Shown here piece by piece: positions 1-64,000 of a DNA stretch of 64,000 nucleotides (position 1 is the first letter of the stretch; the number at the start of each line of letters is the position of its first letter). The translations under genes were made by a program, and so were the position numbers. The stretch covers positions 6,727-70,726 of the forward strand of contig JAOTTD010000004.1 of the NCBI GenBank assembly GCA_029864565.1, in the 5' to 3' direction. Under the pieces are notes generated by a model. It was given only the letters and a program-made list of their open reading frames with translations. It was not told the origin of the DNA and did not search any database. The stretch is from Thermoplasmata archaeon. Lineage in GTDB: Archaea > Thermoplasmatota > Thermoplasmata > UBA10834.

Positions 1-1158
1 TGAAAGGCCTGTTATGATGTTCGTCGCCGGGCCCGTCGTGGACGCCTCGGCAATCTCTCTTACTGGCCTCCAGCTGCCAGATGTGTAGTACTGGGTGATG
101 TAGACGATCACTATGCTCAGCACAATGCCGATGAGCCCTGCGCCAAAGAAGTAGATCCACTCGTCTCCGAACATGTACTTTGTCGCAACATAGAAGAATA
201 CCGCAGCCAGGATGCAGGTGACGTAGTAACCAAGGTTGATTCCTGACATCGGGTCCTTGTTTTCCTTTGTCAGCTTGACAACGAGCACGCCTACCAGAGA
301 TGCAAATATTCCGAACGACCTCGCAACGAGCGGGAAGAATATCCAGACAAGCGCCTCGACATGATCCCAGCGATATGCGGCTGGCACTCCCTCCGTCCAG
401 AAGGTGTATAGTGCCAGACCGAGAACCATCGCTCCGATGTTCTCCGCGGCGGTCGACTCGAACAAATCCGCGCCTCTGCCCGCGCAGTCACCGACGTTGT
501 CACCTACCAGGTCGGCTATGACCGCAGGGTTTCTTGGATCGTCTTCTGGGATGCCTGCCTCGACCTTGCCTACGAGGTCTGCACCCACATCTGCCGCCTT
601 AGTGTATATCCCACCGCCGAGCTGTGCGAACAACGCCGCAAAGCTCGCGCCAAACGCAAACCCGATGGCAGCGTCCAATGACTCGCTGATCTCGAACCCC
701 ATTCCAGTGTTGAAAGTGTAGAATATCCCGGCCACGCCCAACAGGCTGAGCGCCACGACTGCCATCCCGGAAACCGCACCGCCTCTGAACGAGACGACAA
801 GCGCCTCGTTGAGCGTGCGCCTAGCCGCTGCAGCAGTGCGAATGTTGGACCGCACGCTCACATACATGCCTATGTAACCAGACAAGGCGGACGAAAGCGC
901 ACCAACCAGGAATGAAACTCCGACGTAAGGTTTGGGCTCTATCGCCGCGCCAATGAGAGCGCCCAGAATCAAGCTTATCACGATGATTGTCGTGTACTGT
1001 CTCTTCATGTACGCCATTGCGCCCTGTTTGATGGCGTCGCCGATTTCCTGCATCTCAGGCGTTCCCAGGTCCTTCCTGAATACGTACCATGTAAGGTATC
1101 CTGCGAAGGCCAGGCCGACGATTCCAGCGATTGGTATGACGAGTGTAATGTCAACCAT
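1..1158 (-). CDS. hppA: Membrane-integral H+/Na+-translocating pyrophosphatase (V-type PPase), N-terminal ~386 codons; the rest lies left of the window
   Basis: Not in the ORF track because there is no stop inside the window. Hand translation of the minus strand from the ATG at 1158-1156 gives MVDITLVIPIAGIVGLAFAGYL... It includes the family hallmark GGIYTKAADVGADLVGKVEAGIPEDDPRNPAVIADLVGDNVGDCAGRGADLFES. The short ORFs listed at 291-1189 are shadows of this frame. Confidence 0.9.
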   Translation of the reverse strand, partial: MVDITLVIPIAGIVGLAFAGYLTWYVFRKDLGTPEMQEIGDAIKQGAMAYMKRQYTTIIVISLILGALIGAAIEPKPYVGVSFLVGALSSALSGYIGMYVSVRSNIRTAAAARRTLNEALVVSFRGGAVSGMAVVALSLLGVAGIFYTFNTGMGFEISESLDAAIGFAFGASFAALFAQLGGGIYTKAADVGADLVGKVEAGIPEDDPRNPAVIADLVGDNVGDCAGRGADLFESTAAENIGAMVLGLALYTFWTEGVPAAYRWDHVEALVWIFFPLVARSFGIFASLVGVLVVKLTKENKDPMSGINLGYYVTCILAAVFFYVATKYMFGDEWIYFFGAGLIGIVLSIVIVYITQYYTSGSWRPVREIAEASTTGPATNIITGLS

Positions 1159-1370
1159 TGATGTTCCCCCTAATCAATCGCCGTCGTGATTAAGCTCCGA
1201 ATATAAATCATTAACCAAGGGAAGCGGCCTGTTGGCGCTAGCCCTTGGGTAAGCATTCGAAATCCGCTCTTTGGGGGTGCGCACGCTTTGAACTATAAAA
1301 CGGCGGGGCGGAGGCGAGTTCGCCTCTCGTCCCATGGAGTTTCAACAGCTGTCGAGACCGACCCAATCGC

Positions 1371-1592
1371 CTATCGTTCGATCAGCGTCTCGACGTACCG
1401 GACAAACCGCAGCCTCTGTATCTTGTCAGATATCTGGCCGACCTTCTCCAAATTGGGCACGTCGACGAATGCTGCATAGTCGTAATGTCCGAACACCAGG
1501 AAGCCACTCTTGACACCGGGTATTCGGATTATCTTGTTGGCGTTCTCGAAAGTCTTGGGCTCCAGCATTATAAGAATGAGTGCTTTTACCAT
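1371..1592 (-). CDS. Stand-alone Lrp/AsnC-type ligand-binding (RAM) domain protein
   Basis: 73 aa. The pattern ALILIMLEP...IPGVKSGFLVFGHYDYAAFVDV fits the beta-alpha-beta-beta-alpha-beta RAM domain without an HTH. It is tandem with a paralog. Confidence 0.6.
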   Translation of the reverse strand: MVKALILIMLEPKTFENANKIIRIPGVKSGFLVFGHYDYAAFVDVPNLEKVGQISDKIQRLRFVRYVETLIER

Positions 1593-1601
1593 CAGTCCAC
1601 C

Positions 1602-1820
1602 TCACGTCATCTCCGGATATTCGATTAGAGTCTCGACAATCTCGACTCCTTCCGCCTTGTAGATGTGCATCCCAATATCCGCTATGTCAGTAAGTGGGAG
1701 CTCCTCTGTTTCGACGACGATGTCCCATCTCCCGTGAACGGGAAACGCGTTCTTGACTCCTGGCTCTCTCTTGGCTATGTCCAAGACCTTTCTCATTTTG
1801 AGAAGTTTGCAGCATACCAA
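1602..1820 (-). CDS. Stand-alone Lrp/AsnC-type ligand-binding (RAM) domain protein (paralog, TTG start)
   Basis: 72 aa. REPGVKNAFPVHGRWDIVVETEE aligns with the neighbouring gene. No ATG or GTG lies upstream in frame before a stop, so TTG at 1820 is the only available start. Confidence 0.5.
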   Translation of the reverse strand: MVCCKLLKMRKVLDIAKREPGVKNAFPVHGRWDIVVETEELPLTDIADIGMHIYKAEGVEIVETLIEYPEMT

Positions 1821-2062
1821 TATGCACGCTCTGACCGTGGGAATCCCTCCGAGGAGGACGAATCACGCCTGCCTGTATTTAGCCTGTCGCATGCAACAAC
1901 ACCGGAACCAGACACATACGGAGGCGCTGCGCACGCGTTCGGAGCCCAGATGACATGAATCCTAATGAAAAGCCTTATGATTGAAGATGGAGATTTGATG
2001 CAAGAGGAGCACGCGAAGGATCAGGCCATTTCCAGACCGTTCTATCAAGAAGGGTGGTTATC

Positions 2063-2755
2063 ATGAAAAAGGACTTTCAGAAGAGCAGTGACGAAGATAT
2101 AGACGCCTTCCTGGCTAGGAAGAAATCATCGCAGCCCGCGAGTCAGAAGGACAGCTCGAGCCAAACGTTCGGCAAGCCGAAACCGTCACAGGGTGACTAC
2201 ACCGACTCCAAGAAGCGGGACGATGACGTCCCGCGCGAGGAGACGGACGAAGAGAAGGAAGACCAGATAAGGGTTGCCAGGACTGGCAGAGCACAGGCTG
2301 AGGCGTATCGCGATGTCGCCGTTCTGAGGAAGAAGGCTCACGAGCACAGCCACAAGGCTGCACAGTTCTACCACAAGCACAAAGCCAACCAGGCAAAGGC
2401 CCAAAAGTGCTCATCGAGAGCAGTCGCTCATAGGGAGAAATCAGACGATAAACACGAAAAGGCAAAGGTGTACAGGGCTAGCATCAAGGATTACGAGGGA
2501 GAGTTAGCAGGGATTGCCGACGACAAGTCCGACTTGAGTCCAGAGGCATTGCAGAACAAAATCGCCGGATTAGAGCGAAAGGCGGCGAAACAGGAGGAAA
2601 TCGCCAGGAAGCGGGAGCACGCTGCCGCTCTGCAAACAGAGAAGGCCGCCAAGTTCAGGTCTCGTGCGGCAAGATTCCTCGAGAAGAGCCGCCTTCACGA
2701 AAGCGAAGCGAGGATGTTCACCAAGAGAGCTGACAATCTGGAGAAGGCCGGGTAA
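2063..2755 (+). CDS. Highly charged Lys/Glu/Ala-rich predicted coiled-coil protein, function unknown
   Basis: ORF 2054-2755; the ATG at 2063 (MKKDFQ...) is the likelier start. I recognise no enzymatic motif. Confidence 0.5.
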   Translation: MKKDFQKSSDEDIDAFLARKKSSQPASQKDSSSQTFGKPKPSQGDYTDSKKRDDDVPREETDEEKEDQIRVARTGRAQAEAYRDVAVLRKKAHEHSHKAAQFYHKHKANQAKAQKCSSRAVAHREKSDDKHEKAKVYRASIKDYEGELAGIADDKSDLSPEALQNKIAGLERKAAKQEEIARKREHAAALQTEKAAKFRSRAARFLEKSRLHESEARMFTKRADNLEKAG

Positions 2756-2790
2756 GACGTACGGAATGCGCTACGGCCCTGACCTTCGTC

Positions 2791-3192
2791 TCACTTGCGT
2801 CTGTTCGCCTTCTTGTCGTCGTCGGGACTTGGGCGCTGCCACCACAACATAGACGCTTCCGTTGTGAAGTCAATCTCGTCGTCGCTGTCCTCGCCGTCAA
2901 CTGTCATCTGTATGCGGAGTCTACCATTGTGCAGGACAACCTCTGCACTCTCGACGGTGGACTTGTAGCTCGATACCGATTTGCCACCTTCTGACATCGT
3001 CTTGGCATCCTCACGAAGGAGACCTGCTTCACGCAATGCCCTGATTCGCCTGTAGCAGGCGGCGAGCGGTATACCGATGAGTCTGCTCAATTCTGTTGCA
3101 TTGAGAGGCGTTTCGCTCGTCAGGTGGAGTATTTCCGAGGTGTGCTTGTCGAGCACCAGACTGAACATCTCAAACGGGTCCAACAGCATCAC
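2791..3192 (-). CDS. Winged-helix (ArsR/TrmB-like) DNA-binding protein
   Basis: LNATELSRLIGIPLAACYRRIRALREAGLL is a helix-turn-helix plus wing. It is a paralog of 8011-8442 (IPIAACYRRIHELEQVGLI). Only a 5-nt gap separates it from the upstream zinc-ribbon gene. Confidence 0.6.
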   Translation of the reverse strand: MMLLDPFEMFSLVLDKHTSEILHLTSETPLNATELSRLIGIPLAACYRRIRALREAGLLREDAKTMSEGGKSVSSYKSTVESAEVVLHNGRLRIQMTVDGEDSDDEIDFTTEASMLWWQRPSPDDDKKANRRK

Positions 3193-3197
3193 CTACA

Positions 3198-4184
3198 TCA
3201 GATTCTAGACAGACCCTCCCAGTTCTGGTCGAAACTCCCGTTTCCTATCCCCTCGAGCTGTATCGAAGTGTGCTCTATCGCAAGCTTGCGGAGATGCCTC
3301 TGGATATAGTTCAGGTCGCCGGTCTCGAGGTCTACATGGACGAAAACCACGTTCTCGTTCCTGATGATTGGAATCGTCTTGTTCTCCGCGACTGAGGCCC
3401 CCGCGTCAATGATCAATGATTCGCATGATGGACACGTGCCATCCTGGAGCGTCACATGCTCGCCGCAGTGCGGACACTCCAGCTCGGAAATGGCCTCAGT
3501 GTCGAATACCGTGTCCTTCAGCAGGCTGAGTATTCCCACGTCAGATATGCCGAGTCCAGTCCCGCACATTGGGCAGTTGCCGACGTCTAATGCGACGAGG
3601 GTGCCACAATGGCTGCATTCAAGGACGAAATCCGACTCGCCGCTATCTGGCTCCAGGTAGCTCATGATTCCTTCAAGCGCGTCGAAATGTAGAACAGGAA
3701 GCGATTCCGGAGTTCGAAGCTCCAGGCTGTCATCATCGTGAGCGGACTCCATCTGAATCCTCTCGAGTTCGGCGATCGACTCAGGCAAGAGGTCGAGGAG
3801 ATACCTTGCACGGCACTTCGGACAGATGTCCATGCCTTCTGGAATCTTGGCACCGCACTCAAAGCAGACGAAGTGTTTCGGCACTGGCTCGCTTAGTGCC
3901 GGGGCCGAGGTGGCCGCAGTCGGCCTTGCCGATGAGGACACACCTTTCATCACGGCCTCCGTAATCTTCATATCCTCCTCGGAGACAGACTTGTTCATCA
4001 GAACCTCTGAGCGGTGCCTGACAGATTTCGGCTTCGCCTTCACAATCCTGACGAGGGTCTTCTTCTCTTCCCGAATGGTCACCATCTGGACCTTCTCGCC
4101 CTTGTCGCCTTTGAGCTTGGCAAACATGGAGTTTCCAGTCCCAGCTGATTGACCCTTACCCTTCCGTCTGAGATCGCCCTTCAT
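3198..4184 (-). CDS. Protein with three CxxC-Xn-CxxC zinc-ribbon modules, function unknown
   Basis: The three modules are CFECGAKIPEGMDICPKC, CSHCGTLVALDVGNCPMC and CPHCGEHVTLQDGTCPSC. The N-terminus is basic. Confidence 0.6.
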   Translation of the reverse strand: MKGDLRRKGKGQSAGTGNSMFAKLKGDKGEKVQMVTIREEKKTLVRIVKAKPKSVRHRSEVLMNKSVSEEDMKITEAVMKGVSSSARPTAATSAPALSEPVPKHFVCFECGAKIPEGMDICPKCRARYLLDLLPESIAELERIQMESAHDDDSLELRTPESLPVLHFDALEGIMSYLEPDSGESDFVLECSHCGTLVALDVGNCPMCGTGLGISDVGILSLLKDTVFDTEAISELECPHCGEHVTLQDGTCPSCESLIIDAGASVAENKTIPIIRNENVVFVHVDLETGDLNYIQRHLRKLAIEHTSIQLEGIGNGSFDQNWEGLSRI

Positions 4185-4906
4185 AATGGCAGCCTTCTTC
4201 TGTCAATAGCTCTTGAAGTAACCGTGGCTGGTGAGTTCTATTCGTCTCCAATAGATAAACCCGTATCGACCCGGTAATCACGGCTGATAACATCTCTCAC
4301 GGTCAGGAACAAGCATCTTGCACCATCGGTTCTTGCAGCCTATCCATCTGAGGCGGTGCTCTAAATGAGCACGATTCTGGGATGAGCCTTCGTGTCGGGT
4401 GAATATTGGGACATGGCGTCAATGAATCCGAGGCCTGCCTGCTCGATCCTACCGAGCTGTAGGGGATGCTGTAGGCAATGATGAGGAGGCCGACAGGGAT
4501 CATTAGCCCCTTACTTCTTCCTATGGTCCAGTAACGCCTTTCGGAGATCGAGATCAATCCTGACCAGGTTCGCGGGCTGCGTGGCTATGGAGGTGGGCGG
4601 AAGATCCTCCATCAGGCTGCAGCACCGAGTCTAGTTGCACTACTTGTTGGAGTTTCCTCCCATTCATCCGAACCATCCAACTCAGCTGTAGATCGAGACA
4701 TAAGTCATATGAACGCATTTTAACCTCGAATACACCTGCCCTTCGCCAGTACATCAGCCAGACCTGTAATTGCAGCAACCGCACTGTCTCGCAAATATGT
4801 CCAGATCTCGCCCTCCTGCTCAGGGCCACCGACAGAAAAGGATATAAAGAGGACCCAGTATTGTCCTCCTCGCGTCCAGACTACCTGTTCTGAGGGCGTT
4901 GGTGTC

Positions 4907-5776
4907 ATGACTGAGATGGTTGATGAGCTCGAAGAGAAGCGCGCTCGCCAAAACGCAGAGGCTGAGAGGCGAAAGCGTCTGAGAGATGAGCTCAACGACA
5001 AGACTCGGCAGTGGGCCGACCAAAGGGATTCACTCAACGCCCAGGTACGGAAGCTCATCGACGAGGCGAACACGCGTCGCGAGAGCCGTGACAAGATGAA
5101 CGCCGAAGTCAGGGAAGCCAAGGCAAAGAGGGACGAGTGGAACAGGAAGTTCAACGAATGCTCCGAAAAGGTCCAGTCATTGAGACGCGAGAAGATGCCC
5201 AAGGACGGCGTGCCCATTCGCCGGATAAGGGCGGAGCTGAGGGCGCTTGAGAAGAAGCACATGACCTCCGTTATGAGCCCTGACAAGGAGAGGGGGCTGG
5301 TCGAGCAGATATCCTCGCTCTCGGCAAAGCTGCAGGCGATGGAGAGAGAGCTGGAGCAGTGCACGGAAGTCAGGGTCGCTGAGAAAGATGCTCGAGAGGC
5401 CAAGGACAAGGCGGAGGAGTTCCACCTCCAGGTCGCCGAGCTCGCGGAGAAGGCCCAGGCAGAGCACGATGCGATGCTCAAGCTATATGAACAGGCAGAT
5501 GCGCTCCGGAAGGAGGCCGACCAGGCCCAGGAGAAGTTCATCGAGACGAAGCTGGCCGCCGATGAGGAGCACAGGGAGCACATAGAGCATATCCGCCAGG
5601 TGCATGATTTCGACAAGCTGATTGCAGGCATCCGTGACAAGTCGAGGAGGGCAAAGCGCGAGAAGGATGAGACTGTTGCCAAGAGAGAGGCTGAGGATAT
5701 CTTCGAGCGCTTCAAGAGCGGAGAGAAACTCAGCACAGACGATATCATGGTCCTCCAGAAATCCGGCTATCTATAG
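4907..5776 (+). CDS. Conserved archaeal coiled-coil protein (COG1340-like)
   Basis: 289 aa of continuous heptad-like E/K/R/A-rich sequence, matching the size and composition of the archaeal coiled-coil family as I recall it. Ends in TAG. Confidence 0.55.
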   Translation: MTEMVDELEEKRARQNAEAERRKRLRDELNDKTRQWADQRDSLNAQVRKLIDEANTRRESRDKMNAEVREAKAKRDEWNRKFNECSEKVQSLRREKMPKDGVPIRRIRAELRALEKKHMTSVMSPDKERGLVEQISSLSAKLQAMERELEQCTEVRVAEKDAREAKDKAEEFHLQVAELAEKAQAEHDAMLKLYEQADALRKEADQAQEKFIETKLAADEEHREHIEHIRQVHDFDKLIAGIRDKSRRAKREKDETVAKREAEDIFERFKSGEKLSTDDIMVLQKSGYL

Positions 5777-6076
5777 CCTGCAGTCGCAGCAGATGAAACG
5801 AGGGTCTAAAATGGAAACGTCTGACACCATCCCCCAGAAGATGCTGGTAAGGGGCCTCTGAGGTAGGTTTCATATGGAATCTATTTATAGTTGGATTTCG
5901 ACAAGTTTATATAGTGCACCACCAATATATCAGTTGGGAAATTTTGGGCTAGTTGTTAGAGTGCATCCCATCCCTTCTGACAAGGCTAGCCCTTCCCTTC
6001 CCTTTTTTTGTAAGTTTTCGAGCCTTGCATAAGCTATTTATCCAACTCCCATGCTTAGTGCGACGGGACTGCGTCC

Positions 6077-7417
6077 ATGGTGCTGGAAGGCCTCGGAAAG
6101 TCGTTGAAAGACGCGATCAAGAAGATAGCGAACGCGTCGCATGTAGACCATGAGCTGGTTAAGGATGTCGTCAAGGACGTCCAGAGGGCTCTTCTTCAGG
6201 CTGATGTGAATGTCAAGCTCGTGCTCGCAATGACCAAGAACCTCGAGAGGAGGGCGCTCACCGAGAAACCGCCTGCGGGGATGAGCTCAAGAGAACATGT
6301 CATAAGGATCATTCACGAGGAGCTCGTGGGGATTCTTGGCAAGTCCAAGGAGATTCCAGCGAAGCCGCAGCGGATCCTCATGGTCGGACTCTATGGCCAG
6401 GGCAAGACCACGACGGCTGGCAAGCTCGCCAAGGACCTACACAAGCGAGGCATGAGGGTCGGCTTGGTGGCAGGCGATGTACATCGACCTGCTGCCTACG
6501 ACCAACTTGTCCAAATCGGCAAGAAGATCAGCGTGCCAGTGTTTGGTGATCCCGAGTCCAAGAGCGCCATATCGGTGGCCAAACGAGCTCTCAAGGAGTT
6601 CGACGGATATGATGTCATAATCTTCGACACCTCTGGGAGGCATGCCCTCGAAGCCGACTTGATTAAGGAGATCAAGACGGTCGCGAAGGCCGTTGACGCA
6701 GAAAACAAGATACTCGTGCTCGACGCGCAGACAGGGCAGCAGGCGGGGCCACAGGCGAAAGCGTTCCATGACGCCGTTGGCCTTACAGGGGTCATTCTCA
6801 CCAAGATGGATGGCACGGCGAAGGGTGGTGGCGCGCTCAGCGCCGTGGCGGAGACCGGCGCTCCAATCGCGTACATCGGCGTAGGCGAGCATCTCGAGGA
6901 CCTTGAGAGGTTTGACCCTGACCGATTCATCAGCAGGCTTCTCGGCATGGGGGACATCAAGGCGCTCATAGAGGCTGCCAGCGAGGTAGTGGACGAAAGA
7001 AAGGCCGAAGAGGCCGCCAGAAGACTGATGTCCGGCAAATTCACGCTCAGAGACATGTACGACCAGATGGAGATGCTTCAGGGAATGGGCCCGTTCAAGA
7101 AGCTTGCGTCGATGCTCCCAGGCCTGGCTGACAAGCTCACAGAACAGGACGTTGAGTTGACGCAGGAACGGCTTGCTCGATTCCGTGTGATAATGGATTC
7201 GATGACCGAGGAGGAGTTGGAGAATCCGAAGATGATCAAGTCCGCGCGGGTCACCAGGATAGCGAGGGGAAGCGGGACCACGACCAAGCAGGTCAGGGAG
7301 CTTCTCAAGCAATACGATGCATCGATAAAGGCCATGAAGGGGTTCTTGGGCAACAGGAAGATGCGCAGACAACTAATGAAGCAATTCAAGGACTTCGAGC
7401 CGGCCAAGGGGGCGTGA
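6077..7417 (+). CDS. srp54: Signal recognition particle protein SRP54
   Basis: N domain, G domain with GLYGQGKTTTAGKLA, DTSGRH and TKMDG motifs, and a Met-rich M domain (MLQGMGPFKKLASMLPG). Confidence 0.95.
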   Translation: MVLEGLGKSLKDAIKKIANASHVDHELVKDVVKDVQRALLQADVNVKLVLAMTKNLERRALTEKPPAGMSSREHVIRIIHEELVGILGKSKEIPAKPQRILMVGLYGQGKTTTAGKLAKDLHKRGMRVGLVAGDVHRPAAYDQLVQIGKKISVPVFGDPESKSAISVAKRALKEFDGYDVIIFDTSGRHALEADLIKEIKTVAKAVDAENKILVLDAQTGQQAGPQAKAFHDAVGLTGVILTKMDGTAKGGGALSAVAETGAPIAYIGVGEHLEDLERFDPDRFISRLLGMGDIKALIEAASEVVDERKAEEAARRLMSGKFTLRDMYDQMEMLQGMGPFKKLASMLPGLADKLTEQDVELTQERLARFRVIMDSMTEEELENPKMIKSARVTRIARGSGTTTKQVRELLKQYDASIKAMKGFLGNRKMRRQLMKQFKDFEPAKGA

Positions 7418-8019
7418 GCTGCTTGAGGAGATTCGTCGTACTCGGCCATAGGGCGATTACGTCTGCCGATTTCAAATTGGACGACCTCAGCGGGTCGACA
7501 GGCAGGTTGGACATCCTTCTGCGATGCGTCAACTCCGCATTCTTCATATCACACGATATCAGACGGGATGTCGAGATTACGCTAATGCTATTGGGTGCGC
7601 CGAACCCCCCGAAAACCATAAGGATCGTCGGCTCCGAGGTGAAGTACCTGAACCCCGACGAGAGGAGCACAGCGGCGCTCATACGGAACGCCTTGCTCCA
7701 AAAGCCAGGTGGAGAGAGGAGGACATCTCCTGGCATATATGTGTCGGACAGGAGCTACAGTGAAGTGTTGTCGAACATACACAAGGAGTCACAGATGCAT
7801 TATCTCAAGGAGGATGGGGAGGACATCGGAGCCTGCTCCTTCGGAGAGGACAACACATTCGTGCTCGGGGACGATCAAGACCTCACGGAGGAGGAAGAGA
7901 AGACGCTGATGTCTTACGAGCCAAAGAAGCTGTCACTCGGACCCATAAGCTATCATGCAGATCACTGCGTCACAGTGGTGAACAACGAACTTGACCGAAG
8001 AACGGCACACTCACGCTGA
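7414..8019 (+). CDS. trmY: tRNA (pseudouridine54-N1)-methyltransferase TrmY (SPOUT, DUF358)
   Basis: GRLDILLRCVNSAFFISHDIRRDV and HADHCVTVVNNELD match my recollection of M. jannaschii TrmY. The start may be TTG at 7423 (MRRFVVLGHRAITS). Confidence 0.85.
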   Translation: MSCLRRFVVLGHRAITSADFKLDDLSGSTGRLDILLRCVNSAFFISHDIRRDVEITLMLLGAPNPPKTIRIVGSEVKYLNPDERSTAALIRNALLQKPGGERRTSPGIYVSDRSYSEVLSNIHKESQMHYLKEDGEDIGACSFGEDNTFVLGDDQDLTEEEEKTLMSYEPKKLSLGPISYHADHCVTVVNNELDRRTAHSR

Positions 8020-8442
8020 TGAACCGGCAATCGCATGGGGGTCGGACGCGTGTTCGTCCCCGCCATTGCCATTGTCTGGCAGTACATCGTATTTCAAGAC
8101 GAAGCGACCGTTGGAGAAGCGTATCACGGCCGATTTGAGCTTGCACCGATAAAGACGAACCCTCCTGCCTTTGTAGACCTCTTTCTCGCGATCGACGGAT
8201 ATCAGCCCGACCTGCTCAAGCTCGTGAATCCTGCGATAGCACGCAGCAATGGGTATCCTGCACACCTTGCTCAACCTCTGAGCGGAAACAGGGGATTCGT
8301 ATGTGTAGGCGAGGATCTTCTGCGAGTAATCGTCCGCGAGAAGTCTCGATACGGTCTTGGATCGGTCTTCCGGTGTCATCGCATCCTCAATGAAAAGAGT
8401 CATTCGGGCATTTAAGGTGGTTTTCTTCAGGTTATCAGTCAT
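8011..8442 (-). CDS. Winged-helix (ArsR/TrmB-like) DNA-binding protein, paralog of 2791-3192
   Basis: SAQRLSKVCRIPIAACYRRIHELEQVGLISV. The C-terminal half also parallels the paralog (FSNGRFVLKY vs LHNGRLRIQM). Confidence 0.6.
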   Translation of the reverse strand: MTDNLKKTTLNARMTLFIEDAMTPEDRSKTVSRLLADDYSQKILAYTYESPVSAQRLSKVCRIPIAACYRRIHELEQVGLISVDREKEVYKGRRVRLYRCKLKSAVIRFSNGRFVLKYDVLPDNGNGGDEHASDPHAIAGSSA

Positions 8443-8673
8443 GATAACACACTATGCATATCCAGGCAGGCCCTTCTCACGTGTCGATCTGCGGAAATTC
8501 GGTTTGACGCGGAATTGTGTTGATTCCTTCATTCTGAAGTGAATCGGGATATTTCCATGCCGAATTCAAGCCGGTTGATCTATCCTTGGCAAGAATCCTT
8601 ATCTCCTGCTGAGAGGATGAGCCGGCAAATGGAAATGGCCATGAGTGATTGAGACTTGGATGAGGTGAGCGCA

Positions 8674-9447
8674 ATGACGGAAATGAATTTCAGAGAGATT
8701 GGAGAGCTTTTGGCGACTGCATTTCGATTGACAACACGGCCGCTGGCAGTATACGGATCTGAAACTCTGCCCTCCGGTACTGTCCATGTTCCGGAAGTGA
8801 ACCGGTGCCTTGCCGCTTCATTGTACAAGATGGCGGCCGAAGAAGAGCTATCTGCAATCTACGTCACTGGAGACTCACGGGAAGGTTGTTGCCCAGGAGG
8901 ATTAACTCATACAGGATTCCTACCTGGAAATGAATTCACCAAATACTTCGTATCCACGGGAACAAAGGATTTCAGGGAAGGGGCAGCAGAATATCTGAAA
9001 TCTAGCCCGGAAATCTTTGAACGGTGTCAGGCGGCGTTAGGCAAGATCACTCCGCCAGGCAAGTATCTCATCATCCAGGCATGCGAAACGCTTCCCGATA
9101 GGATGCCCGAGGTCAGGTCGATTTGCTGTTTCGGCGCCGCCGAGCAGATCCGGAATTTGGCGGCACTGGTCCATTTTGACCGCGACGACCCATTCTCACC
9201 GGTGATTGTTCCGTGGGGTCCTTCATGTTCGACCTTTATCTCATACCCGGCTGGAATGTGTGAGAAAGCACCAAAGAATACTGCATTTATGGGTCCCGCG
9301 GACCCTACACAAAACAGGAACATCCCCCCAGAAATGATGGCACTCGGAATTCCAGCCGAAATGGCGGTGAGGATGGTTGGAAATCTGGGCCTTTCATTTA
9401 TTAGCAGGAGACCACAAGTTGCATTTCCCAATCATGAAAGAGGGTGA
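8674..9447 (+). CDS. DUF169-like protein (uncertain)
   Basis: About 257 aa. Cys-containing blocks (EGCCPGG, GPSCSTF) and overall length resemble DUF169 as I recall it. ORF track start is 8656; the ATG at 8674 is likelier. Confidence 0.4.
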   Translation: MTEMNFREIGELLATAFRLTTRPLAVYGSETLPSGTVHVPEVNRCLAASLYKMAAEEELSAIYVTGDSREGCCPGGLTHTGFLPGNEFTKYFVSTGTKDFREGAAEYLKSSPEIFERCQAALGKITPPGKYLIIQACETLPDRMPEVRSICCFGAAEQIRNLAALVHFDRDDPFSPVIVPWGPSCSTFISYPAGMCEKAPKNTAFMGPADPTQNRNIPPEMMALGIPAEMAVRMVGNLGLSFISRRPQVAFPNHERG

Positions 9448-9701
9448 AGGGGTCTGCGAGGGGTAATTGACCATTCTCTTGGGGAAAAAGGCCACAAGAG
9501 CGAGGGCCAGTTATACCACTGCGTGTCTAAACTCGACGGTGAGTGCGTTCAAATCGGCCGTCAGACACCCATCGAGGACGATTTCCCTGAATCATACTTA
9601 ACGCAACAGTGGCGTGACATGCATCATTACTTGTATGAAGACCCGTTAAACCCCTTTGCGATAAGTGCTATGAGTGCTTTCGCGAAAAAGGAGAAGAAAC
9701 A

Positions 9702-9887
9702 ATGAGTTACGGCAATTATGGAGGCGGCAGCCGTAGACGTGACTCAGGTCCCAGGGAGATGCACAAGATAAAGTGCTCTGACTGCGGAGCTGACGCGGAG
9801 GTCCCGTTCAAGCCTACAGAGGGAAAACCGGTCTACTGCCAGACTTGCTTCCAGAAGCACCGACCCCCACGAAGAGACAGATTCTGA
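9702..9887 (+). CDS. Small CxxC-x17-CxxC zinc-binding protein
   Basis: CSDC followed by exactly 17 residues (GADAEVPFKPTEGKPVY), then CQTC. Gly/Arg-rich N-terminus. An AGGAG lies upstream. Confidence 0.6.
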   Translation: MSYGNYGGGSRRRDSGPREMHKIKCSDCGADAEVPFKPTEGKPVYCQTCFQKHRPPRRDRF

Positions 9888-10180
9888 GCGTCCAGTTCAT
9901 TTTCATGAATTATCGTTCAATTCGTTCGAATCCGCAAATCACTTCGAGATCCTTTTCATTCCTATCGTATCAGATTCGAGCTTCATCGATCAGAAACGGA
10001 TTCTGTCCCCGAATCGGCTTACTGGCTATAATTCTGATTTATCACCCATGATGACTTCCCGATGAATAGGGCACACACTGACGAAGGGGCCGAGAGGCCC
10101 TAGTGACCTGGTTTAATCACAGTTTCATCCGCGAAAACATTATCTGCCCATGACATATCTCCTCATGAGAAGTGGCGAAC

Positions 10181-11518
10181 ATGCCAGTATGTCCTTTGGA
10201 TTTCAGATACGGCCGCGCTGAGATGAAGGCCATTTTCGACGAGGAAAACCGCCTCCAGAAGCTTCTCGACGTCGAAGCAGCACTTGCCTTAGCCCATGCA
10301 AAGGTTGGCAACATCAAGCAGGACCACGCTGACATCGTGAAGAAGACCGCCTCCGTGAGGTTCGTCAAGCTCTCTAGGGTGCAAGAGATTGACGCCGAGA
10401 TCAACCACGAAATCACAGCGATAATCAGGGTCCTAAGCGAACAATGCGGTGAAAGCGGCAAGTACGTCCACCTGGGCGCCACATCGAACGACATACTCGA
10501 CACGGCCGCGGCGCTTCAGCTAAAAGACGCCATCTCGATAATCGAGAAAGGTTTGGAGGCCCTGAGGCTGACTCTCGCGAAGCGGGCGAAAGAGAACCGG
10601 GACACCATAATGATTGGCAGAACGCACGGTCAGTACGCATTGCCTATTACGTTCGGTCTCAAGATCGCCAACTACGCGCTCGAGATTCATAGACACGAGC
10701 AGAGGCTGTGCGAATGCAAAACCAGGGTATTGGTGGGCAAGATGAGCGGTGCCGTAGGCACCGGTTCTGGTTTCGGAGCGATGGCGGTGGAGATTCAAAA
10801 GGCAGCCATGGCGAACCTGGGATTGGGGGTGGAAGATGGTCCAACACAAATTGTAGCCAGGGACCGATACGTGGAGCTCATGGCGGTTCTCGCCAACATC
10901 GCGACTTCGATAGAGAAGTTCGCCACAGAGATAAGGAATCTACAGCGTGGCGAAATAGGCGAGGTCGCCGAACCGTTCGACGACGTGGTCCAGGTTGGCA
11001 GCTCCACCATGGCTCACAAGCGCAATCCTGTCATGGCGGAAAACGTCTGTGGTCTCGCGCGTATCGTTCGCGGATTCATGACGCCTGCGATGGAGAGCGC
11101 GATTCTATGGCATGAACGCGACCTAACCAACTCCTCAGCCGAGAGATTTTTCATCTCCCATTCGTTCATTCTTCTCGATGATATAGTCGCGAAGACGGAG
11201 AAGATGTTCAGGAACCTCGTTGTCAACAAGGATAGAATGCTCGAAAATCTAAGAAAGGCGGGAAGTGTGATAATGGCCGAGTCGGTAATGATGGCCTTAG
11301 TGTCCAAGGGGATGGGACGCCAGGATGCCCATGAACTAATCAGGAGGTGCAGCATGGACTCGCAGAAGGCATGCGAGGATTTCAAATCATACTTGATAGC
11401 GAACGAGAGCGTCGCGTCACTTCTAAGCGAAGAGGAGCTTGATGGCGTTCTCGACCCGCATTCGTACCTTGGCAGTGCTGGGGCCACTGTGGACAATATA
11501 ATGAGGATCGTCGCATAA
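10181..11518 (+). CDS. purB: Adenylosuccinate lyase
   Basis: PLDFRYG at the N-terminus, the fumarate-lyase signature region GSSTMAHKRNP, and about 445 aa. ORF track start GTG 10172; the ATG at 10181 is likelier. Confidence 0.92.
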   Translation: MPVCPLDFRYGRAEMKAIFDEENRLQKLLDVEAALALAHAKVGNIKQDHADIVKKTASVRFVKLSRVQEIDAEINHEITAIIRVLSEQCGESGKYVHLGATSNDILDTAAALQLKDAISIIEKGLEALRLTLAKRAKENRDTIMIGRTHGQYALPITFGLKIANYALEIHRHEQRLCECKTRVLVGKMSGAVGTGSGFGAMAVEIQKAAMANLGLGVEDGPTQIVARDRYVELMAVLANIATSIEKFATEIRNLQRGEIGEVAEPFDDVVQVGSSTMAHKRNPVMAENVCGLARIVRGFMTPAMESAILWHERDLTNSSAERFFISHSFILLDDIVAKTEKMFRNLVVNKDRMLENLRKAGSVIMAESVMMALVSKGMGRQDAHELIRRCSMDSQKACEDFKSYLIANESVASLLSEEELDGVLDPHSYLGSAGATVDNIMRIVA

Positions 11519-11564
11519 GCAAAGCTAGATATACTGGACCGAGATTCAACAGCATTCTATCAGA

Positions 11565-11639
11565 GGGCCCTTAGATCAGTGGAAGATCGCTTCCTTCGCA
11601 AGGAAGAGGCCGTGGGTTCAAATCCCACAGGGTCCACCA
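11565..11639 (+). tRNA. tRNA-Ala (anticodon CGC), CCA encoded
   Basis: The cloverleaf folds by hand: acceptor GGGCCCT/AGGGTCC with the G3:U70 alanine identity pair, D stem GATC/GATC, anticodon stem CTTCC/GGAAG with loop TTCGCAA, and T arm GTGGG-TTCAAAT-CCCAC. 72 nt plus CCA. Confidence 0.93.
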
Positions 11640-11641
11640 TT

Positions 11642-11667
11642 CCTGAGAAAAGGCCATAGGGGCGGAG
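11642..11667 (+). repeat. Motif copy 1: CCTGAGAAAAGGCCATAGGGGCGGAG, immediately 3' of tRNA-Ala
   Basis: Read directly. Near-identical copies at 15864-15888 and 16608-16632; degenerate copies at 14047-14072, 15677-15700 and 18687-18710. Confidence 0.85.
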
Positions 11668-11708
11668 AGAAGGCCTTAAGGCATCGAAGGCGATTCCGAC
11701 CTGAGGAG

Positions 11709-12107
11709 ATGGTCTTTACGAGGACGGGCGCTCTGATTGTAGTGGTATTGGGGATTGCGATTGGCGCGATTGGACTGATTACAGCGGTCGTCTTCCAGAA
11801 TGCTGCCAATTCAATGAGCATTTGGGAGAGGTTCACAAGTCCAAGTGAATACGATTTCAACATGGAGATGGTGGGCATTGGATGGGTAGTCGCAATCGTG
11901 GGCGGAATCATGTTCATCATAGGATTGGTGCTGCTTCTCGTATCTGTGCAGAGCTCTCAGGGGAAGAGCAATGCCCAGGCCGGTATGATGTCGCCCGCGC
12001 CCGCCGCAGATGGCATGGGCGGTTTCTGCCAGTATTGCGGAAGGCCAGTATCCCCTGACGCAGTATGGTGCCCTGGATGCGGCAGGTCACTGAAGAAACA
12101 GCCTTGA
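11709..12107 (+). CDS. Small membrane protein with C-terminal zinc ribbon
   Basis: Two hydrophobic helices (ALIVVVLGIAIGAIGLITAVVF, VVAIVGGIMFIIGLVLLLV), then CQYCGRPVSPDAVWCPGCG. Confidence 0.5.
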   Translation: MVFTRTGALIVVVLGIAIGAIGLITAVVFQNAANSMSIWERFTSPSEYDFNMEMVGIGWVVAIVGGIMFIIGLVLLLVSVQSSQGKSNAQAGMMSPAPAADGMGGFCQYCGRPVSPDAVWCPGCGRSLKKQP

Positions 12108-12242
12108 TTTTGACCCTAAAGCCTCTCAGAGGCATTCAGGTGCACCTGTACCTCATCGACCATTGCGCCAGGTTCTTGGCCGAATCGAGAAATCGTTGGC
12201 GTTTGCGGAGGGAATAGGTCAGGAAACTCATCCTTCTGAGCC

Positions 12243-13025
12243 CTATACGCCCTGGAGACCCTTTGATAAACTGTAGAGCTTCCATCCGAAGAGGAGAGGG
12301 AAGATGATGAAGGCGACAAGCACGAAGGGGATGACCGAGTCGGAGTCGACCCCAAAGACGGACATCCCTGCGACCACAGCCACCCCGAGCACCATACTCA
12401 CCCCGCCAAAGCGCTTGCCAAAGGCTGGGGACCCGAGCATGGCCACTCCGAGGACGATGAAACCTATCGCCATGAGGATGAACCCTACGGTGTCCGTCTC
12501 ATTGAATATGCCCTGGGTCGCCTGCCACATGAGGACGAGTGTCGCCTGCTCCTCGGGGGTCGTTCCGGGAGCGTGATAGAGGTCGGAGATCGGGTTGAAA
12601 GCAATATTCGGGAGCGCTCCGACAGCGAGCACTGCGAGACCCACAAGGCCCAGGCCGCTCCCGAAGAGAGCGGGCGCGACGCTCGTCCCGCGGAGAGCCC
12701 GATACAAGGCAAGGAAGAGTGTGACCAACAAGATGACGGCCACCAGGTAGAGGCCCTCCCCCACCGCAATGGCCGCTCTGTCCTCGGGGAACCTCATGAC
12801 CAATCCCTCGGGGTCGGCAGGCTCCTGTGGCACCAACGCGAGTAGTATGACGGCTGTAAGAATGAAGAAGATTGGTACCAGCATTCCGGCCAGACCGCCC
12901 CATCGCAGAACGCTCTTCTCGTCTCCCATGTACTTCCCAGCCGAGATAACGGAACTTTTCCTATATAACATATCGCGAATCCCGAAAACGATTTCTCGGA
13001 AGTCTCGCGCCTCTAGTATGATCAA
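12243..13025 (-). CDS. Polytopic membrane protein, function unknown (possibly DUF4386-like)
   Basis: Five to six hydrophobic segments. The likelier start is Met33 (12929, MGDEKSVLRWGG...). Confidence 0.5.
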   Translation of the reverse strand: MIILEARDFREIVFGIRDMLYRKSSVISAGKYMGDEKSVLRWGGLAGMLVPIFFILTAVILLALVPQEPADPEGLVMRFPEDRAAIAVGEGLYLVAVILLVTLFLALYRALRGTSVAPALFGSGLGLVGLAVLAVGALPNIAFNPISDLYHAPGTTPEEQATLVLMWQATQGIFNETDTVGFILMAIGFIVLGVAMLGSPAFGKRFGGVSMVLGVAVVAGMSVFGVDSDSVIPFVLVAFIIFPLLFGWKLYSLSKGLQGV

Positions 13026-13231
13026 TCCCAGAAAACCGAGAAACGGCTCATCAATTCATGCGCATATCTTTGCACACATGAACGAGCTATCTGGGAGGCC
13101 GGGCATGCGCCGATGGGCCCACCACTCATCCGGGTCGAAAGTCCAAGAATGCTGTATTGCACCCCATCGAATACAGTCGTCCCGTGGGGAGTGATGGCGG
13201 TTGAAAATAGGAAAAGCGAAAGGGGTTTGGT

Positions 13232-13327
13232 CATCTCTCGATTCTTCTCCTCGACGAAGATGCCCTAACAAGGGCATTTTGGGGTGTGAGCCAGTCAGTT
13301 TCGTGGTCCCTTATCCCAATGTGGCCA
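13232..13327 (+). repeat. Degenerate copy of the ~100-nt repeat ending in a decayed tRNA-Ala 3' core
   Basis: Same block order as 13943-14043 and 15758-15858: ATCTCTCGA..CCTCG, hairpin ATGCCC-N6-GGGCAT (13260-13277) followed by TTTGG, AGCCAGTCAGTTTCGTGG, then TTATCCCAATGTGGCCA (12/17 match to the core). Confidence 0.7.
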
Positions 13328-13380
13328 TATTCGAAAGTGGTTTATATGCGCGCTGACTTCATGACGTGGGGGAGTTCGAG

Positions 13381-13926
13381 ATGAATATTCTAAGGCTAAG
13401 TGCTGCCATCTTCTGTTCAGTTGCCCTTCTGTCCATTATGCTCGTAGATACACCATGTTCTGTAGAAGCACAAGGAGAACATCTGCTTACGGACACTGTT
13501 TTGATTCCAGGAAGGACCGACTACTCTGTTGAGATCACCATGGATGTGAATGAACGATTATTCTGCCGCTCAAACACCGACTATGAGACTCCACTTCGCC
13601 TTCAGTTCGCCAATCCCGACGGAACCTTGAGGCTCATGTCCACCTCAACACAAGGAAGCGATTACACCGAGTACTACTATGTGACAGTGAGGGAGAATTA
13701 CTACGTCTATTTCGATACGGGCGCGGAGGGAGTCTATCGAATAACATGGGAGAACACAAATTTGGCGAATGCTTCACTGGACTATTTTGTCGTGAACGCA
13801 GGATACATTCCACCTGAAGAAGACCCCCCACTTGTTAATGCGGCAGTGCTTGGGCTGGGGATTGTTGTGGCTATTGAAGCGGCAATCATGGTGGTATTAC
13901 TAACCCAAACACGCAAAAGGAAATGA
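13381..13926 (+). CDS. Secreted, C-terminally anchored protein, function unknown
   Basis: N-terminal signal-like helix (LSAAIFCSVALLSIMLV), a Tyr/Thr-rich beta-type middle, and a C-terminal TM plus basic tail (VVAIEAAIMVVLLTQTRKRK). Confidence 0.5.
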   Translation: MNILRLSAAIFCSVALLSIMLVDTPCSVEAQGEHLLTDTVLIPGRTDYSVEITMDVNERLFCRSNTDYETPLRLQFANPDGTLRLMSTSTQGSDYTEYYYVTVRENYYVYFDTGAEGVYRITWENTNLANASLDYFVVNAGYIPPEEDPPLVNAAVLGLGIVVAIEAAIMVVLLTQTRKRK

Positions 13927-13942
13927 TACAAAGGGTTTTCAC

Positions 13943-14043
13943 GCTATCTCTCGATACGGTTCCTCGGCAAGAAATTCCGGTCCCTGGAATTTTCGACCAC
14001 TAGCCAGTCATCTTCATGGCACCTAATCCCACAGGGTCCACCA
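13943..14043 (+). repeat. 101-nt direct repeat ending in an exact 19-nt copy of the tRNA-Ala 3' end (att-like)
   Basis: 91/101 identical to 15758-15858 by hand alignment. Internal hairpin AAATTCC-N7-GGAATTT at 13972-13992. Core AATCCCACAGGGTCCACCA at 14025-14043. Confidence 0.9.
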
Positions 14044-14046
14044 ATT

Positions 14047-14072
14047 CTGAGAAGAAGCTGTGGGGGCAGAAG
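14047..14072 (+). repeat. Degenerate motif copy (CTGAGAAGAAGCTGTGGGGGCAGAAG)
   Basis: Sits in the same position relative to the tRNA-end core as copies 1 and 4. Partial identity only. Confidence 0.5.
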
Positions 14073-14231
14073 GGCTTTAGGAGACGGGGGCAGACGACAA
14101 GTTCATCATTTCCATCCCACAAGGGGAATGGAGACCCACATCAACCCGGCACTAACCCCAGGGAAGACCGACTGACTCTGAGTCGGTCGCTCAGATCCCG
14201 TGTCAGGAGTCGACTCGGCGGACAATCACGG

Positions 14232-15623
14232 TCAGCTCAACAAGGTGTCCACGCACTCAGCAAACACCGCGGTGTGTCTGTCAACGTCCTTCGCTGTCGT
14301 AGATGGCGAGATCAGAGCCATGTTGTGGAACGGCGTCATGAGTATGCCTCTGTTCAGCATCATGAGGTGCAGAAGCTTCTCGAGCTCAGCATCCTTTGCC
14401 ATGTCGGCTTCAGCCCCGTCTCTCGGTGCGTTCTGACAGAAGTGGTACTCGATGCGCACTCCCAAGCGGGCGACATGCCACGGGACTCCCCTGCTCTTGA
14501 TCACGTCGTCGACGCCCTTCTCGAACCGTTCAGCCAGCGGCATCATTCTATTGAAGGCCTGCTTGGTAATCACCTTTTCAAGAGTCGCCCTCATCGCGGC
14601 AACCGCGAACGCGTTGCCTGTCAGCGTGCCTCCGAGCCCGCTCTCGTCCGTGCCATCGCTCAATATGCGTTCCACAATCATGTCCGATACATATTGGCTC
14701 ACTCCGAACGCAGCAACGGGCACCCCGCTCGCGAGCGGTTTGCCCATGGTTATCATGTCGGGTTTGAGACCCTGGACTCCGGTGTAGCCCCCCACGCCGC
14801 AGCATATGGTGTGGGTTTCGTCTATGATCAGAAGAGTCCCGGCCCTGCTGGTCAGTTCCCTGAGCGCATCATGATAGCCTGGGTCCGGGAGTATGATGCC
14901 CCGATTGGTCATCGCCGGTTCCATCAGGACGCATGCGACGTCCTCTGGCGACAGAGCCTCTTCCAGCGCACGGACGTCGTTGAACTGCACGGCCTTCGTG
15001 GTAGTTGACGGAGGCACGGGTGGTCCTATGTTCCCTCCCCGGGGAACGACAGCTCCGCCTTCCAAGTTGACGAGGGTCTCGTCCACCGTGCCGTGATAGC
15101 AGCCGTGCACTACAAGGACGTACTTCCTCTTCGTGACCTCCCTCGCAAGCCTTATCGAGAATCTGTTCGCGTCAGTGGCGGTCATCGCGATCTGCCAGTA
15201 CGGCAATCCAAACCTCCGAGCCAGCTCCTCGCCCACCCAGATGGAGTCCTCGGTTGGCAGCATCGTCGTGATGCCTCTGGAGACCTGCCTCCGCACGGCA
15301 TCGACCACAGGCTTTGGTGAATGGCCGAACATGGAGCCCGTATCTCCGAGGCAAAGGTCGAGATATCTGTTGCCGTCCACGTCCTTGAGGAAAGCACCCC
15401 TCGCCTCGGAAACGAAGACGGGGTAGGGCCCGGCCCATCGGACCATCCAGTTCATTGGAACTCCGGCGAGAAGCGATTTCTTGGCTCTTTGAAACAATGC
15501 ATTTGACTTCGGTCTGGATTCCACGAATCTCTGCTCTTCCTTCGCCTGCAATTCTCTCATTTGAGACCGATTAATGCTGACCATGAGCGATTCCTTCTTA
15601 TTGCCAGATTGCATGTGGTCCAT
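14232..15623 (-). CDS. Class III (PLP-dependent) aminotransferase, glutamate-1-semialdehyde aminomutase-like
   Basis: DGNRYLDLCLGDTGSMFGH, the IIDETHT block, and a candidate PLP lysine in TMGKPLASGVP. About 463 aa. Confidence 0.85.
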   Translation of the reverse strand: MDHMQSGNKKESLMVSINRSQMRELQAKEEQRFVESRPKSNALFQRAKKSLLAGVPMNWMVRWAGPYPVFVSEARGAFLKDVDGNRYLDLCLGDTGSMFGHSPKPVVDAVRRQVSRGITTMLPTEDSIWVGEELARRFGLPYWQIAMTATDANRFSIRLAREVTKRKYVLVVHGCYHGTVDETLVNLEGGAVVPRGGNIGPPVPPSTTTKAVQFNDVRALEEALSPEDVACVLMEPAMTNRGIILPDPGYHDALRELTSRAGTLLIIDETHTICCGVGGYTGVQGLKPDMITMGKPLASGVPVAAFGVSQYVSDMIVERILSDGTDESGLGGTLTGNAFAVAAMRATLEKVITKQAFNRMMPLAERFEKGVDDVIKSRGVPWHVARLGVRIEYHFCQNAPRDGAEADMAKDAELEKLLHLMMLNRGILMTPFHNMALISPSTTAKDVDRHTAVFAECVDTLLS

Positions 15624-15676
15624 TTATCATTATGCGGAAAGAAGGCCGACAGTAAGCAATGCTTGTGGCAAGATCC

Positions 15677-15700
15677 GCGAAAAAGCTCATAGGGGAGGAA
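15677..15700 (+). repeat. Degenerate motif copy (CGCGAAAAAGCTCATAGGGGAGGAA)
   Basis: Shares GAAAA-GC-CATAGGGG-GGA with the consensus. Lies just upstream of the third ~100-nt repeat. Confidence 0.45.
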
Positions 15701-15757
15701 ATGTAAAGGGTTTCGTGAGGGGCATTCAACCCCTCCTAGAAAGACAACGGGTTTGAG

Positions 15758-15858
15758 GCTATCTCTCGAGTTGGTTCCTCGGCAAGAAGTTCCGGCCTGT
15801 GGAATTTTGGAGCACTAGCCAGTCATCTTCGTGGCACCTAATCCCACAGGGTCCACCA
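15758..15858 (+). repeat. 101-nt direct repeat ending in an exact 19-nt copy of the tRNA-Ala 3' end (att-like)
   Basis: 91/101 identical to 13943-14043. Hairpin AAGTTCC-N7-GGAATTT at 15787-15807. Core at 15840-15858. Confidence 0.9.
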
Positions 15859-15863
15859 TTTCG

Positions 15864-15888
15864 CTGGGAAAAGGCCATAGGGGCGGAG
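15864..15888 (+). repeat. Motif copy (CTGGGAAAAGGCCATAGGGGCGGAG)
   Basis: Read directly. Follows the tRNA-end core exactly as copy 1 follows the real tRNA. Confidence 0.85.
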
Positions 15889-15990
15889 GGAGATTATTCC
15901 CGCACAGAAAGGAGTCTGAGAGCAAGCAAGAGACGAAATTGCCGAACCAATTCGGGGTCAACTTAATTAGTATATGCCTAGCTTCCCGGC

Positions 15991-16479
15991 ATGATGAGTG
16001 AGAAGATGGGCGATGTGGCCGTCCCTGATGAGGAGATGGATGTCATCAGCACTCCTGGCTTTGCCTGGAGAGTGGGGCTGTCCATACTCGTCGTGTTTGG
16101 CTGGCTAGCATTCTTGATAATATGGCTGTTCTTCTATGCTGAGGATTATGATGTGTGGCAGAACATCGCAATCTTCCTAGTCTCCATAATCGTCGGCATA
16201 GGCGTTCTTGCGGCTGCTTGGGTCAGTTGGGGCATCAAGTACGCGTCCAAGTCCGGCAAACAAGACACCAAGTTCAAGAAACCGAAGGGGGCGTGGATCT
16301 TGAACACTGTTGCTGGATTTGGCTGGCTCTTATTCCTCATAGTATGGCTTTACTTCTACGCGGGAGACTATAGCGGCTACCAGAACCTGGCCATCTTCAT
16401 CACATCACTTCTCGTGCTTGGAGCTGTAACGAGCAGCGCATGGGTTGTTCGATGGATTAGAACTTCAAGAAAGTGCTAG
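15991..16479 (+). CDS. Four-helix membrane protein built from an internal tandem duplication
   Basis: FGWLAFLIIWLFFYAEDYDVWQNIAIFLVSIIVGIGVLAAAWVSWGIK aligns with FGWLLFLIVWLYFYAGDYSGYQNLAIFITSLLVLGAVTSSAWVVRWIR. Confidence 0.55.
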   Translation: MMSEKMGDVAVPDEEMDVISTPGFAWRVGLSILVVFGWLAFLIIWLFFYAEDYDVWQNIAIFLVSIIVGIGVLAAAWVSWGIKYASKSGKQDTKFKKPKGAWILNTVAGFGWLLFLIVWLYFYAGDYSGYQNLAIFITSLLVLGAVTSSAWVVRWIRTSRKC

Positions 16480-16607
16480 GTATCGAGGAAGACATGTCTC
16501 GTTGATCGGAATGAGTTGAAGCGGTTTTTGCAGACGGAGACTCTGAACTCGAACGAAGCCGGCAGATAAGGTAGCCTGGCGGGTCTAGCGGCTGCATCTA
16601 GATTCCT

Positions 16608-16632
16608 CCTGAGAAAAGGCCATAGGGGCGGA
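16608..16632 (+). repeat. Motif copy (CCTGAGAAAAGGCCATAGGGGCGGA) without an adjacent tRNA-end core
   Basis: Read directly. Identical over 25 nt to copy 1, with a CCT duplication just upstream. Confidence 0.85.
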
Positions 16633-16721
16633 AGGAAGACTTATGTGAACCACCCTCAATCACAGTCCCTATGGGCAAGAGGAATTGGAAGGAAGAGGTT
16701 GTTGTCGCCAAGGGGAACGAA

Positions 16722-17384
16722 ATGGCTTCTGATATTAAGCCCGTTTACTTGGGCCGCATTATTGGCAATTGTTACATTGTAAGAACAGATATCGGTTCTA
16801 TCCTGATTGACACCGGAAGAGCCTCTAAGCGCGCCAAACTTGAAAAGGAACTTCGTGGCGCGGGCTGCAAACCAGGCAATCTCAACCTTATCATTTTGAC
16901 ACATGGAGATTTTGACCACACGGGCAATTGCGCTTACCTCCGCGAAAAGTTCGGCACAAAGATAGCCATGCACTATGACGATTCTGGAATGGTCGAACGC
17001 GGAAATATGTTCTGGAACAGAAAAACCGGAAATCTTACCATCAGAGCAATCGTCAATGTCTTCTTCAGGATAAAAAGATTCAAACCCGATTTTACTATAG
17101 ATGAGGGATACGACCTCTCCGAATATGGGCTCAATGCCAGAGTTCTTCATCTTCCGGGACACTCAAAGGGCTCGATTGGGATTCTGACAGCCGGTGGCGA
17201 CCTGTTCTGCGGTGACCTGTTCACCAATACGAACGAACCAAAGCTCAATTCCATTATCGACGACCCAGTGGAAGCGAGTGCCAGTGCGAAGAAACTGAGA
17301 AGATACGAAATCAAAACAGTCTATCCTGGCCATGGAAAGCCTTTTCCTATGAGCTCTTTGACTAGAAGTCTAAGGGATCCATGA
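16722..17384 (+). CDS. MBL-fold metallo-hydrolase
   Basis: ILTHGDFDHTGN (HxHxDH-type metal motif) and later LPGHSKGS and PGHG. ORF track start 16671; the ATG at 16722 (MASDIKPVYLG) is likelier. Confidence 0.8.
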   Translation: MASDIKPVYLGRIIGNCYIVRTDIGSILIDTGRASKRAKLEKELRGAGCKPGNLNLIILTHGDFDHTGNCAYLREKFGTKIAMHYDDSGMVERGNMFWNRKTGNLTIRAIVNVFFRIKRFKPDFTIDEGYDLSEYGLNARVLHLPGHSKGSIGILTAGGDLFCGDLFTNTNEPKLNSIIDDPVEASASAKKLRRYEIKTVYPGHGKPFPMSSLTRSLRDP

Positions 17385-17557
17385 GAGCACAATCGATAAA
17401 GGAAGAAAAAGGACGTCTGGCTATTCAAGGTGAAGACCCCACAGACTCCGCCATTCTTCCAGCTGATCTCAATCTCCGTCTCTTCCGGCAAAGCGACTGC
17501 TCGAAGATATCTCGCATATGTCCGCATGACCGCCACTGTTCTGCTCTGACGAAGTCA

Positions 17558-18676
17558 TCACTTTGCGCAGATGGCCTTCCTGTGGAACGTGAATGTCCTC
17601 TTCACCTCGAAGCCGACTTTCCTGTAGACTTCCATAGCACTGTGCTTGTTCTCGACTTCGGTATCCACCAAAACTTCGTCGATACCCAGATCTCGCACCT
17701 GGGCCAAGCCCCTCGTAAGCAGCGCGCTGGCTATACCCTTATGCCGCCATCTTTCAACAACACAGACAACCCACGCATGGGCAACCTTCCTGCATGTCCG
17801 CTGAATTTCCTCGTCGTTGACTAGCATCTCCACAATGCCGACAGGGTCGTCGCCATCCCATGCGACCTTGATCAATTCGGGCCTGAAAGTGGACGATCTA
17901 ATCCAGTTGCGATAAGCCTCCTCGCTCCATGTGTACTGATTGAACCACGACTCGCCCAGGAAGCATTCCCTGTAGAGCTCCCATAATTCGTGGTATTCGT
18001 CCTCTTGAGGAGGCCTGACTTCTATCCCCTCAGCCAAGCTGCTGATTGCCACCTCGGATAATCTCTCGTGGGTCATCTCGAGCAGGTGCCAGACAGAGGC
18101 ATAACCCATCGTGTCAACGATGCGCTTCCAGTCGTTCGGCTCATCGTACGTCCAGACCTGCAGGTATTTCTCGTCTGCGAAGTCATGCCTGGAGGATATC
18201 TCCTCAAGGCGTTTTTCGTTATCGTGAAACAGCGCTTCTCGGATTCCCCTGCCCCTCCAAGCAGGAAGGAGATGGACAGAATGAGCGTACACCTTTACCC
18301 TGTCAACCTCGTTGTCCCAGGCTATCTGAGAGTATCCGACCGTGCTCTCGTTGACTTCGACAAAGACTATGTCTAAGCGCGGGTCTCTGCCTTTCACCGC
18401 TGAAAACCGCGCCCTTATCTCCTCTTCAGACTCTACCCAAACGACACCGTCCGCCTTCCAGCTAAGCTGGCTTATTTCAGACATCTTCTGGAAATCTGAA
18501 TCGTCAACGAATGCCCTAAACCGCAGACCCTCCACATTCGGAGTGTCCATCTTGACCGCTATCTCACTTCCTTCATTCAAATTATCCTCATCCAACCGTC
18601 GGTCCAAGTCACTTCGAGCTATCTTGCACGTAAGCGCCTTCTCATATACGAAGTTCGCCCACGCGGCTTCGGTCAA
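17558..18676 (-). CDS. Two-domain GNAT-family N-acetyltransferase (MshD-like architecture)
   Basis: Two acetyl-CoA motif A-like segments: LPAWRGRGIREALF and VERWRHKGIASALL. Confidence 0.75.
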   Translation of the reverse strand: MTEAAWANFVYEKALTCKIARSDLDRRLDEDNLNEGSEIAVKMDTPNVEGLRFRAFVDDSDFQKMSEISQLSWKADGVVWVESEEEIRARFSAVKGRDPRLDIVFVEVNESTVGYSQIAWDNEVDRVKVYAHSVHLLPAWRGRGIREALFHDNEKRLEEISSRHDFADEKYLQVWTYDEPNDWKRIVDTMGYASVWHLLEMTHERLSEVAISSLAEGIEVRPPQEDEYHELWELYRECFLGESWFNQYTWSEEAYRNWIRSSTFRPELIKVAWDGDDPVGIVEMLVNDEEIQRTCRKVAHAWVVCVVERWRHKGIASALLTRGLAQVRDLGIDEVLVDTEVENKHSAMEVYRKVGFEVKRTFTFHRKAICAK

Positions 18677-18686
18677 TAGGCATCCT

Positions 18687-18710
18687 CTGGGAATTTGCCA
18701 TAGAGGAGGA
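18687..18710 (+). repeat. Degenerate motif copy (CTGGGAATTTGCCATAGAGGAGGA)
   Basis: About 17/24 match to the consensus CTGAGAAAAGGCCATAGGGGCGGA. It is the last copy I can find. Confidence 0.4.
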
Positions 18711-18825
18711 TTAGCGATTCTTCCCTTCTGCCTATGTCAGAAGAAGTAAGTCCGGTGCGAGCGTTCTGCCTGGGATCTCTTCGGATGCAATCGGAGCGAG
18801 GAGGAAAAGGCCTATCCTCCAAATG

Positions 18826-19026
18826 TCATCTGAACAGCCTCCGAACTCCCACGCAGTATGACGCCATCACGATTGCCCCCCATATCAATGCGGCATAGAA
18901 AAGGAAGCCGGCCAACGGCAACAGCAGATAGTACTTGAATCCGGAGGACCGCCTCTTGAAACCATCCTTTCTGAGAGGCATCCCAGATTCAATCTTCGCG
19001 TAGCTGAGAGTCCAACGATGAGTCAT
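18826..19026 (-). CDS. Possible small membrane protein
   Basis: 66 aa with one long hydrophobic stretch (YYLLLPLAGFLFYAALIWGAIVMASY). No other support. Confidence 0.25.
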   Translation of the reverse strand: MTHRWTLSYAKIESGMPLRKDGFKRRSSGFKYYLLLPLAGFLFYAALIWGAIVMASYCVGVRRLFR

Positions 19027-19218
19027 CGAACCACCAAATGACGATTCTTCTATTCGATATAAATTCCTGCTGCAGGAATCCCGTCACGGCGGACTCCGGC
19101 AAACAGTCCGCCAAAAGAGACTTGTATAGCGATGTTGATGTCGCGCCGTCAGGTTGCGGTTAGAGGCGTTTTCTATCACGCTGCACTGAGGGAATAATGG
19201 GCCTATCGACGCCCGTTA

Positions 19219-19926
19219 ATGAAGCGCTCGGACGGCGAGAGCATGGTTCAGAAAGGGGACATCAGGCAAGAGGAAGTCGAGCGGAAGCTGAAACTTGAGT
19301 ATCTCTACGGCGAGAGGGATCGCACGAGAAGACTCCTCGATGATTTGCACACGCTCATTGCTCATATGAACGATCCCAAACTCCATACGAAGGCGTTGCT
19401 GCAAGAAGCTGCTGATGTAATACACAAGGACCTTTGGATAAGGGAAGTCACAATAGGATTGAGGAGCCCTTCGGACAGCAAGTACAGGTACGTTGTAATG
19501 TCTGGGCTTCGCCCAGAAGCGTGGCGGGCGCATGAAGTGATTGAGTACACGCACGAGGAATTCAACGACCCAAGTTTATTCAACGGCAGATGGATAAGCG
19601 AATGCACGAAGGTCTTCCTGGCTGAGGACGAGCCGTTCCTGGAGGGCGAGGAGGAAACCTTCAACCGTCCCATCCTCCTGAAAGCCCGTCGCCGAACGCC
19701 TGACGACTGCATAGAAGGCGATTACCTGGACGTGAACATCACCGCAGAAAACGGGAATTTGGTCGGATGGATCGAAATATCCGGAACGAGAGAAGGCAAG
19801 TTCCCTGATGCGATCTCCATTAGATGGCTTGAACTGATCGCGTCGCTGCTCGCAATCGCATTGCAGCGGGACCGAGAGGGTGAGCCAAAAAGGAAGGTCC
19901 GAGCCATCGACGAGCGCTCTGGCTGA
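19219..19926 (+). CDS. Hypothetical protein, possibly GAF-like sensor fold
   Basis: N-terminal coiled segment, then an alpha/beta region ending GNLVGWIEISGTREGKFPDAISIRWLELIASLLAIAL, which resembles a GAF C-terminus. Weak call. Confidence 0.35.
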   Translation: MKRSDGESMVQKGDIRQEEVERKLKLEYLYGERDRTRRLLDDLHTLIAHMNDPKLHTKALLQEAADVIHKDLWIREVTIGLRSPSDSKYRYVVMSGLRPEAWRAHEVIEYTHEEFNDPSLFNGRWISECTKVFLAEDEPFLEGEEETFNRPILLKARRRTPDDCIEGDYLDVNITAENGNLVGWIEISGTREGKFPDAISIRWLELIASLLAIALQRDREGEPKRKVRAIDERSG

Positions 19927-19935
19927 CCGCCGAGA

Positions 19936-21210
19936 TCAGGGCAATTCGCATGATTCGGAGACGATGCTCTCGCCAGAGCTGCCTAACTTGTTGACGGCGA
20001 CCTTGAGGAGTGTCGGCGCCACCAGGACAGATACCACGCCCATAATGATTATTGCCGAGTACAGAGGTGTGTCAATGATGCCCTCCGTGAGCCCGTATAG
20101 AGCTATGATCATCGCCACCTCTAGCCTCGCGGCCATCCCGAGTCCGACGGATATCGATTCCCTTCGGTTCATGCCGGTCAGCCATGCGGGGATGCCTCCT
20201 CCTATCAGTTTCGACAGCATCGCGACTGCGGCCAGCGCGATTGCGAATATCCACAACTCGGCGGGCAGTCTGATATCGACGAGGATTCCCAGGGAAAGGA
20301 AGAAAATAGGTGCGAAAACCCACTCGAGGAATGCGATACCTTCCATGAACTGCTTTCTGTACTCACACGCCGAGAAGCTTGTGCCAGCTATGAATGCGCC
20401 TACGATAGCAGATATCCCTATCAGCTCGGAAATGAATGCGTAGAGAAATGCGAACGACAGTGCCAGGAGGAACCCGCTCTCCTTCATCCCGCGCGCCATG
20501 CCGATCCTTTCAACCCATCCGATGACGCGAACGACGACCTTCATGCCCAAGTACGACCCCAGCGCTACAAATGCGACAGCCGCGATAGTTATCTGGGCGA
20601 GTCCAGTTACGTCCACCCCTTCGCCGGTGGCAACACCTGCCGTTATCGCGAGTACAACCATCCCCAAGATGTCGTCAACCACAGCCGCGCCGAGTATCGT
20701 CTTCGCCACTTTGGAGCCTATGATACCCATCTCACGCAGGACGCCGGCCGTGATTGCCACGCTCGTAGCCACGAGCGCAGTGCCGATGAAGATGGATTGA
20801 TAGAATCTGCTGTAGTCAGCCCCTGGTTCTGGCAAGAGATACCATGCAAGAAGGTATCCCGCCACCCATGGGAGCGTTATACCGCCAATGGCGATCAATA
20901 TGTTCTTCTTGGTGTAAATCTCCCTGATATCGCATTCGAGACCGATCATGAACAGCATAATGATCGCTCCGAAAGGTGCGAACAATGTTACGAGGTCGCC
21001 CGCGTCCCCCTCTTCAGCTACGACTAGCCCTAGCAGACTCGGGCCTATGATTATGCCAAGGGCTATCTGACCGACGACCTTTGAGAACCCCAACCGCCTG
21101 AATACCATGCTCGACAGCATCGCCAAGGCGAGGAGCAGGGCGAGCTGGAACCACATGCTGCTTATGGTGCTGTCCCACAGTTCCTCGAGCATTGCACTGG
21201 AACGGGTCAT
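19936..21210 (-). CDS. Cation:proton antiporter (CPA2 / Kef-NapA-like Na+/H+ exchanger family)
   Basis: About 12 TM segments. The N-terminal FQLALLLALAMLSSMVFRRLGFSKVVGQIALGIIIGPSLLG is typical of the family. Confidence 0.85.
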   Translation of the reverse strand: MTRSSAMLEELWDSTISSMWFQLALLLALAMLSSMVFRRLGFSKVVGQIALGIIIGPSLLGLVVAEEGDAGDLVTLFAPFGAIIMLFMIGLECDIREIYTKKNILIAIGGITLPWVAGYLLAWYLLPEPGADYSRFYQSIFIGTALVATSVAITAGVLREMGIIGSKVAKTILGAAVVDDILGMVVLAITAGVATGEGVDVTGLAQITIAAVAFVALGSYLGMKVVVRVIGWVERIGMARGMKESGFLLALSFAFLYAFISELIGISAIVGAFIAGTSFSACEYRKQFMEGIAFLEWVFAPIFFLSLGILVDIRLPAELWIFAIALAAVAMLSKLIGGGIPAWLTGMNRRESISVGLGMAARLEVAMIIALYGLTEGIIDTPLYSAIIIMGVVSVLVAPTLLKVAVNKLGSSGESIVSESCELP

Positions 21211-21269
21211 TTCAGGACTAAAGCTTTGCGGTCCTGGCGGTCAGGTGAAGAAGACTACGATTGAAGTCT

Positions 21270-22265
21270 TTATCTCTTCCGCAGCTTGGGGTTGAATATC
21301 TCGTCTAGTGCGTAACCGAGGAACGTGAATGCGAGTACAATCAAGACTATGCACATTCCCGGAACGATTATCCACAGATAGAGGCCATTGAACATGGCCT
21401 CTGCGAGGAACGCATCCTCGAGCATGTTTCCCCAGGTCACCACTGCTTTAGGCGAAGGTCCTAGGCCTATGAAACTCAGTGTGCTCTCCGAGAGGATTGA
21501 GAGCGCTATAGTAAGTATGGAATTGGCGAACACGAGCGGGAAGACATTCGGAAATACATGCTTCCTCACGATGTAGTAGTCGCCCGCTCCAATCGACCTC
21601 GCCCTTTCGATGAACGCGCGTTGCTTCAAAGAGAGTACCTGTGCTCTGACGATTCTTGCTGTGCTCGACCATCCCGTAATCCCAATGACCAGAATCACTT
21701 TCTCGACGCTTGGTCCACCAGGTAGCAAAGTGGCGAATACTATCATCAGTACAAGCCAGGGTATCACGAGGAAGACATCGGTTACCCTCATGAGGATCTC
21801 GTCACGCCAGCCTCCCCAGAACCCGCTCATCAAACCGACGAACGAACCAAGTCCCATCGAGACGACCGTAGCCACGAGTCCGATCTCAAGCGAAACCCTC
21901 GCTCCGTAGATGGTCCGGGCAAGAATGTCGAACCCCCTCCGATCGGTCCCCAGCCAGTGATCGGAGGACGGTGCTGCAGCCATACCCTCCGGTCCTACCA
22001 CGTCAAACGGACCATACGCGGATTCCCATCCTGCGATGGCCTTGAGTATGAGCATCATCTGGGGCGCGAACACCGCCATCGCTACGAACGCCATCAGTAT
22101 CGTCAGGCCCAGCATGCCCATTCGGTTGTGCCTGAAAACCTTCCAGGTCTCGAGGGTCTTCTTCTTCAGAAGAAGGAGCTTCTCCTTTGTTGGCTCCGAT
22201 ATCACTGTATGCACCCCCGAGCGGTTTGAGACATGGTCAACCCCCCATCTTGACCCGTGGGTCAA
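21270..22265 (-). CDS. ABC transporter permease, peptide/nickel type (OppC/DppC-like)
   Basis: Binding-protein-dependent transport inner-membrane component pattern (SLKQRAFIERARSIGAGDYYIVRKHVFPN). Confidence 0.85.
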   Translation of the reverse strand: MTHGSRWGVDHVSNRSGVHTVISEPTKEKLLLLKKKTLETWKVFRHNRMGMLGLTILMAFVAMAVFAPQMMLILKAIAGWESAYGPFDVVGPEGMAAAPSSDHWLGTDRRGFDILARTIYGARVSLEIGLVATVVSMGLGSFVGLMSGFWGGWRDEILMRVTDVFLVIPWLVLMIVFATLLPGGPSVEKVILVIGITGWSSTARIVRAQVLSLKQRAFIERARSIGAGDYYIVRKHVFPNVFPLVFANSILTIALSILSESTLSFIGLGPSPKAVVTWGNMLEDAFLAEAMFNGLYLWIIVPGMCIVLIVLAFTFLGYALDEIFNPKLRKR

Positions 22266-23223
22266 GGGACACCATTAGGATATCTGCTATGAGGTTGGCG
22301 AGAATCACGGCAACCGCAATGAGGAAGAACGCCGCCTGAAGGATCGGGTAGTTCTTCACGTACGTAGCTTCAACGGTCTCCCACCCGATACCCGGATAAT
22401 TGAAGACGACCTCTGTCTGAAATGCTCCCCCAACGACGAACGCGATATCGATTGCTATCAGTGCCACCATGGGAAGCATCGCATTCGGCACGGCGTGGTT
22501 CTTGAGCATCTGCGTCTCAGATAGTCCTTTTGCCCTCGCCGTTGTGATGAATTCCTCGGTCATGACGTCGACAAGCGACCCCCTCATGATCAGGGAAAAC
22601 GCGGCAATGCTACCTATCGTCAGGCTTGTCGCCGGGAGGATTAGATGGTGGACAAGGTCGCGGAAACCGTCCCAGCTGAACTCCAGCGTGTTGCCATATG
22701 TCAATGCGCTATCGGGCGGGAACCATTTCAGCTCTGTCGAGAATATGGCAATAAGCATCATGGCGAACCAGAAGGTAGGCATCGCGTAGAAGAAAAGTGA
22801 GAACGCGAGGGAACCGGTATCGAACCGACCGCCTCGACGCCAGGCAGCTATGACGCCGACTGTTACGCCAATCAGAATCATGAATATCGACGAAGTCCCT
22901 GTCAGTATCAATGTCCATTTGAGCTTCTCTAACACGATTTCGAGCGCTGGAGTCCCTAACTCCGTGAAGGAATCACCGAATTCAAGGAATAGGGTGTTCT
23001 TCATGTATGTGAAGAATTGGAGATAAAGAGGTTGGTCCAGCCCGAAGTCCTCAATCATCTGCGCGATGTGATCATCCGTTATCTTGGGGTCGTTGGGTAT
23101 GATGAGCCTGACAGGGTCTCCAGGCATCATCCTGAACAGCACGAAATTGAGGATAATCACAAGGAAGAGGGTTATCAGAGAGTTGATGATCTTCCTCATT
23201 ATGGCACGTCTTGAGCTCCTCAC
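22237..23223 (-). CDS. ABC transporter permease, peptide/nickel type (OppB/DppB-like)
   Basis: N-terminal IINSLITLFLVIILNFVLFRMMPGDPV and the EAA-type loop FITTARAKGLSETQMLKNHAVPNA. Confidence 0.85.
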   Translation of the reverse strand: MRSSRRAIMRKIINSLITLFLVIILNFVLFRMMPGDPVRLIIPNDPKITDDHIAQMIEDFGLDQPLYLQFFTYMKNTLFLEFGDSFTELGTPALEIVLEKLKWTLILTGTSSIFMILIGVTVGVIAAWRRGGRFDTGSLAFSLFFYAMPTFWFAMMLIAIFSTELKWFPPDSALTYGNTLEFSWDGFRDLVHHLILPATSLTIGSIAAFSLIMRGSLVDVMTEEFITTARAKGLSETQMLKNHAVPNAMLPMVALIAIDIAFVVGGAFQTEVVFNYPGIGWETVEATYVKNYPILQAAFFLIAVAVILANLIADILMVSLDPRVKMGG

Positions 23224-23397
23224 TCGCCCACCTCCTGCATTTCAGTACATGCTCATACGATGCTCTTATTGTCAGTGACTCCGCCCATAGCTCCACCATC
23301 GGACTCCGGCAACGCTCCAGAGCCAGACACGACGCGCTCCACGAGAATGGGTTTCGAGAAGGGGTTTCACGAATCACGCTTCCTAAGGAGAGGGACT

Positions 23398-26028
23398 CTA
23401 TGAGCCTTCCTCTGGAGGAGGGGAGTCGTCATCGCCGCTTCGCTTCCGCTTCTTGATGACCGTCATCACTACCGCGGCGACCATTGCCAGTGCAATCACG
23501 CCCAAGGCAACGGCCACGATGGTACCCAATCCACCGGTTTCCGTGCTCTCCATTGTCAATGTCACGTTGAGAGTGGTGGTCCCGCCGAGGACGATCACTG
23601 CAGTCGTTCGGTTCGCCTCATAGCCCGCCATCGATGTATTGACGAATACGGTGCCGGCGGCAAGCTTCGTCAGCAAGTAGTACCCGGTCTCATTCGTGAT
23701 CGTCATCTTGGTCCCGACTTTGACCGATGCACCGCTTATTCCTTCTCCGGTCTCATCGTCGAGAACCCACCCCTGGAGGTTTCCCGTGGTAGATGCCAGA
23801 GTGAAGTTCTGCCACGTAATCGTAACGGTTTCGACGGTCACATCCTCCGATGACGCGGCATATCCGCTCGCGCTCGCAGTGACCTCATACTCACCTGGCT
23901 CGAGCGACATGTTGTACTTGCCCTGGGAATCAGTCGCACTCGTCTTGCCCCCCGCAGTGATGGTTGCCGCAGCTATCGGTGCCTCTGAAGACGTCTTAAC
24001 GTAGCCGCTGACCCATCCCGCCGTCTCCGACACCTCTGTGACTGTCATGACAAGAGAGTCCGACGCCGAGAGTCCCCCTGAGTCCGTAACGGTCAGCGTT
24101 ACAGTGACCTCACCAGGGTTCAAGAAGGTGTATGTCACCGATTCCTGTTTGTACTCGCTCTCAGTTTCGTCAGGCTCGACGAAGGTCCACACATATGTCA
24201 AAATGTCGCCTGTATTCGGGTCCGATGCCAAGGCAGAGCCAGTGAACTCCATTGACTGCCCGCAATCGATGTCCTGGTCTGGGCCTAGGTCCACCTCCGG
24301 CTGAAGGTTCATGTCCTCGCCGTACGGAAGCACGTCGAAGAAGAACCACATCGTTCCGGGTGTGGAACCTGGGTTCGCTTCCATATCGGGATAGTTGTAG
24401 AACGTATCAGTCCGGTAGGCGTATAGACCTGAGGGGTACCAGAGGACGATATACGGACAGTCCACGTAGAGGATCCTCTGCATGTCATGTATAATCGTCT
24501 GTCGATCAGCCAAGTCGACTGCGTTCTGCTGATCGATGTACATCTGATCATACACTGGGTTCGAGTAGTAGCAGTCCGACCACTTCAGGTAGTCCTGCGG
24601 GTAAGTCGGGATCTCGCTGGTGGTCATGACGGAGAGCATGAAGCTCGGGTCCACATCCGCATCCCACCCCCATATGTACATGTCATACGTGCATCCGAAC
24701 CATGCGTTCGTAAGCTGTGATTCCTGCAGTCCAACCGGCGGGGCGTTTATCCCAACTTCCCAGAGCCAGTCGGATATCTTCTCCGCCGCCAGCTCCTCGG
24801 CGAGCACATTCTGCCTGTAGTTGAATACGAAGGTCAGTTCGACTTCTGAACTCGTATTCTCCCTTATGTCGTCCCCGTCGATGTCCTCGTACCCAGCAGC
24901 GGTCAGAAGGTCGCGAGCGCCTTGAAGGTTAAAGCCCCAGTCCTCCTCCGGTGGGACGTAATAATGCCAGAACGGCGTGGCCGTCGGGATCAACGAGGTC
25001 CCAGCATCGGCGTAGCCCCCCATGCAAGTCTTGACAAGCTCTGTCGTGTTGACACACATAGCGATGGCCTGTCGCACTGCTAGGTTGGTTGTCTCAAGGT
25101 TATCGCTGGCTTTCGGGAAAGCCTCTCTCCACTCGGCTGACGCACAGTTTATGCCCAGCTCGTAGAGCGAGAGCTGTGGGACAACCTGGCCATCGATGTT
25201 CGGGGCGGAGATGGTGTTCACCCACGAGCTCGGCAGTATGCCCATCGCGACATCGATGTACTCCGATCTCAGCGCTGTTGCCATCTGCTCCGATGTCTCA
25301 TATATCTTGTAGAGAACCTCATCAACGTTCACGACATCGATGAAGTACTTGTCCCATTTCAGCATCCTCACGAAATCATCCTGGACAAAACCATCAAGGA
25401 CGAGTGGGCCCGAGCCGACCGGGCCGGTCGGGAAATACGTGGAGTCCTTCCAGTAATCGACCTGCTTCAGCTGGTTTGCAGGGATGTCCGCCCATATGTG
25501 CTTCGGAAGGATCGGCACCATTATGCTCAGCATGGTGGCCTTGGCCTTTGTCGTTGTTATCCTGAGCTGATAGTCGGAGAGAGCGACGACCTCCTCGAAG
25601 TCGGTGAGATAGCCGGACCACAGCGAACAGGCATTCTCGTTATCCAACACGAGGTTGTAGGTGAAGTTGATGTCCTCAGCCGTGAGTGCCACACCATCGT
25701 GCCAGACCGCATCGTGAGTGATGTTGTAGTACCATACCTTTCCATCCTCACTGTGATACCATGACTGAGCGAGCTGTTTGTCCGCGCTGAAATCGGTCTC
25801 CACCGAATTCAGGGTGTCGTACATCAGAAACAGGATCGTGTACGAGAAGCCCAGAATCATCGAGAACGGGTTCAAGGTGTCAGGCCCCTGTAACACGCCT
25901 ATCGTCATAGTAACTTCAACTGCAGCTTCCGCATTTCCTGGCGCCAACATCACCGGCACGGCAATCGACACGAGAAGCATTATCGCAACCACCGCTAGTG
26001 CTATAGATTTCCGGACGCTCACAATCAT
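23398..26028 (-). CDS. ABC transporter substrate-binding protein (family 5, peptide/nickel) with a C-terminal extension and TM anchor
   Basis: SBP_bac_5-like core (YDTLNSV...LAQSWYHSEDGKVWYYNITHDAVWHDG). The extension holds a PKD-like module (LTYVWTF...VTVTLTVTDSGG), two carboxypeptidase-regulatory-like beta-sandwich modules (DSQGKYNMSLEPGEYEVTASASGY; NETGYYLLTKLAAGTVFVNTSMAGY) and a C-terminal TM plus KKRKR tail. Confidence 0.85.
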   Translation of the reverse strand: MIVSVRKSIALAVVAIMLLVSIAVPVMLAPGNAEAAVEVTMTIGVLQGPDTLNPFSMILGFSYTILFLMYDTLNSVETDFSADKQLAQSWYHSEDGKVWYYNITHDAVWHDGVALTAEDINFTYNLVLDNENACSLWSGYLTDFEEVVALSDYQLRITTTKAKATMLSIMVPILPKHIWADIPANQLKQVDYWKDSTYFPTGPVGSGPLVLDGFVQDDFVRMLKWDKYFIDVVNVDEVLYKIYETSEQMATALRSEYIDVAMGILPSSWVNTISAPNIDGQVVPQLSLYELGINCASAEWREAFPKASDNLETTNLAVRQAIAMCVNTTELVKTCMGGYADAGTSLIPTATPFWHYYVPPEEDWGFNLQGARDLLTAAGYEDIDGDDIRENTSSEVELTFVFNYRQNVLAEELAAEKISDWLWEVGINAPPVGLQESQLTNAWFGCTYDMYIWGWDADVDPSFMLSVMTTSEIPTYPQDYLKWSDCYYSNPVYDQMYIDQQNAVDLADRQTIIHDMQRILYVDCPYIVLWYPSGLYAYRTDTFYNYPDMEANPGSTPGTMWFFFDVLPYGEDMNLQPEVDLGPDQDIDCGQSMEFTGSALASDPNTGDILTYVWTFVEPDETESEYKQESVTYTFLNPGEVTVTLTVTDSGGLSASDSLVMTVTEVSETAGWVSGYVKTSSEAPIAAATITAGGKTSATDSQGKYNMSLEPGEYEVTASASGYAASSEDVTVETVTITWQNFTLASTTGNLQGWVLDDETGEGISGASVKVGTKMTITNETGYYLLTKLAAGTVFVNTSMAGYEANRTTAVIVLGGTTTLNVTLTMESTETGGLGTIVAVALGVIALAMVAAVVMTVIKKRKRSGDDDSPPPEEGS

Positions 26029-26243
26029 TTCAAATCACTCCTGGTGACATTCATCATATGTGATAGTCACAAGCCCTGCTAGAAGGCTCTCCCTCCCCGG
26101 CTAAGGACTGGAACTTGCGGTATGCTATATTAACGTAACCATGGCGAAGGCCCCCCCATTCGCAAAATCGTACCCCCTTGTCGATTATCGCTTGCGCGAG
26201 GAGCGCGCTCACCTGCAATCGGCCGCGACTGGCCGCAAACCTC

Positions 26244-26250
26244 TTTTATA
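26244..26250 (+). promoter_or_regulatory. TATA-box-like element (TTTTATA) for the SRP RNA gene
   Basis: Ends about 24 nt upstream of the predicted first nucleotide of the SRP RNA, which is the usual archaeal TATA-to-start spacing. Confidence 0.5.
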
Positions 26251-26273
26251 CCTCGCTTTGCATAAGCGAGAAC

Positions 26274-26583
26274 TGCTAGGCTCGACCGGGACGTTCGGCG
26301 TGTCCTTATACACCAAAATCGTCGACAGTGGGGGTGACAGCTGGGGACGTCGTAACCGAGTCTGCGTAGGTCCAGGTATCGACAATGAGGCCTTGTCCAA
26401 GGGGGTTGAAGGTGGCTCTGTGTCCAGCTGGAGGGCGGGACTCTCTGACTTTGTCGCGGGGATCGGGTCAGGCCCTGACGGGAACAGCCTTACCGCGAAC
26501 TCTCAACGCTCCTAGGGTAGCGGGGCCGAGAAGATATCTGGGCTGCCTGCGTGAACGAGGCCGGCAACTCCAGTGGCCTAGCA
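26274..26583 (+). ncRNA. Signal recognition particle RNA (7S / SRP RNA), ~310 nt
   Basis: The 5' TGCTAGGC pairs with the 3' GCCTAGCA. The 5' segment GCTAGGCTCGACCGGGACGTTCGGCG resembles archaeal 7S 5' ends as I recall them. A helix-8-like segment GGGTCAGGCCCTGACGGGAACAGCC compares with the bacterial GGTCAGGTCCGGAAGGAAGCAGCC. No credible ORF, and a TATA lies upstream. Ends are accurate to about +/-5 nt. Confidence 0.75.
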
Positions 26584-26774
26584 CATTTCACTTCTCTTCC
26601 GCAATCCTTGTGACAGGGAAAAGAGAGTCGAGCACGGTGGAGGCAGCAGCGTGACAGCCCCCTTTTACTAGCTGAACCTACCCGAGCGTTTAGGCGCCCT
26701 CTCGGATTGGTTGCCAACCGCTGATTTGCCGTGTTTCTCGCTCCCTTCTATAACTCAGGTAGAAGGCGCCGCGT

Positions 26775-27746
26775 TCATATCCTTTGCGGGTGGCGGCATC
26801 CCAGCGTGTCCCTTGAGAAATCGAAGAGCACCGCGGTGTCCCCGTCGAGCTCGACGATAAGCTTCTGTCCTTCGACCACGGACCCGCACACAGCTGCTGT
26901 CAGCCCTCGCCTTGAGAATTCGCCGATGATAGAGTCCGTGGAGGCGTGCTCGCAAGTGACGACGAAGCCGCAGCCCTGGTACGCCTTGAGCCACTGCATC
27001 AACTCCACACCGTCTGGCCTCGGAACAGAGCCGATGTTGATTCGGCCACCCGCACCGCTTGCCTCTAGTAGCATGCCGATGGTGCCAAGTGAGCCAGGGT
27101 TGCTGATGTCCTTGCCAGCCGACAGCATCGGAGCGACAGCGTGCATAGAAGCGAGGCCACGTCGAACCTCGTCCGAATCCTTCGTCGAGGTCGTGTCCCA
27201 TGAGTATGGTATGCAATGGGTGAACTCTCCATCCAGATCAATTGCGAGTATGACTGCGTCCCCTGGAACCGCGCCAGAGCTCCTCACCAAGTGCTTCTGA
27301 TCGGTCTCGCCAAGCACGGCGACGTCCAATGCAGCGTACGACGTATCGGGATGCAGATGGCCGCCCACTATCGGGGCCCCGAACTTGTCGCTCGCGGCTC
27401 TCATGCCGTCAGCCAGGCGGTCTCTTATGGGACCTTCGCCGCACGAGACAATGTCGACGAGGGCGAGGGGCATTCCCCCCATTGCCGCTATGTCGTTCAC
27501 GTTCACAAGGACGGAGCAGTATCCAGCCCAGTATGGATTCGCATTAATCAGGTCCTCCATAATGCCGTCCGCGGCGAGCAGGAGTATGCTGTCACCGAGC
27601 TCGATCGCCGCGGCGTCCTCGCCGAAGTTTGCGAAGACGTTGCCTTCGGGGGCTCGCAAGAGCTTCCTGGCCAGTTCGGACACGCCTTGCTTCCTGGAGA
27701 TGCCCCTGTAACTCCTCAGGTCCTCGACAATCCCGTCGATTGACAC
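26775..27746 (-). CDS. AIR synthase-related protein (PurM/ThiL/HypE superfamily, COG2144-like)
   Basis: FGEDAAAIELGD..LLLAADG, VNDIAAMGGMPLALVD and GGHLHPD are typical of the PurM-like ATP-binding fold. Confidence 0.75.
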   Translation of the reverse strand: MSIDGIVEDLRSYRGISRKQGVSELARKLLRAPEGNVFANFGEDAAAIELGDSILLLAADGIMEDLINANPYWAGYCSVLVNVNDIAAMGGMPLALVDIVSCGEGPIRDRLADGMRAASDKFGAPIVGGHLHPDTSYAALDVAVLGETDQKHLVRSSGAVPGDAVILAIDLDGEFTHCIPYSWDTTSTKDSDEVRRGLASMHAVAPMLSAGKDISNPGSLGTIGMLLEASGAGGRINIGSVPRPDGVELMQWLKAYQGCGFVVTCEHASTDSIIGEFSRRGLTAAVCGSVVEGQKLIVELDGDTAVLFDFSRDTLGCRHPQRI

Positions 27747-27793
27747 GCGACAGAAAAGCTGCTCCGTGGATAAAAAGCATGTCCCCGTGGGCT

Positions 27794-28414
27794 CTACAGT
27801 TTCGTCTGTGTGGTCTCCTTGACGTGCTGCCCGAGCGAGTACCTCTCAATGATGACGTGCGACAGAACGCGTGCAAACTGCTCCGCCATGTCCTCCTCGA
27901 CCACCGTCGGAGTATCGCTGTTCGGGACCTTGTAACCCTGCCTGGTGAGGAATACTTTTGCCTCGGATCGTTCCTCAGGGGTGGATCTCCGACCTCTGAC
28001 CATGCCCTCCATGCCGCATCTGCGGACTTCCATGTCGAAGATTGCCCTTCTGAACAGCGTTTGAAGACAGTATGCTGACAGCGTCGCCCGCTCATCAGGG
28101 TTCGACGCGAAGGCGTTGCACCCCTCTCCGAGGAGTTCGTGGAACGATTTCTCGCGGAGGGTCGAGACCGAGAACACCTTGGCGGGTTTGATGTCCCTCT
28201 CTTTGAGTATGCCGACCTCGGCAAGAGCTTTGAGATAGCCCGTGAGTTCCAACCTGTGGAGCTTCACACCTCTCGCCTCAAGCTCTCTCGACATGCCGCT
28301 TATCGATGTCGGGTCCTTCTTCAAGACCTCTAGTATGAGTTCGCGCATATCCTTCTTGGGCGAGAACATGGAAACGTCATTGGTAACAAATCTGATAATA
28401 AAAACCTTGCGCAT
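27794..28414 (-). CDS. Hypothetical protein with N-terminal winged-helix-like segment
   Basis: ELILEVLKKDPTSISGMSRELEARGVKLHRLELTGYLKALAEVGIL. The longest ORF (to 28498) overlaps the upstream gene, so an internal Met (28414 or 28369) is likelier. Confidence 0.45.
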   Translation of the reverse strand: MRKVFIIRFVTNDVSMFSPKKDMRELILEVLKKDPTSISGMSRELEARGVKLHRLELTGYLKALAEVGILKERDIKPAKVFSVSTLREKSFHELLGEGCNAFASNPDERATLSAYCLQTLFRRAIFDMEVRRCGMEGMVRGRRSTPEERSEAKVFLTRQGYKVPNSDTPTVVEEDMAEQFARVLSHVIIERYSLGQHVKETTQTKL

Positions 28415-28470
28415 GGCCAGTAGGTTTCTGCGCGCGCCTGTTGGAATGCAGGACGAAGGCAGGCACCTGT

Positions 28471-30069
28471 CTACAATCTCGGACCTATCAGCTGCCACAT
28501 TATGAGGAATAGGACGAGCAATGCGAGGTACATCGCAATGGACCCGGTTATCTTCTCACGCTGTTCCTTAGTGCTGCTCCTCCTTACCTTGGTGAGAGCG
28601 TAGTCCATGCCGTCCCGGAAGATGTACCCTCCGTCAAGGGGGACTGCGGGAAGTACGTTGGTGAGGCCTAACATAAGGTTGATCCAGAATACCCAATAAA
28701 GGCAATTGGTGAGTATCCAGAACGCGCTGTCCGGCATCCATGAGAGGCTCCCTCCCGGCTCATATAGGTCTGTCACGGGCGACCGAAGCGGAGCGAGGTC
28801 CAAGAACGGAAGTGCGATCAGGCGGAGCCACGACATTGACACATCCCCGAAAGACCTATCGCCGCGGAAGGGGTGAGCCAGCAGCTGAGCGTAATGGTCC
28901 GGCTCCCTCGCGTCCAGACCGAGCATGATGAAGCCTCCTCCGAGATAGCCTTTCCCTGAGTACGAAGCAGAATTCTCGTCAGGATAGAACTCATCGTAGA
29001 AATCGTGCTTGTCTGAGAGGACGATTTCGTCAATATCGTCAGCTACGACATACTCGCTGACGTCAGAATCGTAGCGCATGACAGTGACGTTCACCACCTG
29101 ATGCGAATGAGTCTCAGCCATGACTGAGGTGAGCGTCCCGATGCTGGTGATGAGTGTGTCGTTCAAAGACGCGAGAACCATCCCTGGCTCCAACCCTGCA
29201 TCGGAGGCAGCGTAGCCGTCGACGACATACGCAACAACCAATCCGTCAGCGACACCCGTGGCGGTTCTCAGCTCCCCACCGAAATAGTATGTCACATTCA
29301 CTTCGACGCCTGGTAACGATTCGCGGTCTTCCACGTCGGCGGCCGAGACGATGCTCTCCCCATCTACAGAAGTGACTATGCTGTAGGGTGTGATGCCTGC
29401 TATGCTTGCGGGCGAGTCCTCCACGACTCCCACTACGAGAGCACCGTCTCGTGTGGGAACGGCAGCTGACATCATTAGACCGGAGAACAGGGCGAGCGTC
29501 ACGAGGGCGAATATGATGTTGCTTGCTGGACCGGCGGCGAAGACCTTCGACCTCCTGGTCCTGGTGGTCTCCTCAAGCTCCTTGTTGTCCGGCTCCACAA
29601 AGGCACCGATGGGGAACACTAGGAAAAGCAATCCGAGCGATGTTATCTTCATCTTCCCGAGCCGGGTCATGATTCCATGAGAGAACTCGTGCACTATCAT
29701 CGCGACTGCGAGGCCGAGGATGCCGTATCCCACTGGAATGATAGGATTGATTCCTGGCACTCCGAGTATGAGCTCCGGGGAGGGCGCCTTCTCGATCTTC
29801 GGCACGATCGTTGCCTGCCAAAGCAGCAGAACCATCATGGTAACCATTGCGCCCGCGCAGATCCACAGCGAAGCCTTGCCGAACAATGTCCATACGCGTT
29901 CGTGGGATGCGATGCGATTAATCAGCTCCCGGCCCTTCCGGGTGCGCCACATTACGATTGGTCCGTACAAGCTCATCGAATGGCCCTCGAGCCACTTTCT
30001 CTTCCGAGCTACGAGCAAGAGGCCGATCCATGCCAAGAACACAACGAGAGCGATGAGATAACCATTCAT
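28471..30069 (-). CDS. Site-2 protease family (M50) membrane metalloprotease with PDZ-like insert
   Basis: HEFSHG (HExxH) in a TM helix and NVLPAVPLDGG (the second metal-ligand motif). A central soluble region has GVVEDSPASIAGI and AASDAGLEPGMVL, both PDZ-like. Confidence 0.85.
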   Translation of the reverse strand: MNGYLIALVVFLAWIGLLLVARKRKWLEGHSMSLYGPIVMWRTRKGRELINRIASHERVWTLFGKASLWICAGAMVTMMVLLLWQATIVPKIEKAPSPELILGVPGINPIIPVGYGILGLAVAMIVHEFSHGIMTRLGKMKITSLGLLFLVFPIGAFVEPDNKELEETTRTRRSKVFAAGPASNIIFALVTLALFSGLMMSAAVPTRDGALVVGVVEDSPASIAGITPYSIVTSVDGESIVSAADVEDRESLPGVEVNVTYYFGGELRTATGVADGLVVAYVVDGYAASDAGLEPGMVLASLNDTLITSIGTLTSVMAETHSHQVVNVTVMRYDSDVSEYVVADDIDEIVLSDKHDFYDEFYPDENSASYSGKGYLGGGFIMLGLDAREPDHYAQLLAHPFRGDRSFGDVSMSWLRLIALPFLDLAPLRSPVTDLYEPGGSLSWMPDSAFWILTNCLYWVFWINLMLGLTNVLPAVPLDGGYIFRDGMDYALTKVRRSSTKEQREKITGSIAMYLALLVLFLIMWQLIGPRL

Positions 30070-30123
30070 TCGGAGCAGACCTGCCGCTGGGCCATCGAGC
30101 TACCCGTATTAATTGCTTTCATG

Positions 30124-30546
30124 TTACTCTGGTCGGCCGCCATCATCGCCTTCTCCAGATGGGCGTCTATGGCGGGCCCATTGCTCGTCGGAAAGCTCTT
30201 GATACACGTCGCGGGCGCTCTCAACGCTTTCCTCGGCGGCGCCGTCCATGGCCGCGAGCCGGGCGATCTGGTCCTTCTTGAGTATCCAGTAGTGGATCCT
30301 CCACAGCTTGCCCTTCTTAAGCAGGACCTCCTCATGCGTGGTGGTCACGAGCCCCACCTCCTCGAGCATATAGAAGACGTCTCGGTCTTCGGTTGTCAGC
30401 CTGTTGTCGATGACCTCGTCCGTGTATCCGAAGAAGCTCATCACGTACTCAGCAAGCTTCTTGACTTCCTCGTCCGACATGTCGTCCTTCTTGCCCACGG
30501 TCTTCTTCAGCGCGAGCTCGACCTGCCGCATGGTGACAACTGACAT
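30124..30546 (-). CDS. Conserved hypothetical protein
   Basis: 140 aa, acidic, with no motif I can name. The codon pattern looks coding. Confidence 0.45.
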   Translation of the reverse strand: MSVVTMRQVELALKKTVGKKDDMSDEEVKKLAEYVMSFFGYTDEVIDNRLTTEDRDVFYMLEEVGLVTTTHEEVLLKKGKLWRIHYWILKKDQIARLAAMDGAAEESVESARDVYQELSDEQWARHRRPSGEGDDGGRPE

Positions 30547-30617
30547 CCCAACCCCTTTGAAGCAGACAAGCGTATACGAATCTAAAAAAGTGTCGGCACC
30601 CCTAACTGAAGTCGGCT

Positions 30618-31352
30618 TCAGCGAGTGACGACAGGCTCAATAGATACGCACCCCTCAGCCACCATCGCCAATATTCGAGCCGCCCAAGCGAGCTTCCTCA
30701 TTTTGACCTCAGCGGACCTACCGGGTTTGCGAGAAGGGTGCTCAAGATCGAAACCCGCAAGTAGGATCCTCTTCACGCCAAGCTCAGCGAGCACACAGGC
30801 GGCTCGATCGCCATCGGTGAAACCACCGAAATTGAACATCCTCCCGACAGGCTCACACTGACAAGTGCCCACAATGCGACCGCTGAACTCTGGGACCCAG
30901 GTGGCCAATGCCTCGCGATTGTCGCCGTGAGCATGCACGAAGATGATGGACCCCCTCGCGTTCGCCTCGACCTGGTCCTCGATCACGCCGTCGAGGTCGG
31001 TCACAATCACATCGGGCAGAAGGCCGCGCTCCATCACGAGAGATGTCGCCCCGTCCGCTGCCACGATGTAGTCTCTTTCGGACAGACTGGAAATATCTGA
31101 CGCGAGGGAGTCGCCACCGCCGCACAGAACCGCTGTCTCCGGAAGTCGGGACGCGCTGAAGGCGTCGAACGCCTCGCTCCCCCTTTCACCGAGGATCGAG
31201 GAGAGGAATGTGGCGCTCGCACGATCCTCTGACTCATCGAATCCAAACTCATCACATATCTCGCGATAAAGAGGGAGCCATCTCTCCAGCCTCAGCGTCT
31301 CACGCCCCAGGCACAGCGGTCTTGCGCCCAGCCTCCCTCCGAAGGGACGCAT
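30618..31352 (-). CDS. mptE: 6-hydroxymethyl-7,8-dihydropterin pyrophosphokinase, archaeal MptE type (DUF115)
   Basis: VIVTDLDG and FVHAHGDN, which I recall as the DUF115/MptE signature blocks. Overlaps the upstream gene by 53 nt. Confidence 0.7.
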   Translation of the reverse strand: MRPFGGRLGARPLCLGRETLRLERWLPLYREICDEFGFDESEDRASATFLSSILGERGSEAFDAFSASRLPETAVLCGGGDSLASDISSLSERDYIVAADGATSLVMERGLLPDVIVTDLDGVIEDQVEANARGSIIFVHAHGDNREALATWVPEFSGRIVGTCQCEPVGRMFNFGGFTDGDRAACVLAELGVKRILLAGFDLEHPSRKPGRSAEVKMRKLAWAARILAMVAEGCVSIEPVVTR

Positions 31353-32448
31353 TCAGCACAGAACTGAATATGGCGATCATAATCCCTGTCACCATCTCGG
31401 AGAATATTATCACCAGGTCATAGTCGCTGTATTTCAGGAAATACTCGAGCGCGTCGACCGAGCCCTGGATGATGAACCCTGTGGCGAGCACGGAGACCAT
31501 CATCACGATGAAAGACCACTTTATCTTGCCCGTCTGAAGGAAAGCCGTGACGGACTTGCCAGACTCGTACGCGAATACCCCGAAGACGATGAACCATGCG
31601 CATCCTGACACGAACACCAGAATCGAAATCGCCAAGCTGCGTTCGTGCGGTAGCAGGCCTTCGTTGTAAGTAAGGGCCATGTCGTAGCCGATGAGGATGC
31701 CCACGACTGCCAAGACAAGCCCAACTATCGCGAACGGTATGACCAGGCTGCCCTGTCTTATCGACCGCTTCATCCGAACGAGCCTCTCGCTCGTCCTCTC
31801 CGCCCACCTATACGCCCATCCTATCAAATATAGCCCGAGCACAACTCCGATGACACCGAAGGCCATCTGGGAGATTATTCCGATGTCCTGGTACTCGCCC
31901 TCGTGGAACTGAACCAGTTTGACCACGACCGACAGGAGCCCCCATATGATCAGCACCAGCGACAGAGGGACAATCCACCTCCGCCTCATCTTCTCGTCCT
32001 GGAGAGTCCGGACGATCATATAGTAGGTTCCTTCTATGCTCTTGCTCTGCTTGACATACACCCGCTTGACGGAGTCGATTTTGACTCGCGAGGATATCAC
32101 GGGATAGATCGCCTCGTCCTCAGCCCCGTCGCTCACCAGTATCGCGCGGTCCGGCTTCACCACCTCGAGGACGTTCTCGAGCTGCGTGGTGAGTATGAGG
32201 TCTGACTGGAAGCCGACGTGGGTGTCTCCTGAAATCGTCGCCACCTCCGCGTCCATCCCCCTCTTGACAAGGTCATCGTAGAGCTGGAGGCCCGACAGTA
32301 TCGTGTTGGCATCCACCTCTTCTGGGTCCGCCAGGCCGAGGGCTATGCTTGCTTTCAAATTCTCCTCCCGGCCGATTACGGGTCCGCTGATGCCTGTCTT
32401 GGTCCCGAGGTCGTCGTCCCTGTCGACGCACAACACTAATATCTTCAT
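31300..32448 (-). CDS. DUF373 family archaeal membrane protein
   Basis: MKILVLCVDRDDDLGTKTGISGPVIGREEN at the N-terminus plus a C-terminal polytopic half. ORF track start 32487; the Met at 32448 is likelier. Confidence 0.7.
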   Translation of the reverse strand: MKILVLCVDRDDDLGTKTGISGPVIGREENLKASIALGLADPEEVDANTILSGLQLYDDLVKRGMDAEVATISGDTHVGFQSDLILTTQLENVLEVVKPDRAILVSDGAEDEAIYPVISSRVKIDSVKRVYVKQSKSIEGTYYMIVRTLQDEKMRRRWIVPLSLVLIIWGLLSVVVKLVQFHEGEYQDIGIISQMAFGVIGVVLGLYLIGWAYRWAERTSERLVRMKRSIRQGSLVIPFAIVGLVLAVVGILIGYDMALTYNEGLLPHERSLAISILVFVSGCAWFIVFGVFAYESGKSVTAFLQTGKIKWSFIVMMVSVLATGFIIQGSVDALEYFLKYSDYDLVIIFSEMVTGIMIAIFSSVLNASLRREAGRKTAVPGA

Positions 32449-32559
32449 TTCAGGCCGAGATAATGGCATACAGGGGTATTTTACCATCGCTATCGCGTAC
32501 TGACCAGTCCTTTTTTGTTCGGCTCCAAACTCTTATATAATAACCACAGAATTCTATCT

Positions 32560-33231
32560 ATGATGGCCAAGAAATCAGAGCGGGCCGAGCCCAAGAAAGA
32601 ATGTCCAAGTTGTGGGCTCGGAGTGACGGAGCAGGCCATGGTCTGTGAGTTCTGTGGATGGGACTTCAACGAAGAGGACGAGTGGATTCTGCAGATTGAG
32701 AAGCTCGAGCGAGATCTGATGCTGGAGAAGCAGAGGTATGAGCCGGGCACTGTGAATCACATGATTGAGTCAACCCTCAGGAGCGCTGTTGTGGACCGTA
32801 TCGAACCCTCCACCCCAGTCTCAGAGGAGGCCGTGGAGATCGAGGAGCCCTCAGTCGAGGTGGAAGGGGCCGAACCCGAGGAGTTGTTTGAGGTAGAGCC
32901 GACACCACCGACCAGGAGGGCCAGGGAGGAGCGGGTAGTCGAAACGGCCCCTACAAAGCCTCCGAAGGTCAGGAGAGTCAGGAGCATCAAGGAGCCTAAG
33001 ACGCAGCCAGCCTCTCAGAGATATGAGAGGGAACCTGAGCCCGCCTATGATGAACCACCAGTCAGTGCCCCAGCGGCCGCGCCGGTCAGGCAAAGGGCCG
33101 TGAGGCGGGTCAGGACTGAGGCCGAGCCGCCCCCTATGAAAGAGGCGGCAGAGCCTCCGCAGGCTGAGACCGCGTCCGAGGATGAGACGCCAGTGAGGAG
33201 GGTTCGCGCAGTCAAAAAGGTGAAGAGGTAA
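32560..33231 (+). CDS. Zinc-ribbon protein with long Pro/Glu/Arg-rich low-complexity tail
   Basis: CPSCGLGVTEQAMVCEFCG. The TATA-like TCTTATATAA at 32531-32540 lies about 25 nt upstream of the ATG at 32560, which suggests a leaderless mRNA. Confidence 0.5.
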   Translation: MMAKKSERAEPKKECPSCGLGVTEQAMVCEFCGWDFNEEDEWILQIEKLERDLMLEKQRYEPGTVNHMIESTLRSAVVDRIEPSTPVSEEAVEIEEPSVEVEGAEPEELFEVEPTPPTRRAREERVVETAPTKPPKVRRVRSIKEPKTQPASQRYEREPEPAYDEPPVSAPAAAPVRQRAVRRVRTEAEPPPMKEAAEPPQAETASEDETPVRRVRAVKKVKR

Positions 33232-33329
33232 ATCGCGTCATCGCTGCAACACCGTCTTCCTCCGCTCAAGCACCCGCATGATGATTGTCGGAGGGGCTCA
33301 TCCACTCGCGTCGGCTGTGTTAAGTACAG

Positions 33330-34004
33330 GTGTTGCACTTAGCGCAACGGGGGTCGAGTCAGTTGCATATCAGGTGGCATGGCCATGCATGTTTCGAGAT
33401 AGCGGGGAGCTCAGTCGTGGTGACGGATCCTCATGACGGCAAATCAATCGGCATCCGACCGCCGAGGGCTACGGCTGACGTCGTCCTCGTGTCACACGAT
33501 CATTTCGACCACAACTGCTCGCGCATCGTGAGGGGACCTGACACCACCGTCATCGACAAGCCCGTGATGACGGTCGAGAAGGGCGTCCGCGTGGAGGGTG
33601 TGGAGGCCGATCACGACGAGCAAGGAGGAGCCAAGCGAGGCAAAATCACGCTCTTCAAGTTCGAACTCGACGGCGTGACGTTCTGCCATCTAGGTGACCT
33701 CGGGCACATTCCCGACGACATCCAGACAGACCGGCTCGTTGGCATCGACGTATTGTTCGTGCCCGTTGGAGACGTCTTCACTATAGGCCCTGAGGCGGCG
33801 CTGAAGGTTGCCGAGCTGCTTCAGCCCAAGGTCGTCGTTCCGATGCACTACAGAACTCCTGGTCTGTCATTGTCCATCCGCCCTGTACAGGACTTCTTGA
33901 AACTAGCTGGCAACGACCGCATCGTGAAGGTCGGCAACGAGGTGGATTTCTCCCCGGAAGACATGCCGGAATCAGGGACTGAGGTGTGGGTCTTCTCAGA
34001 ATAA
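33330..34004 (+). CDS. MBL-fold metal-dependent hydrolase (UPF0173-like)
   Basis: IRWHGHACFEI and VLVSHDHFDHN. The start is possibly TTG at 33363. Confidence 0.8.
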   Translation: MLHLAQRGSSQLHIRWHGHACFEIAGSSVVVTDPHDGKSIGIRPPRATADVVLVSHDHFDHNCSRIVRGPDTTVIDKPVMTVEKGVRVEGVEADHDEQGGAKRGKITLFKFELDGVTFCHLGDLGHIPDDIQTDRLVGIDVLFVPVGDVFTIGPEAALKVAELLQPKVVVPMHYRTPGLSLSIRPVQDFLKLAGNDRIVKVGNEVDFSPEDMPESGTEVWVFSE

Positions 34005-34013
34005 TCGAGAGAG

Positions 34014-34697
34014 CTAGTACAGGCCGAGGCCGTCCTCCAGCCTTCCAAGCTCTATTGGTGTCGAGCGGGAGCCCACGTACGCGCCTCTGCTGTTGGCGAC
34101 CGCACATGCCCCCAGATACGGAGTGCCATAGTTCAAGGTGGCGAGCGTCGCAGGCACTCCAAACAGCTCGGAAAGAGCCTTGAGTTCGTCCTCGCCTGTT
34201 CGCGGATGGCACAGCAGACCTTTGGAGGTGACTATGCTCGTAGATCCTACCGTATCGATGCCCGCTATGGAGCGTTTCTGCACCTCGACCTCGAGGACGT
34301 CCTCCAGCATCTTGACAGTCCCCTTCGATGCGGCTGGATGGACGCACGCCGCCTTGTCGTTTGCGAGGATGTTGTTCCCTGCGGCGTTTATCTTGTCCGG
34401 CATGAATCCGACGTTTAGGGATGACGGCATTCTGGCGATCTCATGCTCCTCTGCCAGGTTGGAGAGCACCACACCGTTCGAGTTCAGCGAGGCGAGGGAG
34501 CCCACCACCATGGAACCAGCGACGGTCGTCAGTATGACTTCCACCCCCAGCGCTTCTCTGAGGTCCCGGACCACCACATCCTCTACTGGCTCAGAGATGA
34601 GCGCTACACGCTCATTAGCCGCGCAGCAGACCCCCAGGTGTGGATTGCCATTGACATCGCCCAGCCTAAGCATATAGGCATACTCCGCCGGGCTCAC
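34014..34697 (-). CDS. eif6: Translation initiation factor 6 (aIF6)
   Basis: Pentein repeats: GNPHLGVCCAANERVAL..., NSNGVVLSN, NILANDKAACVHP, SIVTSKGLLCHP, ANSRGAYVG. The start may be the Met at 34673. Confidence 0.9.
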   Translation of the reverse strand: MSPAEYAYMLRLGDVNGNPHLGVCCAANERVALISEPVEDVVVRDLREALGVEVILTTVAGSMVVGSLASLNSNGVVLSNLAEEHEIARMPSSLNVGFMPDKINAAGNNILANDKAACVHPAASKGTVKMLEDVLEVEVQKRSIAGIDTVGSTSIVTSKGLLCHPRTGEDELKALSELFGVPATLATLNYGTPYLGACAVANSRGAYVGSRSTPIELGRLEDGLGLY

Positions 34698-34990
34698 TCC
34701 TCTGGGAGGGAGACTTCTATTAGGCCGTCCTCAAACCTGATGGCCTTGACGCGGACTTTGCTAGGGGGATGCTCGATGCCGTTCGCCCAGAGCTGCTCAT
34801 TGAGCCTGTTGTCGATCCAGACATCCTTCTTGAGCGATTCGTCGTCCTCGCCGGCGGCGCCCTTTTCGGTCATATGCTTCCTGACATATTCCTTGATCTC
34901 CTTAATCGCTCTCGGCGCCCGCTTCGTCCTCGGCACATGCTTGGTGACGGTCAGAGGTATCGTGAAAACCCGCTCCAGCTCTTCGACCAT
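34694..34990 (-). CDS. rpl31e: 50S ribosomal protein L31e
   Basis: RVFTIPLTVTKHVPRTKRAPRAIKEIKEYVRKH...VWIDNRLNEQLWANG. Confidence 0.92.
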   Translation of the reverse strand: MVEELERVFTIPLTVTKHVPRTKRAPRAIKEIKEYVRKHMTEKGAAGEDDESLKKDVWIDNRLNEQLWANGIEHPPSKVRVKAIRFEDGLIEVSLPEE

Positions 34991-35000
34991 TGTGAACCCC

Positions 35001-35162
35001 TCACACCTTCAGCTTGTTGCGCCGCCAGTGTCTCCTCTTGGGATGGCGTACGAATCTCCTGTTAGTCCTCATCATCACCCATGCGGGGACGCGTCTGTTG
35101 CTTCTGAGGGCCTTCATAAGCCTGATCTTCCTCGCGAACGGTTTGTGTCTGGACAAAGTCAT
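35001..35162 (-). CDS. rpl39e: 50S ribosomal protein L39e
   Basis: Below the ORF-track length cutoff. Hand translation gives [53 protein letters not shown] (53 aa). Its start overlaps the stop of the upstream gene (TGATG). Confidence 0.9.
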
Positions 35163-35494
35163 CATCTCCTTTCGATCTTGATTTCCCTCTTGGTGGGCAT
35201 CACTTTCCGCAGGATCTGCCTGAGCGTGTAGTCGTCGACCTGCTGGGATATCCGTCCCGATTGCGCGAGCATCAGCAGCTGGTTCTCAACCTGGTCGACT
35301 GCGTCTGGCCGTGTCATCCGGAGGTTGGCAAGCCGCTCCCTGGCCTCCGGCGTGAGTATCTGCCTCATTATCTGCGCCCTCTGCGCCTCGGCCTGTTTCG
35401 TCTGCTCCTGAGAGGCGACTTCCTGCTGAGCCCTAAGCTGCAACTCCTGCAGCTTCTTCTGTCTCAGCGCATCCAACTCGTTATCGTTCGCCAT
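35162..35494 (-). CDS. PDCD5/TFAR19-like double-stranded DNA-binding protein
   Basis: [37 protein letters not shown]. It occupies the usual place between the S19e and L39e genes in archaea. Confidence 0.8.
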
Positions 35495-35505
35495 AGGCCT
35501 ATCAC

Positions 35506-35961
35506 TCAGAGATACTTTGTGAGCTCAGGATTCTGCACCGCCATCTCCTTCAGCAACTCCGTCGACAGTTCATCGACGAGCTTCCGGCCCTTTCCGGTGA
35601 CGACCCTGCCTCCATCTTTATCCCTCTGTACCAGCTGGCTCTTCTCCAGTTGCTGGACGGTCGTCCTGGCAATCGCTCTCGAGCCTCGGACCGCCTTGTT
35701 CGGCTTGGAACCCCTGTCCGCCTTGCCGCCGAACGCGGCTGCGATCCTAGTCGTCCCAATCGGGCCATCGATGTAGACCCTTCTCAGGACCGCCGCAGAC
35801 CTCACGAACCACCATCCGTCGTCAATCGGACTCTTCTCCCTGTGCCTGCCGGTCTTCACGAACATCGCCCACTCGGGCGGCTTCACAGTATCCAACTTCC
35901 TGAGTTCCTCGGCTAACCTGGGAACGAGCTTCTCGGCGGGTACGTCGTAAGCAGTCGGCAT
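35506..35961 (-). CDS. rps19e: 30S ribosomal protein S19e
   Basis: VKPPEWAMFVKTGRHREKSP.DDGWWFVRSAAVLRRVYIDGPIG. Confidence 0.92.
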   Translation of the reverse strand: MPTAYDVPAEKLVPRLAEELRKLDTVKPPEWAMFVKTGRHREKSPIDDGWWFVRSAAVLRRVYIDGPIGTTRIAAAFGGKADRGSKPNKAVRGSRAIARTTVQQLEKSQLVQRDKDGGRVVTGKGRKLVDELSTELLKEMAVQNPELTKYL

Positions 35962-35976
35962 TGAACTACCTCAAAT

Positions 35977-36000
35977 GACATGTGACACGACATGTGACAC
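35977..36000. repeat. Perfect tandem duplication of a 12-mer (GACATGTGACAC x2)
   Basis: Read directly. Lies 16 nt upstream of the S19e start codon, in the divergent S19e / ubiX intergenic region. Confidence 0.9.
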
Positions 36001-36155
36001 GTCGGCTAATCTGGACAGTCGCCAAAGTAGCGACAAAACGCGGATAAGCTGCTACTTATATATAAATGCGCCGCCAGCGACCAGCACCACGACGCCGCAT
36101 CGACACACCCTGGATGATTGCGGCTCTCAAAACCTTTTATGTCCAAGCGCTGATG

Positions 36156-36725
36156 GGGGCCTCCGTGCATGTGGTCGTTGGCATCACGGGCGCGTCCGGC
36201 ATCAGATACGGCGCGCGGCTGCTGGAATGTCTTCCAGGCCCTACAACGGTCGTTCTCTCCTCCGAGGCTTGCCGAATGTGCGAGGATGAGACTGGGCTCA
36301 CCAAGGACGAGATTATCACAAAGGCTAGCAGCAGCTGGGAGAATGACAACCTATTCTCGCCTCTCGCTTCCGGCTCAATCCGATTCGACGCGTTCGTCAT
36401 AGCTCCATGCAGCATGTCCACGATGTCGAAGATTGCCTCGGGAGTGGCCGACAACCTCGTCACCAGGATCGCCTCGGTCGCGCTCAAAGAGCACCGGAGA
36501 CTGATCATCGTGCTCCGGGAGACCCCTCTGTCGACGATACACCTCCAGAATATGCTGCGGCTATCTGAGGCTGGCGCAGTCCTGATGCCTGCGAGCCCAG
36601 CTTTCTACCCGCGCCCTGAGAGCGTTGACGACATTGTCGATTTCGTCGTCGGTCGAATCCTCGACCAGCTGGACATCGAGCACCAGCTCTACAGGAGATG
36701 GGATGGTGAGTATCGCGGAGATTAG
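36156..36725 (+). CDS. ubiX: Flavin prenyltransferase UbiX
   Basis: VVVGITGASGIRYGARLLE, APCSMSTMSKIASGVADNL and LRETPLSTIHLQNM. ORF track start 36066; the Met at 36156 (MGASVHVVVG) fits homolog N-termini. Confidence 0.88.
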   Translation, partial: GASVHVVVGITGASGIRYGARLLECLPGPTTVVLSSEACRMCEDETGLTKDEIITKASSSWENDNLFSPLASGSIRFDAFVIAPCSMSTMSKIASGVADNLVTRIASVALKEHRRLIIVLRETPLSTIHLQNMLRLSEAGAVLMPASPAFYPRPESVDDIVDFVVGRILDQLDIEHQLYRRWDGEYRGD

Positions 36726-38563
36726 AGGTAGTCGTGGATTTCGTCGAACTCGTTGGTCAACACCTTGAACTGACCATCGTCCATGCTGGATTTGTCAGTG
36801 TGGAGCAGTATCGTCGAACCGTGTATAGTCGCTAAGTCGTTCAACCGCCGGATGTACGCCAACACCTTGTCGAACCCGTTGATGTCGATGAGCGTGTTCA
36901 GGCCGTCGATCATCAGGCCCGCCCTTTTCGTCGTCATGAGGAATGTCGAGGCGGTCTCCATGGCGTCTCCTTCGAGATCGTGGGGATTGACGTTATCGAT
37001 GTCTGTGGTGCTCTCGGAGAACCAACGGACATCCACTTCCTCGCCGAGCTCATGGTCGGCCCTTATCTTCCCAGGGAATTCGGACGTGATGATCATAGCA
37101 GCCCTGCCAGATATTCCCATGGCCTTCATCATCCGATACGCCATCATCGGATCACTGTCGATGACGAGGTAATTCTTGCTGGCCTCAACCTCCTCCTGGA
37201 ACGCCCCGCACCTGGTGCACTGGATGGAATAGAGGTCCTCATTGCCTGTGTAGAGGAAAGTCTCGCCGCAACTCTTGCATTGTATCGAGCGCGTGTCCTG
37301 CGGGAACAGTATCGTCCCACATGTGGGGCATGCCTGTACCCTGTCGCCGCATGCAATATGCATCTCGGTCTCGCACACCTCGCACACGTGCACCTCCTCG
37401 AGATGGTCCATGGGCTTGTAACAGACTGCGCAGAGGCCTAGCGCCTCGGCCTCCTCGGGGGCAACTGCCGCCTGCTTGACCTCTATGACAGCGTCCTCGG
37501 GTATGTCCAGCGCCGACCTGTCATACACGAACCTGGACACCGCGTACTGCGCCATCACCGCAATCGGCCCTATGAATATGAAGTAGATCGAGTAGAGCAC
37601 GAAACCGTCCACCAGAAACCCAGTCAGGAAGGGGAAGGCGTAGAGGACCCAGACGATCGCAAGCAGGGCGATAGCGACCACTTTGACAGAGCGTCTCGGA
37701 CTGGCGTACTTTCTGTATCGCTTCGGATGCAGCTTCCTGAACTTCTCGAAGCGATGAGCAGGCATCCTCGCAATCATCAGGGAACATATCAGGAGGATTA
37801 TGAACGCAATCTGCTGGTTCTCGATCGCTGAGAACTCCTCGTAGGAGATGGTCTCCGCCTCGACGCTACTCGCGTTCCTCACCTCGAACTCAGAGGCGTA
37901 CCATAGGACGGCACCTGCGGGAGTTCTCAACTCCTGAATCGTGCCGTTGTTGAGTTCAGGGACGGTGAAACTGCCGAAGCCGAACGATACCGTCCGATGG
38001 TCGATTCGCATCACGCCGTCAAAGGAGTAACCCGTGCTGTCGCGCACGGCTCCGCATATCGTGGCCGCCGCGGTCTCCGTGATGAATATCACCTTCGAGA
38101 ACCCCTCGCCACGACCCTCGAAATCCATCCAGAACACCAGATCGTCGGTGGAATTCCATTCGTGGAGAATCAGTCCGACCGTCCTCTCAGAAATGTCTGT
38201 TAGGCTCATGTTGTTGAAATCGGTTGTTGGCGACAGAGTCACACCCCAATATGACCGTCCGTCGACCTCGGCTGCCATAGACATCAGGAAGTTCTTCGCC
38301 TCCTGAGAATCAATGATCTGGTTCATGCTGGCGTCGAACTCCGACAGAATGTACTGCCTCAGCTCGCGCGCTGGCTCCCCACTGAAAGTCACCTTGATGC
38401 TGCCCGAGCCATCGAGATCGCCTATGCTCGTCATCTGCATCCTCGTCTCCACAACCAAGGTGGGTTCCACAGTGTGGTCTTCCTGCGACACCGCCGATCC
38501 GGGCAGCGACATCACAAGCGCGACGGACAGAGCCAGAACCCAAAAGGAAAATAATCTCCTCAT
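36722..38563 (-). CDS. Membrane protein: signal peptide, extracytoplasmic domain, TM region, C4HC3-patterned zinc module, zinc ribbon and C-terminal DUF835 domain
   Basis: Signal-like MRRLFSFWVLALSVALVMSLPGSA. TM helices run from about residue 265 to 340. Zinc module CAVC-x12-CEVC-x4-H-x2-C-x6-CPTC, then CKSC-x16-CTRC. The C-terminal ~140 aa align with the stand-alone DUF835 protein at 54697-55245. Confidence 0.7.
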   Translation of the reverse strand: MRRLFSFWVLALSVALVMSLPGSAVSQEDHTVEPTLVVETRMQMTSIGDLDGSGSIKVTFSGEPARELRQYILSEFDASMNQIIDSQEAKNFLMSMAAEVDGRSYWGVTLSPTTDFNNMSLTDISERTVGLILHEWNSTDDLVFWMDFEGRGEGFSKVIFITETAAATICGAVRDSTGYSFDGVMRIDHRTVSFGFGSFTVPELNNGTIQELRTPAGAVLWYASEFEVRNASSVEAETISYEEFSAIENQQIAFIILLICSLMIARMPAHRFEKFRKLHPKRYRKYASPRRSVKVVAIALLAIVWVLYAFPFLTGFLVDGFVLYSIYFIFIGPIAVMAQYAVSRFVYDRSALDIPEDAVIEVKQAAVAPEEAEALGLCAVCYKPMDHLEEVHVCEVCETEMHIACGDRVQACPTCGTILFPQDTRSIQCKSCGETFLYTGNEDLYSIQCTRCGAFQEEVEASKNYLVIDSDPMMAYRMMKAMGISGRAAMIITSEFPGKIRADHELGEEVDVRWFSESTTDIDNVNPHDLEGDAMETASTFLMTTKRAGLMIDGLNTLIDINGFDKVLAYIRRLNDLATIHGSTILLHTDKSSMDDGQFKVLTNEFDEIHDYL

Positions 38564-38687
38564 CGTGCCAACCAGTGACTCTGATATCTCTTAAGCCTGG
38601 TTTTAATTCTTTGCCTTGTCGTTATCGTCAGTGAGACAATCACATCCTGGGGAGCCAGCCGACACAACGAGCGTTGAGGCGACATAC

Positions 38688-41567
38688 TCACTCGACATAG
38701 ACCGCAGGTCTTCCGGGCTTGGCATGCTTCGCCCTGTTCTTCGGGTCGTTTCTGGTGGGGTCGTCGGCTGAGAATACGAGAACCTCACACCCGAATTGGC
38801 CTTCCAGGAACCCCTTGGCTGCGCTCAGTACCGACAGCTCGTCGATGCTCGCCGAAGCCCTTGACCTCTCCTCAGAGGACATCCTGCTGACCTCCTCTGC
38901 CAGCGATTTCGCGAACGCAGGGGCTGCCTTCTTCGCCTCCGGCGGCACTCTGGGCATGAACTCCTTGATTAGGCCGCCGATGTCCACGGTCTTCTGCTCT
39001 CCGGATAGGGCCTTGTCGAGCATCTCCATCTTCCAGGCTGGAGCGGTCATCAACACCAGCTTCGAAGGCTTGATTGAAGTCACCTTGAGGATCTCGGAAA
39101 CGTCTACGAGGAGTGTAGAGAGCAGACGCTCCTTCGCCTCTTCAGACTCGGCCCCTTCGGACAGGGTGGCATCAGGGAGCTGCGAGTTCGATACGAACCT
39201 CGGCATTCCGAGCCGCTCCCACATCTCCTCGGCAACATGCGGTGTGACTGGGGCCATCAGCTGAGTCCAGAGCTTCAACGCCTCTCTGATGGCATTCTTT
39301 GAAGCGCCTCCCCTCCGAAGGTACCATCTGAGGTCCTGAGGGATTTCGAAGAAGACATTGTTCGTGTATGACCTGAGGTCGAACGAGTCCATGTAATCAT
39401 GAGTTTCGGCCAGTCGCCCCTGCATCCTAGCACGAAGCCAACCGTCTACATCGGAGTCGCGGTCCTCCTCCATCGACAGAAGGTCCTCGAAGAACGCCCA
39501 TGTGCGCTCAATCCTATCCCTGTACGATTCGACCTTCTCGTCCTCCCATGCGACATCTACGTACAGAGAGGCTATGTGGGCGTAGAAGAGCCTCATGGCA
39601 TCCACTCCGAAGCGCTCGGCCGCGTCGGGAATCGGCTGGGCTCCGCCCTTGGACTTGGATATCTTTCCACCGGTGGCTGTGATATACCAGTTCACTATGA
39701 TGCCCCTCGGCCAATGCTCTGGTCTAAGCACCCCCACGTGATTCATCAGAAAGACTGGGAAGTGGACAGTCATATGCTCCTTCCCGCCTAGGTTGATGTC
39801 GAGGGGGTACCAGTACTCGAACTCTGCCCTGATGGCTTCCAGGACCGCGGCATCTATACTGGTCGTATCCGCGGCCGCATTGACCTCACCCCTGCCAAGG
39901 AGGACATAGTCGAAGAATTCCTCGACCATCGATTCTGGCTGGATTGTACCCTCGTTTGCGTACTTGGCCAGCACGTAGTAGATCGGATACAGGGTGCTGT
40001 CTGCTATCGCCTCGACGATCCACCTGGGGTCAAGCGGGAACCGGGTTCCGAGCCAGTTGCCGAGCCTGACGCAGGCTCGCTCACGGTACCACTCGAGAAC
40101 GTTCTGTATGTTGTCGTGATACTCCTTCGGAAGGACCTTCATTGTGAGTGCATGCTCCTTCGAGCGTTCCTTGAGCGCGGGATTGGAGTAGTCGATGAAC
40201 CATTGGTCTGGTATCTTCTTAACGAGGACTTTGTTGCCGCATCTGCAGAGAACCTCCTCTGAGAGGTCATAGAACATCGCGGCCGCCCCGCTATCGATCA
40301 TCTGCTCCCGAACTGCGTCCTTGGCGCGCTCCACTTGCCACCCAGCGTACTCACCGCACGAGCTGTTCATGACTCCTTTGTGGAACCCGGTCTTGTACAC
40401 TTCCTTTGTGGCCTCGTCAAGCCGTGGGTCCTGCAGCGAGTCGATCCCCATGCGTTCCGTCACTTCGACTGCTGGCATCGGCCCGTATCCTGGGGTTTCT
40501 ATTATGGCTACCGGTGCGGCGGAATCGATCATATCGTCCGTTATGCCGTACCTCTCCCTCATCGCCGTATCTCTCCTGAGTTCGTGCAAGCCGATCCAGT
40601 CGACAGGCGCGTCGGAAGGAACGCTCATGACCAGCCCGGTGCCCACCTCTGGGTCGCAGAGCACCGATGGCAGTATCGTTATCATCTTGCCGGTGAGCGG
40701 CGCTTTGCACTTCTTGCCCATCAACGACGCGCCGTCCGCGGCGGCGACCACCTCGACTTTGTCCATTTGCTGTGCCAGCTTCTCGGCGGCCGGCCTTGAG
40801 ACGACCCAGGTCTCGTCATCCACCCTCGCGTCCACATACTCCACCTCCGGGTTGACCCAGAAGTTCGTCAGGCCGAACACGGTCTCGGGCCGCAATGTGG
40901 CCGCAACCAGTTTCCGCCCGTCCTCGAGGTCGAACTTGAGGAGCGAGTACTCGAGCACCTCTGCGTTCCCGCCCTTCGATATGTCTGTTTCGGAGGCATC
41001 TATCGCCACCGGGCCGTGTTCGATGCAGGCAGCCGCGTAATAGGGCTTCTGAATCAGCAAACCCTCAGCCATCAACTTGAGCATCTGCCACTCAATGAAG
41101 CGAGTGTAGTCAGTGTTGATCGTACTGGTGAATCTGCGCCAATCGGACATGAACCCGAAGCGCTTCCAATAGTCGTTCAGGTACACGCCGTTGAAGAACC
41201 GGACTACCTCCAACGGGTCCTTCAGACGAGAAATGATCTCCTCCGAGCATTTATTGGATCTGAGTATGTCAAGGGTGGCTGGATCGCCTCTCTCCACCCT
41301 TCGGGCGAAACTGATGGCACCATTGCCAGTCGCGTGGGTGCCCACGGGGAATAGCACGTTGTGACCCTTCAGTAGCTTGTACCGCACTATCGCGTCCGAG
41401 ACCGTGTACCCCCTCATGTGGCCGACGTGCAGATAGCCGGTGACCCCTGGGTAGGCGAATATCATGAAGAACTTGGGCTTGCCCGGCTTTGGCTCAGACT
41501 CGTTTATCCGCGCGTCGTACCACGCGTCCTGCCACTTCGCCTCGATTCGCGGGTAATCAAGAGCCAT
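38688..41567 (-). CDS. leuS: Leucine--tRNA ligase (archaeal type)
   Basis: HVGHMRGY (HIGH-type), a KISKSKG (KMSKS-type) motif and a large CP1 editing insert. ORF track start 41666; the Met at 41567 (MALDYPRIEAKWQDAW) fits and removes the overlap with 41642-41947. Confidence 0.95.
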   Translation of the reverse strand: MALDYPRIEAKWQDAWYDARINESEPKPGKPKFFMIFAYPGVTGYLHVGHMRGYTVSDAIVRYKLLKGHNVLFPVGTHATGNGAISFARRVERGDPATLDILRSNKCSEEIISRLKDPLEVVRFFNGVYLNDYWKRFGFMSDWRRFTSTINTDYTRFIEWQMLKLMAEGLLIQKPYYAAACIEHGPVAIDASETDISKGGNAEVLEYSLLKFDLEDGRKLVAATLRPETVFGLTNFWVNPEVEYVDARVDDETWVVSRPAAEKLAQQMDKVEVVAAADGASLMGKKCKAPLTGKMITILPSVLCDPEVGTGLVMSVPSDAPVDWIGLHELRRDTAMRERYGITDDMIDSAAPVAIIETPGYGPMPAVEVTERMGIDSLQDPRLDEATKEVYKTGFHKGVMNSSCGEYAGWQVERAKDAVREQMIDSGAAAMFYDLSEEVLCRCGNKVLVKKIPDQWFIDYSNPALKERSKEHALTMKVLPKEYHDNIQNVLEWYRERACVRLGNWLGTRFPLDPRWIVEAIADSTLYPIYYVLAKYANEGTIQPESMVEEFFDYVLLGRGEVNAAADTTSIDAAVLEAIRAEFEYWYPLDINLGGKEHMTVHFPVFLMNHVGVLRPEHWPRGIIVNWYITATGGKISKSKGGAQPIPDAAERFGVDAMRLFYAHIASLYVDVAWEDEKVESYRDRIERTWAFFEDLLSMEEDRDSDVDGWLRARMQGRLAETHDYMDSFDLRSYTNNVFFEIPQDLRWYLRRGGASKNAIREALKLWTQLMAPVTPHVAEEMWERLGMPRFVSNSQLPDATLSEGAESEEAKERLLSTLLVDVSEILKVTSIKPSKLVLMTAPAWKMEMLDKALSGEQKTVDIGGLIKEFMPRVPPEAKKAAPAFAKSLAEEVSRMSSEERSRASASIDELSVLSAAKGFLEGQFGCEVLVFSADDPTRNDPKNRAKHAKPGRPAVYVE

Positions 41568-41641
41568 TGGTCTCAGCCAGCTTGACATCGGAATGTGCAT
41601 TCCGCATAAATAGGTTGAGGAGACGCCTTCTCGAAGGGGCT

Positions 41642-41947
41642 TCAGGCGTCTCGGTTGGCGCGGCAAATGAACGTCGCCGCGGGTATGACCGTGGCCACGA
41701 CAACGCCCACCATGCTGAGCATCAGACCGGCCAGGAGCCGAAGGCCGTTGTCAGAGGAGTCAGAGAGTTCACTGGAATACATGTCGCTTACGTCGGATTC
41801 CAGTGTCTCTGCCGCCGCATCATCTGGTAGACAGGCGAGGGTAATAGCGAAGCCCGTCACAAAAAGAACCATGCCGGCGATCACCGAGATGGCGATGTAG
41901 TGTCTCGAGCCCGAACGTCCCTGTTTGTCGCTTTCGTCGTGGTCCAT
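41642..41947 (-). CDS. Possible small two-helix membrane protein
   Basis: Two hydrophobic segments (YIAISVIAGMVLFVTGFAITLA; LLAGLMLSMVGVVVATVIPAA) flank an acidic Ser/Asp loop. No homology recognised. Confidence 0.35.
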   Translation of the reverse strand: MDHDESDKQGRSGSRHYIAISVIAGMVLFVTGFAITLACLPDDAAAETLESDVSDMYSSELSDSSDNGLRLLAGLMLSMVGVVVATVIPAATFICRANRDA

Positions 41948-42105
41948 GTGTGCATCAACCGATATCCTAGGGCAGATTTGGCAGCATCAATGGCCTGCTC
42001 TTTAAGGCTTCCTACCAACAACGTGCGTTGCAGGTTGGCGCGGCCAGGATAGGTGAATCGAGGCATGTTGGGAGGCTTGACATTCATAATATGACCTTTT
42101 CATAC

Positions 42106-42120
42106 AAAATGTGACATTTT
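42106..42120. promoter_or_regulatory. Palindrome AAAATGT-G-ACATTTT next to a TATA-like box (TTATATA, 42129-42135): candidate operator
   Basis: Read directly. Lies about 70-85 nt upstream of the likely RHH start (42190). TGACAT-type half sites also occur at 42078-42083 and 42144-42149. Confidence 0.35.
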
Positions 42121-42189
42121 CCATATCATTATATACAAATGTATGACATATCGTCAACTCGCGTCAAAAAGCCGGGATGGGATGCACAC

Positions 42190-42573
42190 ATGTCTGAAGT
42201 GTTGGAGAACGAGAGGATAACGCTGCGGCTCGATTCCGACATACTGAAACTCATGGATGAGTTCGTCTCGAGCAGCCGTGAGTTCTCCAACCGATCTCAG
42301 TTGGCCCGCGCGGCCGTCTCCGCATATCTGGAGGCAAAGGCCGCGGGAACTGAGGAGGGAACGCATGGGAAGCCCAACGAGGTGGTGGTGCAGATGCCGC
42401 CGCTCGTGTTCGACACGGTTTCCCATCTGGTGGACGAGGGTATATACAGCTCTATATCAGAGGCGCTGGCAGATTGCGCCAGGCACCAGTTCCTCCACGA
42501 GGAGCACGTGGAGGCGGTGAAGAAGGATGCCGTCCAACAGAGAAGCGCGATGAAAGTAGTTCCCAAGGCATGA
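42190..42573 (+). CDS. Tandem ribbon-helix-helix (CopG/Arc/MetJ-type) DNA-binding protein
   Basis: There are two RHH-like units: ERITLRLDSDILKLMDEFV...NRSQLARAAVSAYL and VVVQMPPLVFDTVSHLVDEG.YSSISEALADCARHQFL. ORF track start 42139; the Met at 42190 fits the TATA position. Confidence 0.6.
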   Translation: MSEVLENERITLRLDSDILKLMDEFVSSSREFSNRSQLARAAVSAYLEAKAAGTEEGTHGKPNEVVVQMPPLVFDTVSHLVDEGIYSSISEALADCARHQFLHEEHVEAVKKDAVQQRSAMKVVPKA

Positions 42574-42672
42574 AAAAGGCACCGCTTTGAGGGCGCATTG
42601 TCCGACAGGGGGGTCTCTCGTAAGGGGGGCCCTCTCGCTGTCGGCCGATGAAGAAACGGAGGCCAGCAGGAA

Positions 42673-43464
42673 ATGACAGAGGAAGGGAGCAAAGTTGGAG
42701 ATTTGGTCAACGCACTCGGTGTCACTCTGGGAGAGCCAGCAATTGCGGTTGTGGGATGCGGCGGAGCTGGGTCGAACGTCGTCCACAGCATATACTGGGA
42801 CTCGAACAGGATAGAGACCGTTGCCGTAAACACTGACGAGGAGCACCTGCGAAAAGTGGATGCGCACAAGAGAATCCTAATAGGGAAGGATGTCACATTC
42901 GGCAAGGATACGAGCGGCTTCCCCGAGATTGGAGAGCACTGTGCAGATAAGGCGCGTCAAGTCCTCCGTGAGGCGCTCAGGAACTACGACATCATCTTCG
43001 TCGTCGCCGGAATGGGCGGTGGCACGGGCACAGGCGTCTCGCCTGTGGTCGCGACCGTGGCGAAGGAGCTGAACGCTCTGACCTTCGCGCTTCCGATAAT
43101 GCCCTTTGCAGTCGAGGGTCACGAAAAGACACGCATAGCTAATGATGGCGTTGGAAAATTGAGAGCCTTGGCGGACTTCACCGTGGTGCTCGACAACAAC
43201 AAGCTGGCTGAGATGGATGGTGCAAGAGACCTCCCGATGTCTGAGGCCATGAAAGTCATAGAGCGGAGCATAGTCAAGATTGTCCAGACCATAAGCAACG
43301 AGACGAGCTCCTACGTGAACACACTCATGCACGACATCTCTGGATACGCTGACGCAGTTGAAGAGCCGCTTGTGATGCCTCCAAACGAAGTCGCAGGGGA
43401 GCAGCTGATACACGTGGACCTGATGCCCACCTTCGATGATTTCGGCCCGAATATGTTCGGCTGA
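42673..43464 (+). CDS. FtsZ/tubulin-superfamily GTPase with N-terminal domain only (263 aa)
   Basis: GCGGAGSN (T1) and the tubulin signature [10 protein letters not shown] (residues 113-121). A T7-equivalent segment VNTLMHD at 215-221 has the first Asp replaced by Leu. The protein ends 42 residues later, so the C-terminal beta-sheet domain is absent. Confidence 0.8.
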
Positions 43465-43632
43465 CGCGCATGCTACGTCAGCAGAGGACCGGCGGATGAG
43501 GCGGCCTCCGAGCGCGTCGGCCGGCTGACCAGCGAAACACCCAAACCTCTTTGAGCATCTCATTTCGGGTATAGGCTGAAGGGCTCTCTCCGAAATCCGT
43601 TCGAACCGTTTTTATCGGCTCAAGCCCTTCAC

Positions 43633-44745
43633 TTGTTCGTGGCCACCAAGATAGGTTTCGTAGTCAATCCCATCGCAGGCATGGGCGGGCGTGTAGCCCT
43701 CAAAGGCACTGATGGCACTGAAGCGCGGGATGAGGCGGTCAGGCGCGGGGCAGTGGCGTGGTCGCCTGGAAGGGCAAGGCGGGCTCTGAAGGCTCTGCTC
43801 GCAAAGCGACTCGACCTTGACATCCTCACATGCTCGGATGAAATGGGCGAGCTCTTGCTCGATGAGGAGGGATTTCAACCGGAAGTGGTTTGCCACGCCG
43901 CTCCTGAAACGACGGCTGAGGATACCAAGAGAGCGGCGAGGGCGTTTCTCGAAAGAGGAGCTGACCTGCTACTGTTCTGCGGAGGCGACGGCACCGCGAA
44001 GGACATAGTCGAAGTGGTCGACAGTAGGGTTCCGATCGTGGGAATACCGGCAGGCGTCAAGATGCATTCATCCGTGTTCGCCGTGCGCCCGGAGGAAGCA
44101 GCCGATCTCGTGGAATCGTATGTCAGAACGGGGAAGACAAGGGACGCCGAGGTGATGGATATTGACGAGAACGACTTCCGCCGAGGAATCTCGAATCCCA
44201 GGCTTTTCGCTCTTGCGCTCGTCCCCGATGACGAGAGGCATTTGCAGGCCTCGAAGTCGGCGTTTCAGAGCCTTACGGCGTCCGATGAGGCCGAGGAGTT
44301 GGCAGTCTACGTGGTAGAAACGATGAAGAGCGGAGTCCTCTACATCATCGGGCCCGGCAGCACCACACAGGCGATCGCCATGGAGATGGCACAGGACAAG
44401 ACTCCATTGGGGGTCGATGCATATCTAGATAGAGAGCTTGTCGCCCAGGACCTTTCGGAGAATGACATTCTCGCGCAGATCAGAAGACATCCAGAAGCAG
44501 TGATAATCGTCACGCCGATAGGCGCCCAGGGGTTCATATTCGGACGAGGAAACCAACAGATCTCCTCGGAGGTGATCCGGGAGGTCGGGCTCGAGAACAT
44601 CATTGTCGTCGCGACACCGACTAAGCTCAACGGCACCGCGACGTTGCGGGTGGACACGGGCGACAGCGCTCTGGACGTGAGCCTTCGAAAGCCATTGAAA
44701 ATCCTGACGGGCTATCGCAGAAGGAAGCTGGTCGGCGTCGTCTGA
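43633..44745 (+). CDS. ATP-NAD kinase family protein (COG3199-like)
   Basis: KIGFVVNPIAGMGGRVALKGTDG and LLFCGGDGTAKDIV..VPIVGIPAGVKMHSSVF. TTG start. Confidence 0.75.
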   Translation: MFVATKIGFVVNPIAGMGGRVALKGTDGTEARDEAVRRGAVAWSPGRARRALKALLAKRLDLDILTCSDEMGELLLDEEGFQPEVVCHAAPETTAEDTKRAARAFLERGADLLLFCGGDGTAKDIVEVVDSRVPIVGIPAGVKMHSSVFAVRPEEAADLVESYVRTGKTRDAEVMDIDENDFRRGISNPRLFALALVPDDERHLQASKSAFQSLTASDEAEELAVYVVETMKSGVLYIIGPGSTTQAIAMEMAQDKTPLGVDAYLDRELVAQDLSENDILAQIRRHPEAVIIVTPIGAQGFIFGRGNQQISSEVIREVGLENIIVVATPTKLNGTATLRVDTGDSALDVSLRKPLKILTGYRRRKLVGVV

Positions 44746-44753
44746 CCAGTGCA

Positions 44754-45683
44754 TCAGTTCTTGGTAGCCGCCCTCTTCTCCATCGCGGCGAACGCCTCGT
44801 CCACTCCAATCTGTATCTTGGCGATATCCTCTTCTGACAAGTGGGCGAACCTACCCTGGAGGGATAGATACTCGGAGACAGGAACTCCTTTGCCCTTGCG
44901 TGTGATGGTCAGATCGCCGTTCACTATCTCGTAAAGTGGGAAGATCCTCGAATCGACCGCCAGCCTCGCAACCTCTATCGTCTTCATCGGATTCATGCGC
45001 CAACCTGGCGGGCAAGGAGAATAGGCGTGGATAAATCGGAACCCGCTCACCTCCTTCGCCTTGCGGACCTTCTTCACGAAATCCTCAGGGTGGCCTACGG
45101 AGACGGTCGCGGCATACGGCACATCGTGCGCCTCCATGATTCTCATTATGTCCTTCTTCGGCTCCCGCTTGAAACCCTTCGCGTCGCCCACGGGCGTGGT
45201 CGTGGTCCATGCTCCCCATGGTGTTGAGCCGCTTCGTTGTATTCCCGTGTTCATGTACGCCTCGTTGTCGTACATGACGTATATCGCGTCCGTCTGTCTC
45301 TCTGCAGCGCCAGACAGCGCCTGCAGCCCGATGTCTACTGTGCCTCCGTCGCCTGCGAAGCCGACAACGGTCACGTCCGTTTCCCCCCTCACGTCCAATG
45401 CAGCCCTGATTCCCGATAGCGAAGCTGCAGTTGCTTCGAACGCACAATAGACCATGGGTATTTTCAGACAGTGGCTGGGCCAGTACCCAGGCATGACGGC
45501 CCAGCAACACGCGGGTATCGTTACGATGGTCCGGTCCCCCAGCCCCTTCAACAGATATCTCATGACGAGGTTCGCGCCGCATCCAGGGCATCCCGTACTA
45601 CCGGGGTACGCGTACTCCTCTTCAGGTATCGTCGTCCTGGGCGTCAGCGCCACCTCCTTTCTAGGCCTTCGACGTCGACCCAC
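44754..45683 (-). CDS. porB: Pyruvate:ferredoxin oxidoreductase, beta subunit (TPP-binding)
   Basis: CPGCG near the N-terminus. GDGGTVDIGLQALSGAAERQ...YVMYDNEAYMNTG is the TPP motif. Confidence 0.9.
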   Translation of the reverse strand: MGRRRRPRKEVALTPRTTIPEEEYAYPGSTGCPGCGANLVMRYLLKGLGDRTIVTIPACCWAVMPGYWPSHCLKIPMVYCAFEATAASLSGIRAALDVRGETDVTVVGFAGDGGTVDIGLQALSGAAERQTDAIYVMYDNEAYMNTGIQRSGSTPWGAWTTTTPVGDAKGFKREPKKDIMRIMEAHDVPYAATVSVGHPEDFVKKVRKAKEVSGFRFIHAYSPCPPGWRMNPMKTIEVARLAVDSRIFPLYEIVNGDLTITRKGKGVPVSEYLSLQGRFAHLSEEDIAKIQIGVDEAFAAMEKRAATKN

Positions 45684-46831
45684 TCCGGCTCGGCTGCCTC
45701 GCCGCGTTCGGTCGTATCGATCATGTCCTTGAATATATTCTCCAATATGCCGGGTGTTATGTCCCGGCCGCCCAGGCCAGCGACGTAATTCTTTACCGTA
45801 GGGCGCTCAACCAACGGATAGAGCGAGCCGCAAATCTCGGTGTAGAACGCGCCCGCCGCTCCGTACGTATAGCTTCTGTCGAGGACCGCGATACCGCGAA
45901 CCCTCTTTGCCAGAGTCCTGAACTCGTCGCGCGGGAAGGGGCGGAAGGCGCGGAGCCGCGCAAGTCCCACCCGAATACCCCTGGATCTCATGGAATCCAC
46001 CACTTCCCTGGCCGTGCCTGCGGCCGAGCCCGCGACCACCAGAACGACATCAGCATCCTCGCACTCGTACTCGTCGAGGAGGCCGCCGTAGGACCGACCG
46101 AATGCCCGCTTGAATTCGTCCTCGACGGAGAGTATGCGTTCGTGGGCGGAGTCCATCGCCTTCATCGCCTTGTACCTGAACTCCATATATTGGTCCGGCC
46201 TGACGAGCGAGCCGAAGCCCATCGGCCTGCCCACTTCGAGCTTGATCTCGGGGTCGTACCCGGGCAGGAACGAATCGACCAGCTCTTGGTCGGGCACGTC
46301 GACCGGCTCAGAAGTATGAGACAGTATGAACGCGTCCTCAATGATCATCGCAGGCAGCATAACGTCCCTGCTCTCGCCGATCTTGTAGGCCATGACAACG
46401 GTATCGAGGACCTCCTGGTTGCTCTCGCAGAAGAACTGCATCCAACCGGTGTCCCTCTGGGCGACGGAATCCATGTGGTCGACCCACACACTCCAAGGAG
46501 GAGCCATCGCTCTGCTGACATTGGTCATGACGACCGGGGCCCTTGCGCTCGAAGCCCAGATGAGCACTTCATGCATGAGCGTGAGCCCGTGGGAACTCGT
46601 GGCCGTGTAGGTCCTTGCGCCGGCGATGGAGGCGGAGATGCATGCTGCCATGGCGCTATGCTCGCTCTCCACGGGGATGAACTTCGCATCCATCTCGCCA
46701 GAGGACACGAACTCCGCGAGCTTCTCTACTATCGATGTCTGCGGCGTGATCGGATAGGCCGCTATCACCTCTGCTCTGGAGACCTTTGCACCGTATGCCG
46801 AGGCATAATTGCCGGTCATCACCTTCCTCAT
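45644..46831 (-). CDS. porA: Pyruvate:ferredoxin oxidoreductase, alpha subunit
   Basis: MTGNYASAYGAKVSRAEVIAAYPITPQT is the typical N-terminus. ORF track start 46873; the Met at 46831 is likelier. Confidence 0.9.
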   Translation of the reverse strand: MRKVMTGNYASAYGAKVSRAEVIAAYPITPQTSIVEKLAEFVSSGEMDAKFIPVESEHSAMAACISASIAGARTYTATSSHGLTLMHEVLIWASSARAPVVMTNVSRAMAPPWSVWVDHMDSVAQRDTGWMQFFCESNQEVLDTVVMAYKIGESRDVMLPAMIIEDAFILSHTSEPVDVPDQELVDSFLPGYDPEIKLEVGRPMGFGSLVRPDQYMEFRYKAMKAMDSAHERILSVEDEFKRAFGRSYGGLLDEYECEDADVVLVVAGSAAGTAREVVDSMRSRGIRVGLARLRAFRPFPRDEFRTLAKRVRGIAVLDRSYTYGAAGAFYTEICGSLYPLVERPTVKNYVAGLGGRDITPGILENIFKDMIDTTERGEAAEPEWVDVEGLERRWR

Positions 46832-47100
46832 CCCTCGCCCTCCTTGACCATAACGATGCATTTCGCAGGACACTCATTCGCACAAATCCCGCAGCCTTTG
46901 CAGAACTCCAGGTCGATCACCGGGATGCCGTCAACCAACTCAATCGTCGCATCAGGGCAGAATTTCCAGCAGAGGGTGCACTTCTTGCACTTCTCGAGGT
47001 CCACCACGGGATAGAACACCCTCCAGAGGCCTGTTTTGTTGATGGTGCTCGGCTCGCTCGATATGGGCGTCAACGGGATGGCCTCATATGACTTGGTCAT
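46828..47100 (-). CDS. porD: Pyruvate:ferredoxin oxidoreductase, delta subunit (2x[4Fe-4S] ferredoxin)
   Basis: CKKCTLCWKFCP and CKGCGICANECP. The internal Met at 47100 gives the usual ~90 aa, and an ATGA-type overlap links it to porG. Confidence 0.88.
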   Translation of the reverse strand: MTKSYEAIPLTPISSEPSTINKTGLWRVFYPVVDLEKCKKCTLCWKFCPDATIELVDGIPVIDLEFCKGCGICANECPAKCIVMVKEGEG

Positions 47101-47654
47101 ATGACGACCTCCTTGGTGCGTTCGTAGGCGGCGCGAGCGGCGGCTACGTTTGCGTCCTTCTTCACAGGCGCCTTGTCGCGTATGCTCTCCAGCATCGATT
47201 CGAGGGATATGAGATCGCATATCCGGGCGAAGCCACCCATTATCGCGGTGTTGACTATCGGCAAGACTTTGGAGCCTATCTGATTCTCAGCAGCGATGGA
47301 GGTGGCGTCCAGCGTGTAGTACCGATATCCTGAAGGAAGTGCGTTAAGGTCCTTCCCGTCTGGGTAATTAATGAGGACATGTCCTCCTGTCTTGAGCCCG
47401 TTCAGGAGGTCCACGCCCTTCATGAGCGAGCTATCGAGCACCACGACATAGTCGGGTTCGTAGATGCTCGACCGGAGCCGTATTGGACGCGTATCGATCC
47501 TCGCATACGCGGTCACTGGAGCTCCTCTGCGCTCCACGCCGAAGAATGGAAATGATGCGACCTCGAACCCTTCCCTGAAAGCTGCGTTGGCCAGGACCTC
47601 GGATGCGATGACGACCCCCTGGCCGCCTCTTCCATGGAACCTGACCTCGATCAT
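47097..47654 (-). CDS. porG: Pyruvate:ferredoxin oxidoreductase, gamma subunit
   Basis: MIEVRFHGRGGQGVVIASEVLANAAF. Confidence 0.9.
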   Translation of the reverse strand: MIEVRFHGRGGQGVVIASEVLANAAFREGFEVASFPFFGVERRGAPVTAYARIDTRPIRLRSSIYEPDYVVVLDSSLMKGVDLLNGLKTGGHVLINYPDGKDLNALPSGYRYYTLDATSIAAENQIGSKVLPIVNTAIMGGFARICDLISLESMLESIRDKAPVKKDANVAAARAAYERTKEVVI

Positions 47655-47782
47655 GAATGCACCCTGGTTCATGTGTTAGCACTTTCAAGATATTAATCAT
47701 TCACCGAACTACGGGCGCACCACAGAGCGAGATTATTACATACTGGACCGACCTTCGTGAAGCTGTGAAAGGCCCTTTCTCC

Positions 47783-48220
47783 ATGATGCATGTGCGCGCG
47801 CTCTGTCATGCCACCGAGAAGCTGGAGAGCGTCAAACAGACCGTGTTGAACGTGATAGGCGAGGCGGAACTCCAGGTCTCGCACACGTCGGGGCACCATG
47901 GGAACGAGATACTCATTGTAGAGGCACGCGTCGAAGACGCCCAGCGAGGTCTCGAACTCTTCCACAAATTGAGCGATTCCGACAAGGAGATGGTGCTTAA
48001 CACCCTGGAGAAGAGGGTTGACGAATCGTGCAACCTCTTCCTGAGAGTCGACAAACAGGCTGCGTTCCGTGGGAAGATGACTCTCGCGCAGAACGACGAC
48101 GCAATTGCGGTCAGGATGAAGGTGACGGCGTACCCTGCCAAGAAGGAGATTGTGGTGAGAATGCTCCGCGATATGCTTGAGAACGCAGAAGAACGGCGGA
48201 CTCGCGCGCCAGCACCTTGA
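47783..48220 (+). CDS. DUF54 / predicted exosome-associated RNA-binding protein (COG1325-like)
   Basis: VRALCHATEKLESVKQTVLNVIG matches the hAtED..ekV N-terminal block I recall for this family, and the ~145 aa size fits. The long upstream extension in the ORF track is unlikely to be coding. Confidence 0.6.
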   Translation: MMHVRALCHATEKLESVKQTVLNVIGEAELQVSHTSGHHGNEILIVEARVEDAQRGLELFHKLSDSDKEMVLNTLEKRVDESCNLFLRVDKQAAFRGKMTLAQNDDAIAVRMKVTAYPAKKEIVVRMLRDMLENAEERRTRAPAP

Positions 48221-48286
48221 GCTGCAAATACGATTCATTGATATATCGAAGCATTCATTTCACACACCCAGCGAGCAAGCGCCCCA

Positions 48287-48371
48287 GCAGGGGTAGCCAA
48301 GCCTGGTCAACGGCGCAAGGCTTAGGACCTTGTCCAGAAGTGGTTCCGCGGTTCGAATCCGCGCCCCTGCA
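48287..48371 (+). tRNA. tRNA-Leu (anticodon TAG), no encoded CCA
   Basis: Acceptor GCAGGGG/CCCCTGC, anticodon stem CAAGG/CCTTG with loop CTTAGGA, a long variable arm (TCCAGAAGTGGTTC), and T arm CGCGG-TTCGAAT-CCGCG. Confidence 0.93.
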
Positions 48372-48442
48372 CCTCTTGTTATACTGAAAGGGCGTTCGAC
48401 GCGAAAGAAACCGCAACCGCCGAGCTGTTCCCAATAGGGATT

Positions 48443-48730
48443 CTATTTCGGGGCTTTGATTGCACGAATGACCAGGAATACTACTAAGGCGACAGGTGCA
48501 ATTATGAGAATCGCACCAAGTATCTCTTCATTCTCGTGGATTAGGGTCATTCCAGAGATTACACCGAGAAATAGTGCCACGAACACGAGTGCTCCGATGA
48601 CGGGTGGCACGGACCTAACTCTCCACCTCACGCTCATTTCGTAGGGTTCACTTGCATGTACCACCCTTCCTGAAGATGGTCCGAAGCCAGCCATGAATGT
48701 CACAGAGATACGATTGAAGCGCGAGGGCAT
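48443..48730 (-). CDS. Possible small two-helix membrane protein
   Basis: The only evidence is two hydrophobic segments (PPVIGALVFVALFLGVISGM; ILGAILIIAPVALVVFLVI). Confidence 0.3.
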   Translation of the reverse strand: MPSRFNRISVTFMAGFGPSSGRVVHASEPYEMSVRWRVRSVPPVIGALVFVALFLGVISGMTLIHENEEILGAILIIAPVALVVFLVIRAIKAPK

Positions 48731-49145
48731 ATAGGTTATCGGGGAAGTCCAACTGTAAGGGCATCACGGACATCAGGGCCATCGAGACAAGGAAGAGGAT
48801 GCTTGACTAAGAAGGGTGCCCTCTGTACCATCATTGGCCTGAGCCGCCCTTCGACTGAAACGAATCGCAGCCAGATTCGAACTCGGAGGCGGAGAGGAAC
48901 TTGCGGTATTTGCCATCGGGAAAGCACCCACGGTGGCTCCCCCTTTGGCTGTACCATTCACAACGCCTGCAAGTTCGTCCCGAGGATTTCCTCAAGGACG
49001 CTAGAATCTTACGCTCCTCCGATGTGTAGCCATTCTCATCCGCAACCATGCCCGTCGCCCACACCCAGATGGCCGTTGCAGGATAGAATCGTTGCCATGA
49101 CCCGGCCGCCGACCATAAATACCAAACCCGCCAATAACCGCTTCC

Positions 49146-49487
49146 GTGAAGTTCGTCTATTGCCACAAGTGCAAGGAGCTACGCGTCAAGCCTTGGTACA
49201 GCACGCGCCCGCGTTGCTCGCGCTGTCGGGACGACGGGAGGGAGATCAAGGTGCCAAGAACGTCCCTTTCCTTCGTCGTCTACGCACTCATCCTTGTGAC
49301 TTTCGTGCTGGTATACCTCTACACTAGAACCGATAACAGGCTTTACGTATTCGGGGGTGTCGCCACGTTGGTAGCGTGTTTTATCGCTCAAGCCTATGAG
49401 TTATCGCAGGGGGAGCGAGTTGCTCGGTCCAGAATAAGGTCCACAAAATCAGATGCCGAAGCCTTCAGGAAGAAAGGCTGGCTCTAG
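49146..49487 (+). CDS. Zinc-ribbon protein with two TM helices
   Basis: CHKC-x13-CSRC at the N-terminus, then SFVVYALILVTFVLVYLY and VFGGVATLVACFIAQAY. Confidence 0.45.
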   Translation: MKFVYCHKCKELRVKPWYSTRPRCSRCRDDGREIKVPRTSLSFVVYALILVTFVLVYLYTRTDNRLYVFGGVATLVACFIAQAYELSQGERVARSRIRSTKSDAEAFRKKGWL

Positions 49488-50018
49488 CTGGAATGATATC
49501 GTCACTCTCTGGATGCCGTCTTCTGGAAGATCACAGCACGCCGATAGGATATCTCCCGACCCAGGCGGGCTCCGCTCGATCCGAAGTATGACGGCATCAC
49601 CGACAATGGTGTGGAGGTGCAGAATAACGTGAGGAGTCATGAGAGGGTGGGAGATGTTCGTGGCGATGCCCAGGATCATGCTGTTCAGAGAATCGAACGA
49701 ATCCACCGGTTCCCCTCGCAGGACTGCGGTCGCCTCCGCGGCTAAACATTCGGACACCGTTGTATGCGCTGGCACATCGAGTGGTCTGTCCAGCTGCACA
49801 ACGCATCGCGCGCCTAACGACGCCTTGAGGAATACGGGCAGGATCGATTCTGGATTGCATCTGCTCGCAGGGTTCGCATTCACATCGTCAGGTACCGCCT
49901 CAACGCGGTACATGCAGAGTTGCAGTGAGGATATCAGAATGGCGACTGCGAAGAACACCATCGCGTCCATCAGGGCGAGCTGCCCCCTGTCGTTGAAGCT
50001 ACAACGAGCCGACATATG
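49449..50018 (-). CDS. Candidate archaeal type IV pilin-like protein (class III signal peptide)
   Basis: A basic N-terminus, then NDRGQ followed by LALMDAMVFFAVAILISSL, resembles the [KR]G / Q-hydrophobic prepilin cleavage context. Divergent from the pilus ATPase operon. The start is uncertain (50090 or 50018). Confidence 0.4.
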   Translation of the reverse strand, partial: HMSARCSFNDRGQLALMDAMVFFAVAILISSLQLCMYRVEAVPDDVNANPASRCNPESILPVFLKASLGARCVVQLDRPLDVPAHTTVSECLAAEATAVLRGEPVDSFDSLNSMILGIATNISHPLMTPHVILHLHTIVGDAVILRIERSPPGSGDILSACCDLPEDGIQRVTISFQLEPAFLPEGFGI

Positions 50019-50463
50019 CCACCACCTCCGCAACGGCGCTTCCAGAGACGCCATATCGCAGGTTGAACAGCCGATTGTGCCACCCAGCATCAGCGCCCGT
50101 CGGTTCCGTTTGATTCCCCAGGCTGAGCAGAAGCTCCTGCCAAGGGTGAATTACTGAGACGGAAATCGCCCAGACGCCAGGCCATGTGCTCCCGTTGTCA
50201 AGCAGAGACGAGTTAACGAACCGTACTGATTCGACTGTTGCATCGGCTCCACATTTGTTCGAGAGCGCAAGCATGAACGTTCCCACCAAATCCTCGGCCT
50301 GTTGCTCGCACGAACTGACAGCTTCCAGTACGCCTCTGCCTTCCATGACCCATACGTTTGTGCCAATCAACAACAATGTGCCGGTAAGCACGAATAGTAG
50401 CACCGGCAAATCCTCAAAGAATCCGCCGATGCCGAGATGGTCGTCCCGCATCGAACAGCGCAT
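49999..50463 (-). CDS. Candidate pilin-like or pilus-associated protein with N-terminal hydrophobic helix
   Basis: DHLGIGGFFEDLPVLLFVLTGTLLLIGTNVWV at the N-terminus, with the rest predicted soluble. It is upstream of, and co-oriented with, 49449-50018. Confidence 0.35.
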   Translation of the reverse strand: MRCSMRDDHLGIGGFFEDLPVLLFVLTGTLLLIGTNVWVMEGRGVLEAVSSCEQQAEDLVGTFMLALSNKCGADATVESVRFVNSSLLDNGSTWPGVWAISVSVIHPWQELLLSLGNQTEPTGADAGWHNRLFNLRYGVSGSAVAEVVAYVGSL

Positions 50464-50550
50464 CCCTTGCTTGAGTGCATCTGTGAACCTGCTACACGCA
50501 GACTACACAGACAGAATGGATAGATGCACCCCGGGGCGCAATCGTAAAGC

Positions 50551-51090
50551 ATGGAATGTGAGCCCAGATCGGTCGGCAGGAAGCAGCTGATCCCTGCACT
50601 CAGCAGTGAAGTCAAATGCCCGCACAATTACCGAAACGACGACGAGTTGCTCCTCGAGGTGGAGTGCAGCGAGTGTCCTGGCACACAGGACCTCACGAAC
50701 AACAGGTGCCTTGCTGGAATATTGCAGATACTGTGCTCCGAGGCCAGACCGAACATCATCATCCTGAAACGCCACATACACAGGAGGTATCGGGAATCTG
50801 CCCTGTTGCCAGTGTTGGAAGCTGCCTCTGACCTTGCTGCGATGAACAGGGCGCTTTCGACGCGTCCAGAACCGTCAGACAGGAGGTGTCAGACATGCGA
50901 GGCCAGTGTTCCCAGATTGGTCAACAGAGTCAGGCGGGAGCTGCTGGATAGCCCCATGGAATTCATTTCCGACAGGCGTGGCACGATCACCCGATTACAT
51001 GAAGAGTTGGGCGACGTCGATTGCATGCACGCGCCAGCCTGCGTACGGCGTGCTCTGGGAGTGGATTCGGGCCGAGGAGGGAATCCTTAG
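50551..51090 (+). CDS. Cys-rich protein, function unknown, in frame with the downstream ATPase
   Basis: CPHN..CSEC, CQTC and CMHAPAC. It ends in TAG at 51088-51090, and the ATPase ATG at 51091 is the next codon in the same frame. Confidence 0.5.
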   Translation: MECEPRSVGRKQLIPALSSEVKCPHNYRNDDELLLEVECSECPGTQDLTNNRCLAGILQILCSEARPNIIILKRHIHRRYRESALLPVLEAASDLAAMNRALSTRPEPSDRRCQTCEASVPRLVNRVRRELLDSPMEFISDRRGTITRLHEELGDVDCMHAPACVRRALGVDSGRGGNP

Positions 51091-52866
51091 ATGCCTCCTC
51101 GAGGTCGCCTCCCTCGCATTCTCAATAACCCCGATGCGGAAGATATTCCGCCGCCGTGCCAGCCCGACCCAGTGACGCGTGAGCAGGTCCGTTTCCAGGC
51201 GATGCGCCAGGGCGAGACGAGGCCCTGTTTCGCTTCCTCGTGGCTCATGAGAGAAGAGTACTCAGACGGCGACATAGCAGACAGATACTCGGTCGACGGC
51301 GTCGACGTCATCGTGGTATCCCATAAGAACCGCAGCAGCGGTTCGTACCTCATCTACCCCCCCGAGTATCAGATGAACCCCAGACAGCTCCAGGTCCTCA
51401 CAGAGGCGATGAATCGCCTCAGCCGGTTTAGGCCCGGGGAAATGCAGGTCGAATCGATCTCGATCATACGCGCGCACATGAGAACGATGGCGAAGGACGT
51501 CGTCTACTCTATCCTCGCCCGGCAAGAGGGCGATTCAAAGGGAGAAGAGCTTGAGAGAGAGGCGGACGAGCTATCGACAATCATATGCAGATACACGGCG
51601 GGATACGGCGTCCTTGAAACCATGTTGAGAGATCCACGGGTTCAGGACGTCTACATCGACGCGCCTTCGGGTCAGGCGCCGGTGCACGTCGTGCTGAGGT
51701 CGAATGCTGTCAGCGCCGTCAGACAGAAGTGTCGGACGAACGTCTTCGTCGGTAGACGTGACCTGCAGGCCTTCGTGTCTAGAGTCAAGTTCGAGACGGG
51801 ACTGCCCTTCTCGGAGGCGGTTCCGGTCCTCGAGGCGGACATAAAGGACCTTCGCTCAAGGGTGACGCTCGTGTCGCCTCCTTTGAGCGACAGAGGGGTT
51901 TCCGTGGCCGTTAGGAGGCATTCTGAGAGGGTGTGGTCGTTGCCCCACCTGATCGCCAACAGCTCGCTCTCGCCGCTGCTCTCGGGCTTCCTGTGGGCTT
52001 GCACTATCGGAAGGAGAGCGGTGTTGATAGCCGGGAGCAGGGGGGCTGGAAAGACGACACTGCTCTCGGCCCTGTTGCTCGAATTTCCTCTTTCGCAGAG
52101 AATCCTCCTGATAGAGGATACGCCAGAGGTCCCTGTGGCAAGGATGCAGGAACTCGGATACGACATCCAGACCCTTAGATTCTCACATAGGGACGCTGCG
52201 GGCAGAGGCCTCGACGCCAAGGACGCCCTGAAGGTGAGCCTGCGAATGGGCGAGAGCGCGATCGTCATAGGAGAGGTGAGGAGCCACGAGGCCAGCGTCC
52301 TGTACGAAAGCATGCGCGCTGGGAGTGCGGGGTCTTCCGTTCTGGGCACGATACACGGCAACTCGGCCAAGGGTGTCCTCGACAGGGCGGTCGAGGACCT
52401 CGGGGTCTCGGAGAGAGCATTCTCGTCAACGGACATCGTCGTGGTTATCGGTCTGTTGCGGTCCCCCGACGGCACGCGTTTCAGTAGGCGAGTAGTTGAA
52501 GTGGCAGAAGTCAGGCAGGAGGGATCGTCAGTGAGGCTCGTGAACCTATTTGAAACCGACCCAGAATGTTCATGCGCCAAGCCCACAGCGGCGTTTTCGG
52601 CCGGATGCGACACGGTGGCTGGCATCGCAGACGCGCTCGGTAGGAGCCCCGAGGACCTTCTCGATATCATAAGAGCGAAGGCACACGCCGACCAAGTGCT
52701 CGCAGACACTCGCACGGGCACAGGGTCGCGGCGCCTTGAATGCACCGACGACATGAGGGTGAGGTCAAACGAACTCCTCACCAGGGACCTGTTCAATTCC
52801 GCATCTCCGGAGGCGGGTCTGAGGCAATGGATGGCATCGTATGAGACCCGATTCAGTGGGTTGTGA
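51091..52866 (+). CDS. Type II/IV secretion-family ATPase (archaeal FlaI/PilB/TadA-like)
   Basis: Walker A LIAGSRGAGKTTLLSALL, Walker B-like ILLIEDTPE, GEVRSHEA, and the His-box region GTIHGNSA. Confidence 0.9.
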   Translation: MPPRGRLPRILNNPDAEDIPPPCQPDPVTREQVRFQAMRQGETRPCFASSWLMREEYSDGDIADRYSVDGVDVIVVSHKNRSSGSYLIYPPEYQMNPRQLQVLTEAMNRLSRFRPGEMQVESISIIRAHMRTMAKDVVYSILARQEGDSKGEELEREADELSTIICRYTAGYGVLETMLRDPRVQDVYIDAPSGQAPVHVVLRSNAVSAVRQKCRTNVFVGRRDLQAFVSRVKFETGLPFSEAVPVLEADIKDLRSRVTLVSPPLSDRGVSVAVRRHSERVWSLPHLIANSSLSPLLSGFLWACTIGRRAVLIAGSRGAGKTTLLSALLLEFPLSQRILLIEDTPEVPVARMQELGYDIQTLRFSHRDAAGRGLDAKDALKVSLRMGESAIVIGEVRSHEASVLYESMRAGSAGSSVLGTIHGNSAKGVLDRAVEDLGVSERAFSSTDIVVVIGLLRSPDGTRFSRRVVEVAEVRQEGSSVRLVNLFETDPECSCAKPTAAFSAGCDTVAGIADALGRSPEDLLDIIRAKAHADQVLADTRTGTGSRRLECTDDMRVRSNELLTRDLFNSASPEAGLRQWMASYETRFSGL

Positions 52867-54682
52867 GTGGCGAAGCAGACCGTTCTCTCGGGTCTGCCAC
52901 GTCTTGGCTTCATTGGACCGACGTCTACCAGGCTCTGCTCGATCCGGCAGCCGCGTGCGCTCTGTCAAGGCAAGATTCCGCAAAGATGGACGGGGCCGAG
53001 AATCCGCAGCGCGTGCGCGACGCCGAGCCGAGTTGTCAGGTGATCTTTCGCGATCATCGATTCCCACTGGCGCGGACACCGTCCTGTCTGCAGCGAGGGG
53101 AATCGTGGTGGTTACGGGAGCTCCTCTGGTCGCGCTGGTAGCACTGCTTCTCGCGATGAAGCGGATGGACTTGGCGGCTCTTTCGATGTTCCTCGTGGTC
53201 ATTCTTCCGATGCTGTCCAGGGAGGTTCTACTGTCGTATCCCAGAATCGTAGCGTCCAAGAAGGGAGCCCAGGTTGCGCGGAGCTCAACAGACGACCTTA
53301 CACTCATAATCATGAGCCTCAGGCACGAGCCGTCCTTGCCCAAGGCCATGGCGCTCGCCGCAAGTCGGAGTTCGGATTTCGCAGCGGAGCTGAGGGAGAG
53401 CATATGGTCGGTCATATCCGGGGTGCACTCGACGTTCGAAGAGGCCCTCCATGACCTGGCGAAGAAGTGGGCAGGCCACTGTGGGGAGCTCAAGCCTGCT
53501 GTGCGCGCCATGATAACGGCATCGTGCGAAGCCACGGAGGCTGGAAGGAGGAGGGCTCTGGATAGGGCGAACGATGCTCTGGTTACAGGCGCGAAGTGTC
53601 GCATTGAGGAGTATACCCTATCGCTCTCGGTTCCCAGCATGATTCTCTTCGGCATTGGCATACTGCTGCCGATGATGGTGGGTTCGTTCTTGCCGATGTT
53701 GTCTTGGGACATATGGACTGTAGACTCGATGCAGGCACCGCCCAGCGAAGTGCACTCAGGCGGCATCGCGCTTCAGACCGTCGTGCTGATGAACATCGTG
53801 TTTCCAGCGGTGGCCCTGCTGGTTGCGTTGGATGCCGTGTCCAAACATCCGATGGCCAGGCCGGTTCACGGAGACCCTCGCTACAACCATTCAAGGCTCG
53901 CTGCCGAAGCGTGCGCCGCATTATCCTTTTCCTTGGCAGGCTTGGCGGCTTCTCACCTACTACTGGATGGCCCCGTGGAATACGTCTTGTGCGTGCTCTC
54001 CGTCGTGGTGCCCGCCTCTCTTCTACTGACCGTACACGGTTCGGGCACAGCGCCTCAAGGCGACCGAGATGAAAGGGAGCGAATCGAGGACCTACTTTTC
54101 AGTGCCGGAGCGAGGTTGGTCGACGGGGAGAACCTAGAAATCGCCATGCATGGAGCACGCATTGACCGAAATAGTCACGACCTACTGCGACAGACGGGCA
54201 ACGCCACGCACGTTCAGGAAGGATGCCGCAGGGCATACGATGAATGGTCCAATGAGGAGAGGGCGCTGGGAGTCGTGACCGAGGCGGCGTCAAAGGATGA
54301 ATCACAGGCAGGAATCCTTGCGATGGACCTCGCGGGATATGTGAGGGAGGTTGCCGAGCTGGAAGCGGTCTTAAAGAGGCGCCTCAAGCCGACGCTGTCC
54401 ATGATGCGGCTGACGACCCATGCCCTAGCACCGATCATGCTTGGCGTAACACACACGATCTACGGGTCCTTGACATCGATTGGGGGAGGCGCAAGCGGCC
54501 TTTCGCCAGGGGCGCTGTTTGCCATTCTGGCTGCGTTCCTGGTTGAGATTAACATCGTAGTAGCCTACTTCGCGTGGGGCATAGGAGAACAACGGCGGCT
54601 ATGCACATTGGCGTACTCGATTGGCTCGTGCATGCTCGTCGCCGTCTTGATACTGTCAGCCGTCGTGCTTGCGACTTTATGA
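52841..54682 (+). CDS. Polytopic membrane platform protein (FlaJ/TadC/PilC-like)
   Basis: Nine or more TM helices and two soluble helical inserts, positioned directly after the ATPase. The first ~88 codons are Arg-rich and look non-coding. A GTG at 53105 (MVVTGAPLVALVALLL) is a plausible true start. Confidence 0.7.
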   Translation: MRPDSVGCEWRSRPFSRVCHVLASLDRRLPGSARSGSRVRSVKARFRKDGRGRESAARARRRAELSGDLSRSSIPTGADTVLSAARGIVVVTGAPLVALVALLLAMKRMDLAALSMFLVVILPMLSREVLLSYPRIVASKKGAQVARSSTDDLTLIIMSLRHEPSLPKAMALAASRSSDFAAELRESIWSVISGVHSTFEEALHDLAKKWAGHCGELKPAVRAMITASCEATEAGRRRALDRANDALVTGAKCRIEEYTLSLSVPSMILFGIGILLPMMVGSFLPMLSWDIWTVDSMQAPPSEVHSGGIALQTVVLMNIVFPAVALLVALDAVSKHPMARPVHGDPRYNHSRLAAEACAALSFSLAGLAASHLLLDGPVEYVLCVLSVVVPASLLLTVHGSGTAPQGDRDERERIEDLLFSAGARLVDGENLEIAMHGARIDRNSHDLLRQTGNATHVQEGCRRAYDEWSNEERALGVVTEAASKDESQAGILAMDLAGYVREVAELEAVLKRRLKPTLSMMRLTTHALAPIMLGVTHTIYGSLTSIGGGASGLSPGALFAILAAFLVEINIVVAYFAWGIGEQRRLCTLAYSIGSCMLVAVLILSAVVLATL

Positions 54683-54696
54683 TGCGCCGAATCGCT

Positions 54697-55245
54697 CTAC
54701 GCGAGCTTGTCCATGTTCCTCATGAGGAGTGCCAGCTCCTTCTGGTCGAAGGCTCGCGAATCAACTGGCAGTATTAGCCTGCAGCCGCTCTGTGAGATGT
54801 GGTCGTTGACCTGGTCCACCATTCGGAGGACCTTCGTGAAGTCGTTGTTCGAAACGAGGTACTCGATCCCGTCCAGGATGATGATGCCATCGTCGGTGTC
54901 TTCCGCGAACTTTACGAGCATGTGCGCGAGTATGCCCAGGTTCGTAGGCGATATGACCTTGTCTCCCGTTCGCGTGGCCAGCCAGTAGACCGGCGTCTCC
55001 TCCAGTCCGTATTTCTCCTTGATGAGCTCCGGGTGCTGACGGGTCACCGCCAGGCCCGCAGTCTTCCCCTTGCCAGCTCCGGCATTCGTGGAAACGATGT
55101 TCACGAACGCATCGAAACTCATGTGTGGAGGAGACTCCTGCACGATGTAGGATCTCCCCGGCCTGAGATCGTACTTCCTCGATACGGACAGACGGGGCTC
55201 CTTCTGACTGAGTCTAGATTTGCTCTTCTTGAAGAAGAGACTCAT
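54697..55245 (-). CDS. Stand-alone DUF835 domain protein
   Basis: RSYIVQESPP..., GLAVTRQHPELIKEKYGL, PVYWLA and GIIILDGIEYLVSNNDFTKVLRMVDQVNDHISQSGCRLILPVD. It aligns block by block with the C-terminus of 36722-38563. Confidence 0.7.
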   Translation of the reverse strand: MSLFFKKSKSRLSQKEPRLSVSRKYDLRPGRSYIVQESPPHMSFDAFVNIVSTNAGAGKGKTAGLAVTRQHPELIKEKYGLEETPVYWLATRTGDKVISPTNLGILAHMLVKFAEDTDDGIIILDGIEYLVSNNDFTKVLRMVDQVNDHISQSGCRLILPVDSRAFDQKELALLMRNMDKLA

Positions 55246-55602
55246 CTAATCACTCCACATCGTGAGTACCGAACTGAGGGCGATCTCGTTCGTCGGTTTG
55301 AGCAGAAAATCCTTGGCCCCCGCCTCGAGGCTCTGCTGGATCAGCCTCTTGTTGATGATCGAGCTCATCGCGATGACCACCGCATCGGGGTTCATCGCAA
55401 GTATCTCCTTGGTAAGATCGACTCCTGACCGGTCAGGCAGTATCATGTCAACGAAGGTGAATCTCGGCCTCGATTCCTTGAACACACTGATCGCCCCCTT
55501 GAAATCGCCGGCTTCTACGACGTCGTGAAAGCCAGCTCTGACCAGGAGTTCTGTGAGAACTCTTCTGAAGGCCTCGGAATCGTCCACCACTAGTATCTTC
55601 AT
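55246..55602 (-). CDS. CheY-like response regulator receiver domain protein
   Basis: MKILVVDDSE, the phospho-acceptor context FVDMILPD, VIAMSS and DFLLKP. 118 aa with no output domain. The stop TAG is directly followed by the ATG of the DUF835 gene. Confidence 0.88.
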   Translation of the reverse strand: MKILVVDDSEAFRRVLTELLVRAGFHDVVEAGDFKGAISVFKESRPRFTFVDMILPDRSGVDLTKEILAMNPDAVVIAMSSIINKRLIQQSLEAGAKDFLLKPTNEIALSSVLTMWSD

Positions 55603-55938
55603 CGTACCATCCCACCTATTGACCTGTTAACACGCAACCCATAAATGACCTTTATCGTTCAAAGGCGAGGGGTGAGATGGGCAGGCAATCGTGTTCCTGG
55701 CGCCAGGCCCTTCCAGCTACTTGTTTTTGGAGCACGGCGGTCGGTGTTCGACCTGCGTGCTTACTTGGAAGGGACTTATAGGCTACCCATCTCGATAATT
55801 CTATTGGCAATCATGCGCCATAAAACTTGCCTTGGACCACTCGCAACACGAGCGTCTGTGGACAAACAGTTATATACTGGCACCGTCATACTTCGAATCG
55901 TATTTTAACTCACAAGTTTTCGCCGATGGTGTCATTTC

Positions 55939-56580
55939 ATGACAACGAATGAGGAGATAAAGAAGGGCACGACCACGATAGGCATCGTGTGTGAAGACGG
56001 AGTCGTCATGGCGACCGAGATGCGGGCGACCATGGGGACGCTGATTGCTCACAAGACCACACAGAAGCTGTTCAGGATAGATGGCAACCTGGGCCTCGCA
56101 GTCGCAGGGGTCGTTGGTGACGCCCAGTCTTTGGCCAGATACATCACGGCCGAGGTGGAGCTGTACAAGTTGAAGAGGGGGCAGCAGATGACTGTGAGAT
56201 CTGCAGCCACCTTGACTTCGAACATACTCGCAGGAAGCAGGTTCTACCCCTACTGGGTGGGCCTCATATTAGGTGGCGTCGACAAGGACGCAGGTCACGT
56301 CTACGCGTTGGACATGGTCGGAGGAGCGATTCCAGATGAATATGTCACGACGGGATCTGGCTCGCCATATGTCTATGGCGTGCTTGAGGACCACTACCAG
56401 AAGGGGCTATCGGTAAGTGACGGAATCGACCTGTCGATCAGGTCGCTACATGCTGCGATGAAGCGCGATTCGGCATCCGGGGATGGCATGTCTGTAGCTT
56501 CGATAAAAAGCGACGGATTCTCCTTCCTCGACGAGAAGGAGATTCACAAAAGACTAACCAAGATGAAGCTCTCATCCTGA
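55939..56580 (+). CDS. psmB: Proteasome subunit beta
   Basis: A short propeptide, then TTTIGIVCEDGVVMATEMRAT and GDAQ. Confidence 0.93.
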   Translation: MTTNEEIKKGTTTIGIVCEDGVVMATEMRATMGTLIAHKTTQKLFRIDGNLGLAVAGVVGDAQSLARYITAEVELYKLKRGQQMTVRSAATLTSNILAGSRFYPYWVGLILGGVDKDAGHVYALDMVGGAIPDEYVTTGSGSPYVYGVLEDHYQKGLSVSDGIDLSIRSLHAAMKRDSASGDGMSVASIKSDGFSFLDEKEIHKRLTKMKLSS

Positions 56581-56661
56581 GGCGTTCTTAGATTCAGTCA
56601 CATAAAGACGGCGCATAATCACCGAAGCACATTAGCCTACTAATCGAGTTGAGTGAAGCCA

Positions 56662-58575
56662 ATGGGCGTAGAGAAGATTCTAGAAGATGCAAGAGAAGCG
56701 GTAAAGAAGACGATACCATCGCACATCGAAGTAACGGAAATTGACTTCGAAGGCCCAGAGATAGTCATATACACCAAGAATCTGGACGAGTTCGCCAAGA
56801 ACAACGACCTCGTAAGACAGCTTGCGCAATCGCTTCGGCGGCGGGTCGCCATAAGGCCTGACCCATCGATGCTTGCGGACCCCTCGAGTGCCGAGGAGCA
56901 GATCCGCAAGATCATACCTGATGAGGCCAAGATCGTCAACATTTATTTCGAGGATGACACAGGCGAGGTGACGATCGAGGCGATATCACCTGGCCTCGTG
57001 ATAGGAAAGCATGGTGCGATTCTTAACGAAATCAAGAAGGAGATCGGCTGGGCTCCGAAGGTCGTCAGAGCGCCGCCGATACCCTCCAAGACTGTCAGCG
57101 AAATACGCAACTACTTGAGGAAGGTGCAGGACGAGAGGAAGGATTTCCTGAAGAAAGTCGGACGGCGTCTCATGCGCCAGCGCATGAACGATGAGACCTG
57201 GCTACGAGTTACAGCACTCGGAGGTTTCAGGGAGGTCGGGAGGAGCGCGTCACTGCTTTCCACGAGGGAGAGCAAGGTCCTGATAGATTGTGGCGTGGCT
57301 GTGTCCGCAGATGACAATGGTTCGACGCCATATCTGAGCGCCCCAGAGTTGTTTCCGCTGGACACGCTCGACGCCGTTGTGATAACACATGCTCATCTGG
57401 ACCATTCAGGACTCGTGCCAGTTCTTTACAAGTACGAGTACGATGGACCGATCTACTGCACTCCGCCGACAAGAGACTTGATGTCACTGCTTCAGCTCGA
57501 CTTCATCAAGGTGGCGGTCGGCGAAGGCAAGAAGGCTCCGTATGAGTCATCGCACATCCGAGACGCCGTCGTGCACTGCATACCGTTAAAATACGGCGAG
57601 ACTACGGACATATCGCCTGATGTCAGGCTGACTCTACAGAACGCTGGCCACATTCTAGGATCATCGATAGCGCATTTCCACGTCGGTGATGGTCTGTACA
57701 ACATAGCATTCACAGGCGACATCAAATTCGAGAAATCATGGCTCTTCAACGCCTCGGTGAACAAGTTCCCACGCCTTGAGACGCTGGTCATAGAGTCCAC
57801 CTACGGCGGCTATCGCGACATGCAGCCGAGCCGTCAGGAGGCGGCCAACCAGATCAAGGAAGTCGTCCGAGCGACGCTCGCCCGTGGCGGTAAGGTGCTG
57901 GTGCCAGTTTTCGCAGTCGGGAGGTCCCAAGAAGTCATGCTCGTGCTCGAGGAGCTGATGAGGAATCATCACATACACACGGTTCCCATCTACCTGGACG
58001 GAATGATTTGGGAGGCCACTGCAATACATACTGCATACCCTGAGTACCTAAACAGCCAGCTCAGGACACAGATATTCCAGATGGGAGAGAACCCGTTCCT
58101 TTCCGAGATATTCAAGAGAGTCGACAGCCCGGACATGCGGGAGAGGATATGCCATGACCCGGAACCATGCATAGTCTTGGCGACGAGCGGCATGATGAAC
58201 GGCGGACCGGTCATGGAGTACTTCAAATCCTGGTGCGACGAACCGAACAACACGATAGTCTTCGTGGGTTTCCAAGCGGACGGCACGATGGGCAGGAAGA
58301 TTCAGAAGGGATGGAGCGACATCACGCTCAACGAGCGCGGAAAGCAGCTGTCCCTGAAGATGAAGATGGACACCGAGACGGTCGACGGATTCTCAGGACA
58401 CTCTGACCGCAGGCAACTGGTCAACTACGTAAGCACCCTTGAGCCACGGCCTGAGAGGATTATCATCGGCCACGGCGACGACCATAAGTGCTCAGACCTG
58501 GCCAGTGCCCTGTACAAGAAGTTTGGCATAGAGACCCGTGCCCCATTGAACCTCGAGACAATCCGTCTGAAGTGA
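56662..58575 (+). CDS. Archaeal CPSF1-type beta-CASP ribonuclease with N-terminal KH domains (aCPSF1/FttA)
   Basis: Two KH-like segments (GPEIVIYTKN; GLVIGKHGAILNEIK), the MBL motif ITHAHLDHSG and beta-CASP motifs. About 637 aa. Confidence 0.92.
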   Translation: MGVEKILEDAREAVKKTIPSHIEVTEIDFEGPEIVIYTKNLDEFAKNNDLVRQLAQSLRRRVAIRPDPSMLADPSSAEEQIRKIIPDEAKIVNIYFEDDTGEVTIEAISPGLVIGKHGAILNEIKKEIGWAPKVVRAPPIPSKTVSEIRNYLRKVQDERKDFLKKVGRRLMRQRMNDETWLRVTALGGFREVGRSASLLSTRESKVLIDCGVAVSADDNGSTPYLSAPELFPLDTLDAVVITHAHLDHSGLVPVLYKYEYDGPIYCTPPTRDLMSLLQLDFIKVAVGEGKKAPYESSHIRDAVVHCIPLKYGETTDISPDVRLTLQNAGHILGSSIAHFHVGDGLYNIAFTGDIKFEKSWLFNASVNKFPRLETLVIESTYGGYRDMQPSRQEAANQIKEVVRATLARGGKVLVPVFAVGRSQEVMLVLEELMRNHHIHTVPIYLDGMIWEATAIHTAYPEYLNSQLRTQIFQMGENPFLSEIFKRVDSPDMRERICHDPEPCIVLATSGMMNGGPVMEYFKSWCDEPNNTIVFVGFQADGTMGRKIQKGWSDITLNERGKQLSLKMKMDTETVDGFSGHSDRRQLVNYVSTLEPRPERIIIGHGDDHKCSDLASALYKKFGIETRAPLNLETIRLK

Positions 58576-58578
58576 CGC

Positions 58579-59511
58579 TCATCTCAACGCGATCCTAGGC
58601 CGCGATCCCTTTTCTCCGAGGAGGACCACGCGACTGTCCTCCCTTTCCATTATGAGTTCGAGGGACATGCGTTCAGCGATTCGCTTCGAGAACTCCCTGA
58701 CCTTCGAGTGTGAGGGCATGTTTGCCATGGTCATCCTCGACCTCGAGTCGCCAACGAACACATACCCTTTCGGCTCGATAAATGTCGGATCGGCAATCTC
58801 ATCTAGCTTCGCGTATTCATCCTCCCAGCCAAGGTTCCACCCGTCCACGAGCGTGTGGCGCACGACCACGCGCGTATCCAAGGATGGAAGGAGGGCGAGG
58901 GTCTCCTTGAGGCTGTCCCAGGCCCTCGATGACTGAGGAACGCAGAGTCGCTCGAACAATTCCCGATTCGGCGCCGCGACAGTGACATAGAGCTGCGTCG
59001 GCAGCGTGCTGAGGTTCTCGATGGCTTTTGGCACTGAGCCATTGGTCACCAGGAAGGTCGTCATGCCCCTTCGTTCGCACAGTCCGATGAATTCTCCCAG
59101 ATGCGGATAGAGAGTGGGCTCGCCCGAAAGGGAAATCGCCACCTGGTTTGGCAGCCTAGCCTCCTCCCACATCCCGGGGTCGCACCTGCTATCGCCTTTG
59201 AATCCTGATACCAGCAGCCTCTGCTCTCTGATGCACCCCTCTAGCAGCGCTTCCGGTTCGAGACATTCCGAGCCCTCGAATCCGGTCATTCCGTGGAAGC
59301 GCCAGCAAAAGAGACATCTGAAGTTGCATATGTTCACAGATGGTGTCATCTGCAGGCATTTATGAGACTCGACACCGTAGAACTCTTCCTTGTAGCAGGG
59401 CCTGCCGTAAATCAGCTTCTGCCTCATCCAATGACAGAGCTTGACTGCTCCTGTGCCACCGACTATGCGATATTGTTGCTTTTCCAGCTGATTCAACGCA
59501 CTCGTGGCCAA
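58579..59511 (-). CDS. taw1: tRNA 4-demethylwyosine synthase (radical SAM, Taw1/TYW1)
   Basis: The radical-SAM cluster CNFRCLFCW, preceded by KLCHWMRQKL and SHKCLQMTP. About 310 aa. Confidence 0.88.
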   Translation of the reverse strand: MATSALNQLEKQQYRIVGGTGAVKLCHWMRQKLIYGRPCYKEEFYGVESHKCLQMTPSVNICNFRCLFCWRFHGMTGFEGSECLEPEALLEGCIREQRLLVSGFKGDSRCDPGMWEEARLPNQVAISLSGEPTLYPHLGEFIGLCERRGMTTFLVTNGSVPKAIENLSTLPTQLYVTVAAPNRELFERLCVPQSSRAWDSLKETLALLPSLDTRVVVRHTLVDGWNLGWEDEYAKLDEIADPTFIEPKGYVFVGDSRSRMTMANMPSHSKVREFSKRIAERMSLELIMEREDSRVVLLGEKGSRPRIALR

Positions 59512-59526
59512 GGCCGAGCAACCCCC

Positions 59527-60918
59527 CTAGAAATCCGCAAGGCTTCGTGATTTGCGCCCATTGCTCTTGCCGCTCGCTTCCTTCCGCTGGAGGAATCCTT
59601 CACCCGAGCTCATTCGTCTAATGTTGGCCATGGCATCACTGACTTCTTCGGAGCCGGGATCGGTTCCCAGAAGATAGGCGATGTCTCCTTCATCCAGACT
59701 CGCCTCCGCGCCAATGCTGGCGAGCAGTTCTTCATCCAGCTTCACCATGGTCGACAGGTAAGGCAGTACCGAACTGCCCACGCGTTTGACTGACGTGTGA
59801 AGGATGGGAGATAGTTTCGAACACAGCGCTGCCCGCGACGCCCGGATGGATTTGGAGCGAGACATCACGATGAGGTAGCTTGGAAAGCCATACCTGGATT
59901 TGCGTTGCCTTCTCCCGCCTTCGCGCGCAAGAGAGACTCCGGCGGTCATCAACTCCTTCGCGTATGACCAGAGACCGTAATGTTGTAGCATCCGAGTTCG
60001 TCTCAGGTATATGTCCGACCGGGATAGGGCGTCGAAGGCAGCAGCCATCTCGGACGGCGTTTTGAACTCCTGCGGTATGCTCTCTTCGACCCAAAGTATC
60101 AGCTCATCCGGAGTCTTGTCTAAGTTCAGGGTAGCGTTCCTAGCATCCTTGACAGAAGTGGCTTCGAACATATCGTCCAGGGCAATCTGGAGCTCCACTT
60201 CCTGATTCCTCTCGCCCAACGCGTCGGCGTCGCCCACGCCGATGCTCTGCCGGCCTTCGATGAGCATCTGCAGATCGTTTATCGCCCCTCTCATGTCGCC
60301 GCCAGCGTTTATCGCCACCTTCTCGAGCACCGCCGCGTCCACATCAAGCCCTTCCTCTGAGCATATGCCCGCCAGCACCCCGATAACGGATTTATCCCAG
60401 AGCCTGGAGAAGTTAACCTTCTCGGCCAGAGTCTTTACGGCCGATGCTTTTCTGGTTAGAGCGTAGTAATCGTTCACGATGAGGATTATGGGCTGACTAG
60501 TCTCTCTCAGCGTCTCGCTTATCGCCTTGGCTCCGCCGTAGTCCTCCCTCCCGAAAAGGTTGTCAGCCTCGTCGAGCACAATCAGCTTTCGTTTGCCCTC
60601 CGCGGTTGTCAGAAACTCCCCGCTTTCCGAGAACGTCTGGCTTATAGAACCGATCCCCGCAACTCGCCTTATCGATTCGGCGTTTCTGTGGTCGGATGCA
60701 TTCATCTCGATTATATCCCATCCGTAGTCGTTCGCCAGCGCGAGAGCGGAACTCGTCTTGCCTGTTCCAGGCTCGCCGCTCAGCACAAGTGCCTTCTTTC
60801 TTGGGATGCCGTTCTTCCAGGAGTCCGCCCACCGCCTCATGGACCGAACCGCATTGTCATTACCCTCAACCTGGGATAGAGACGTCGGCCTATACTTCTC
60901 AGTCCACTCTTCGCTCAT
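59527..60918 (-). CDS. rfcL: Replication factor C large subunit
   Basis: WTEKYRPTSLSQVEGN, Walker A LSGEPGTGKTSSALALA, and LDEADNL. ORF track start 60939; the Met at 60918 is likelier. Confidence 0.9.
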   Translation of the reverse strand: MSEEWTEKYRPTSLSQVEGNDNAVRSMRRWADSWKNGIPRKKALVLSGEPGTGKTSSALALANDYGWDIIEMNASDHRNAESIRRVAGIGSISQTFSESGEFLTTAEGKRKLIVLDEADNLFGREDYGGAKAISETLRETSQPIILIVNDYYALTRKASAVKTLAEKVNFSRLWDKSVIGVLAGICSEEGLDVDAAVLEKVAINAGGDMRGAINDLQMLIEGRQSIGVGDADALGERNQEVELQIALDDMFEATSVKDARNATLNLDKTPDELILWVEESIPQEFKTPSEMAAAFDALSRSDIYLRRTRMLQHYGLWSYAKELMTAGVSLAREGGRRQRKSRYGFPSYLIVMSRSKSIRASRAALCSKLSPILHTSVKRVGSSVLPYLSTMVKLDEELLASIGAEASLDEGDIAYLLGTDPGSEEVSDAMANIRRMSSGEGFLQRKEASGKSNGRKSRSLADF

Positions 60919-61066
60919 CTTCTTGAGATGTATAGACAACCTGTATTATAGAATGACACCGAGGGAGGTGAAGCGTGGCAAAACTGCGACTGAAATCGCG
61001 ATGAACAGCACGCAAGTGTAAAAGTATCTGTGGAAGATGTTTGAGATTAATGTTTTTATGTACCAG

Positions 61067-61942
61067 CTAAACATCACCCGAGACGATGTAATAACTCGTG
61101 TGGCTGGAAGCCATCTCGCCGGACGTTTTGTCCGAGTCATCCAAGCGCTCCTTGCTGTCCGATATCTCCATGCCTGGTAGTCTGTGCTTGGAGTATTCCT
61201 CCTTGCGATCGTCGATATCCATAGTTAGGTATATCGCCGTGACTTCTATGCTGGAGTGTCCCAGGTTTTGCTGGAGCGTTCTTAGGTCTATGCCTGATTT
61301 CAACGCGTGAACCGCATGAGTATGCCGCAACACGTGCGGATGCCTCTTGTCTTTATCCAGACCGACTTCGGACCCATACTTGTGTATGAGCCGTTCTATC
61401 TGGCGTCTGGACAGTGGTCCTCGTTTGTTCGATACGAAGAGCGGGTCCTTCCTGTTCTTACGTGTACCGATGTAGTCGCGCAGCATCGTCTTGGTCCAAC
61501 CATTGACGATAGGCACCTTGCGTCCCTCGCGATGCCTCTTCGCATGCTGAACCGTGATCTCGCCCGACTCAAGATCCACGTCACCAATTGTCAAGGCCGC
61601 TAACTCGCCGACCCGTATCCCGGTCTCGTATAGCATCTTGATGATCAAGCGGTCTCGCATGCGCCTAGGCGCCTCGAGCAAGCTTTTCAATTCTCCTTCC
61701 TTGAGATACTTTCGCATGGCGGGTCCCATCCCTTGAATCATGCAGACGAATGTCCGACAATCAATCGATTTGTGCCTATTTAAAAATGTCGTATTTTCCG
61801 GCGAAAACGCCCTGGGGCGCGACACTCCCTTCGGTAACCCCCAAAAAGCGTCAACAAATGCCCTATTTGTTGCCGTTTCCTGCCAATCGACCTTCTCATT
61901 TGCCTTATCCAGATGTAGAAGGCGACACAAAGCATGATACAA
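61067..61942 (-). CDS. Tyrosine recombinase / integrase (Xer-like catalytic domain, short atypical N-terminus)
   Basis: The catalytic set is readable: ETGIRVGE (Arg), HVLRHTHA (His-x-x-Arg), GHSSIEVT (His) and AIYL (Tyr). Confidence 0.8.
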   Translation of the reverse strand: MYHALCRLLHLDKANEKVDWQETATNRAFVDAFWGLPKGVSRPRAFSPENTTFLNRHKSIDCRTFVCMIQGMGPAMRKYLKEGELKSLLEAPRRMRDRLIIKMLYETGIRVGELAALTIGDVDLESGEITVQHAKRHREGRKVPIVNGWTKTMLRDYIGTRKNRKDPLFVSNKRGPLSRRQIERLIHKYGSEVGLDKDKRHPHVLRHTHAVHALKSGIDLRTLQQNLGHSSIEVTAIYLTMDIDDRKEEYSKHRLPGMEISDSKERLDDSDKTSGEMASSHTSYYIVSGDV

Positions 61943-63137
61943 TATAGCACGGTAGCTGAGAAAATCTCTAAATCACCTGGAAGTTACAGGCAAAAAGCAT
62001 CGATCAGGCAAGGATTTCGACCCATTGCCCCTTTAGGGGCAATACAGACGATGGTAAGAGTATCTTCCACTGCTACTATATATGTCGGTTGCGCGTTAGG
62101 CGTTGTTTGTCTACCATTGACATAAACTTTCGTCCGACGACGGCAGACGGCGTGCCATGTCATAACACGACACTCGCATTTCGACGATTTGATTTGCCAA
62201 ACTAGAAAGATCAGTGCAATTCTCGCACAAAAGAAGCGCGTGAACAATAGCGGATTATTCCGAGCATTCCTCGGCTGATTGCGTTTCAAATGGACAAGCC
62301 AGATATATATCACATGACATCGAAATTAATATTGAAGAACTAAGAGAGCCTTGGGATTCTACACTTCGAGAAGGAGCTCGGCCCCTTCGGTGATCAGGTG
62401 CGGCAAAATTGTTGTAGATAAATTAACAGTGGCAGCAACGATACAGACGCATAATATTTACCTCTGAGATATACCGATAGCCGAAAACCAGCAGGAATAG
62501 TACAAAAAATGTACATTCCGTAGATGCGAATGGAAGCAGAAGATGCGCATCTAAGTCTGAAGATTCAGCACCCCGGTGTTCGCAGAAGACGGAGCAAAGA
62601 TCGCCTAGTCAAACGGAGTGCAAACCGTAAGGAACCGGCACGCGGAAATCTGTGAATTAGGTACATCCTCTTATGCCCCGTTAGCGGAGCCAGGTTGAGC
62701 GCCATCGTGCTCGATATCTCTCTCGAGATGAGGCGCCCGAAACGCGATAGCCTGAGTGGGCAGCTCACATTAAACGTCGTTGGGGGCTCATGGAAATCGC
62801 ACATCCCAGATATCGTGTTTGAATGTGCAACATATTGCAGTGTTCTCGACGCCGTAGTATCGATTGCAGTGGAAACGATTGTCTGCAAATATGTCGAAGG
62901 CTGGAGCTGATTCAATTCGCATTCAGTAACAACCGTAGGACGCGGAAATCTGGTTCAACCAAGCGATATCTCACGACAGTTCACAGCATTTATGCGCTCG
63001 CCTCTCCCGGAATGGTGGGGACGAATTATAGAACTGAAAAACAGGAGAAGCTGCTCGGATTTGGAGGAGTGGAATTCAAAGCGAGACACTCTCGATGACC
63101 GGATTCCAGGAATGGTTCCTGAGACTGACGCAGCAAT

Positions 63138-63176
63138 AGAAAAATGAAAAGAAAGGGGGCTAAAATCTGCCCCCTT
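63138..63176 (-). terminator. Hairpin plus T-rich tail downstream of the thermosome gene
   Basis: Minus-strand reading is AAGGGGGC-AGATTTTA-GCCCCCTT followed by TCTTTTCATTTTTC. It begins 14 nt after the stop codon. Confidence 0.5.
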
Positions 63177-63189
63177 GGAGAGTTTGCCT

Positions 63190-64000
63190 TCACATCATGC
63201 CTGGAGGCATGCCACCCATGCCACCCATACCGCCCATGCCTCCGCCTGGAGGAGCCTTCATGTCGGACGGGCTCATCTTCTTGGACGCTATGACATCGTC
63301 GATCCTAAGGACCATCGACGCCACCTCAGTCGCGGACTCTATGGCCTGCCTCTTGACCCTCAGAGGCTCGATTACGTTGGCCTTCATCATGTCGGAAACC
63401 TTGTTCTTCATTACGTCCACGCCAAACGCCTTCCCGCCCTTCTTCGTGTGAGCGTTCTTCAACTCGATGAGCACGTTAATCGCATCCATTCCAGCGTTCT
63501 CGGCAAGGGTCCAGGGGATGACCTCCAGAGCCTCTGCGAACGCCTCAATTGCGAGTTGCTCACGGCCGCCAACGCTCTGCCCGTAGTCACGCAGTCTCAG
63601 TGACAGCTCTATCTCTGAGGATCCTCCGCCCGAAACCACAACGCCGTCCTCGATTGACACTGAAACGACCTTGAGCGCATCGTGCAATGCGCGCTCCGCC
63701 TCGTCGACAACATGCTCCGTACCACCTCTAACCAGCACCGAAACCGCCTTCGGATTCCTGCATCCAGTCACGAAAGTCATGTCGGAGTCTCCGATCTTGA
63801 CTTCCTCCACCGTCTGCGCCTTTCCCAGCTCGGAAGGGGAGAGGTCGTCGAGGTTAGTCACTACCTTGCCGCCAGTTGCCTTGGCCAGCTTCTCCATGTC
63901 GGACCTCTTGACGCGCCTGACGGCGTACAGACCTTCCTTAGCCATGTAGTGCTGCGCGAGGTCATCGATACCCTTCTCGCACATGACTACGTTCGCGCCG
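63190..64000 (-). CDS. ths: Thermosome (group II chaperonin) subunit, C-terminal part; the N-terminus lies right of the window
   Basis: [29 protein letters not shown] and the C-terminal [12 protein letters not shown] tail. The frame stays open to position 64000. Confidence 0.93.

Follow-up and report, generated by a model that had tools for sequence, protein, structure and literature searches.

Background

Archaeal integrative plasmids and cryptic integrated elements use non-suicidal tyrosine integrases, target tRNA genes and can form tandem arrays at one site (PMC8371274, PMC6563490). The locus described here lies behind a tRNA-Ala(CGC) gene in a 64-kb stretch from an uncultured Thermoplasmata archaeon ('the window', that is, the whole stretch analysed). 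It resembles these plasmids in its specificity for a tRNA 3' end, in the direct repetition of that end at both junctions, in the re-use of the site, which leads to arrays, and in the loss of the integrase that often follows integration; as in the cryptic elements, the intact relatives found here carry a rolling-circle Rep and an integrase. Unlike archaeal integrative plasmids, the segments in the window are 0.7 to 1.8 kb long (modules elsewhere go down to 0.3 kb), have neither an integrase nor a replication gene, and carry a conserved 35-nt motif, designated P'. In a survey of Thaumarchaeota, the smallest cryptic integrated element measured 2.6 kb and encoded an integrase.

The tycheposons and tRNA-linked islands of Prochlorococcus use few tRNA targets (bioRxiv 10.1101/2020.12.28.424599). 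They are like the present locus in that arrivals push older elements inward, partial tRNAs and broken integrases are scattered in the islands, few tRNA genes serve as sites, and the cargo consists of adaptive flexible genes. They differ in being bacterial and in having integration and replication modules with up to 10 kb of cargo; in that paper, one-gene modules headed by a short conserved motif are not described, nor are breakpoints at the level of modules.

A further parallel is offered by integrons, archaeal ones among them, and by attC clusters that lack an integrase (CALINs; PMC9668308). There as here, cassettes are mostly one-gene, mostly in the same orientation and a few hundred bases long, with a conserved site at each junction; their content is extremely diverse and largely unknown, the adjacent integrase is often missing, and cassettes are common to several genomes. 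Here, in contrast, no IntI-type integrase is present, the junction site lacks the attC-like folded inverted repeat, modules have the conserved site at their 5' end, tRNA 3' ends anchor the arrays, and some modules are reversed with their own TATA boxes. In streptococci, cis-mobilizable elements undergo accretion-mobilization: integrase-less segments flanked by att sites lie in tandem with an integrase-bearing element, and can be excised with it, or by it, via alternative att copies. They are bacterial, span several kb and have ties to conjugation, whereas mobilization in this archaeon is only inferred.

We propose, with a probability of about 0.7, that the repeats behind tRNA-Ala(CGC) are att cores of tyrosine-integrase elements targeting its 3' end, and that the island there arose from stacked insertions and exchangeable modules. 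What is new is that P' stands at the head of hundreds of small modules sharing one orientation; no published description of such arrays was found in the literature.

Repeats of the tRNA-Ala 3' end

The tRNA-Ala(CGC) gene (11565-11639, + strand; ARAGORN, and Rfam at 69 bits) includes an encoded CCA, and its last 19 nt, AATCCCACAGGGTCCACCA, form core copy A (11621-11639, + strand), taken as attL (B-O). The sequence-only reading had reported that this 19-mer recurs exactly and in the same orientation at 14025-14043 and 15840-15858, and a scan of the window agreed: exact matches start at 11621, 14025 (copy C) and 15840 (copy D), on the + strand each time, with no extra copy when up to 3 mismatches were allowed. 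The repeats are not due to chance, since 100 dinucleotide-preserving shuffled controls gave a mean of 0.02 matches, and none of the 100 reached three. A decayed copy had also been claimed at 13311-13327 (copy B); it is backed by an arm of about 105 nt in front of it, as at the exact copies (nhmmer E 2.4e-23, unit placed at 13205-13318), and by a 92% identical counterpart in another MAG (L020), where the 19-mer is intact. A second decayed core, F (17435-17453, + strand), matches the 19-mer at 14/19 positions in an alignment made by eye; the scan at up to 3 mismatches missed it, and the automatic repeat scan marked the stretch only as repeated with another site in the window.

The copies retain the 3' half of the T-stem, the 3' acceptor strand and CCA, and in C and D a GTGG lying 9 nt upstream could pair with CCAC. 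That they are functional tRNA-like RNA elements, such as 3'-end processing signals punctuating transcripts, is nevertheless highly improbable: ARAGORN and Rfam call neither a tRNA gene (in line with the earlier statement that the copies are none) nor a tRNA-like structure at any of them, folding is no better than in shuffled controls, the genes preceding them lie in either orientation, and the flanking arm is an att arm derived from an integrase gene, as described below.

The same locus in related genomes

All comparison sequences are metagenome assemblies. The conserved left flank, purB (adenylosuccinate lyase, 10172..11518, + strand; Pfam Lyase_1 and ADSL_C), is followed by tRNA-Ala(CGC) in L003, L009, L010, L014, L021, L134, L150 and L152. 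With these relatives, similarity reaches only as far as the 3' end of the tRNA (window 11639-11641; 11676 where P' is common as well); likewise, L021 and L134 are 92% identical up to that point. Downstream, contents differ genome by genome. In L003 and L005, just 1.5 to 1.9 kb or so separate tRNA-Ala from the homologue of window 19219 onward, where conserved genes resume beyond the island, starting with one for a GAF-domain protein (19219..19926, + strand; 40% amino-acid identity in L003, with a homologue also in L005). Presence/absence variation, to which the sequence-only reading had tied its recombination interpretation, is thus found: upstream genes are common, and the sequence past the tRNA end differs.

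Intact integrative plasmids with a rolling-circle Rep and a tyrosine integrase exist in relatives. L134 and L149 have an integrase-bearing element at tRNA-Ala, the integrase gene of L134 being convergent with the tRNA and overlapping its 3' end. The element of L149 is complete, and consists of the tRNA, the overlapping integrase, a body of about 6 kb and then a composite unit, P-O-P'. In L150, L152 and L153, the order is purB, tRNA-Ala, Rep, more genes, integrase, O-P', then small genes; the Rep-plus-integrase plasmid is about 6 to 7.5 kb long, and P-O-P' units separate the small genes after it. In L146, Rep, Mrr and integrase lie between flanking P-O units, and in L001, L012 and L018 the integrase is on the strand of the core and ends just before O-P'.

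The 19-mer is the core (O) of this composite unit of about 165 nt, which has a left arm P of about 105 nt and a right motif P' of about 35 nt (CTCGGAAAAGSCCATAGGGGMGGAAAGGCGAT) and is conserved across Thermoplasmata MAGs. The link between the unit and the tRNA holds, as in L149 it forms the far-end junction of the element whose integrase overlaps the tRNA; the P arm of the window therefore corresponds to an attR arm. Its 5' edge and length are constant in all copies. The P arm of copy D aligns with the L134 integrase gene at its 3' coding end, and in L149 a 35-nt inverted repeat links the P arm with the sequence directly behind the tRNA. The arm repeats, in inverted form, the integrase-gene 3' end, which in attP lies across the core; the arm therefore probably holds integrase-binding sites.

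Layout of the island

The island reaches beyond the segments first noticed, from 11,640 to about 19,150 (about 7.5 kb), and comprises the tRNA end A, the exact cores C and D, the decayed cores B (13311) and F (17435), five P' copies and an integrase remnant. Module c1 (11640 to about 12227) starts with P' copy 1 (11640..11674, + strand), directly 3' of the tRNA, and encodes a membrane protein with a zinc ribbon (11709-12107); its leader (11645-11696) is 96% identical to that of a different gene in L015. Module c2 (12228..13327) contains a DUF4386 gene (12243-12929, - strand, Pfam), P arm B (13205-13310) and decayed core B; over 12228-13318 it matches L020 2439-3531 at 92% identity. Module c3 (13328..14043, + strand) holds a gene for a secreted or membrane protein without assigned family (13382-13926), P arm C (13918-14024) and exact core C. 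Module c4 (14044..15858) runs from a diverged P' (14044-14078) through a class-III aminotransferase gene (14232-15623, - strand) to P arm D (15735-15839) and exact core D. Module c5 (15859..16604, + strand) has P' at 15859-15895 and a gene for a membrane protein with an internal repeat (15991-16479). Module c6 (16605..17434, + strand) has P' at 16605-16640, with no core before it, and an MBL-fold hydrolase gene (16671-17384, Pfam).

Domain and profile searches bear out the earlier claim that the repeat-bounded segments carry no integrase, replication or virion gene. Beyond these segments, the island does keep the 3'-terminal 36 codons of a gene for a type-1 tyrosine integrase (17435..17542, - strand), matching positions 330-365 of the 365-position profile (E 1.3e-5) and, more weakly, by tblastn. 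The 3' end of this remnant overlaps core F, a geometry that recurs in L134 and L149 with intact integrase genes, which identifies F as an old attL. No intact integrase, type-1 or type-2, is encoded in the 64-kb window, so that any current mobility here is hypothetical; the lone recombinase gene in the window is Xer-like and 43 kb away. A variable region runs from the integrase remnant to the last P'-like motif and contains a GNAT acetyltransferase gene (17558..18676, - strand, Pfam) that has no counterpart in the relatives' loci. The motif itself, a degenerate P' (CCTCTGGGAATTTGCCATAGAGGAGGATTAGCGAT, 18684..18718, + strand), was not picked up by automatic scans; aligned tentatively by eye, it matches 15/20 positions of the P' core and 6/8 of the next block, and probably marks the oldest end of the island.

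P' arrays and module sharing

The P' set, a biased sample given that loci were collected via exact P' matches, comprises 283 copies at 135 loci, with a median spacing of 731 nt and a single orientation in 77 of the 81 loci with more than one copy. P' is found 3' of tRNA-Ala, tRNA-Gly and tRNA-Leu genes, and a recognisable tRNA-end remnant is present at only 31 of the 283 junctions. The most widespread repeated element is the P' motif beside the tRNA fragment, rather than the fragment itself. At c5/c6 and at most junctions elsewhere, P' has no O in front, so that recombination between two O copies cannot explain those boundaries.

Similarity between identical modules in unrelated contexts begins at P' and ends at the next P'. 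Thus, window 15870-16610 (c5) is 95% identical to L025 3095-3837, in a different array, and window 16609-17422 (c6) is 95% identical to L024 6033-6846, the adjacent permease genes being 66% identical. Internal similarity breakpoints gather at P' with or without O (50 of 119 fall -10 to +28 nt from a P' start). A 310-nt module with precise common ends is present in seven loci with unrelated flanks, preceded, depending on the locus, by an Ala-type core, a Gly-type core or a module-end motif, M0 (AAAGGGGTTTGAGCCTCG). Each P' sequence variant goes with the gene that follows it, so that the exchange maps to TCTCG|GAAAAG or immediately 5' of it.

Such observations could point to a dedicated integron-like cassette system, in which P' and M0 would be the recombination site itself: the tRNA-adjacent P' would be the primary insertion point, a site-specific recombinase would insert and excise one-gene circles, and the tRNA-end copies would result incidentally from plasmids integrating separately at the adjacent tRNA. 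The size and uniform orientation of the P' set, its occurrence behind three types of tRNA, the indifference of breakpoints to O and the varied contexts of the 310-nt module all favour it, as do the extreme diversity of module proteins (119 clusters among 139 proteins) and the absence from P' of the AT-rich TATA box seen in this organism's tRNA, SRP RNA and other promoters. We nevertheless hold this system to be unlikely. In the contigs examined, P' arrays are not regularly accompanied by any recombinase, none of the 145 loci is a circular contig and no excised circles were seen, and P' shows neither an attC-like fold nor an obvious pair of inverted binding sites. Moreover, the P' copies are all alike, so that the exact exchange point is not resolvable and homologous recombination would give the same picture.

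That last point leads to an equally doubtful explanation by decay only, in which the segments would be what deletions left of ordinary integrative plasmids of 6-8 kb, P' would simply serve as a conserved expression leader (operator or 5' UTR) ahead of island genes, and homologous recombination between P' copies after DNA uptake would reshuffle the modules between genomes. P' does lie a fixed short distance before start codons (median 29 nt, interquartile range 23-55) and is followed by a Shine-Dalgarno-like GAGG; intact plasmids of that size occupy the same site in relatives, an integrase remnant persists in the window, and integrase loss after integration is described for other archaea (PMC8371274). 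Random deletions, however, would not be expected to leave a P arm of constant 5' edge and length. Modules as small as 310 nt with the same precise ends in seven loci, and a module identity of 95%, against 66% for core genes of the two organisms, also speak against decay only, and P' is conserved far beyond a usual promoter or leader (some 30 positions with about 1.5-2 bits each) and shows no RNA structure.

History of the island

The favoured reading, stacked insertions of integrase elements with exchangeable modules, draws on the repeats with their arms, on the elements found intact in relatives, on the loss of synteny at the tRNA end, on the integrase remnant, and on the sharing of modules and clustering of breakpoints. 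That several insertions are stacked behind the tRNA had been suggested from the repeats, and the synteny break, the relatives' elements and the remnant support it. At least four or five successive insertions would have built the region from 11,640 to about 19,150. In each, the crossover would presumably take place in or near the T-loop; the element would bring a new tRNA 3' end, and the earlier copy, with all that lies behind it, would be shifted downstream. Judged by position, A (the functional end) would be the newest, with B, C, D and F progressively older, the sequence of about 105 nt 5' of B, C and D being the conserved far-end (attR) arm of 'type-1' elements, and F with its abutting integrase C-terminal remnant a decayed attL.

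What now fills the island is a set of one-gene modules, mostly headed by the 35-nt P', with no working integrase left. These appear to behave as exchangeable cassettes that recur in other neighbourhoods of other genomes. They may be excised and re-inserted via two O copies or at P', using in trans the integrase of a resident or incoming plasmid, and read-through from the tRNA promoter may drive those on the same strand; some oppositely oriented modules have TATA boxes of their own. Modules such as c4, in which P' is on the left side and P on the right, do not arise directly from either type of intact plasmid seen, which counts against this reading; they would need an extra step of capture or deletion. 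Against it also stand the lack of circular contigs among the 145 loci, the P' junctions without O, and the unchanged order in the second assembly described next.

The window is colinear with L154, a second and independent assembly of this population (99.93%, no gaps), so that the arrangement of the island is not an assembly artefact. There is no order change or indel between the two assemblies, and 11 of their 15 differences fall within 15864-16404, in c5, a roughly 100-fold concentration that begins at the O/P' boundary.

Copies of the tRNA-Ala 3' end and the unit they belong to

The sequence-only reading had reported that the last 19 nt of tRNA-Ala(CGC) recur exactly and on the same strand downstream of the gene, and this was confirmed at 14025 and 15840. 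The gene itself, called by both ARAGORN and Rfam, lies at 11565-11639 and encodes its CCA. With up to three mismatches allowed, three matches to the 19-mer were reached in none of 100 dinucleotide-preserving shuffles. The window holds three exact and two decayed copies of this core, all on the plus strand, at or downstream of tRNA-Ala(CGC). Direct repeats of this kind, which match the 3' portion of a neighbouring tRNA gene and share its orientation, are what tRNA-targeting integrative elements leave.

Alignment of the copies revealed a composite unit, made of a left arm P of about 105 nt (AAAGGGTTT..ATCTCTCG..TTCCTCGGCAAG, a variable hairpin, then TTTT..CACTAGCCAGTCATCTTCGTGG), the 19-nt core O, and a right motif P' of about 35 nt. 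The copies were designated A to G. Copy A is the tRNA end itself, followed by P' at 11640-11674; B consists of P and a decayed O (13205-13327, unit profile E = 2.4e-23), C of P, O and a diverged P' (13918-14078), D of P, O and P' (15735-15895), and E of P' only (16605-16640). Copies F, a decayed O with 14 of 19 positions (17435-17453), and G, a degenerate P' (18684-18718), were aligned by eye, F being additionally backed by an integrase remnant. The possibility that the unit is a gene was rejected, since indels between copies disrupt every frame; nonetheless, the P arm and the 3' end of the coding sequence in the integrase genes called type-1 below are related.

At gathering thresholds, Rfam reported the tRNA and an SRP RNA alone in the window; the latter, at 26274-26583, marks the window as archaeal. 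Exact matches of its proteins assign the window to a Thermoplasmata MAG (MDH3364751-59, locus tags OEM29_). Within the island, that is, the region from 11,640 to about 19,150, no Rfam match to P, the O copies or P' was obtained at E values up to 5. ARAGORN also called a tRNA-Leu(TAG) at 48287-48373, which is absent from the Rfam output at the gathering threshold.

The region behind the tRNA is variable

All comparisons were made with metagenome assemblies, whose loci are numbered with the prefix L. A scan for the 19-mer, in which each species was represented by one genome, found 23 loci. Seven of the 23 are tRNA-Ala(CGC) genes adjoining purB in Thermoplasmata MAGs, and in five of these (L003, L009, L010, L014 and L021) purB lies within the fetched stretch; nucleotide similarity to the window then spans purB and the tRNA, and ends at 11639-11641, or at 11676 if P' is shared. 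Twelve further loci are something other than a tRNA gene, and several of them are P-O-P' units resembling C and D, which occur in other species, often several per 8-kb stretch and in uniform orientation. In L003 and L005, homologues of the genes from window 19219 on, which encode a GAF-domain protein and a Na/H exchanger, lie only 1.5 to 1.9 kb past the tRNA. This short interval, together with the differing contents, identifies the island as an insertion-prone variable region. Divergence between L021 and L134 begins at the tRNA 3' end, and the sequence beyond the tRNA was different in every relative examined. The presence/absence variation on which the sequence-only reading had made recombination depend was thus observed, with a break at the tRNA and downstream content that varies by relative.

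In MAG JBFFML01, two contigs (L005 and L008) stop at one and the same tRNA-Ala(CGC) and share the sequence upstream of it, which indicates that the assembly breaks at the hot spot; this fits with variation inside that population. On the other side of purB, a stretch of about 1.7 kb (8453-10180, from an HTH gene at 8011-8442 to purB), which contains a DUF169 gene (8656-9447), is missing in the syntenic L003, L009, L010, L014 and L021. The segment 9620-9944 matches part of L017, an unrelated locus, at 84% identity.

Integrase elements in relatives

Repeat-bounded segments that contain an integrase gene were found in L134, L149, L150, L152, L001, L012 and L018, and tyrosine-integrase elements of two kinds could be distinguished. 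Type-1 integrase genes (L134, L149 and L146) are convergent with the tRNA, their final codons being antisense to its 3' end. L149 holds a whole integrated element, in which tRNA-Ala is followed by the overlapping integrase, a body of about 6 kb and, on the far side, a P-O-P' unit; this identifies the P arm of the window as the arm at the far end (attR) of type-1 elements. P is the far-end arm in L146 as well, the window arm thereby matching that of an intact element. The arm repeats the 3' end of the integrase gene in inverted orientation; in L149 it forms, with the sequence directly 3' of the tRNA, a 35-nt inverted repeat flanking the core, and the arm of window copy D can be aligned to the 3' end of the L134 integrase coding sequence. 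Judging from this layout, the symmetric arms around the core may well be integrase-binding sites, which they resemble. In SSV-type ('suicidal') integrases, att lies inside the integrase gene and integration splits it, whereas the type-1 core overlaps the last codons only and the integrated gene is intact (392 aa in L134, 370 aa in L149).

Type-2 integrase genes (L001, L012, L018 and L150-L153) lie on the tRNA's strand and terminate directly before O-P'. In L150, L152 and L153, whose chromosomal neighbourhood is that of the window, purB and tRNA-Ala are followed by a rolling-circle Rep gene, several others, the integrase gene and O-P', then by small genes with P-O-P' units between them, and lastly by Opp-type permease genes. 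Plasmids of this sort in L146 and L151 are inserted at a copy of O within an array rather than at a tRNA. The tRNA-Ala site has proved to be an integration hot spot of two plasmid families. No match for the 19-mer, the P' pattern or either integrase type was found in IMG/VR, so there is no sign that these elements are known viruses. The L146 contig, which bears a plasmid with a type-1 integrase together with several copies of P', ends in a gene for a serine recombinase (Resolvase; 19817-19867).

No type-1 or type-2 integrase gene is encoded in the 64-kb window, and the earlier statement that no island segment contains an integrase gene held: what is left is a 36-codon C-terminal remnant at 17435-17542. 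The last 36 positions of the type-1 integrase profile match there on the minus strand (E = 1.3e-5), and a weaker match was given by tblastn. The remnant adjoins the decayed core F with exactly the geometry of L134 and L149, which makes F an old attL, moved 5.8 kb from the tRNA by later insertions. The interpretation of the cores as att scars, of the P arms as attR arms and of F as a decayed attL is well supported, as is the earlier proposal that insertions are stacked behind the tRNA.

The only other gene of this kind in the window is Xer-like and encodes a tyrosine recombinase of 291 aa (61067-61942, minus strand; Pfam Phage_integrase, 133 bits). Its top NCBIfam match, over the catalytic half alone, is archaeal XerA, below the cut-off (184 versus 220 bits), and the gene borders a stretch of low GC content (61-63 kb, 47.5-50%). 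The protein may be XerA, or else belong to another mobile element.

P' heads small, diverse genes

Loci containing P' were collected by an exact-pattern scan of metagenome contigs. Among the 145 loci listed and the window, 283 copies of P' with at most four mismatches were present in 135 sequences, where we estimate that less than one would be expected by chance. Among the matches listed, 77 of the 81 multi-copy loci had P' in a single orientation, and the median spacing was 731 nt. Conservation is limited to about 33 positions (CTCGGAAAAGSCCATAGGGGMGGAAAGGCGAT), and an ORF starts at a median of 29 nt past the 20-nt core of P'. According to gene calls in the comparison loci, which are simple longest-ORF calls, P'-headed proteins are highly diverse (119 clusters for 139 proteins); membrane-like segments occur in half of them and zinc ribbons in many.

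Directly before P', 3'-end remnants of tRNA-Ala(CGC), tRNA-Gly(GCC) or tRNA-Leu(CAA) were found in 31 cases, and in 39 cases a motif of module ends, M0 (AAAGGGGTTTGAGCCTCG), which often includes the stop codon of the preceding gene; the majority of P' copies have no recognisable element upstream. L142 has a genuine tRNA-Gly gene, with P' 22 nt later. Overall, tRNA density near P' loci is by our estimate not above expectation for their total length, so that the link to tRNAs rests on the remnants before P' and on the complete loci.

An ordinary promoter is an unlikely identity for P', which has no AT-rich TATA box; such boxes are present at the organism's tRNA, SRP RNA and other promoters, including those of c2 and c3, two of the one-gene segments (modules c1 to c6) of the island. 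Nor was a conserved RNA structure detected, as 43 P' regions yielded neither a consensus structure nor covariation. At four sites (L037 6607-6700, L084 1298-1391, L108 2504-2597 and L074 4378-4471), M0-like or P-arm-like sequence directly follows P' with no gene, as if these were empty modules.

Modules are shared between arrays

The segment 16609-17422, made of P' and an MBL hydrolase gene, shares 95% identity with L024, against 66% for the permease genes next to it in the two organisms, and the modules around it differ. Similarly, 15870-16610 is 95% identical to L025, another array, and 12228-13318 is 92% identical to L020. Over all loci, 50 of 119 internal similarity breakpoints fall within -10 to +28 nt of the P' start. 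Seven loci share a module of 310 nt, composed of P', a gene of about 80 codons and M0; its copies are 88-94% identical, their flanks are unrelated, and what precedes them is an Ala-type or Gly-type core or M0, depending on the locus. In this module the P' variant tracks the gene, which places exchange at or just 5' of TCTCG|GAAAAG.

L154, a further assembly of the population to which the window belongs, is colinear with the window over 20.4 kb, gapless and at 99.93% identity; the arrangement of the island is therefore not an assembly error. Eleven of the 15 single-base differences lie in c5 (15864-16404), starting five bases past the core of copy D, and the remaining 19.8 kb holds four. Such a replacement limited to c5 hints at exchange. 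No difference in module order was seen between these two assemblies, and none of the 145 loci is a circular contig. The c5 gene has an internal direct repeat (16096-16176 and 16318-16398, 81 nt, 72% identical), which makes its product a two-repeat membrane protein.

Relation to known systems and possible mechanism

It is already known that integrated elements stack up behind tRNA genes, and tandem arrays and integrase loss have been described in archaea (PMC8371274). The closest bacterial parallel is given by tycheposons, which stack with partial tRNAs and degenerate remnants (bioRxiv 10.1101/2020.12.28.424599). The module scale of 0.3-1.8 kb is unusual, as known archaeal integrated elements contain an integrase and measure at least 2.6 kb (PMC6563490). 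Here, the stack of an uncultured archaeal lineage is pared down to integrase-less one-gene modules with standardised ends, and the same modules reappear in other species with changed orders; we found no description of arrays of this kind in the literature.

With integrons, these arrays share short, mostly one-gene cassettes in the same orientation, common between genomes as units. Canonical archaeal integrons rely on IntI and attC, and the paper on them is silent on tRNA and on Thermoplasmata (PMC9668308). In integrons, IntI, with its specific extra domain, lies beside attI, and no such gene was found in or near the island. Against the NCBIfam integron-integrase model (cut-off 265), the Xer-like gene, 43 kb from the island, scored 72 and the L134 integrase 19.7 bits, and the L018 and L001 integrases gave no match. 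Integron attC sites are imperfect inverted repeats that form single-stranded hairpins, unlike the junctions here: of seven P-O-P' and M0-P' junctions folded as single-strand DNA, six had z between -1.0 and +1.1 and one -3.1, mostly no better than shuffles, and none showed an attC-like fold.

Exchange of modules might occur in three ways: by O x O recombination with an integrase supplied in trans, by site-specific recombination at P', or by homologous recombination between one P' copy and another. Tentatively, with a probability of roughly 0.3, P' (with M0) would be a recombination site, in a previously undescribed, tRNA-anchored and integron-like form of gene capture in Thermoplasmata, unrelated to IntI/attC, in which circles of 0.3-2 kb, each with one gene, would insert beside tRNA genes, be shuffled, and pass between species. 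If modules did move site-specifically, they would represent a second, independently evolved cassette system alongside integrons, and a concrete mechanism for the trade of flexible genes, here mostly for small membrane and zinc-ribbon proteins, among sediment Thermoplasmata. If P' were only an expression leader, it would still be among the most strongly conserved non-coding motifs in these genomes and would call for an explanation. The 35-nt motif is also a practical handle: one exact-match scan yields at least 120 loci, and existing metagenomes could be used to chart the gene pool, its host range and its dynamics.

Other tRNA genes

P-arm-like sequence in inverted form (ACTGGCT, hairpin, AAACCCC) is present in the 3' flanks of tRNA-Val(GAC), tRNA-Pro(GGG) and tRNA-Pro(CGG) genes (L133 1669-1742, L039 1732-1804, L136 3705-3779 and L086 598-672). 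Other tRNAs thus seem to be used by related elements; in L133, L039 and L136, the P' arrays are oriented toward the tRNA.

Follow-up and report, generated by a model that had tools for sequence, protein, structure and literature searches.

The window, the whole 64,000-nt stretch of Thermoplasmata DNA that was analyzed, contains a hypervariable island between a conserved purB–tRNA-Ala(CGC) pair and an opp ABC-transporter operon. The synteny of purB and this tRNA is kept in ~20 metagenome loci, and the island measures 9.6 kb in the window versus ~1 to 3.5 kb in relatives. It holds an array of short gene units punctuated by a motif of 22–25 nt, (T)GAGAAAAGGCCATAGGGGCGGA(G). The features are as follows.

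8430–10055: smaller second island from the same family of elements (1.68-kb insert), flanked by the palindrome GGTTATCAGTCATGATAAC (8430–8448) and a decayed repeat (10039–10055)
8452–8469 (−): integrase C-terminal remnant, LPGYA*, in the second island
11565–11639 (+): tRNA-Ala(CGC), head of the island on the attL side (ARAGORN; Rfam, 69 bits)
11643–11667 (+): motif copy 1, 0 mismatches, starting 3 nt past the CCA end of the tRNA
11667–11711 (+): class 1 leader (GAGAAGGCCTTAAGGC..GGCGATTC..GAGGAG-ATG)
11709–13025: unit 1, with the two genes that follow
11709–12107 (+): Zn-ribbon membrane protein (Pfam)
12243–13025 (−): DUF4386 membrane protein (Pfam); judged from the sequence, it probably starts at ~12931 with its own TATA box
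13215–13329 (+): degenerate arm repeat X3, 88% identical to L010/L055, with a hairpin and TTTT (13260–13280) and a decayed tRNA 3′-end copy (13312–13329)
13333–13352 (+): seventh, strongly diverged motif copy, a canonical BRE/TATA (GAAAGTGGTTTATATGCGCG), from alignment of the arm repeats
13381–13926 (+): unit 2, secreted or membrane-anchored protein, no Pfam family
13931–14047 (+): arm repeat X1, with a hairpin and TTTT (13973–13993), closed by a tRNA-Ala 3′-end copy (14025–14043)
14049–14070 (+): degenerate motif copy, 6/22 mismatches to the main consensus
14232–15623 (−): unit 3, class-III aminotransferase (Pfam), opposite to the motif direction
15678–15699 (+): variant-type motif copy (CGAAAAAGCTCATAGGGGAGGA), 6/22 mismatches to the main consensus
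15717–15735: GGGTTT and a GAGGGG/CCCCTC hairpin, 3′ of the 15678 motif copy
15746–15862 (+): arm repeat X2, with a hairpin and TTTT (15789–15808), closed by a tRNA-Ala 3′-end copy (15840–15858)
15864–15888 (+): motif copy, 1 mismatch
15991–16479 (+): unit 4, two-repeat membrane protein, own TATA-like box at ~15965
16609–16633 (+): motif copy, 1 mismatch over the 25-mer, 22-mer exact, no adjoining tRNA fragment
16722–18676: unit 5, with the two genes that follow
16671/16722–17384 (+): metallo-beta-lactamase-fold protein (Pfam)
17558–18676 (−): GNAT acetyltransferase (Pfam)
18689–18710 (+): degenerate motif copy, 6/22 mismatches to the main consensus
18711–21269: distal stretch of the variable region
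19219–19926 (+): GAF-like protein, of a family that occurs as a cassette in L014/L098
19936–21210 (−): cation/H+ antiporter-like protein
from 21270: conserved opp permease genes

An exact and near-exact search of the window matched three motif copies, with none expected in shuffles. In a window-wide weight-matrix scan, the six copies that the earlier note had listed came out as the six best sites, all on the plus strand, with scores of 46.6, 45.1, 42.1, 18.9 (14049 copy), 18.3, and 15.0 (18689 copy); among 200 shuffled windows, the best site scored 12.1 at the 95th percentile. The coordinates given in that note are right to within 1–2 nt, and its division of the array into one- and two-gene units is correct. 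A borderline site ranks next (9483–9504, score 10.6), within the small island upstream of purB. The copy at 15678 differs at 2 of 20 positions from the variant consensus of a sister lineage, in which all copies carry the variant. This lineage-wide swap suggests that the motif has a dedicated partner that evolves along with it, in place of general TBP/TFB.

Beyond the window, the motif is present by the dozen in related uncultured Thermoplasmata, in at least 16 genomes. DNA fetched from 17 archaeal assemblies held ~250 copies in total, and exact copies occur in all 17 of these species-level assemblies. In 660 kb of archaeal loci, we counted 99 exact copies, 70 with one mismatch, and 42 with two, against 0 in shuffles. 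Conservation is sharp-edged, spanning 22–24 nt over 130 different contexts with unconserved flanks, and 20 or more nt are identical in >100 copies from 16 or more species, although it appears higher than it really is because the loci were gathered through exact motif match. The earlier note had proposed that a boundary role would be untenable for a motif common in unrelated contexts or lying inside conserved coding sequence. We found the motif to be frequent genome-wide with a context that is always of one kind, and in archaea it does not lie inside conserved coding sequence; 14 bacterial matches were rejected as coding coincidences. No Rfam family matches the motif, and no viruses or plasmids carrying it were found.

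In the window, element-side sequence begins with the motif past each att copy. The motif stands directly 3′ of the intact tRNA and of each displaced tRNA 3′ fragment (both tRNA 3′-end copies), and it is not present 3′ of the same tRNA in insert-free relatives. X1 and X2 are ~117-nt repeats with 87% identity, and the three tRNA 3′-end copies together with the ~100-nt arm repeats mark tandem integrations. In other loci, the motif is preceded by intact tRNAs for Ala, Gly, Pro, or Leu and by tRNA fragments of several types, and the tRNA-Gly/Pro/Arg class of arm repeats encodes a tyrosine integrase C-terminus whose frame stops at a TGA overlapping the motif (class B sequences). Each copy might therefore be the attP element-side arm of a separate small-element integration into tRNA-Ala, copies that lack a fragment having lost it by deletion. 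Integrase remnants adjoin such junctions elsewhere, and tycheposons (10.1101/2020.12.28.424599) and archaeal integrases (PMC7253208) are well-known cases of tandem accretion at tRNAs. We nevertheless regard this explanation as improbable. An arm repeat or tRNA fragment lies upstream of only ~33 of 247 motif copies; the ~85% of copies elsewhere that have no adjoining tRNA fragment separate individual cassettes, which gives the motif a role beyond that of an att arm. Arrays of 5–10 copies exist without any tRNA fragment, and precise loss of arm and core, over and over, is implausible. The motif also accompanies different tRNA cores and a non-tRNA palindromic site, and between 3 and 7 nt separate it from the tRNA end, a variability that argues against rigid, core-type binding of the tRNA integrase to the motif. 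The L076/L054 pair already points to cassette-level polymorphism without an att core. The suggestion in the earlier note that the motif is an element-side flank thus holds for the tRNA junctions and the hypervariable island and falls short for the copies without a tRNA fragment.

Typical arrays have the motif on a constant strand, with copies 0.3–2 kb apart (median interval, 573 nt) and one ORF, in either orientation, per interval; 82 units are co-oriented with the motif and 47 (36%) are reversed. The cargo is extremely diverse, the 824 ORFs being mostly singletons. The ends of homology blocks coincide with motif edges in 22% of cases versus 2.8% at random, and 30 HSPs comprise exactly one motif-to-motif unit common to different MAGs (for example, L014/L098, 96.4%; L026/L044, 95.8%). 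Single units of this kind are common to different species while their neighbors differ. Unit 4 has homologs as units in the L026 and L069 arrays, which differ from each other by a four-unit indel, and the metallo-beta-lactamase-fold gene of unit 5 forms a single motif-bounded unit in L025 (5651–6255, 73%). One indel consists of exactly a 965-nt cassette plus motif; its flanks are 95–98% identical, and in the short allele the motif is a hybrid. At positions 7–22 of the motif, rare variants travel with the downstream cassette. Very few informative variants stand behind the placement of the crossover. No circular cassettes were seen.

A self-spreading intergenic sequence, REP/MITE-like or a homing target, would likewise produce many near-identical copies between genes. 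We consider such a selfish repeat very improbable: palindrome, terminal inverted repeats, and target-site duplication are all absent, the edges are sharp and no flanking element is present, no RAYT- or transposase-like gene recurring in the arrays was found, and copies are confined to unit boundaries in variable islands, with a single strand used in each array.

The motif also resembles the BRE/TATA promoters of the tRNA and SRP RNA genes of the clade, sharing 12 of 17 positions with the tRNA-Val promoter GAAAGGGTTATAGAACC, with a purine-rich GAGAAAAG at the place of the BRE and an ATA core at that of the TATA box. Co-oriented start codons cluster ~32 or ~49 nt past the motif with a Shine–Dalgarno sequence in front, leaving no space for another promoter, and these distances fit a transcription start ~23 nt past the box. 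The motif and leader at 11642–11712 show 79–93% identity to ~10 other loci; the leader contains a degenerate motif half-copy with a TTAAG box and a Shine–Dalgarno sequence, and homology ends at the ATG, before unrelated ORFs. At 13333–13352, a place equivalent to that of the motif after the other arm repeats, the canonical promoter stands in for it ~30 nt upstream of the ATG at 13381.

On this evidence the motif could serve expression only, as a conserved promoter (BRE and weak TATA) whose antisense GGCCTTTTCTC would serve reversed genes as a T-tract terminator, with shuffling a by-product of homologous recombination or slippage and no dedicated recombination function. Reversed genes, which retain ~100 nt ahead of the start codon and stop ~30 nt from the motif, are compatible with this possibility, as is the absence of both a recombinase and dyad symmetry. 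Nonetheless, we find it doubtful. Promoters and terminators usually vary, and the motif is conserved more tightly and over a greater length than any ordinary promoter. Its TATA-equivalent octamer CCATAGGG is GC-rich compared with the real TATA boxes of the clade, the variant swap speaks for a partner other than general TBP/TFB, and the motif always lies where conserved DNA meets variable DNA. Since 36% of units are reversed, a promoter there would have nothing to drive; the motif occurs at these genes without a co-oriented gene after it and is conserved as well as at co-oriented ones (1.47 versus 1.36 mismatches, p = 0.6). Of the shared promoter or 5′ leader proposed earlier, the BRE/TATA likeness and two fixed start distances stand, and the equally conserved motifs at reversed genes do not fit.

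Bacterial and archaeal integrons (PMC9668308) offer a comparison. Both systems have same-strand arrays of short, mostly single-ORF cassettes with very diverse cargo, gained, lost, and common to several genomes, and with a conserved site at each cassette boundary; many motif arrays lack an adjoining integrase, as do CALINs. Unlike attC, which is folded and sequence-variable with R and L boxes, the motif is a linear 22-nt primary-sequence site, and it appears to move with the cassette 5′ end in a promoter-like manner, whereas in integrons the cassettes usually lack promoters and carry attC 3′. Motif arrays have neither an IntI-type integrase nor attI, are anchored at tRNA genes or att sites, and have 36% of ORFs reversed. 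An attC-like site was rejected, the motif having no dyad symmetry and no hairpin partner. To our knowledge, every characterized tyrosine- or serine-recombinase core site, as well as attC, is unlike the motif in symmetry. In pdif modules, which are Xer-dependent and found in Acinetobacter plasmids, gene modules are likewise bounded by short conserved sites and the housekeeping recombinase is encoded elsewhere; these 28-bp XerC/XerD sites have inverted arms and alternating orientation, whereas the motif is always in direct orientation.

Prochlorococcus tycheposons (10.1101/2020.12.28.424599) and SSV-type or pNOB8-type integrase elements (PMC7253208, PMC8371274) share with the present islands a full proximal tRNA, partial tRNA copies between successive inserts, fragmented integrases, a newest insert adjoining the tRNA, and hypervariability among relatives. 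They differ in being multi-kb elements with integration and replication modules and no short conserved motif between cargo genes, whereas motif units are single genes of 0.3–2 kb and one motif is common to elements that target different tRNAs.

With moderate confidence, we interpret the motif as the conserved element at the junctions of a gene-cassette system specific to this clade, acting as a recombination joint and at the same time as a promoter-like head. This interpretation builds on the observed anatomy and distribution, the modular sharing, the one exact indel, and the promoter resemblance. The lack of dyad symmetry and of a hairpin partner counts against a cassette junction, as does the lack of a recombinase gene recurring in or beside the arrays, of circular cassettes, and of viruses or plasmids with the motif. 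The GC-rich TATA-equivalent and the reversed units weigh against its promoter side. The earlier note was right that no recombinase lies near the array: the only one in the window (61067–61717) is a conserved syntenic core gene 43 kb away.

We propose that integrative elements of these Thermoplasmata enter tRNA gene 3′ ends, here that of tRNA-Ala(CGC), and a few other sites. Within the element, the att core and the stop codon in the integrase-side arm would immediately precede the motif, so that each integration would leave a motif behind the regenerated tRNA and behind every displaced fragment. Cargo would consist of units of motif, short leader, and one gene, with all motifs in one orientation. 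Recombination between motifs, with the crossover presumably within them, would then allow units to be gained, lost, and exchanged across arrays and species; candidates for this step are the integrase of an element, a host recombinase acting in trans, and recombination over short homology. With its clade-type BRE/TATA layout, the motif probably also acts as a promoter, starting transcription ~16–18 nt downstream, into co-oriented cassettes. Taken together, these features point to an as yet undescribed archaeal system of cassette-type gene exchange.

An earlier note, written by a model from the sequence alone, had described six copies of the motif in this window and no other. A mismatch search and a weight-matrix scan both bear out its description of the copies, whose coordinates proved accurate to 1–2 nt. 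At three mismatches or fewer, the window contains three sites, compared with none in 100 shuffles, and the 22-mer core GAGAAAAGGCCATAGGGGCGGA has three further plus-strand sites with six mismatches each. The same six sites were the top six, with scores from 46.6 to 15.0, when the whole 64 kb was scanned with a weight matrix built from 285 related motif copies. In shuffled windows, best scores had a 95th percentile of 12.1, and the position ranked seventh, 9483, scored a borderline 10.6. The motif copies and the tRNA-derived repeats around them are as follows.

11565–11639: tRNA-Ala(CGC); CTGAGAAAAGGCCATAGGGGCGGAG begins 3 nt past its CCA end
11621–11639: tRNA 3'-end direct repeat, in the intact tRNA
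11643, plus strand: motif, at most three mismatches
13215–13329: third ~117-nt repeat, decayed
13312–13329: decayed copy of the tRNA 3' end
14025–14043: tRNA 3'-end direct repeat, preceded by a ~117-nt repeat (87% identical)
14049, plus strand: motif core, six mismatches
15678–15699, plus strand: motif core, six mismatches, variant type GAAAAGCCCATAGGGGAGGA
15840–15858: tRNA 3'-end direct repeat, preceded by a ~117-nt repeat (87% identical)
15864, plus strand: motif, at most three mismatches
16609, plus strand: motif, at most three mismatches
18689, plus strand: motif core, six mismatches

The order purB then tRNA-Ala(CGC) is kept in about 20 metagenome loci at 76–88% protein identity, and the DNA beyond is not conserved. 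Among archaeal loci fetched for comparison (L numbers), the span to the opp ABC-transporter genes is ~1 kb in L110 and 3.5 kb in L105; it is 9.6 kb in the window, and the content differs. Several relatives have the tRNA-Ala without a motif behind it; hence, the motif is not among the tRNA gene's own signals and arrives with the inserts. A reading of the motif as tRNA trailer or terminator was rejected because relatives with the same tRNA-Ala and no inserts have no motif.

A second integration hot spot, without a tRNA, lies upstream of purB (8430–10055). Here, a palindrome, GGTTATCAGTCATGATAAC (8430–8448), and a decayed repeat (10039–10055) enclose a 1.68-kb insert that contains a DUF169 gene (8656–9447) and small Zn-ribbon ORFs and is missing from four relatives (L105, L107, L110, and L113). 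The palindrome is located just upstream of an HTH_20 gene (8011–8442) and resembles an operator of that gene. This second island has an integrase remnant (LPGYA, then a stop) at 8452–8469 on the minus strand, and in L103 and L117 this spot is occupied by minus-strand motif arrays together with arm repeats and a C-terminal piece of an integrase.

When one genome per prokaryotic species was scanned for exact matches to a 20-mer, 98 stretches came up, 14 bacterial and 84 archaeal. The bacterial matches were rejected as coincidences, as all lie within long ORFs, for example at the ...RPYGLFG end of branched-chain amino-acid permeases. The archaeal stretches come from 17 assemblies, 16 of which are labelled Thermoplasmata, Thermoplasmatota, or 'Methanobacteriota' and include the UBA10834 type genome and three closed chromosomes. 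The 17th is a 'Thorarchaeota' bin that contributes two short contigs only, which probably reflects mis-binning and not spread across phyla. In 660 kb of archaeal loci, the 22-mer has 99 exact copies, 70 that differ at one position, and 42 that differ at two, compared with 0 in shuffles, all counts being inflated by the choice of loci through the motif match itself. Across 130 different contexts, information content falls to background right outside positions −3 to +22, which defines a discrete site of 22–25 nt. A pyrimidine-rich stretch, and often a T, stands 5' of the site, so that a TGA overlaps the motif start. The variant consensus GAAAAGCCCATAGGGGAGGA is found in every copy of the six-copy tRNA-Ala array of a sister lineage (L113, 4444–8880; L119); the window copy of this type suggests either two co-evolving site 'alleles' or a unit imported from that lineage.

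Motif copies are clustered, with up to 10 per 8 kb and one strand per cluster. The 157 motif-to-motif intervals have a median length of 573 nt, and a single ORF occupies most of 129 of them, 82 being co-oriented with the motif and 47 (36% of units) reversed. Co-oriented genes start ~32 or ~49 nt past the motif, after a Shine-Dalgarno-like GAGGGG, and stop ~25 nt short of the next motif. Reversed genes stop ~30 nt from the motif on its 3' side and keep ~100 nt before their own start. A CRISPR reading of the array was rejected on its unfit spacing and content. The cargo, 824 ORFs, is very diverse and consists for the most part of singletons; clostripain-like peptidases and NosD/beta-helix surface proteins make up the largest families, GAF-like proteins and small zinc-ribbon membrane proteins recur as well, and MFS transporters, radical-SAM enzymes, GNATs, and dehydrogenases are also present. 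An exact-protein look-up of the aminotransferase cassette returned no record.

Some units and junctions have features of their own. The cassette gene at 15991–16479 is an internal tandem duplication (81-nt segments 16096–16176 and 16318–16398, 72% identical) that gives a two-repeat membrane protein. An intergenic module that recurs, AAGGGTTT and then a GAGGGG-N6-8-CCCCTC hairpin, occurs at 15717–15735 in the window and in L063, L070, L081, and L095, often with a motif on one side and the next arm repeat on the other. Another repeat, TCCTTGGCTATTCCCGCGnnGAAACGCGTCTGAGAGCGTGC, directly precedes or follows motif copies in L002, L029, L040, L065, L067, L070, L084, and L085; it resembles part of a tRNA with a long variable arm, in reverse complement, and may represent a further family of att fragments.

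In all-against-all blastn comparisons, 22% of homology-block ends fell within 10 nt of a motif edge, versus 2.8% at random positions. Thirty HSPs comprise exactly one motif-to-motif unit common to different assemblies with unrelated neighbours, as in L014 and L098 (96.4% over 786 nt) and L026 and L044 (95.8%). L076 and L054 have flanks that are 95–98% identical; between these, one of the two has an additional 965-nt ACT-domain cassette with one motif, and in the single motif of the short allele, a variant of the upstream copy is joined to the 3' terminus of the downstream one. Four extra units in L069 stand at the place of one motif in L026. Units of the window recur as array units elsewhere, namely, the MBL gene in L025 and the 15991–16479 gene in L026 and L069. 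Where rare variants affect motif positions 7–22, they go with the downstream flank, and those at positions 1–2 go with the upstream flank; these few data suggest that the motif is part of the unit, at its 5' end.

The best-supported interpretation, to which we give about an even chance, makes the motif the junction element for a cassette system on tRNA-targeting integrative elements and probably also a promoter. It would then form the 5' boundary of each unit, units would be joined, lost, and exchanged at it, and it would probably double as the promoter of the unit. Three parts of this account, namely, its enzyme, the point of crossover, and the initiation of transcription, are inferred.

The arm-repeat family that precedes tRNA fragments lies, in reverse complement, downstream of many intact tRNAs (Arg, Val, Ile, Pro, and Gly). 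Arms of the Gly, Pro, and Arg types encode the C terminus of a tyrosine integrase (...NSPLIE..TGYA, then a stop), and integrase 3' ends serve as arms in the related loci L029, L084, L103, and L124. Read directly from Gly-type arms, the integrase frame can traverse the tRNA fragment and end at the TGA that overlaps the motif. All 25 database relatives of the arm integrase are fragments of 87–220 aa adjoining tRNA ends, and no intact episomal copy was found. These fragments are reminiscent of archaeal integrases that are disrupted at integration: SSV-type ('suicidal') integrases carry attP within the ORF, which is cut on integration into an int(N) and an int(C) part (PMC7253208). The tRNA-Ala-type arms of the window have no recognisable coding sequence. 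They contain hairpins at 13260–13280, 13973–13993, and 15789–15808, each followed by TTTT, with stems that differ by copy yet pair (ATGCCCT/AGGGCAT vs AATTCC/GGAATT), in the manner of a terminator-like or protein-binding palindrome. Thermoplasmata-type arm repeats also accompany exact motifs in L022 and L024 (JAEOUG01, 'Thorarchaeota' FT1_004). In L020, a 348-aa tyrosine integrase adjoining a serine-recombinase-like ORF (MKCAIYARVSK...; 2625–4296) appears to be an intact mobile element and lies directly beside motif-bounded units.

The proposed order of an element would be integrase arm, att core, motif, and cassettes, an order that would place the motif after the regenerated tRNA and after each displaced fragment. 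Such positions are what a pure att arm would also occupy. Yet an arm or tRNA fragment lies upstream of only ~33 of 247 motif copies, which implies that most copies separate cassettes and not elements; the att-arm reading fits less well, and we consider it improbable.

Archaeal promoters have a purine-rich BRE just upstream of an AT-rich 8-bp TATA box located ~26 nt before the transcription start. Examples of tRNA and SRP RNA promoters of the clade are gcAAAGcTAGAAATA, cAAGGTATAAATGG, and GAAAGGGTTATAGAACC; the SRP RNA gene of the window (26274–26583, Rfam 167 bits), with an TTTTATAC box ~30 nt upstream, is a reference for this consensus. The motif, aligned as GAAAAGGCCATAGGGGC, shares 12 of 17 positions with GAAAGGGTTATAGAACC. 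The ATA core and a purine-rich BRE segment are present in it, with G/C where the A/T box is expected; its TATA-equivalent, CCATAGGG, is not AT-rich, whereas the BRE-like part and the geometry match an archaeal promoter. After the oldest arm repeat of the window follows GAAAGTGGTTTATATGCGCG (13333–13352), with the ATG of the next gene 30 nt on, and it occupies the exact motif position of homologous junctions in L010, L055, and L045. If the motif acts as BRE/TATA, transcription would start ~16–18 nt downstream and leave a leader of 15 nt (or ~32 nt) with a Shine-Dalgarno sequence, which would fit the two classes of motif-to-start distance. The module of motif and leader (11642–11712) is 79–93% identical in ~10 loci, and homology ends at the ATG of unrelated ORFs.

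These features would also suit the main rival, pure expression punctuation with shuffling through generic recombination, within which a terminator can also be envisaged, the antisense motif reading GGCCTTTTC. A promoter-only role is opposed by the reversed genes, as the motifs before them are as conserved as those before co-oriented genes (1.47 vs 1.36 mismatches, p = 0.6). We regard pure expression punctuation as rather unlikely.

Several known types of site were rejected. An attC-like folded site does not fit: within ±118 nt, the motif has no complementary partner above shuffled expectation, and pairing is not in excess. A pdif site has 28 bp, with two inverted recombinase-binding arms around a 6–8 bp spacer; direct reading of the motif reveals no dyad symmetry and unrelated left and right halves, which rejects an Xer/dif-type module. 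REP/REPIN or MITE was rejected in that there is no palindrome, no terminal inverted repeats with target-site duplication, and no associated transposase. A selfish repeat fits less well and is in our view highly improbable. RNA pairing of the motif's GGCCAU with AUGGC before start codons was rejected, as the GCCCAU-variant lineage has no compensatory change. Only the tRNA scored with Rfam covariance models over 8000–21500 (E ≤ 1). The exact motif was absent from IMG/VR, a 71-nt module had no blastn match in phage or plasmid collections, and very short contigs had no terminal repeats indicative of circular cassettes.

No recombinase lies within or beside the array of the window, none was found in more than 80 array loci, and none recurs among the 824 array ORFs. 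The window does encode a tyrosine recombinase at 61067–61717 (216 aa), which comprises the catalytic domain only and whose best PDB matches are the C-terminal halves of XerA structures 5HXY and 4A8E. It is 75–90% identical in more than 200 Thermoplasmata contigs, always beside a ~1.2-kb AT-rich noncoding stretch, in a fixed synteny of thermosome, AT-rich gap, recombinase, RFC large subunit, Taw1, CPSF, and proteasome, and is a core gene, which may still act in trans. In L025, it lies 850 nt from an array, which begins at the far side of the AT-rich gap; an adjacent integron-type integrase was rejected because the gene is single-copy and in fixed synteny in the window, CP070732, and CP070736. 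The gap (region 61067–63150) holds hairpins, for example attgcccctttaggggcaat at about 62027, and together with the recombinase could be a dif/origin region or an invertible segment.

In outcome, the arrays resemble integrons and CALINs, in that short cassettes are each gained, lost, and shared, but they fail both defining tests, attC sites and an IntI-type tyrosine recombinase, with its specific extra domain, next to the array. Integron attC sites are imperfect inverted repeats (R''-L''...L'-R') that form a hairpin with little sequence conservation, whereas the motif is conserved in sequence. The archaeal integrons described so far have canonical attC sites, and Thermoplasmata are unmentioned (PMC9668308). 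tRNA accretion islands share with the locus the tRNA 3' direct repeats that flank inserts, an intact tRNA at one end, and an insert that relatives either lack or have in another form at this tRNA. At the island level, tycheposons (10.1101/2020.12.28.424599) and archaeal integrase elements (PMC7253208, PMC8371274) match, but they have no conserved inter-gene site. Literature searches on integrons, cassettes, and UBA10834 found the motif and the arrays nowhere described. A more far-reaching proposal, which we advance tentatively and consider doubtful, is an unrecognised archaeal cassette platform that is integron-like in function but of a different build: a linear conserved 22-nt site would act as promoter and recombination joint, integrative elements would stack cassettes at tRNAs, and a dedicated, trans-acting, co-evolving recombinase would mediate interspecies exchange. 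Candidates for such an enzyme would be the element integrase family ending in ...TGYA or a clade-specific XerA-like protein with the catalytic domain only.

Even on the modest reading, a super-conserved promoter/terminator module among genes shuffled by recombination, the arrays would be unusually clean natural modular expression cassettes. Should the motif prove to be a genuine cassette joint, a sediment and soil clade of Thermoplasmata (UBA10834 relatives, basal to Methanomassiliicoccales) would own a gene-capture system to which standard integron finders are blind, as these depend on an IntI profile and a model of attC. The motif would provide a short exact sequence tag for flexible genes and interspecies horizontal transfer in metagenomes. 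Such a system would explain the turnover of surface, membrane, and small zinc-ribbon proteins in these small (1.4–2 Mb) genomes, and archaeal cassette-based exchange would reach beyond the attC/IntI paradigm.

Follow-up and report, generated by a model that had tools for sequence, protein, structure and literature searches.

The regulation of FtsZ in archaea is poorly understood, and we know of no endogenous filament-capping factor in archaea. The closest described counterpart of the locus analysed here is the euryarchaeal cdrS-ftsZ2 operon of Halobacterium salinarum and Haloferax volcanii (PMC7439475, PMC8406309), in which a small ribbon-helix-helix (RHH) gene lies directly upstream of, and co-oriented with, a gene of the FtsZ2 clade. 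The operon that we describe, found in a 64-kb window (the whole stretch of DNA that was analysed) of a Thermoplasmata genome, shares this arrangement and departs from it in several ways. Its FtsZ-type protein, which we call half-FtsZ, lacks the T7 loop, helix H8 and the C-terminal domain; its RHH protein (~125 aa) has two units in tandem where CdrS has one (~58 aa); it is a second, paralogous copy beside a canonical RHH-FtsZ2 operon in the same genome; and its putative operator appears private to its own promoter, whereas CdrS has been described as a wider regulator.

A second point of comparison is the control of filament ends. An FtsZ filament takes up monomers at its bottom end, where T7 is exposed, and each monomer docks by its GTP-bound top surface (PMC8936486). 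As cited there, bottom-interface FtsZ mutants (Du et al. 2018) and MciZ (Bisson-Filho et al. 2015) occupy the growing bottom end and stop addition at low stoichiometry, a logic like the one predicted here for half-FtsZ, and bottom-interface mutants are described as toxic (citing Du 2018 and Redick 2005). MipZ (PMC9897490) is an end-capping inhibitor whose logic half-FtsZ is likewise predicted to follow. Unlike these, a half-FtsZ cap would be a natural and conserved FtsZ paralogue and not a point mutant, an unrelated peptide or an ATPase; the laboratory bottom-face mutants mimic such a class-wide paralogue, in which the GTP (top) face is intact and the bottom face missing.

Shortened FtsZ paralogues are also known from bacteria: those of the Hyphomicrobiales have a complete globular FtsZ core and are shortened only by loss of the C-terminal linker and peptide. 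Like half-FtsZ they are extra shortened proteins beside an essential FtsZ, and they are proposed to tune division; in Agrobacterium, continuous FtsZ1 expression inhibits division (PMC13732431). They differ from half-FtsZ in being bacterial, of independent origin and without a dedicated RHH regulator. Finally, FtsZl1 and FtsZl2 (Makarova and Koonin 2010, PMC2875224) resemble half-FtsZ as computationally described, divergent members of the tubulin superfamily without the canonical FtsZ C-terminal domain; they match Pfam Tubulin_2, most carry an extended coiled coil and an alpha-helical C-terminal domain, and they occur with membrane-remodelling genes. Literature searches, with subscription-only reviews outside their reach, returned no published description of the half-FtsZ family.

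A predicted GTP-binding half of FtsZ

The operon and the gene that follows it are arranged as follows.

42190 to 42573, + strand: tandem-RHH regulator gene, 127 aa (Pfam RHH_1 and RHH_8)
42673 to 43464, + strand: half-FtsZ gene, 263 aa (ORF, profile, structure and tree evidence)
43633 to 44745, + strand: NAD-kinase-like gene, 370 aa (Pfam NAD_kinase and NAD_kinase_C)

Half-FtsZ consists of a GTPase domain (residues ~24-181), a long H7 helix (189-229) and a disordered tail (231-263). The Pfam Tubulin profile PF00091 matches residues 24-181 at 2.2e-36, the same kind of search gave no match to FtsZ_C (PF12327), and the ftsZ model TIGR00065 aligns only over its positions 18-204 of 353, with a score of 187.7 bits that falls below the whole-protein cut-off of 295.2 bits; all seven full-length FtsZ proteins of the genome score above it (337-430 bits). 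AlphaFold2 models a confident GTPase domain followed by one long helix over 189-229 and a disordered tail over 231-263, and Foldseek aligns this model with solved FtsZ structures over ~189-210 columns, in the N-domain only (TM ~0.54 by target length). M. jannaschii FtsZ (1w5e) matches at 1.3e-37. The structures 4b45 and 4b46, which the search output labels FtsZ and which we take to be CetZ, match at 2e-8 and 4e-7, far more weakly than FtsZ (1e-37), and with no C-terminal domain present we reject an identity as CetZ. Membership in the N-domain-only FtsZ-like families, which had been raised when the locus was first noticed, is not borne out either: Tubulin_2 (PF13809) reaches only 0.0034 and 17.1 bits against a cut-off of 27, as opposed to 2e-36 for PF00091, and a 33-residue disordered tail stands in place of the C-terminal features of FtsZl1 and FtsZl2.

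The nucleotide-binding motifs T1 (GCGGAGSN) and T4 (GGGTGTG) are present. T1, T2, T4, T5 and T6 are conserved among short proteins that are only 31-47% identical, and T7 is not. Where canonical FtsZ has N-L-D-F-x-D, half-FtsZ has N-T-L-M-H-D; the first Asp is replaced by Leu, the segment does not fit the synergy-loop pattern N-x-D-x-x-D, and AlphaFold2 models it as a continuation of helix H7. Across the short family neither the N nor the first D is kept. The T3 loop, which contributes to the top face and to gamma-phosphate sensing, is relaxed among the short proteins and poorly modelled in half-FtsZ. Queried with the C-terminal domains of the FtsZ1 and FtsZ2 of the genome, tblastn found no counterpart downstream in any frame (best E 0.3) and none anywhere in the window. 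The tail carries the conserved motifs LIH(A/V)DL and FGPxMFG, seen in several subfamilies as [LI]-H-A-[DSN]-[LIM] and a terminal G-x-x-hydrophobic motif, and is without the GID motif that is near-invariant in archaeal FtsZ C-terminal peptides (PMC8178401). The profiles and the model characterize half-FtsZ as the GTP-binding half of FtsZ only, with neither a C-terminal domain nor a working T7 loop. This agrees with the original prediction, which had placed both ORFs on one strand at these positions, recognized a tubulin-fold GTPase domain from T1 and T4, read the first acidic T7 residue as Leu and seen no C-terminal-domain-like sequence downstream; the profile searches and structure prediction that it proposed recover a GTPase domain only.

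Conservation of the gene pair

The locus is chromosomal and lies between a leucyl-tRNA synthetase gene and metabolic genes in stable synteny. Half-FtsZ has a match in 38 of the 39 genomes of the same GTDB family, and in the 36 best matches the alignment spans nearly the whole query. Homologues at 60-91% identity number more than 120, with lengths of 245-288 aa; all contain PF00091 and none contains FtsZ_C. When Thermoplasmata families were examined genome by genome, 12 of 14 (the Methanomassiliicoccales included) had short orthologues, of 226-312 aa, and the top 150 library matches contain at least ~25 short clusters at 50% identity. Named carriers include uncultured Methanomassiliicoccus and Methanomassiliicoccales genomes; the family is seen in Thermoplasmata among the matches listed, which does not imply absence outside the class. 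A truncated pseudogene had been considered as an alternative, with full-length orthologues as its expected mark, and no full-length FtsZ occurs among the half-FtsZ orthologues of close or distant relatives.

The RHH neighbour is equally persistent. Each of the 30 loci examined in this GTDB family has an RHH gene immediately upstream of half-FtsZ. The distant loci examined contain 19 distinct short proteins, and for 16 of them a co-oriented RHH ORF lies no more than 400 nt upstream; of the other three, one has such an ORF at ~600 nt and one is too near a contig end to judge. This argues against a coincidental pairing, the second alternative considered at the outset. Across the class, no other gene is consistently found beside the operon. 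The NAD-kinase-like gene follows in 30 of 30 family loci and in 6 of 20 distant ones, begins 168 nt after half-FtsZ and is probably a separate transcription unit.

The RHH protein is read from ATG 42190 and not from the upstream in-frame ATG 42139, since the latter sits right against the TATA box and the alignment of orthologues begins at 42190. The two consecutive RHH-like units that had been predicted here are recovered by Pfam as RHH_1 (residues 9-48) and RHH_8 (63-123), both just below their curated cut-offs, and homologues number 151, with lengths of 120-172 aa. TraY-type proteins also carry tandem RHH units in one polypeptide, and the likeness raises the possibility of an intramolecular pseudo-dimer reading one pair of operator half-sites. 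However, we detect no specific sequence relationship between TraY and the tandem-RHH protein, and the AlphaFold2 model of the latter is of low confidence (pLDDT 53), a level at which such a pseudo-dimer is unsupported.

Origin from a cdrS-like/ftsZ2 operon

In an IQ-TREE analysis of the GTPase domain, sampled with one bacterial outgroup and with FtsZ2 from Thermoplasmata only, the short proteins form a clade (support 97.4/98) that is nested inside a group with RHH-linked FtsZ2 (100/100). LDN in T6 and a Cys after T3 are common to the short proteins and FtsZ2 and absent from FtsZ1. The linkage to RHH genes follows the same division: in the Thermoplasmata genomes scanned, FtsZ1-type genes never have an RHH gene upstream, and every clearly FtsZ2-type gene does, except for two that encode atypically long proteins (553 and 672 aa). 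The present genome has five FtsZ1-type genes, two RHH-FtsZ2 copies and SepF.

The RHH proteins parallel this. The NCBIfam CdrS model NF058555 matches the 127-aa protein at 4.5e-8 in two stretches, with 33 bits against a cut-off of 100, and the FtsZ2-linked RHH protein of the genome also stays under that cut-off (63 bits); hhalign nevertheless aligns the two proteins with each other over 87 collinear columns across both units (98.3%, E 1.7e-14). Both types fall below the CdrS cut-off and are collinear with each other, and we read the half-FtsZ-linked protein as a paralogue of the FtsZ2-linked CdrS-like protein and probably not an orthologue of CdrS.

The nesting of the short FtsZ within the FtsZ2 clade, together with the collinearity of the two RHH types, shows that a whole tandem-RHH (CdrS-like)/ftsZ2 operon was very probably duplicated in a Thermoplasmata ancestor. 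The duplicated FtsZ then shed its T7 loop, H8 and all of the C-terminal domain, and retained an intact nucleotide pocket, H7 and a flexible tail in which short motifs are conserved. On this evidence, the cdrS-ftsZ2 regulatory module can be duplicated and specialized as a unit. The resemblance to haloarchaeal CdrS/ftsZ2 that was suspected at the outset is therefore one of true homology, and with the conserved gene pair it supports the description of the locus as a diverged regulator-cytoskeleton module. The suggested relation to CdrS and CdrL stands for CdrS, here doubled in tandem, and does not extend to CdrL, which has been reported only in Halobacteria (Darnell et al., PMC7439475).

Promoter and intercistronic region

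The non-coding elements of the operon are listed here.

42078 to 42097, + strand: upstream TGACAT box (42078-42083) and degenerate box 1 (TATGACC, 42090-42096)
42106 to 42120, + strand: box 2, 7+1+7 palindrome AAAATGTGACATTTT (AAAATGT-G-ACATTTT), putative main RHH operator
42128 to 42137, + strand: TATA box, family consensus TATATATAC (TATATAC at 42130-42136)
42142 to 42149, + strand: box 3, TATGACAT (TGACAT at 42144-42149), just 3' of the TATA box
42161 to 42189, + strand: conserved initiator and 5' UTR, GCGTCA...GGGATGGGATGCACAC, ending directly at the start codon
42578 to 42664, + strand: intercistronic stem-loop, closing helix GGCACCG paired with CGGAGGCC

The promoter is conserved in its nucleotide sequence, with three TGACAT boxes around the TATA box. 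The palindrome beside a TATA-like box and further TGACAT sites had been noted in the original prediction and are confirmed, the latter at 42078-42083 and 42144-42149. Within box 2, AAATG(T/A)GACAT is kept in 29 of 29 complete upstream regions of family loci, where the RHH proteins are only 55-93% identical, and its core AATGT[GC]ACATT occurs once in the 1.93-Mb genome. Box 1, which in the family's other two genera reads TATGACAT and is placed ~100 nt ahead of the start codon, has one or two mismatches in this genus; box 3 contains an exact TGACAT in 24 of 30 family loci, most of the others being off by one or two bases. The TATA box, between boxes 2 and 3 (which lie 32 nt apart), is invariant in position and near-invariant in sequence across family loci. 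The spacing TGACAT-N26-28-TGACAT is found three times in the genome, two of them in the half-FtsZ operon promoter. Downstream, 42161-42189 is conserved at the nucleotide level in all family loci and is non-coding, because upstream ATGs are out of frame; the 14-mer GGGATGGGATGCAC has only three occurrences in the genome. We predict that the RHH protein binds the three TGACAT boxes flanking the TATA box and in this way autoregulates the operon.

The 99-nt, GC-rich spacer between the two genes contains no TATA-like box and no + strand terminator-like site, and its Shine-Dalgarno sequence is conserved, features that would fit co-transcription of the pair. In the family the spacer measures 91-107 nt with both end boxes conserved. 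The stem-loop (MFE -44.3 kcal/mol, z -2.7) closes on CGGAGGCC, which contains the Shine-Dalgarno GGAGG at 42658-42662, and the same closing helix can form in 21 of 25 sequences, with the box right after the RHH stop codon as the partner of the Shine-Dalgarno. RNAalifold returns a weak consensus (-3.75 kcal/mol) with four pairs showing compensatory changes, and the Shine-Dalgarno pairing probability of 0.70 is no real excess over the 0.67 of shuffled upstream controls. Structured intercistronic RNA that pairs with the Shine-Dalgarno may further limit translation of half-FtsZ.

Possible roles of half-FtsZ

Because only the GTP-binding half is kept, half-FtsZ probably regulates division filaments rather than building them. 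The specific reading that we favour, at somewhat less than even confidence, is that, loaded with GTP, it caps or inhibits the ends of FtsZ filaments and is expressed under RHH autoregulation; the cap, GTP sensor and filament modulator named in the original prediction are all candidate roles. Half-FtsZ would bind GTP, present a normal top (nucleotide) face and dock by that face onto the T7-bearing bottom, or growing, end of a filament as incoming FtsZ monomers do; since the docked protein has no bottom face, the next subunit could not add. At substoichiometric levels it would cap FtsZ2/FtsZ1 protofilaments or inhibit their assembly, or else it would trap monomers in dead-end heterodimers. The partner's T7 loop could hydrolyse the GTP of the cap, making capping transient. 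The conserved tail motifs may tether half-FtsZ to a partner such as SepF, although the choice of SepF is a guess because the tail is without a GID motif. If capping is correct, half-FtsZ would be a direct tool for studying the polarity and turnover of filaments in archaeal division.

Several features temper this reading. The relaxed and poorly modelled T3 loop means that docking onto filaments may be altered. In addition, half-FtsZ is kept in a complete genome (G166) with three FtsZ1 genes and no RHH-FtsZ2, and in one family (f6) 3 of the 5 complete genomes scanned are without FtsZ1 and have only half-FtsZ and one FtsZ2-like protein, a reduced form of 279-285 aa in which T7/H8 is deleted and the G-box kept. 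With no FtsZ1 and an FtsZ2-like protein without T7, a GTP-timed cap cannot work as described in those f6 genomes. Retention without FtsZ1 or without a normal FtsZ2 in some lineages weakens a pure capping model. It also leads one to ask what role a tubulin GTPase domain can have by itself, and cultured Methanomassiliicoccales may make the function of half-FtsZ testable, provided that a cultured strain carries the operon.

The same lineages also speak for a GTP-binding switch or adaptor that works independently of filament ends, its GTP state recruiting or releasing a partner through the tail motifs, for instance to help choose the division site or to provide a link to SepF or ESCRT-type machinery. 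Retention in G166 and alongside a T7-less FtsZ2-like protein, the relaxed T3 loop, the two short tail motifs conserved in several subfamilies and the persistence of SepF in 3 of 4 reduced complete genomes would all fit such a role. However, the family descends from a filament-forming protein and coexists with FtsZ1 and FtsZ2 in most lineages, and no second gene is conserved beside the operon across the class; we regard this explanation as unlikely, if worth keeping in view.

That half-FtsZ is the closest paralogue of FtsZ2, that both FtsZ genes are under parallel RHH control and that 3 of the 5 f6 genomes keep only half-FtsZ and one FtsZ2-like protein could also suggest an obligate heterodimer or mixed polymer of the two, with half-FtsZ as a structural subunit loosely like alpha/beta-tubulin. 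This we consider improbable: without a bottom face half-FtsZ fits a filament end only and never the interior, and the expected complementary loss fails, the reduced FtsZ2-like protein keeping its G-box and lacking T7 just as half-FtsZ does. A complementary split, with half-FtsZ supplying the GTP site and the FtsZ2-like protein T7, is rejected on the same ground, as T7/H8 is deleted from the latter and the G-box kept. A more speculative proposal, to which we give little credence, is that half-FtsZ goes beyond a brake on canonical FtsZ and is the conserved core of a Thermoplasmata-specific, hydrolysis-independent GTP switch. Where FtsZ1 is lost and the FtsZ2-like protein is T7-less (Methanomethylophilaceae-like genomes), half-FtsZ, the FtsZ2-like protein and SepF might then form a minimal non-treadmilling division or membrane-organizing system, with each FtsZ-type gene under its own tandem-RHH regulator.

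The order of iterated boxes, DNA-binding gene and tubulin-fold GTPase recalls tubC-tubR-tubZ, and with three to four TGACAT boxes and a conserved C-terminal tail one could imagine a TubR/TubZ-like or ParR-like DNA-positioning cassette in which the RHH protein, on centromere-like boxes, recruits the GTPase through its tail. Such a cassette is very improbable, as the boxes straddle the TATA box in the manner of operators, the domain needed for polymerizing is absent and inheritance looks vertical; a TubZ/TubR type III partition system proper is rejected on the marginal TubZ match (4xcq, E 5e-4 only), the chromosomal context with stable synteny and the placement within FtsZ2. Lastly, although half of the protein and the T7 loop are gone, a decaying, non-functional remnant of a duplicated ftsZ2 is scarcely credible and the pseudogene reading effectively refuted by the pattern of conservation, with length conserved, nucleotide-pocket residues invariant down to 31% identity, presence in 12 of the 14 families examined, and promoter, Shine-Dalgarno and tail all maintained.

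The top library matches, of 731-840 aa, proved to be two fused canonical FtsZ proteins and not tandem copies of half-FtsZ.

Half-FtsZ keeps only the GTPase half of FtsZ

The gene pair and the spacer between its two genes occupy the following positions.

42190-42573 (+): tandem ribbon-helix-helix (RHH) gene, 127 aa
42578-42664 (+): structured spacer from the RHH gene to the half-FtsZ gene, from folding and conserved length
42673-43464 (+): half-FtsZ gene, an FtsZ homologue of 263 aa

Residues 24-181 of half-FtsZ match PF00091, the Pfam Tubulin/FtsZ GTPase domain (2.2e-36), and Pfam finds no FtsZ_C in the protein. The curated ftsZ model TIGR00065 is covered at positions 18-204 of 353 only, with a score of 187.7 bits; this lies below the cut-off of 295.2, which is exceeded by 7/7 of this genome's full-length FtsZ proteins. 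Aligned with its full-length paralogues, half-FtsZ is collinear through helix H7, reads N-T-L-M-H-D at the T7 loop position where they have N-L-D-F-x-D, and ends about 40 residues later. The domain match and this alignment agree with the original prediction of a T1 motif, a tubulin signature, loss of the first acidic residue of T7 and an early stop. The claim that no C-terminal-domain-like sequence follows in any frame also holds: tblastn with the C-terminal domains of the genome's own FtsZ1 and FtsZ2 as queries found no match downstream or elsewhere in the window.

In an AlphaFold2 model (51 homologues, mean pLDDT 75.7), the GTPase domain is confidently predicted; beyond it come a single long helix (189-229) and, at 231-263, a disordered tail. 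Searched against the PDB with Foldseek, the model matches FtsZ structures only, and the alignments span about 189-210 columns, or half of each target. Among short FtsZ proteins of 31-47% identity, T1 (GxGGAG), T2 (NTD), T4 (GGGTGxG), T5 (PFxxE) and T6 (N) are invariant or nearly so and the T3 loop is relaxed; neither the Asn nor the first Asp of the T7 region is conserved. Half-FtsZ keeps the face that holds GTP, and T7, H8 and the C-terminal domain, which make up the opposite face, are gone. The tail of the short proteins varies in length and carries two recurring short motifs: [LI]-H-A-[DSN]-[LIM] (LIHVDL in the window protein) and a terminal G-x-x-hydrophobic (FGPNMFG). The GID motif, near-invariant in archaeal FtsZ peptides bound by SepF (Pende et al., PMC8178401), is absent from the half-FtsZ tail and visible in FtsZ1 tails of the same genome.

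Half-FtsZ departs from canonical FtsZ in three defining features: it has neither the C-terminal domain nor the T7 loop, and it scores below the curated cut-off. Domain and structure-database matches led us to reject the identities CetZ, TubZ and FtsZl1/FtsZl2 (PMC2875224). Bacterial truncated FtsZ paralogues (PMC13732431) are an independent parallel, and full-text literature searches found no description of the half-FtsZ family itself.

The gene pair is conserved across Thermoplasmata

More than 120 homologues in the protein database (245-288 aa, 60-91% identity) all have PF00091 and none has FtsZ_C. When 301 genomes of the same GTDB class were sampled, 38/39 genomes of the window's own family matched, and the best 36 of these 38 covered the query nearly end to end. 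The order RHH, short FtsZ, NAD-kinase-like is kept in all 30 family loci fetched, with RHH proteins 55-93% identical. A distant set of 20 loci from other families yielded 19 distinct short FtsZ proteins (234-312 aa, 34-51% identity); 16 of them have an RHH open reading frame (about 120-155 aa) less than 400 nt upstream on the same strand and one further has it about 600 nt upstream, while another, at one end of a 3.8-kb contig, is uninformative. In single genomes scanned for every tubulin-family gene, short FtsZ and its RHH occur in 12 of 14 families; that scan did not find short FtsZ in the two representatives of families f11 and f19. The original prediction had considered a truncated pseudogene and a coincidental neighbour. 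Orthologues are short in close and distant relatives alike and the RHH pairing is kept in both, and we reject the pseudogene because the gene pair is conserved.

Among the matches listed, the named public carriers are genomes of uncultured Methanomassiliicoccus, Methanomassiliicoccales and Methanomethylophilaceae; the window's close relatives bear the label Thermoplasmata archaeon or Methanobacteriota archaeon. Of the top 150 matches in a profile search of 1.84 billion representative proteins, at least about 25 were short clusters (no longer than 300 aa, clustered at 50% identity). Proteins of 731-840 aa near the top are two fused canonical FtsZ proteins and were set aside as irrelevant. The gene downstream of half-FtsZ (43633-44745, +) encodes 370 aa with both the N-terminal and the C-terminal domain of NAD kinase. 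It is present in 30/30 family loci and 6/20 distant loci, reflecting either ancestral synteny or a functional link.

Half-FtsZ descends from an RHH-linked FtsZ2

The genome's FtsZ complement is unusually large (loci L001-L007 on its contigs C69, C36, C4 and C9, outside the window). Its five FtsZ1-type proteins, whose C-terminal peptides include GIDFVR, are encoded by one tandem pair, one divergent pair and one single gene. Two FtsZ2-type proteins, 92% identical, are each preceded by a 104-aa tandem RHH (1.6e-17 against the CdrS model); both copies lie near contig ends and could reflect either a true duplication or a mixture of strains in the assembly. In all genomes examined, an RHH is never found upstream of an FtsZ1-type gene. 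Among the Thermoplasmata genomes scanned, the RHH type linked to full-length FtsZ2 ('Z2') precedes every clearly FtsZ2-type gene, except two whose proteins are atypically long (553 and 672 aa), and nearly all short FtsZ genes have their own type ('S').

The GTPase domains of 61 sequences (about 203 aligned residues each) were placed in a maximum-likelihood tree under LG+G4+F, with M. jannaschii FtsZ1 as reference and Staphylococcus epidermidis FtsZ as outgroup, both copied from alignments. In this tree the short proteins group as a single clade (SH-aLRT 97.4, UFBoot 98), which lies within the RHH-linked FtsZ2 clade (100/100). Short and FtsZ2 proteins have in common an LDN in T6 and a Cys after T3, both absent from FtsZ1. 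The predicted kinship of this regulator-cytoskeleton pair with CdrS/ftsZ2 is borne out by this nesting and by profile-profile comparison of 'S' with 'Z2' RHH (98.3% probability, E 1.7e-14, 87 collinear columns across both RHH units). FtsZ2-linked RHH proteins from outside Thermoplasmata have just one unit (58-61 aa). In the simplest order of events, CdrS first turned into a tandem RHH in Thermoplasmata; duplication of the entire RHH-ftsZ2 operon came next, and one of the two FtsZ copies then lost all that lies beyond H7. Among known systems the cdrS-ftsZ2 operon (PMC7439475, PMC8406309) comes closest, and the window operon is a paralogous, truncated variant of it. Uncharacterised Thermoplasmata FtsZ-like sequences branch near FtsZ2 (PMC9723716) and may or may not be the same proteins.

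The RHH regulator, its promoter and the spacer

The two consecutive RHH units that had been predicted are present in the 127-aa protein as RHH_1 (residues 9-48) and RHH_8 (63-123), both slightly below Pfam curated cut-offs; the NCBIfam CdrS model also matches in two stretches. An in-frame upstream ATG at 42139 adjoins the TATA box, and translation therefore starts at 42190. Nucleotide-level conservation extends over the 110 nt before the start codon in 29/29 complete family upstream regions, with the consensus GTATGACAT-N12-AAATGTGACATTT-N8-TATATATAC-N4-8-GTATGACAT-...-TGCGTCA-...-CGGGATGGGATGCACAC-ATG. Three TGACAT boxes follow one another at intervals of about 21 and 32-33 nt; the second is the 7+1+7 palindrome, and boxes 2 and 3 flank the TATA box. 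On re-reading the sequence, the palindrome, TATA-like box and extra TGACAT sites all lie where they had been placed. This layout is that of a predicted archaeal autorepressor operator. Because the palindrome core occurs once in the 1.93-Mb genome, and two of the three TGACAT-N26-28-TGACAT pairs in the genome lie in this promoter, the RHH regulator looks, from motif counts, dedicated to its own operon.

The 14-mer GGGATGGGATGCAC (42174-42187, +), which forms part of the conserved RHH 5' UTR, is present three times in the genome, where chance would give about 0.01 copies. Its two further copies, at window 5961-5974 (-), between an open reading frame at 4907-5776 and SRP54 at 6077-7417, and at position 23714 (+) of the genome's contig C2, are intergenic and have GTCAGAA(C)GGGATGGGATGCACTCTAAC(T/A)AC in common.

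The spacer is conserved in length (91-107 nt) and ends in an invariant CGGAGGCC with a Shine-Dalgarno sequence. Each of four diverse spacers folds into a long hairpin (-42 to -44 kcal/mol, z -1.9 to -3.2). In the closing helix of 21/25 sequences, the Shine-Dalgarno box is paired with an invariant box that immediately follows the RHH stop codon. Covariation is weak and the Shine-Dalgarno pairing is not above shuffled controls, so we regard translational coupling or occlusion by the hairpin as no more than a lead.

Possible roles of half-FtsZ

According to PMC8936486 (citing Du et al. 2018, Redick et al. 2005), FtsZ monomers join with their GTP-bound top face to the bottom end of a filament, where T7 is exposed and growth takes place, and bottom-interface mutants are toxic. 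Half-FtsZ could join growing ends of FtsZ2 or FtsZ1 filaments, or free monomers, and stop them from growing further; hydrolysis of its GTP by the partner's T7 could bring about release, and the RHH protein would hold the dose of half-FtsZ low. We favour such a growth-blocking cap tentatively, at somewhat short of an even chance; its closest functional likenesses would be engineered bottom-face capping FtsZ mutants and the cappers MciZ and MipZ.

The phyletic pattern is the main counter-evidence. In one complete genome, G166, half-FtsZ is accompanied by three FtsZ1 genes and by no RHH-FtsZ2. In a Methanomethylophilaceae-like family (GTDB label f6), none of five complete genomes has FtsZ1 and all five have half-FtsZ; in three of the five the sole other tubulin-family protein is an RHH-linked FtsZ2-like protein of 279-285 aa. 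This protein (loci L188, L189 and L190 in complete genomes G070, G199 and G079) keeps the G-box and C-terminal domain, has T7/H8 deleted and lacks a C-terminal tail. SepF is retained in 3/4 such reduced genomes. With FtsZ1 gone and the FtsZ2-like protein devoid of T7, those lineages leave no way for a GTP-timed cap to work as described. That half-FtsZ persists there speaks for a switch or adaptor, which we consider unlikely overall, or for a structural partner of FtsZ2, which we think quite improbable.

Other features

A further FtsZ-like family of about 300 aa, encoded in the same genome (contig C30, about 60700-61650, -, outside the window) and at three other loci (L214, L215, L216), has a degenerate G-box (GLGGVSGSLG), weak PF00091 (49.8 bits) and sub-threshold FtsZ_C; it has no RHH neighbour and is present in several Thermoplasmata families. 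In many FtsZ2 matches from two sister genera of the window's family (genomes G123, G094, G116 and others), the alignment includes a single in-frame TAG close to its C-terminal end; this is most likely the natural stop codon, which the alignment overruns. Two ordinary RNA genes also lie in the window.

26274-26583 (+): archaeal SRP RNA, 167 bits
11565-11636 (+): single tRNA
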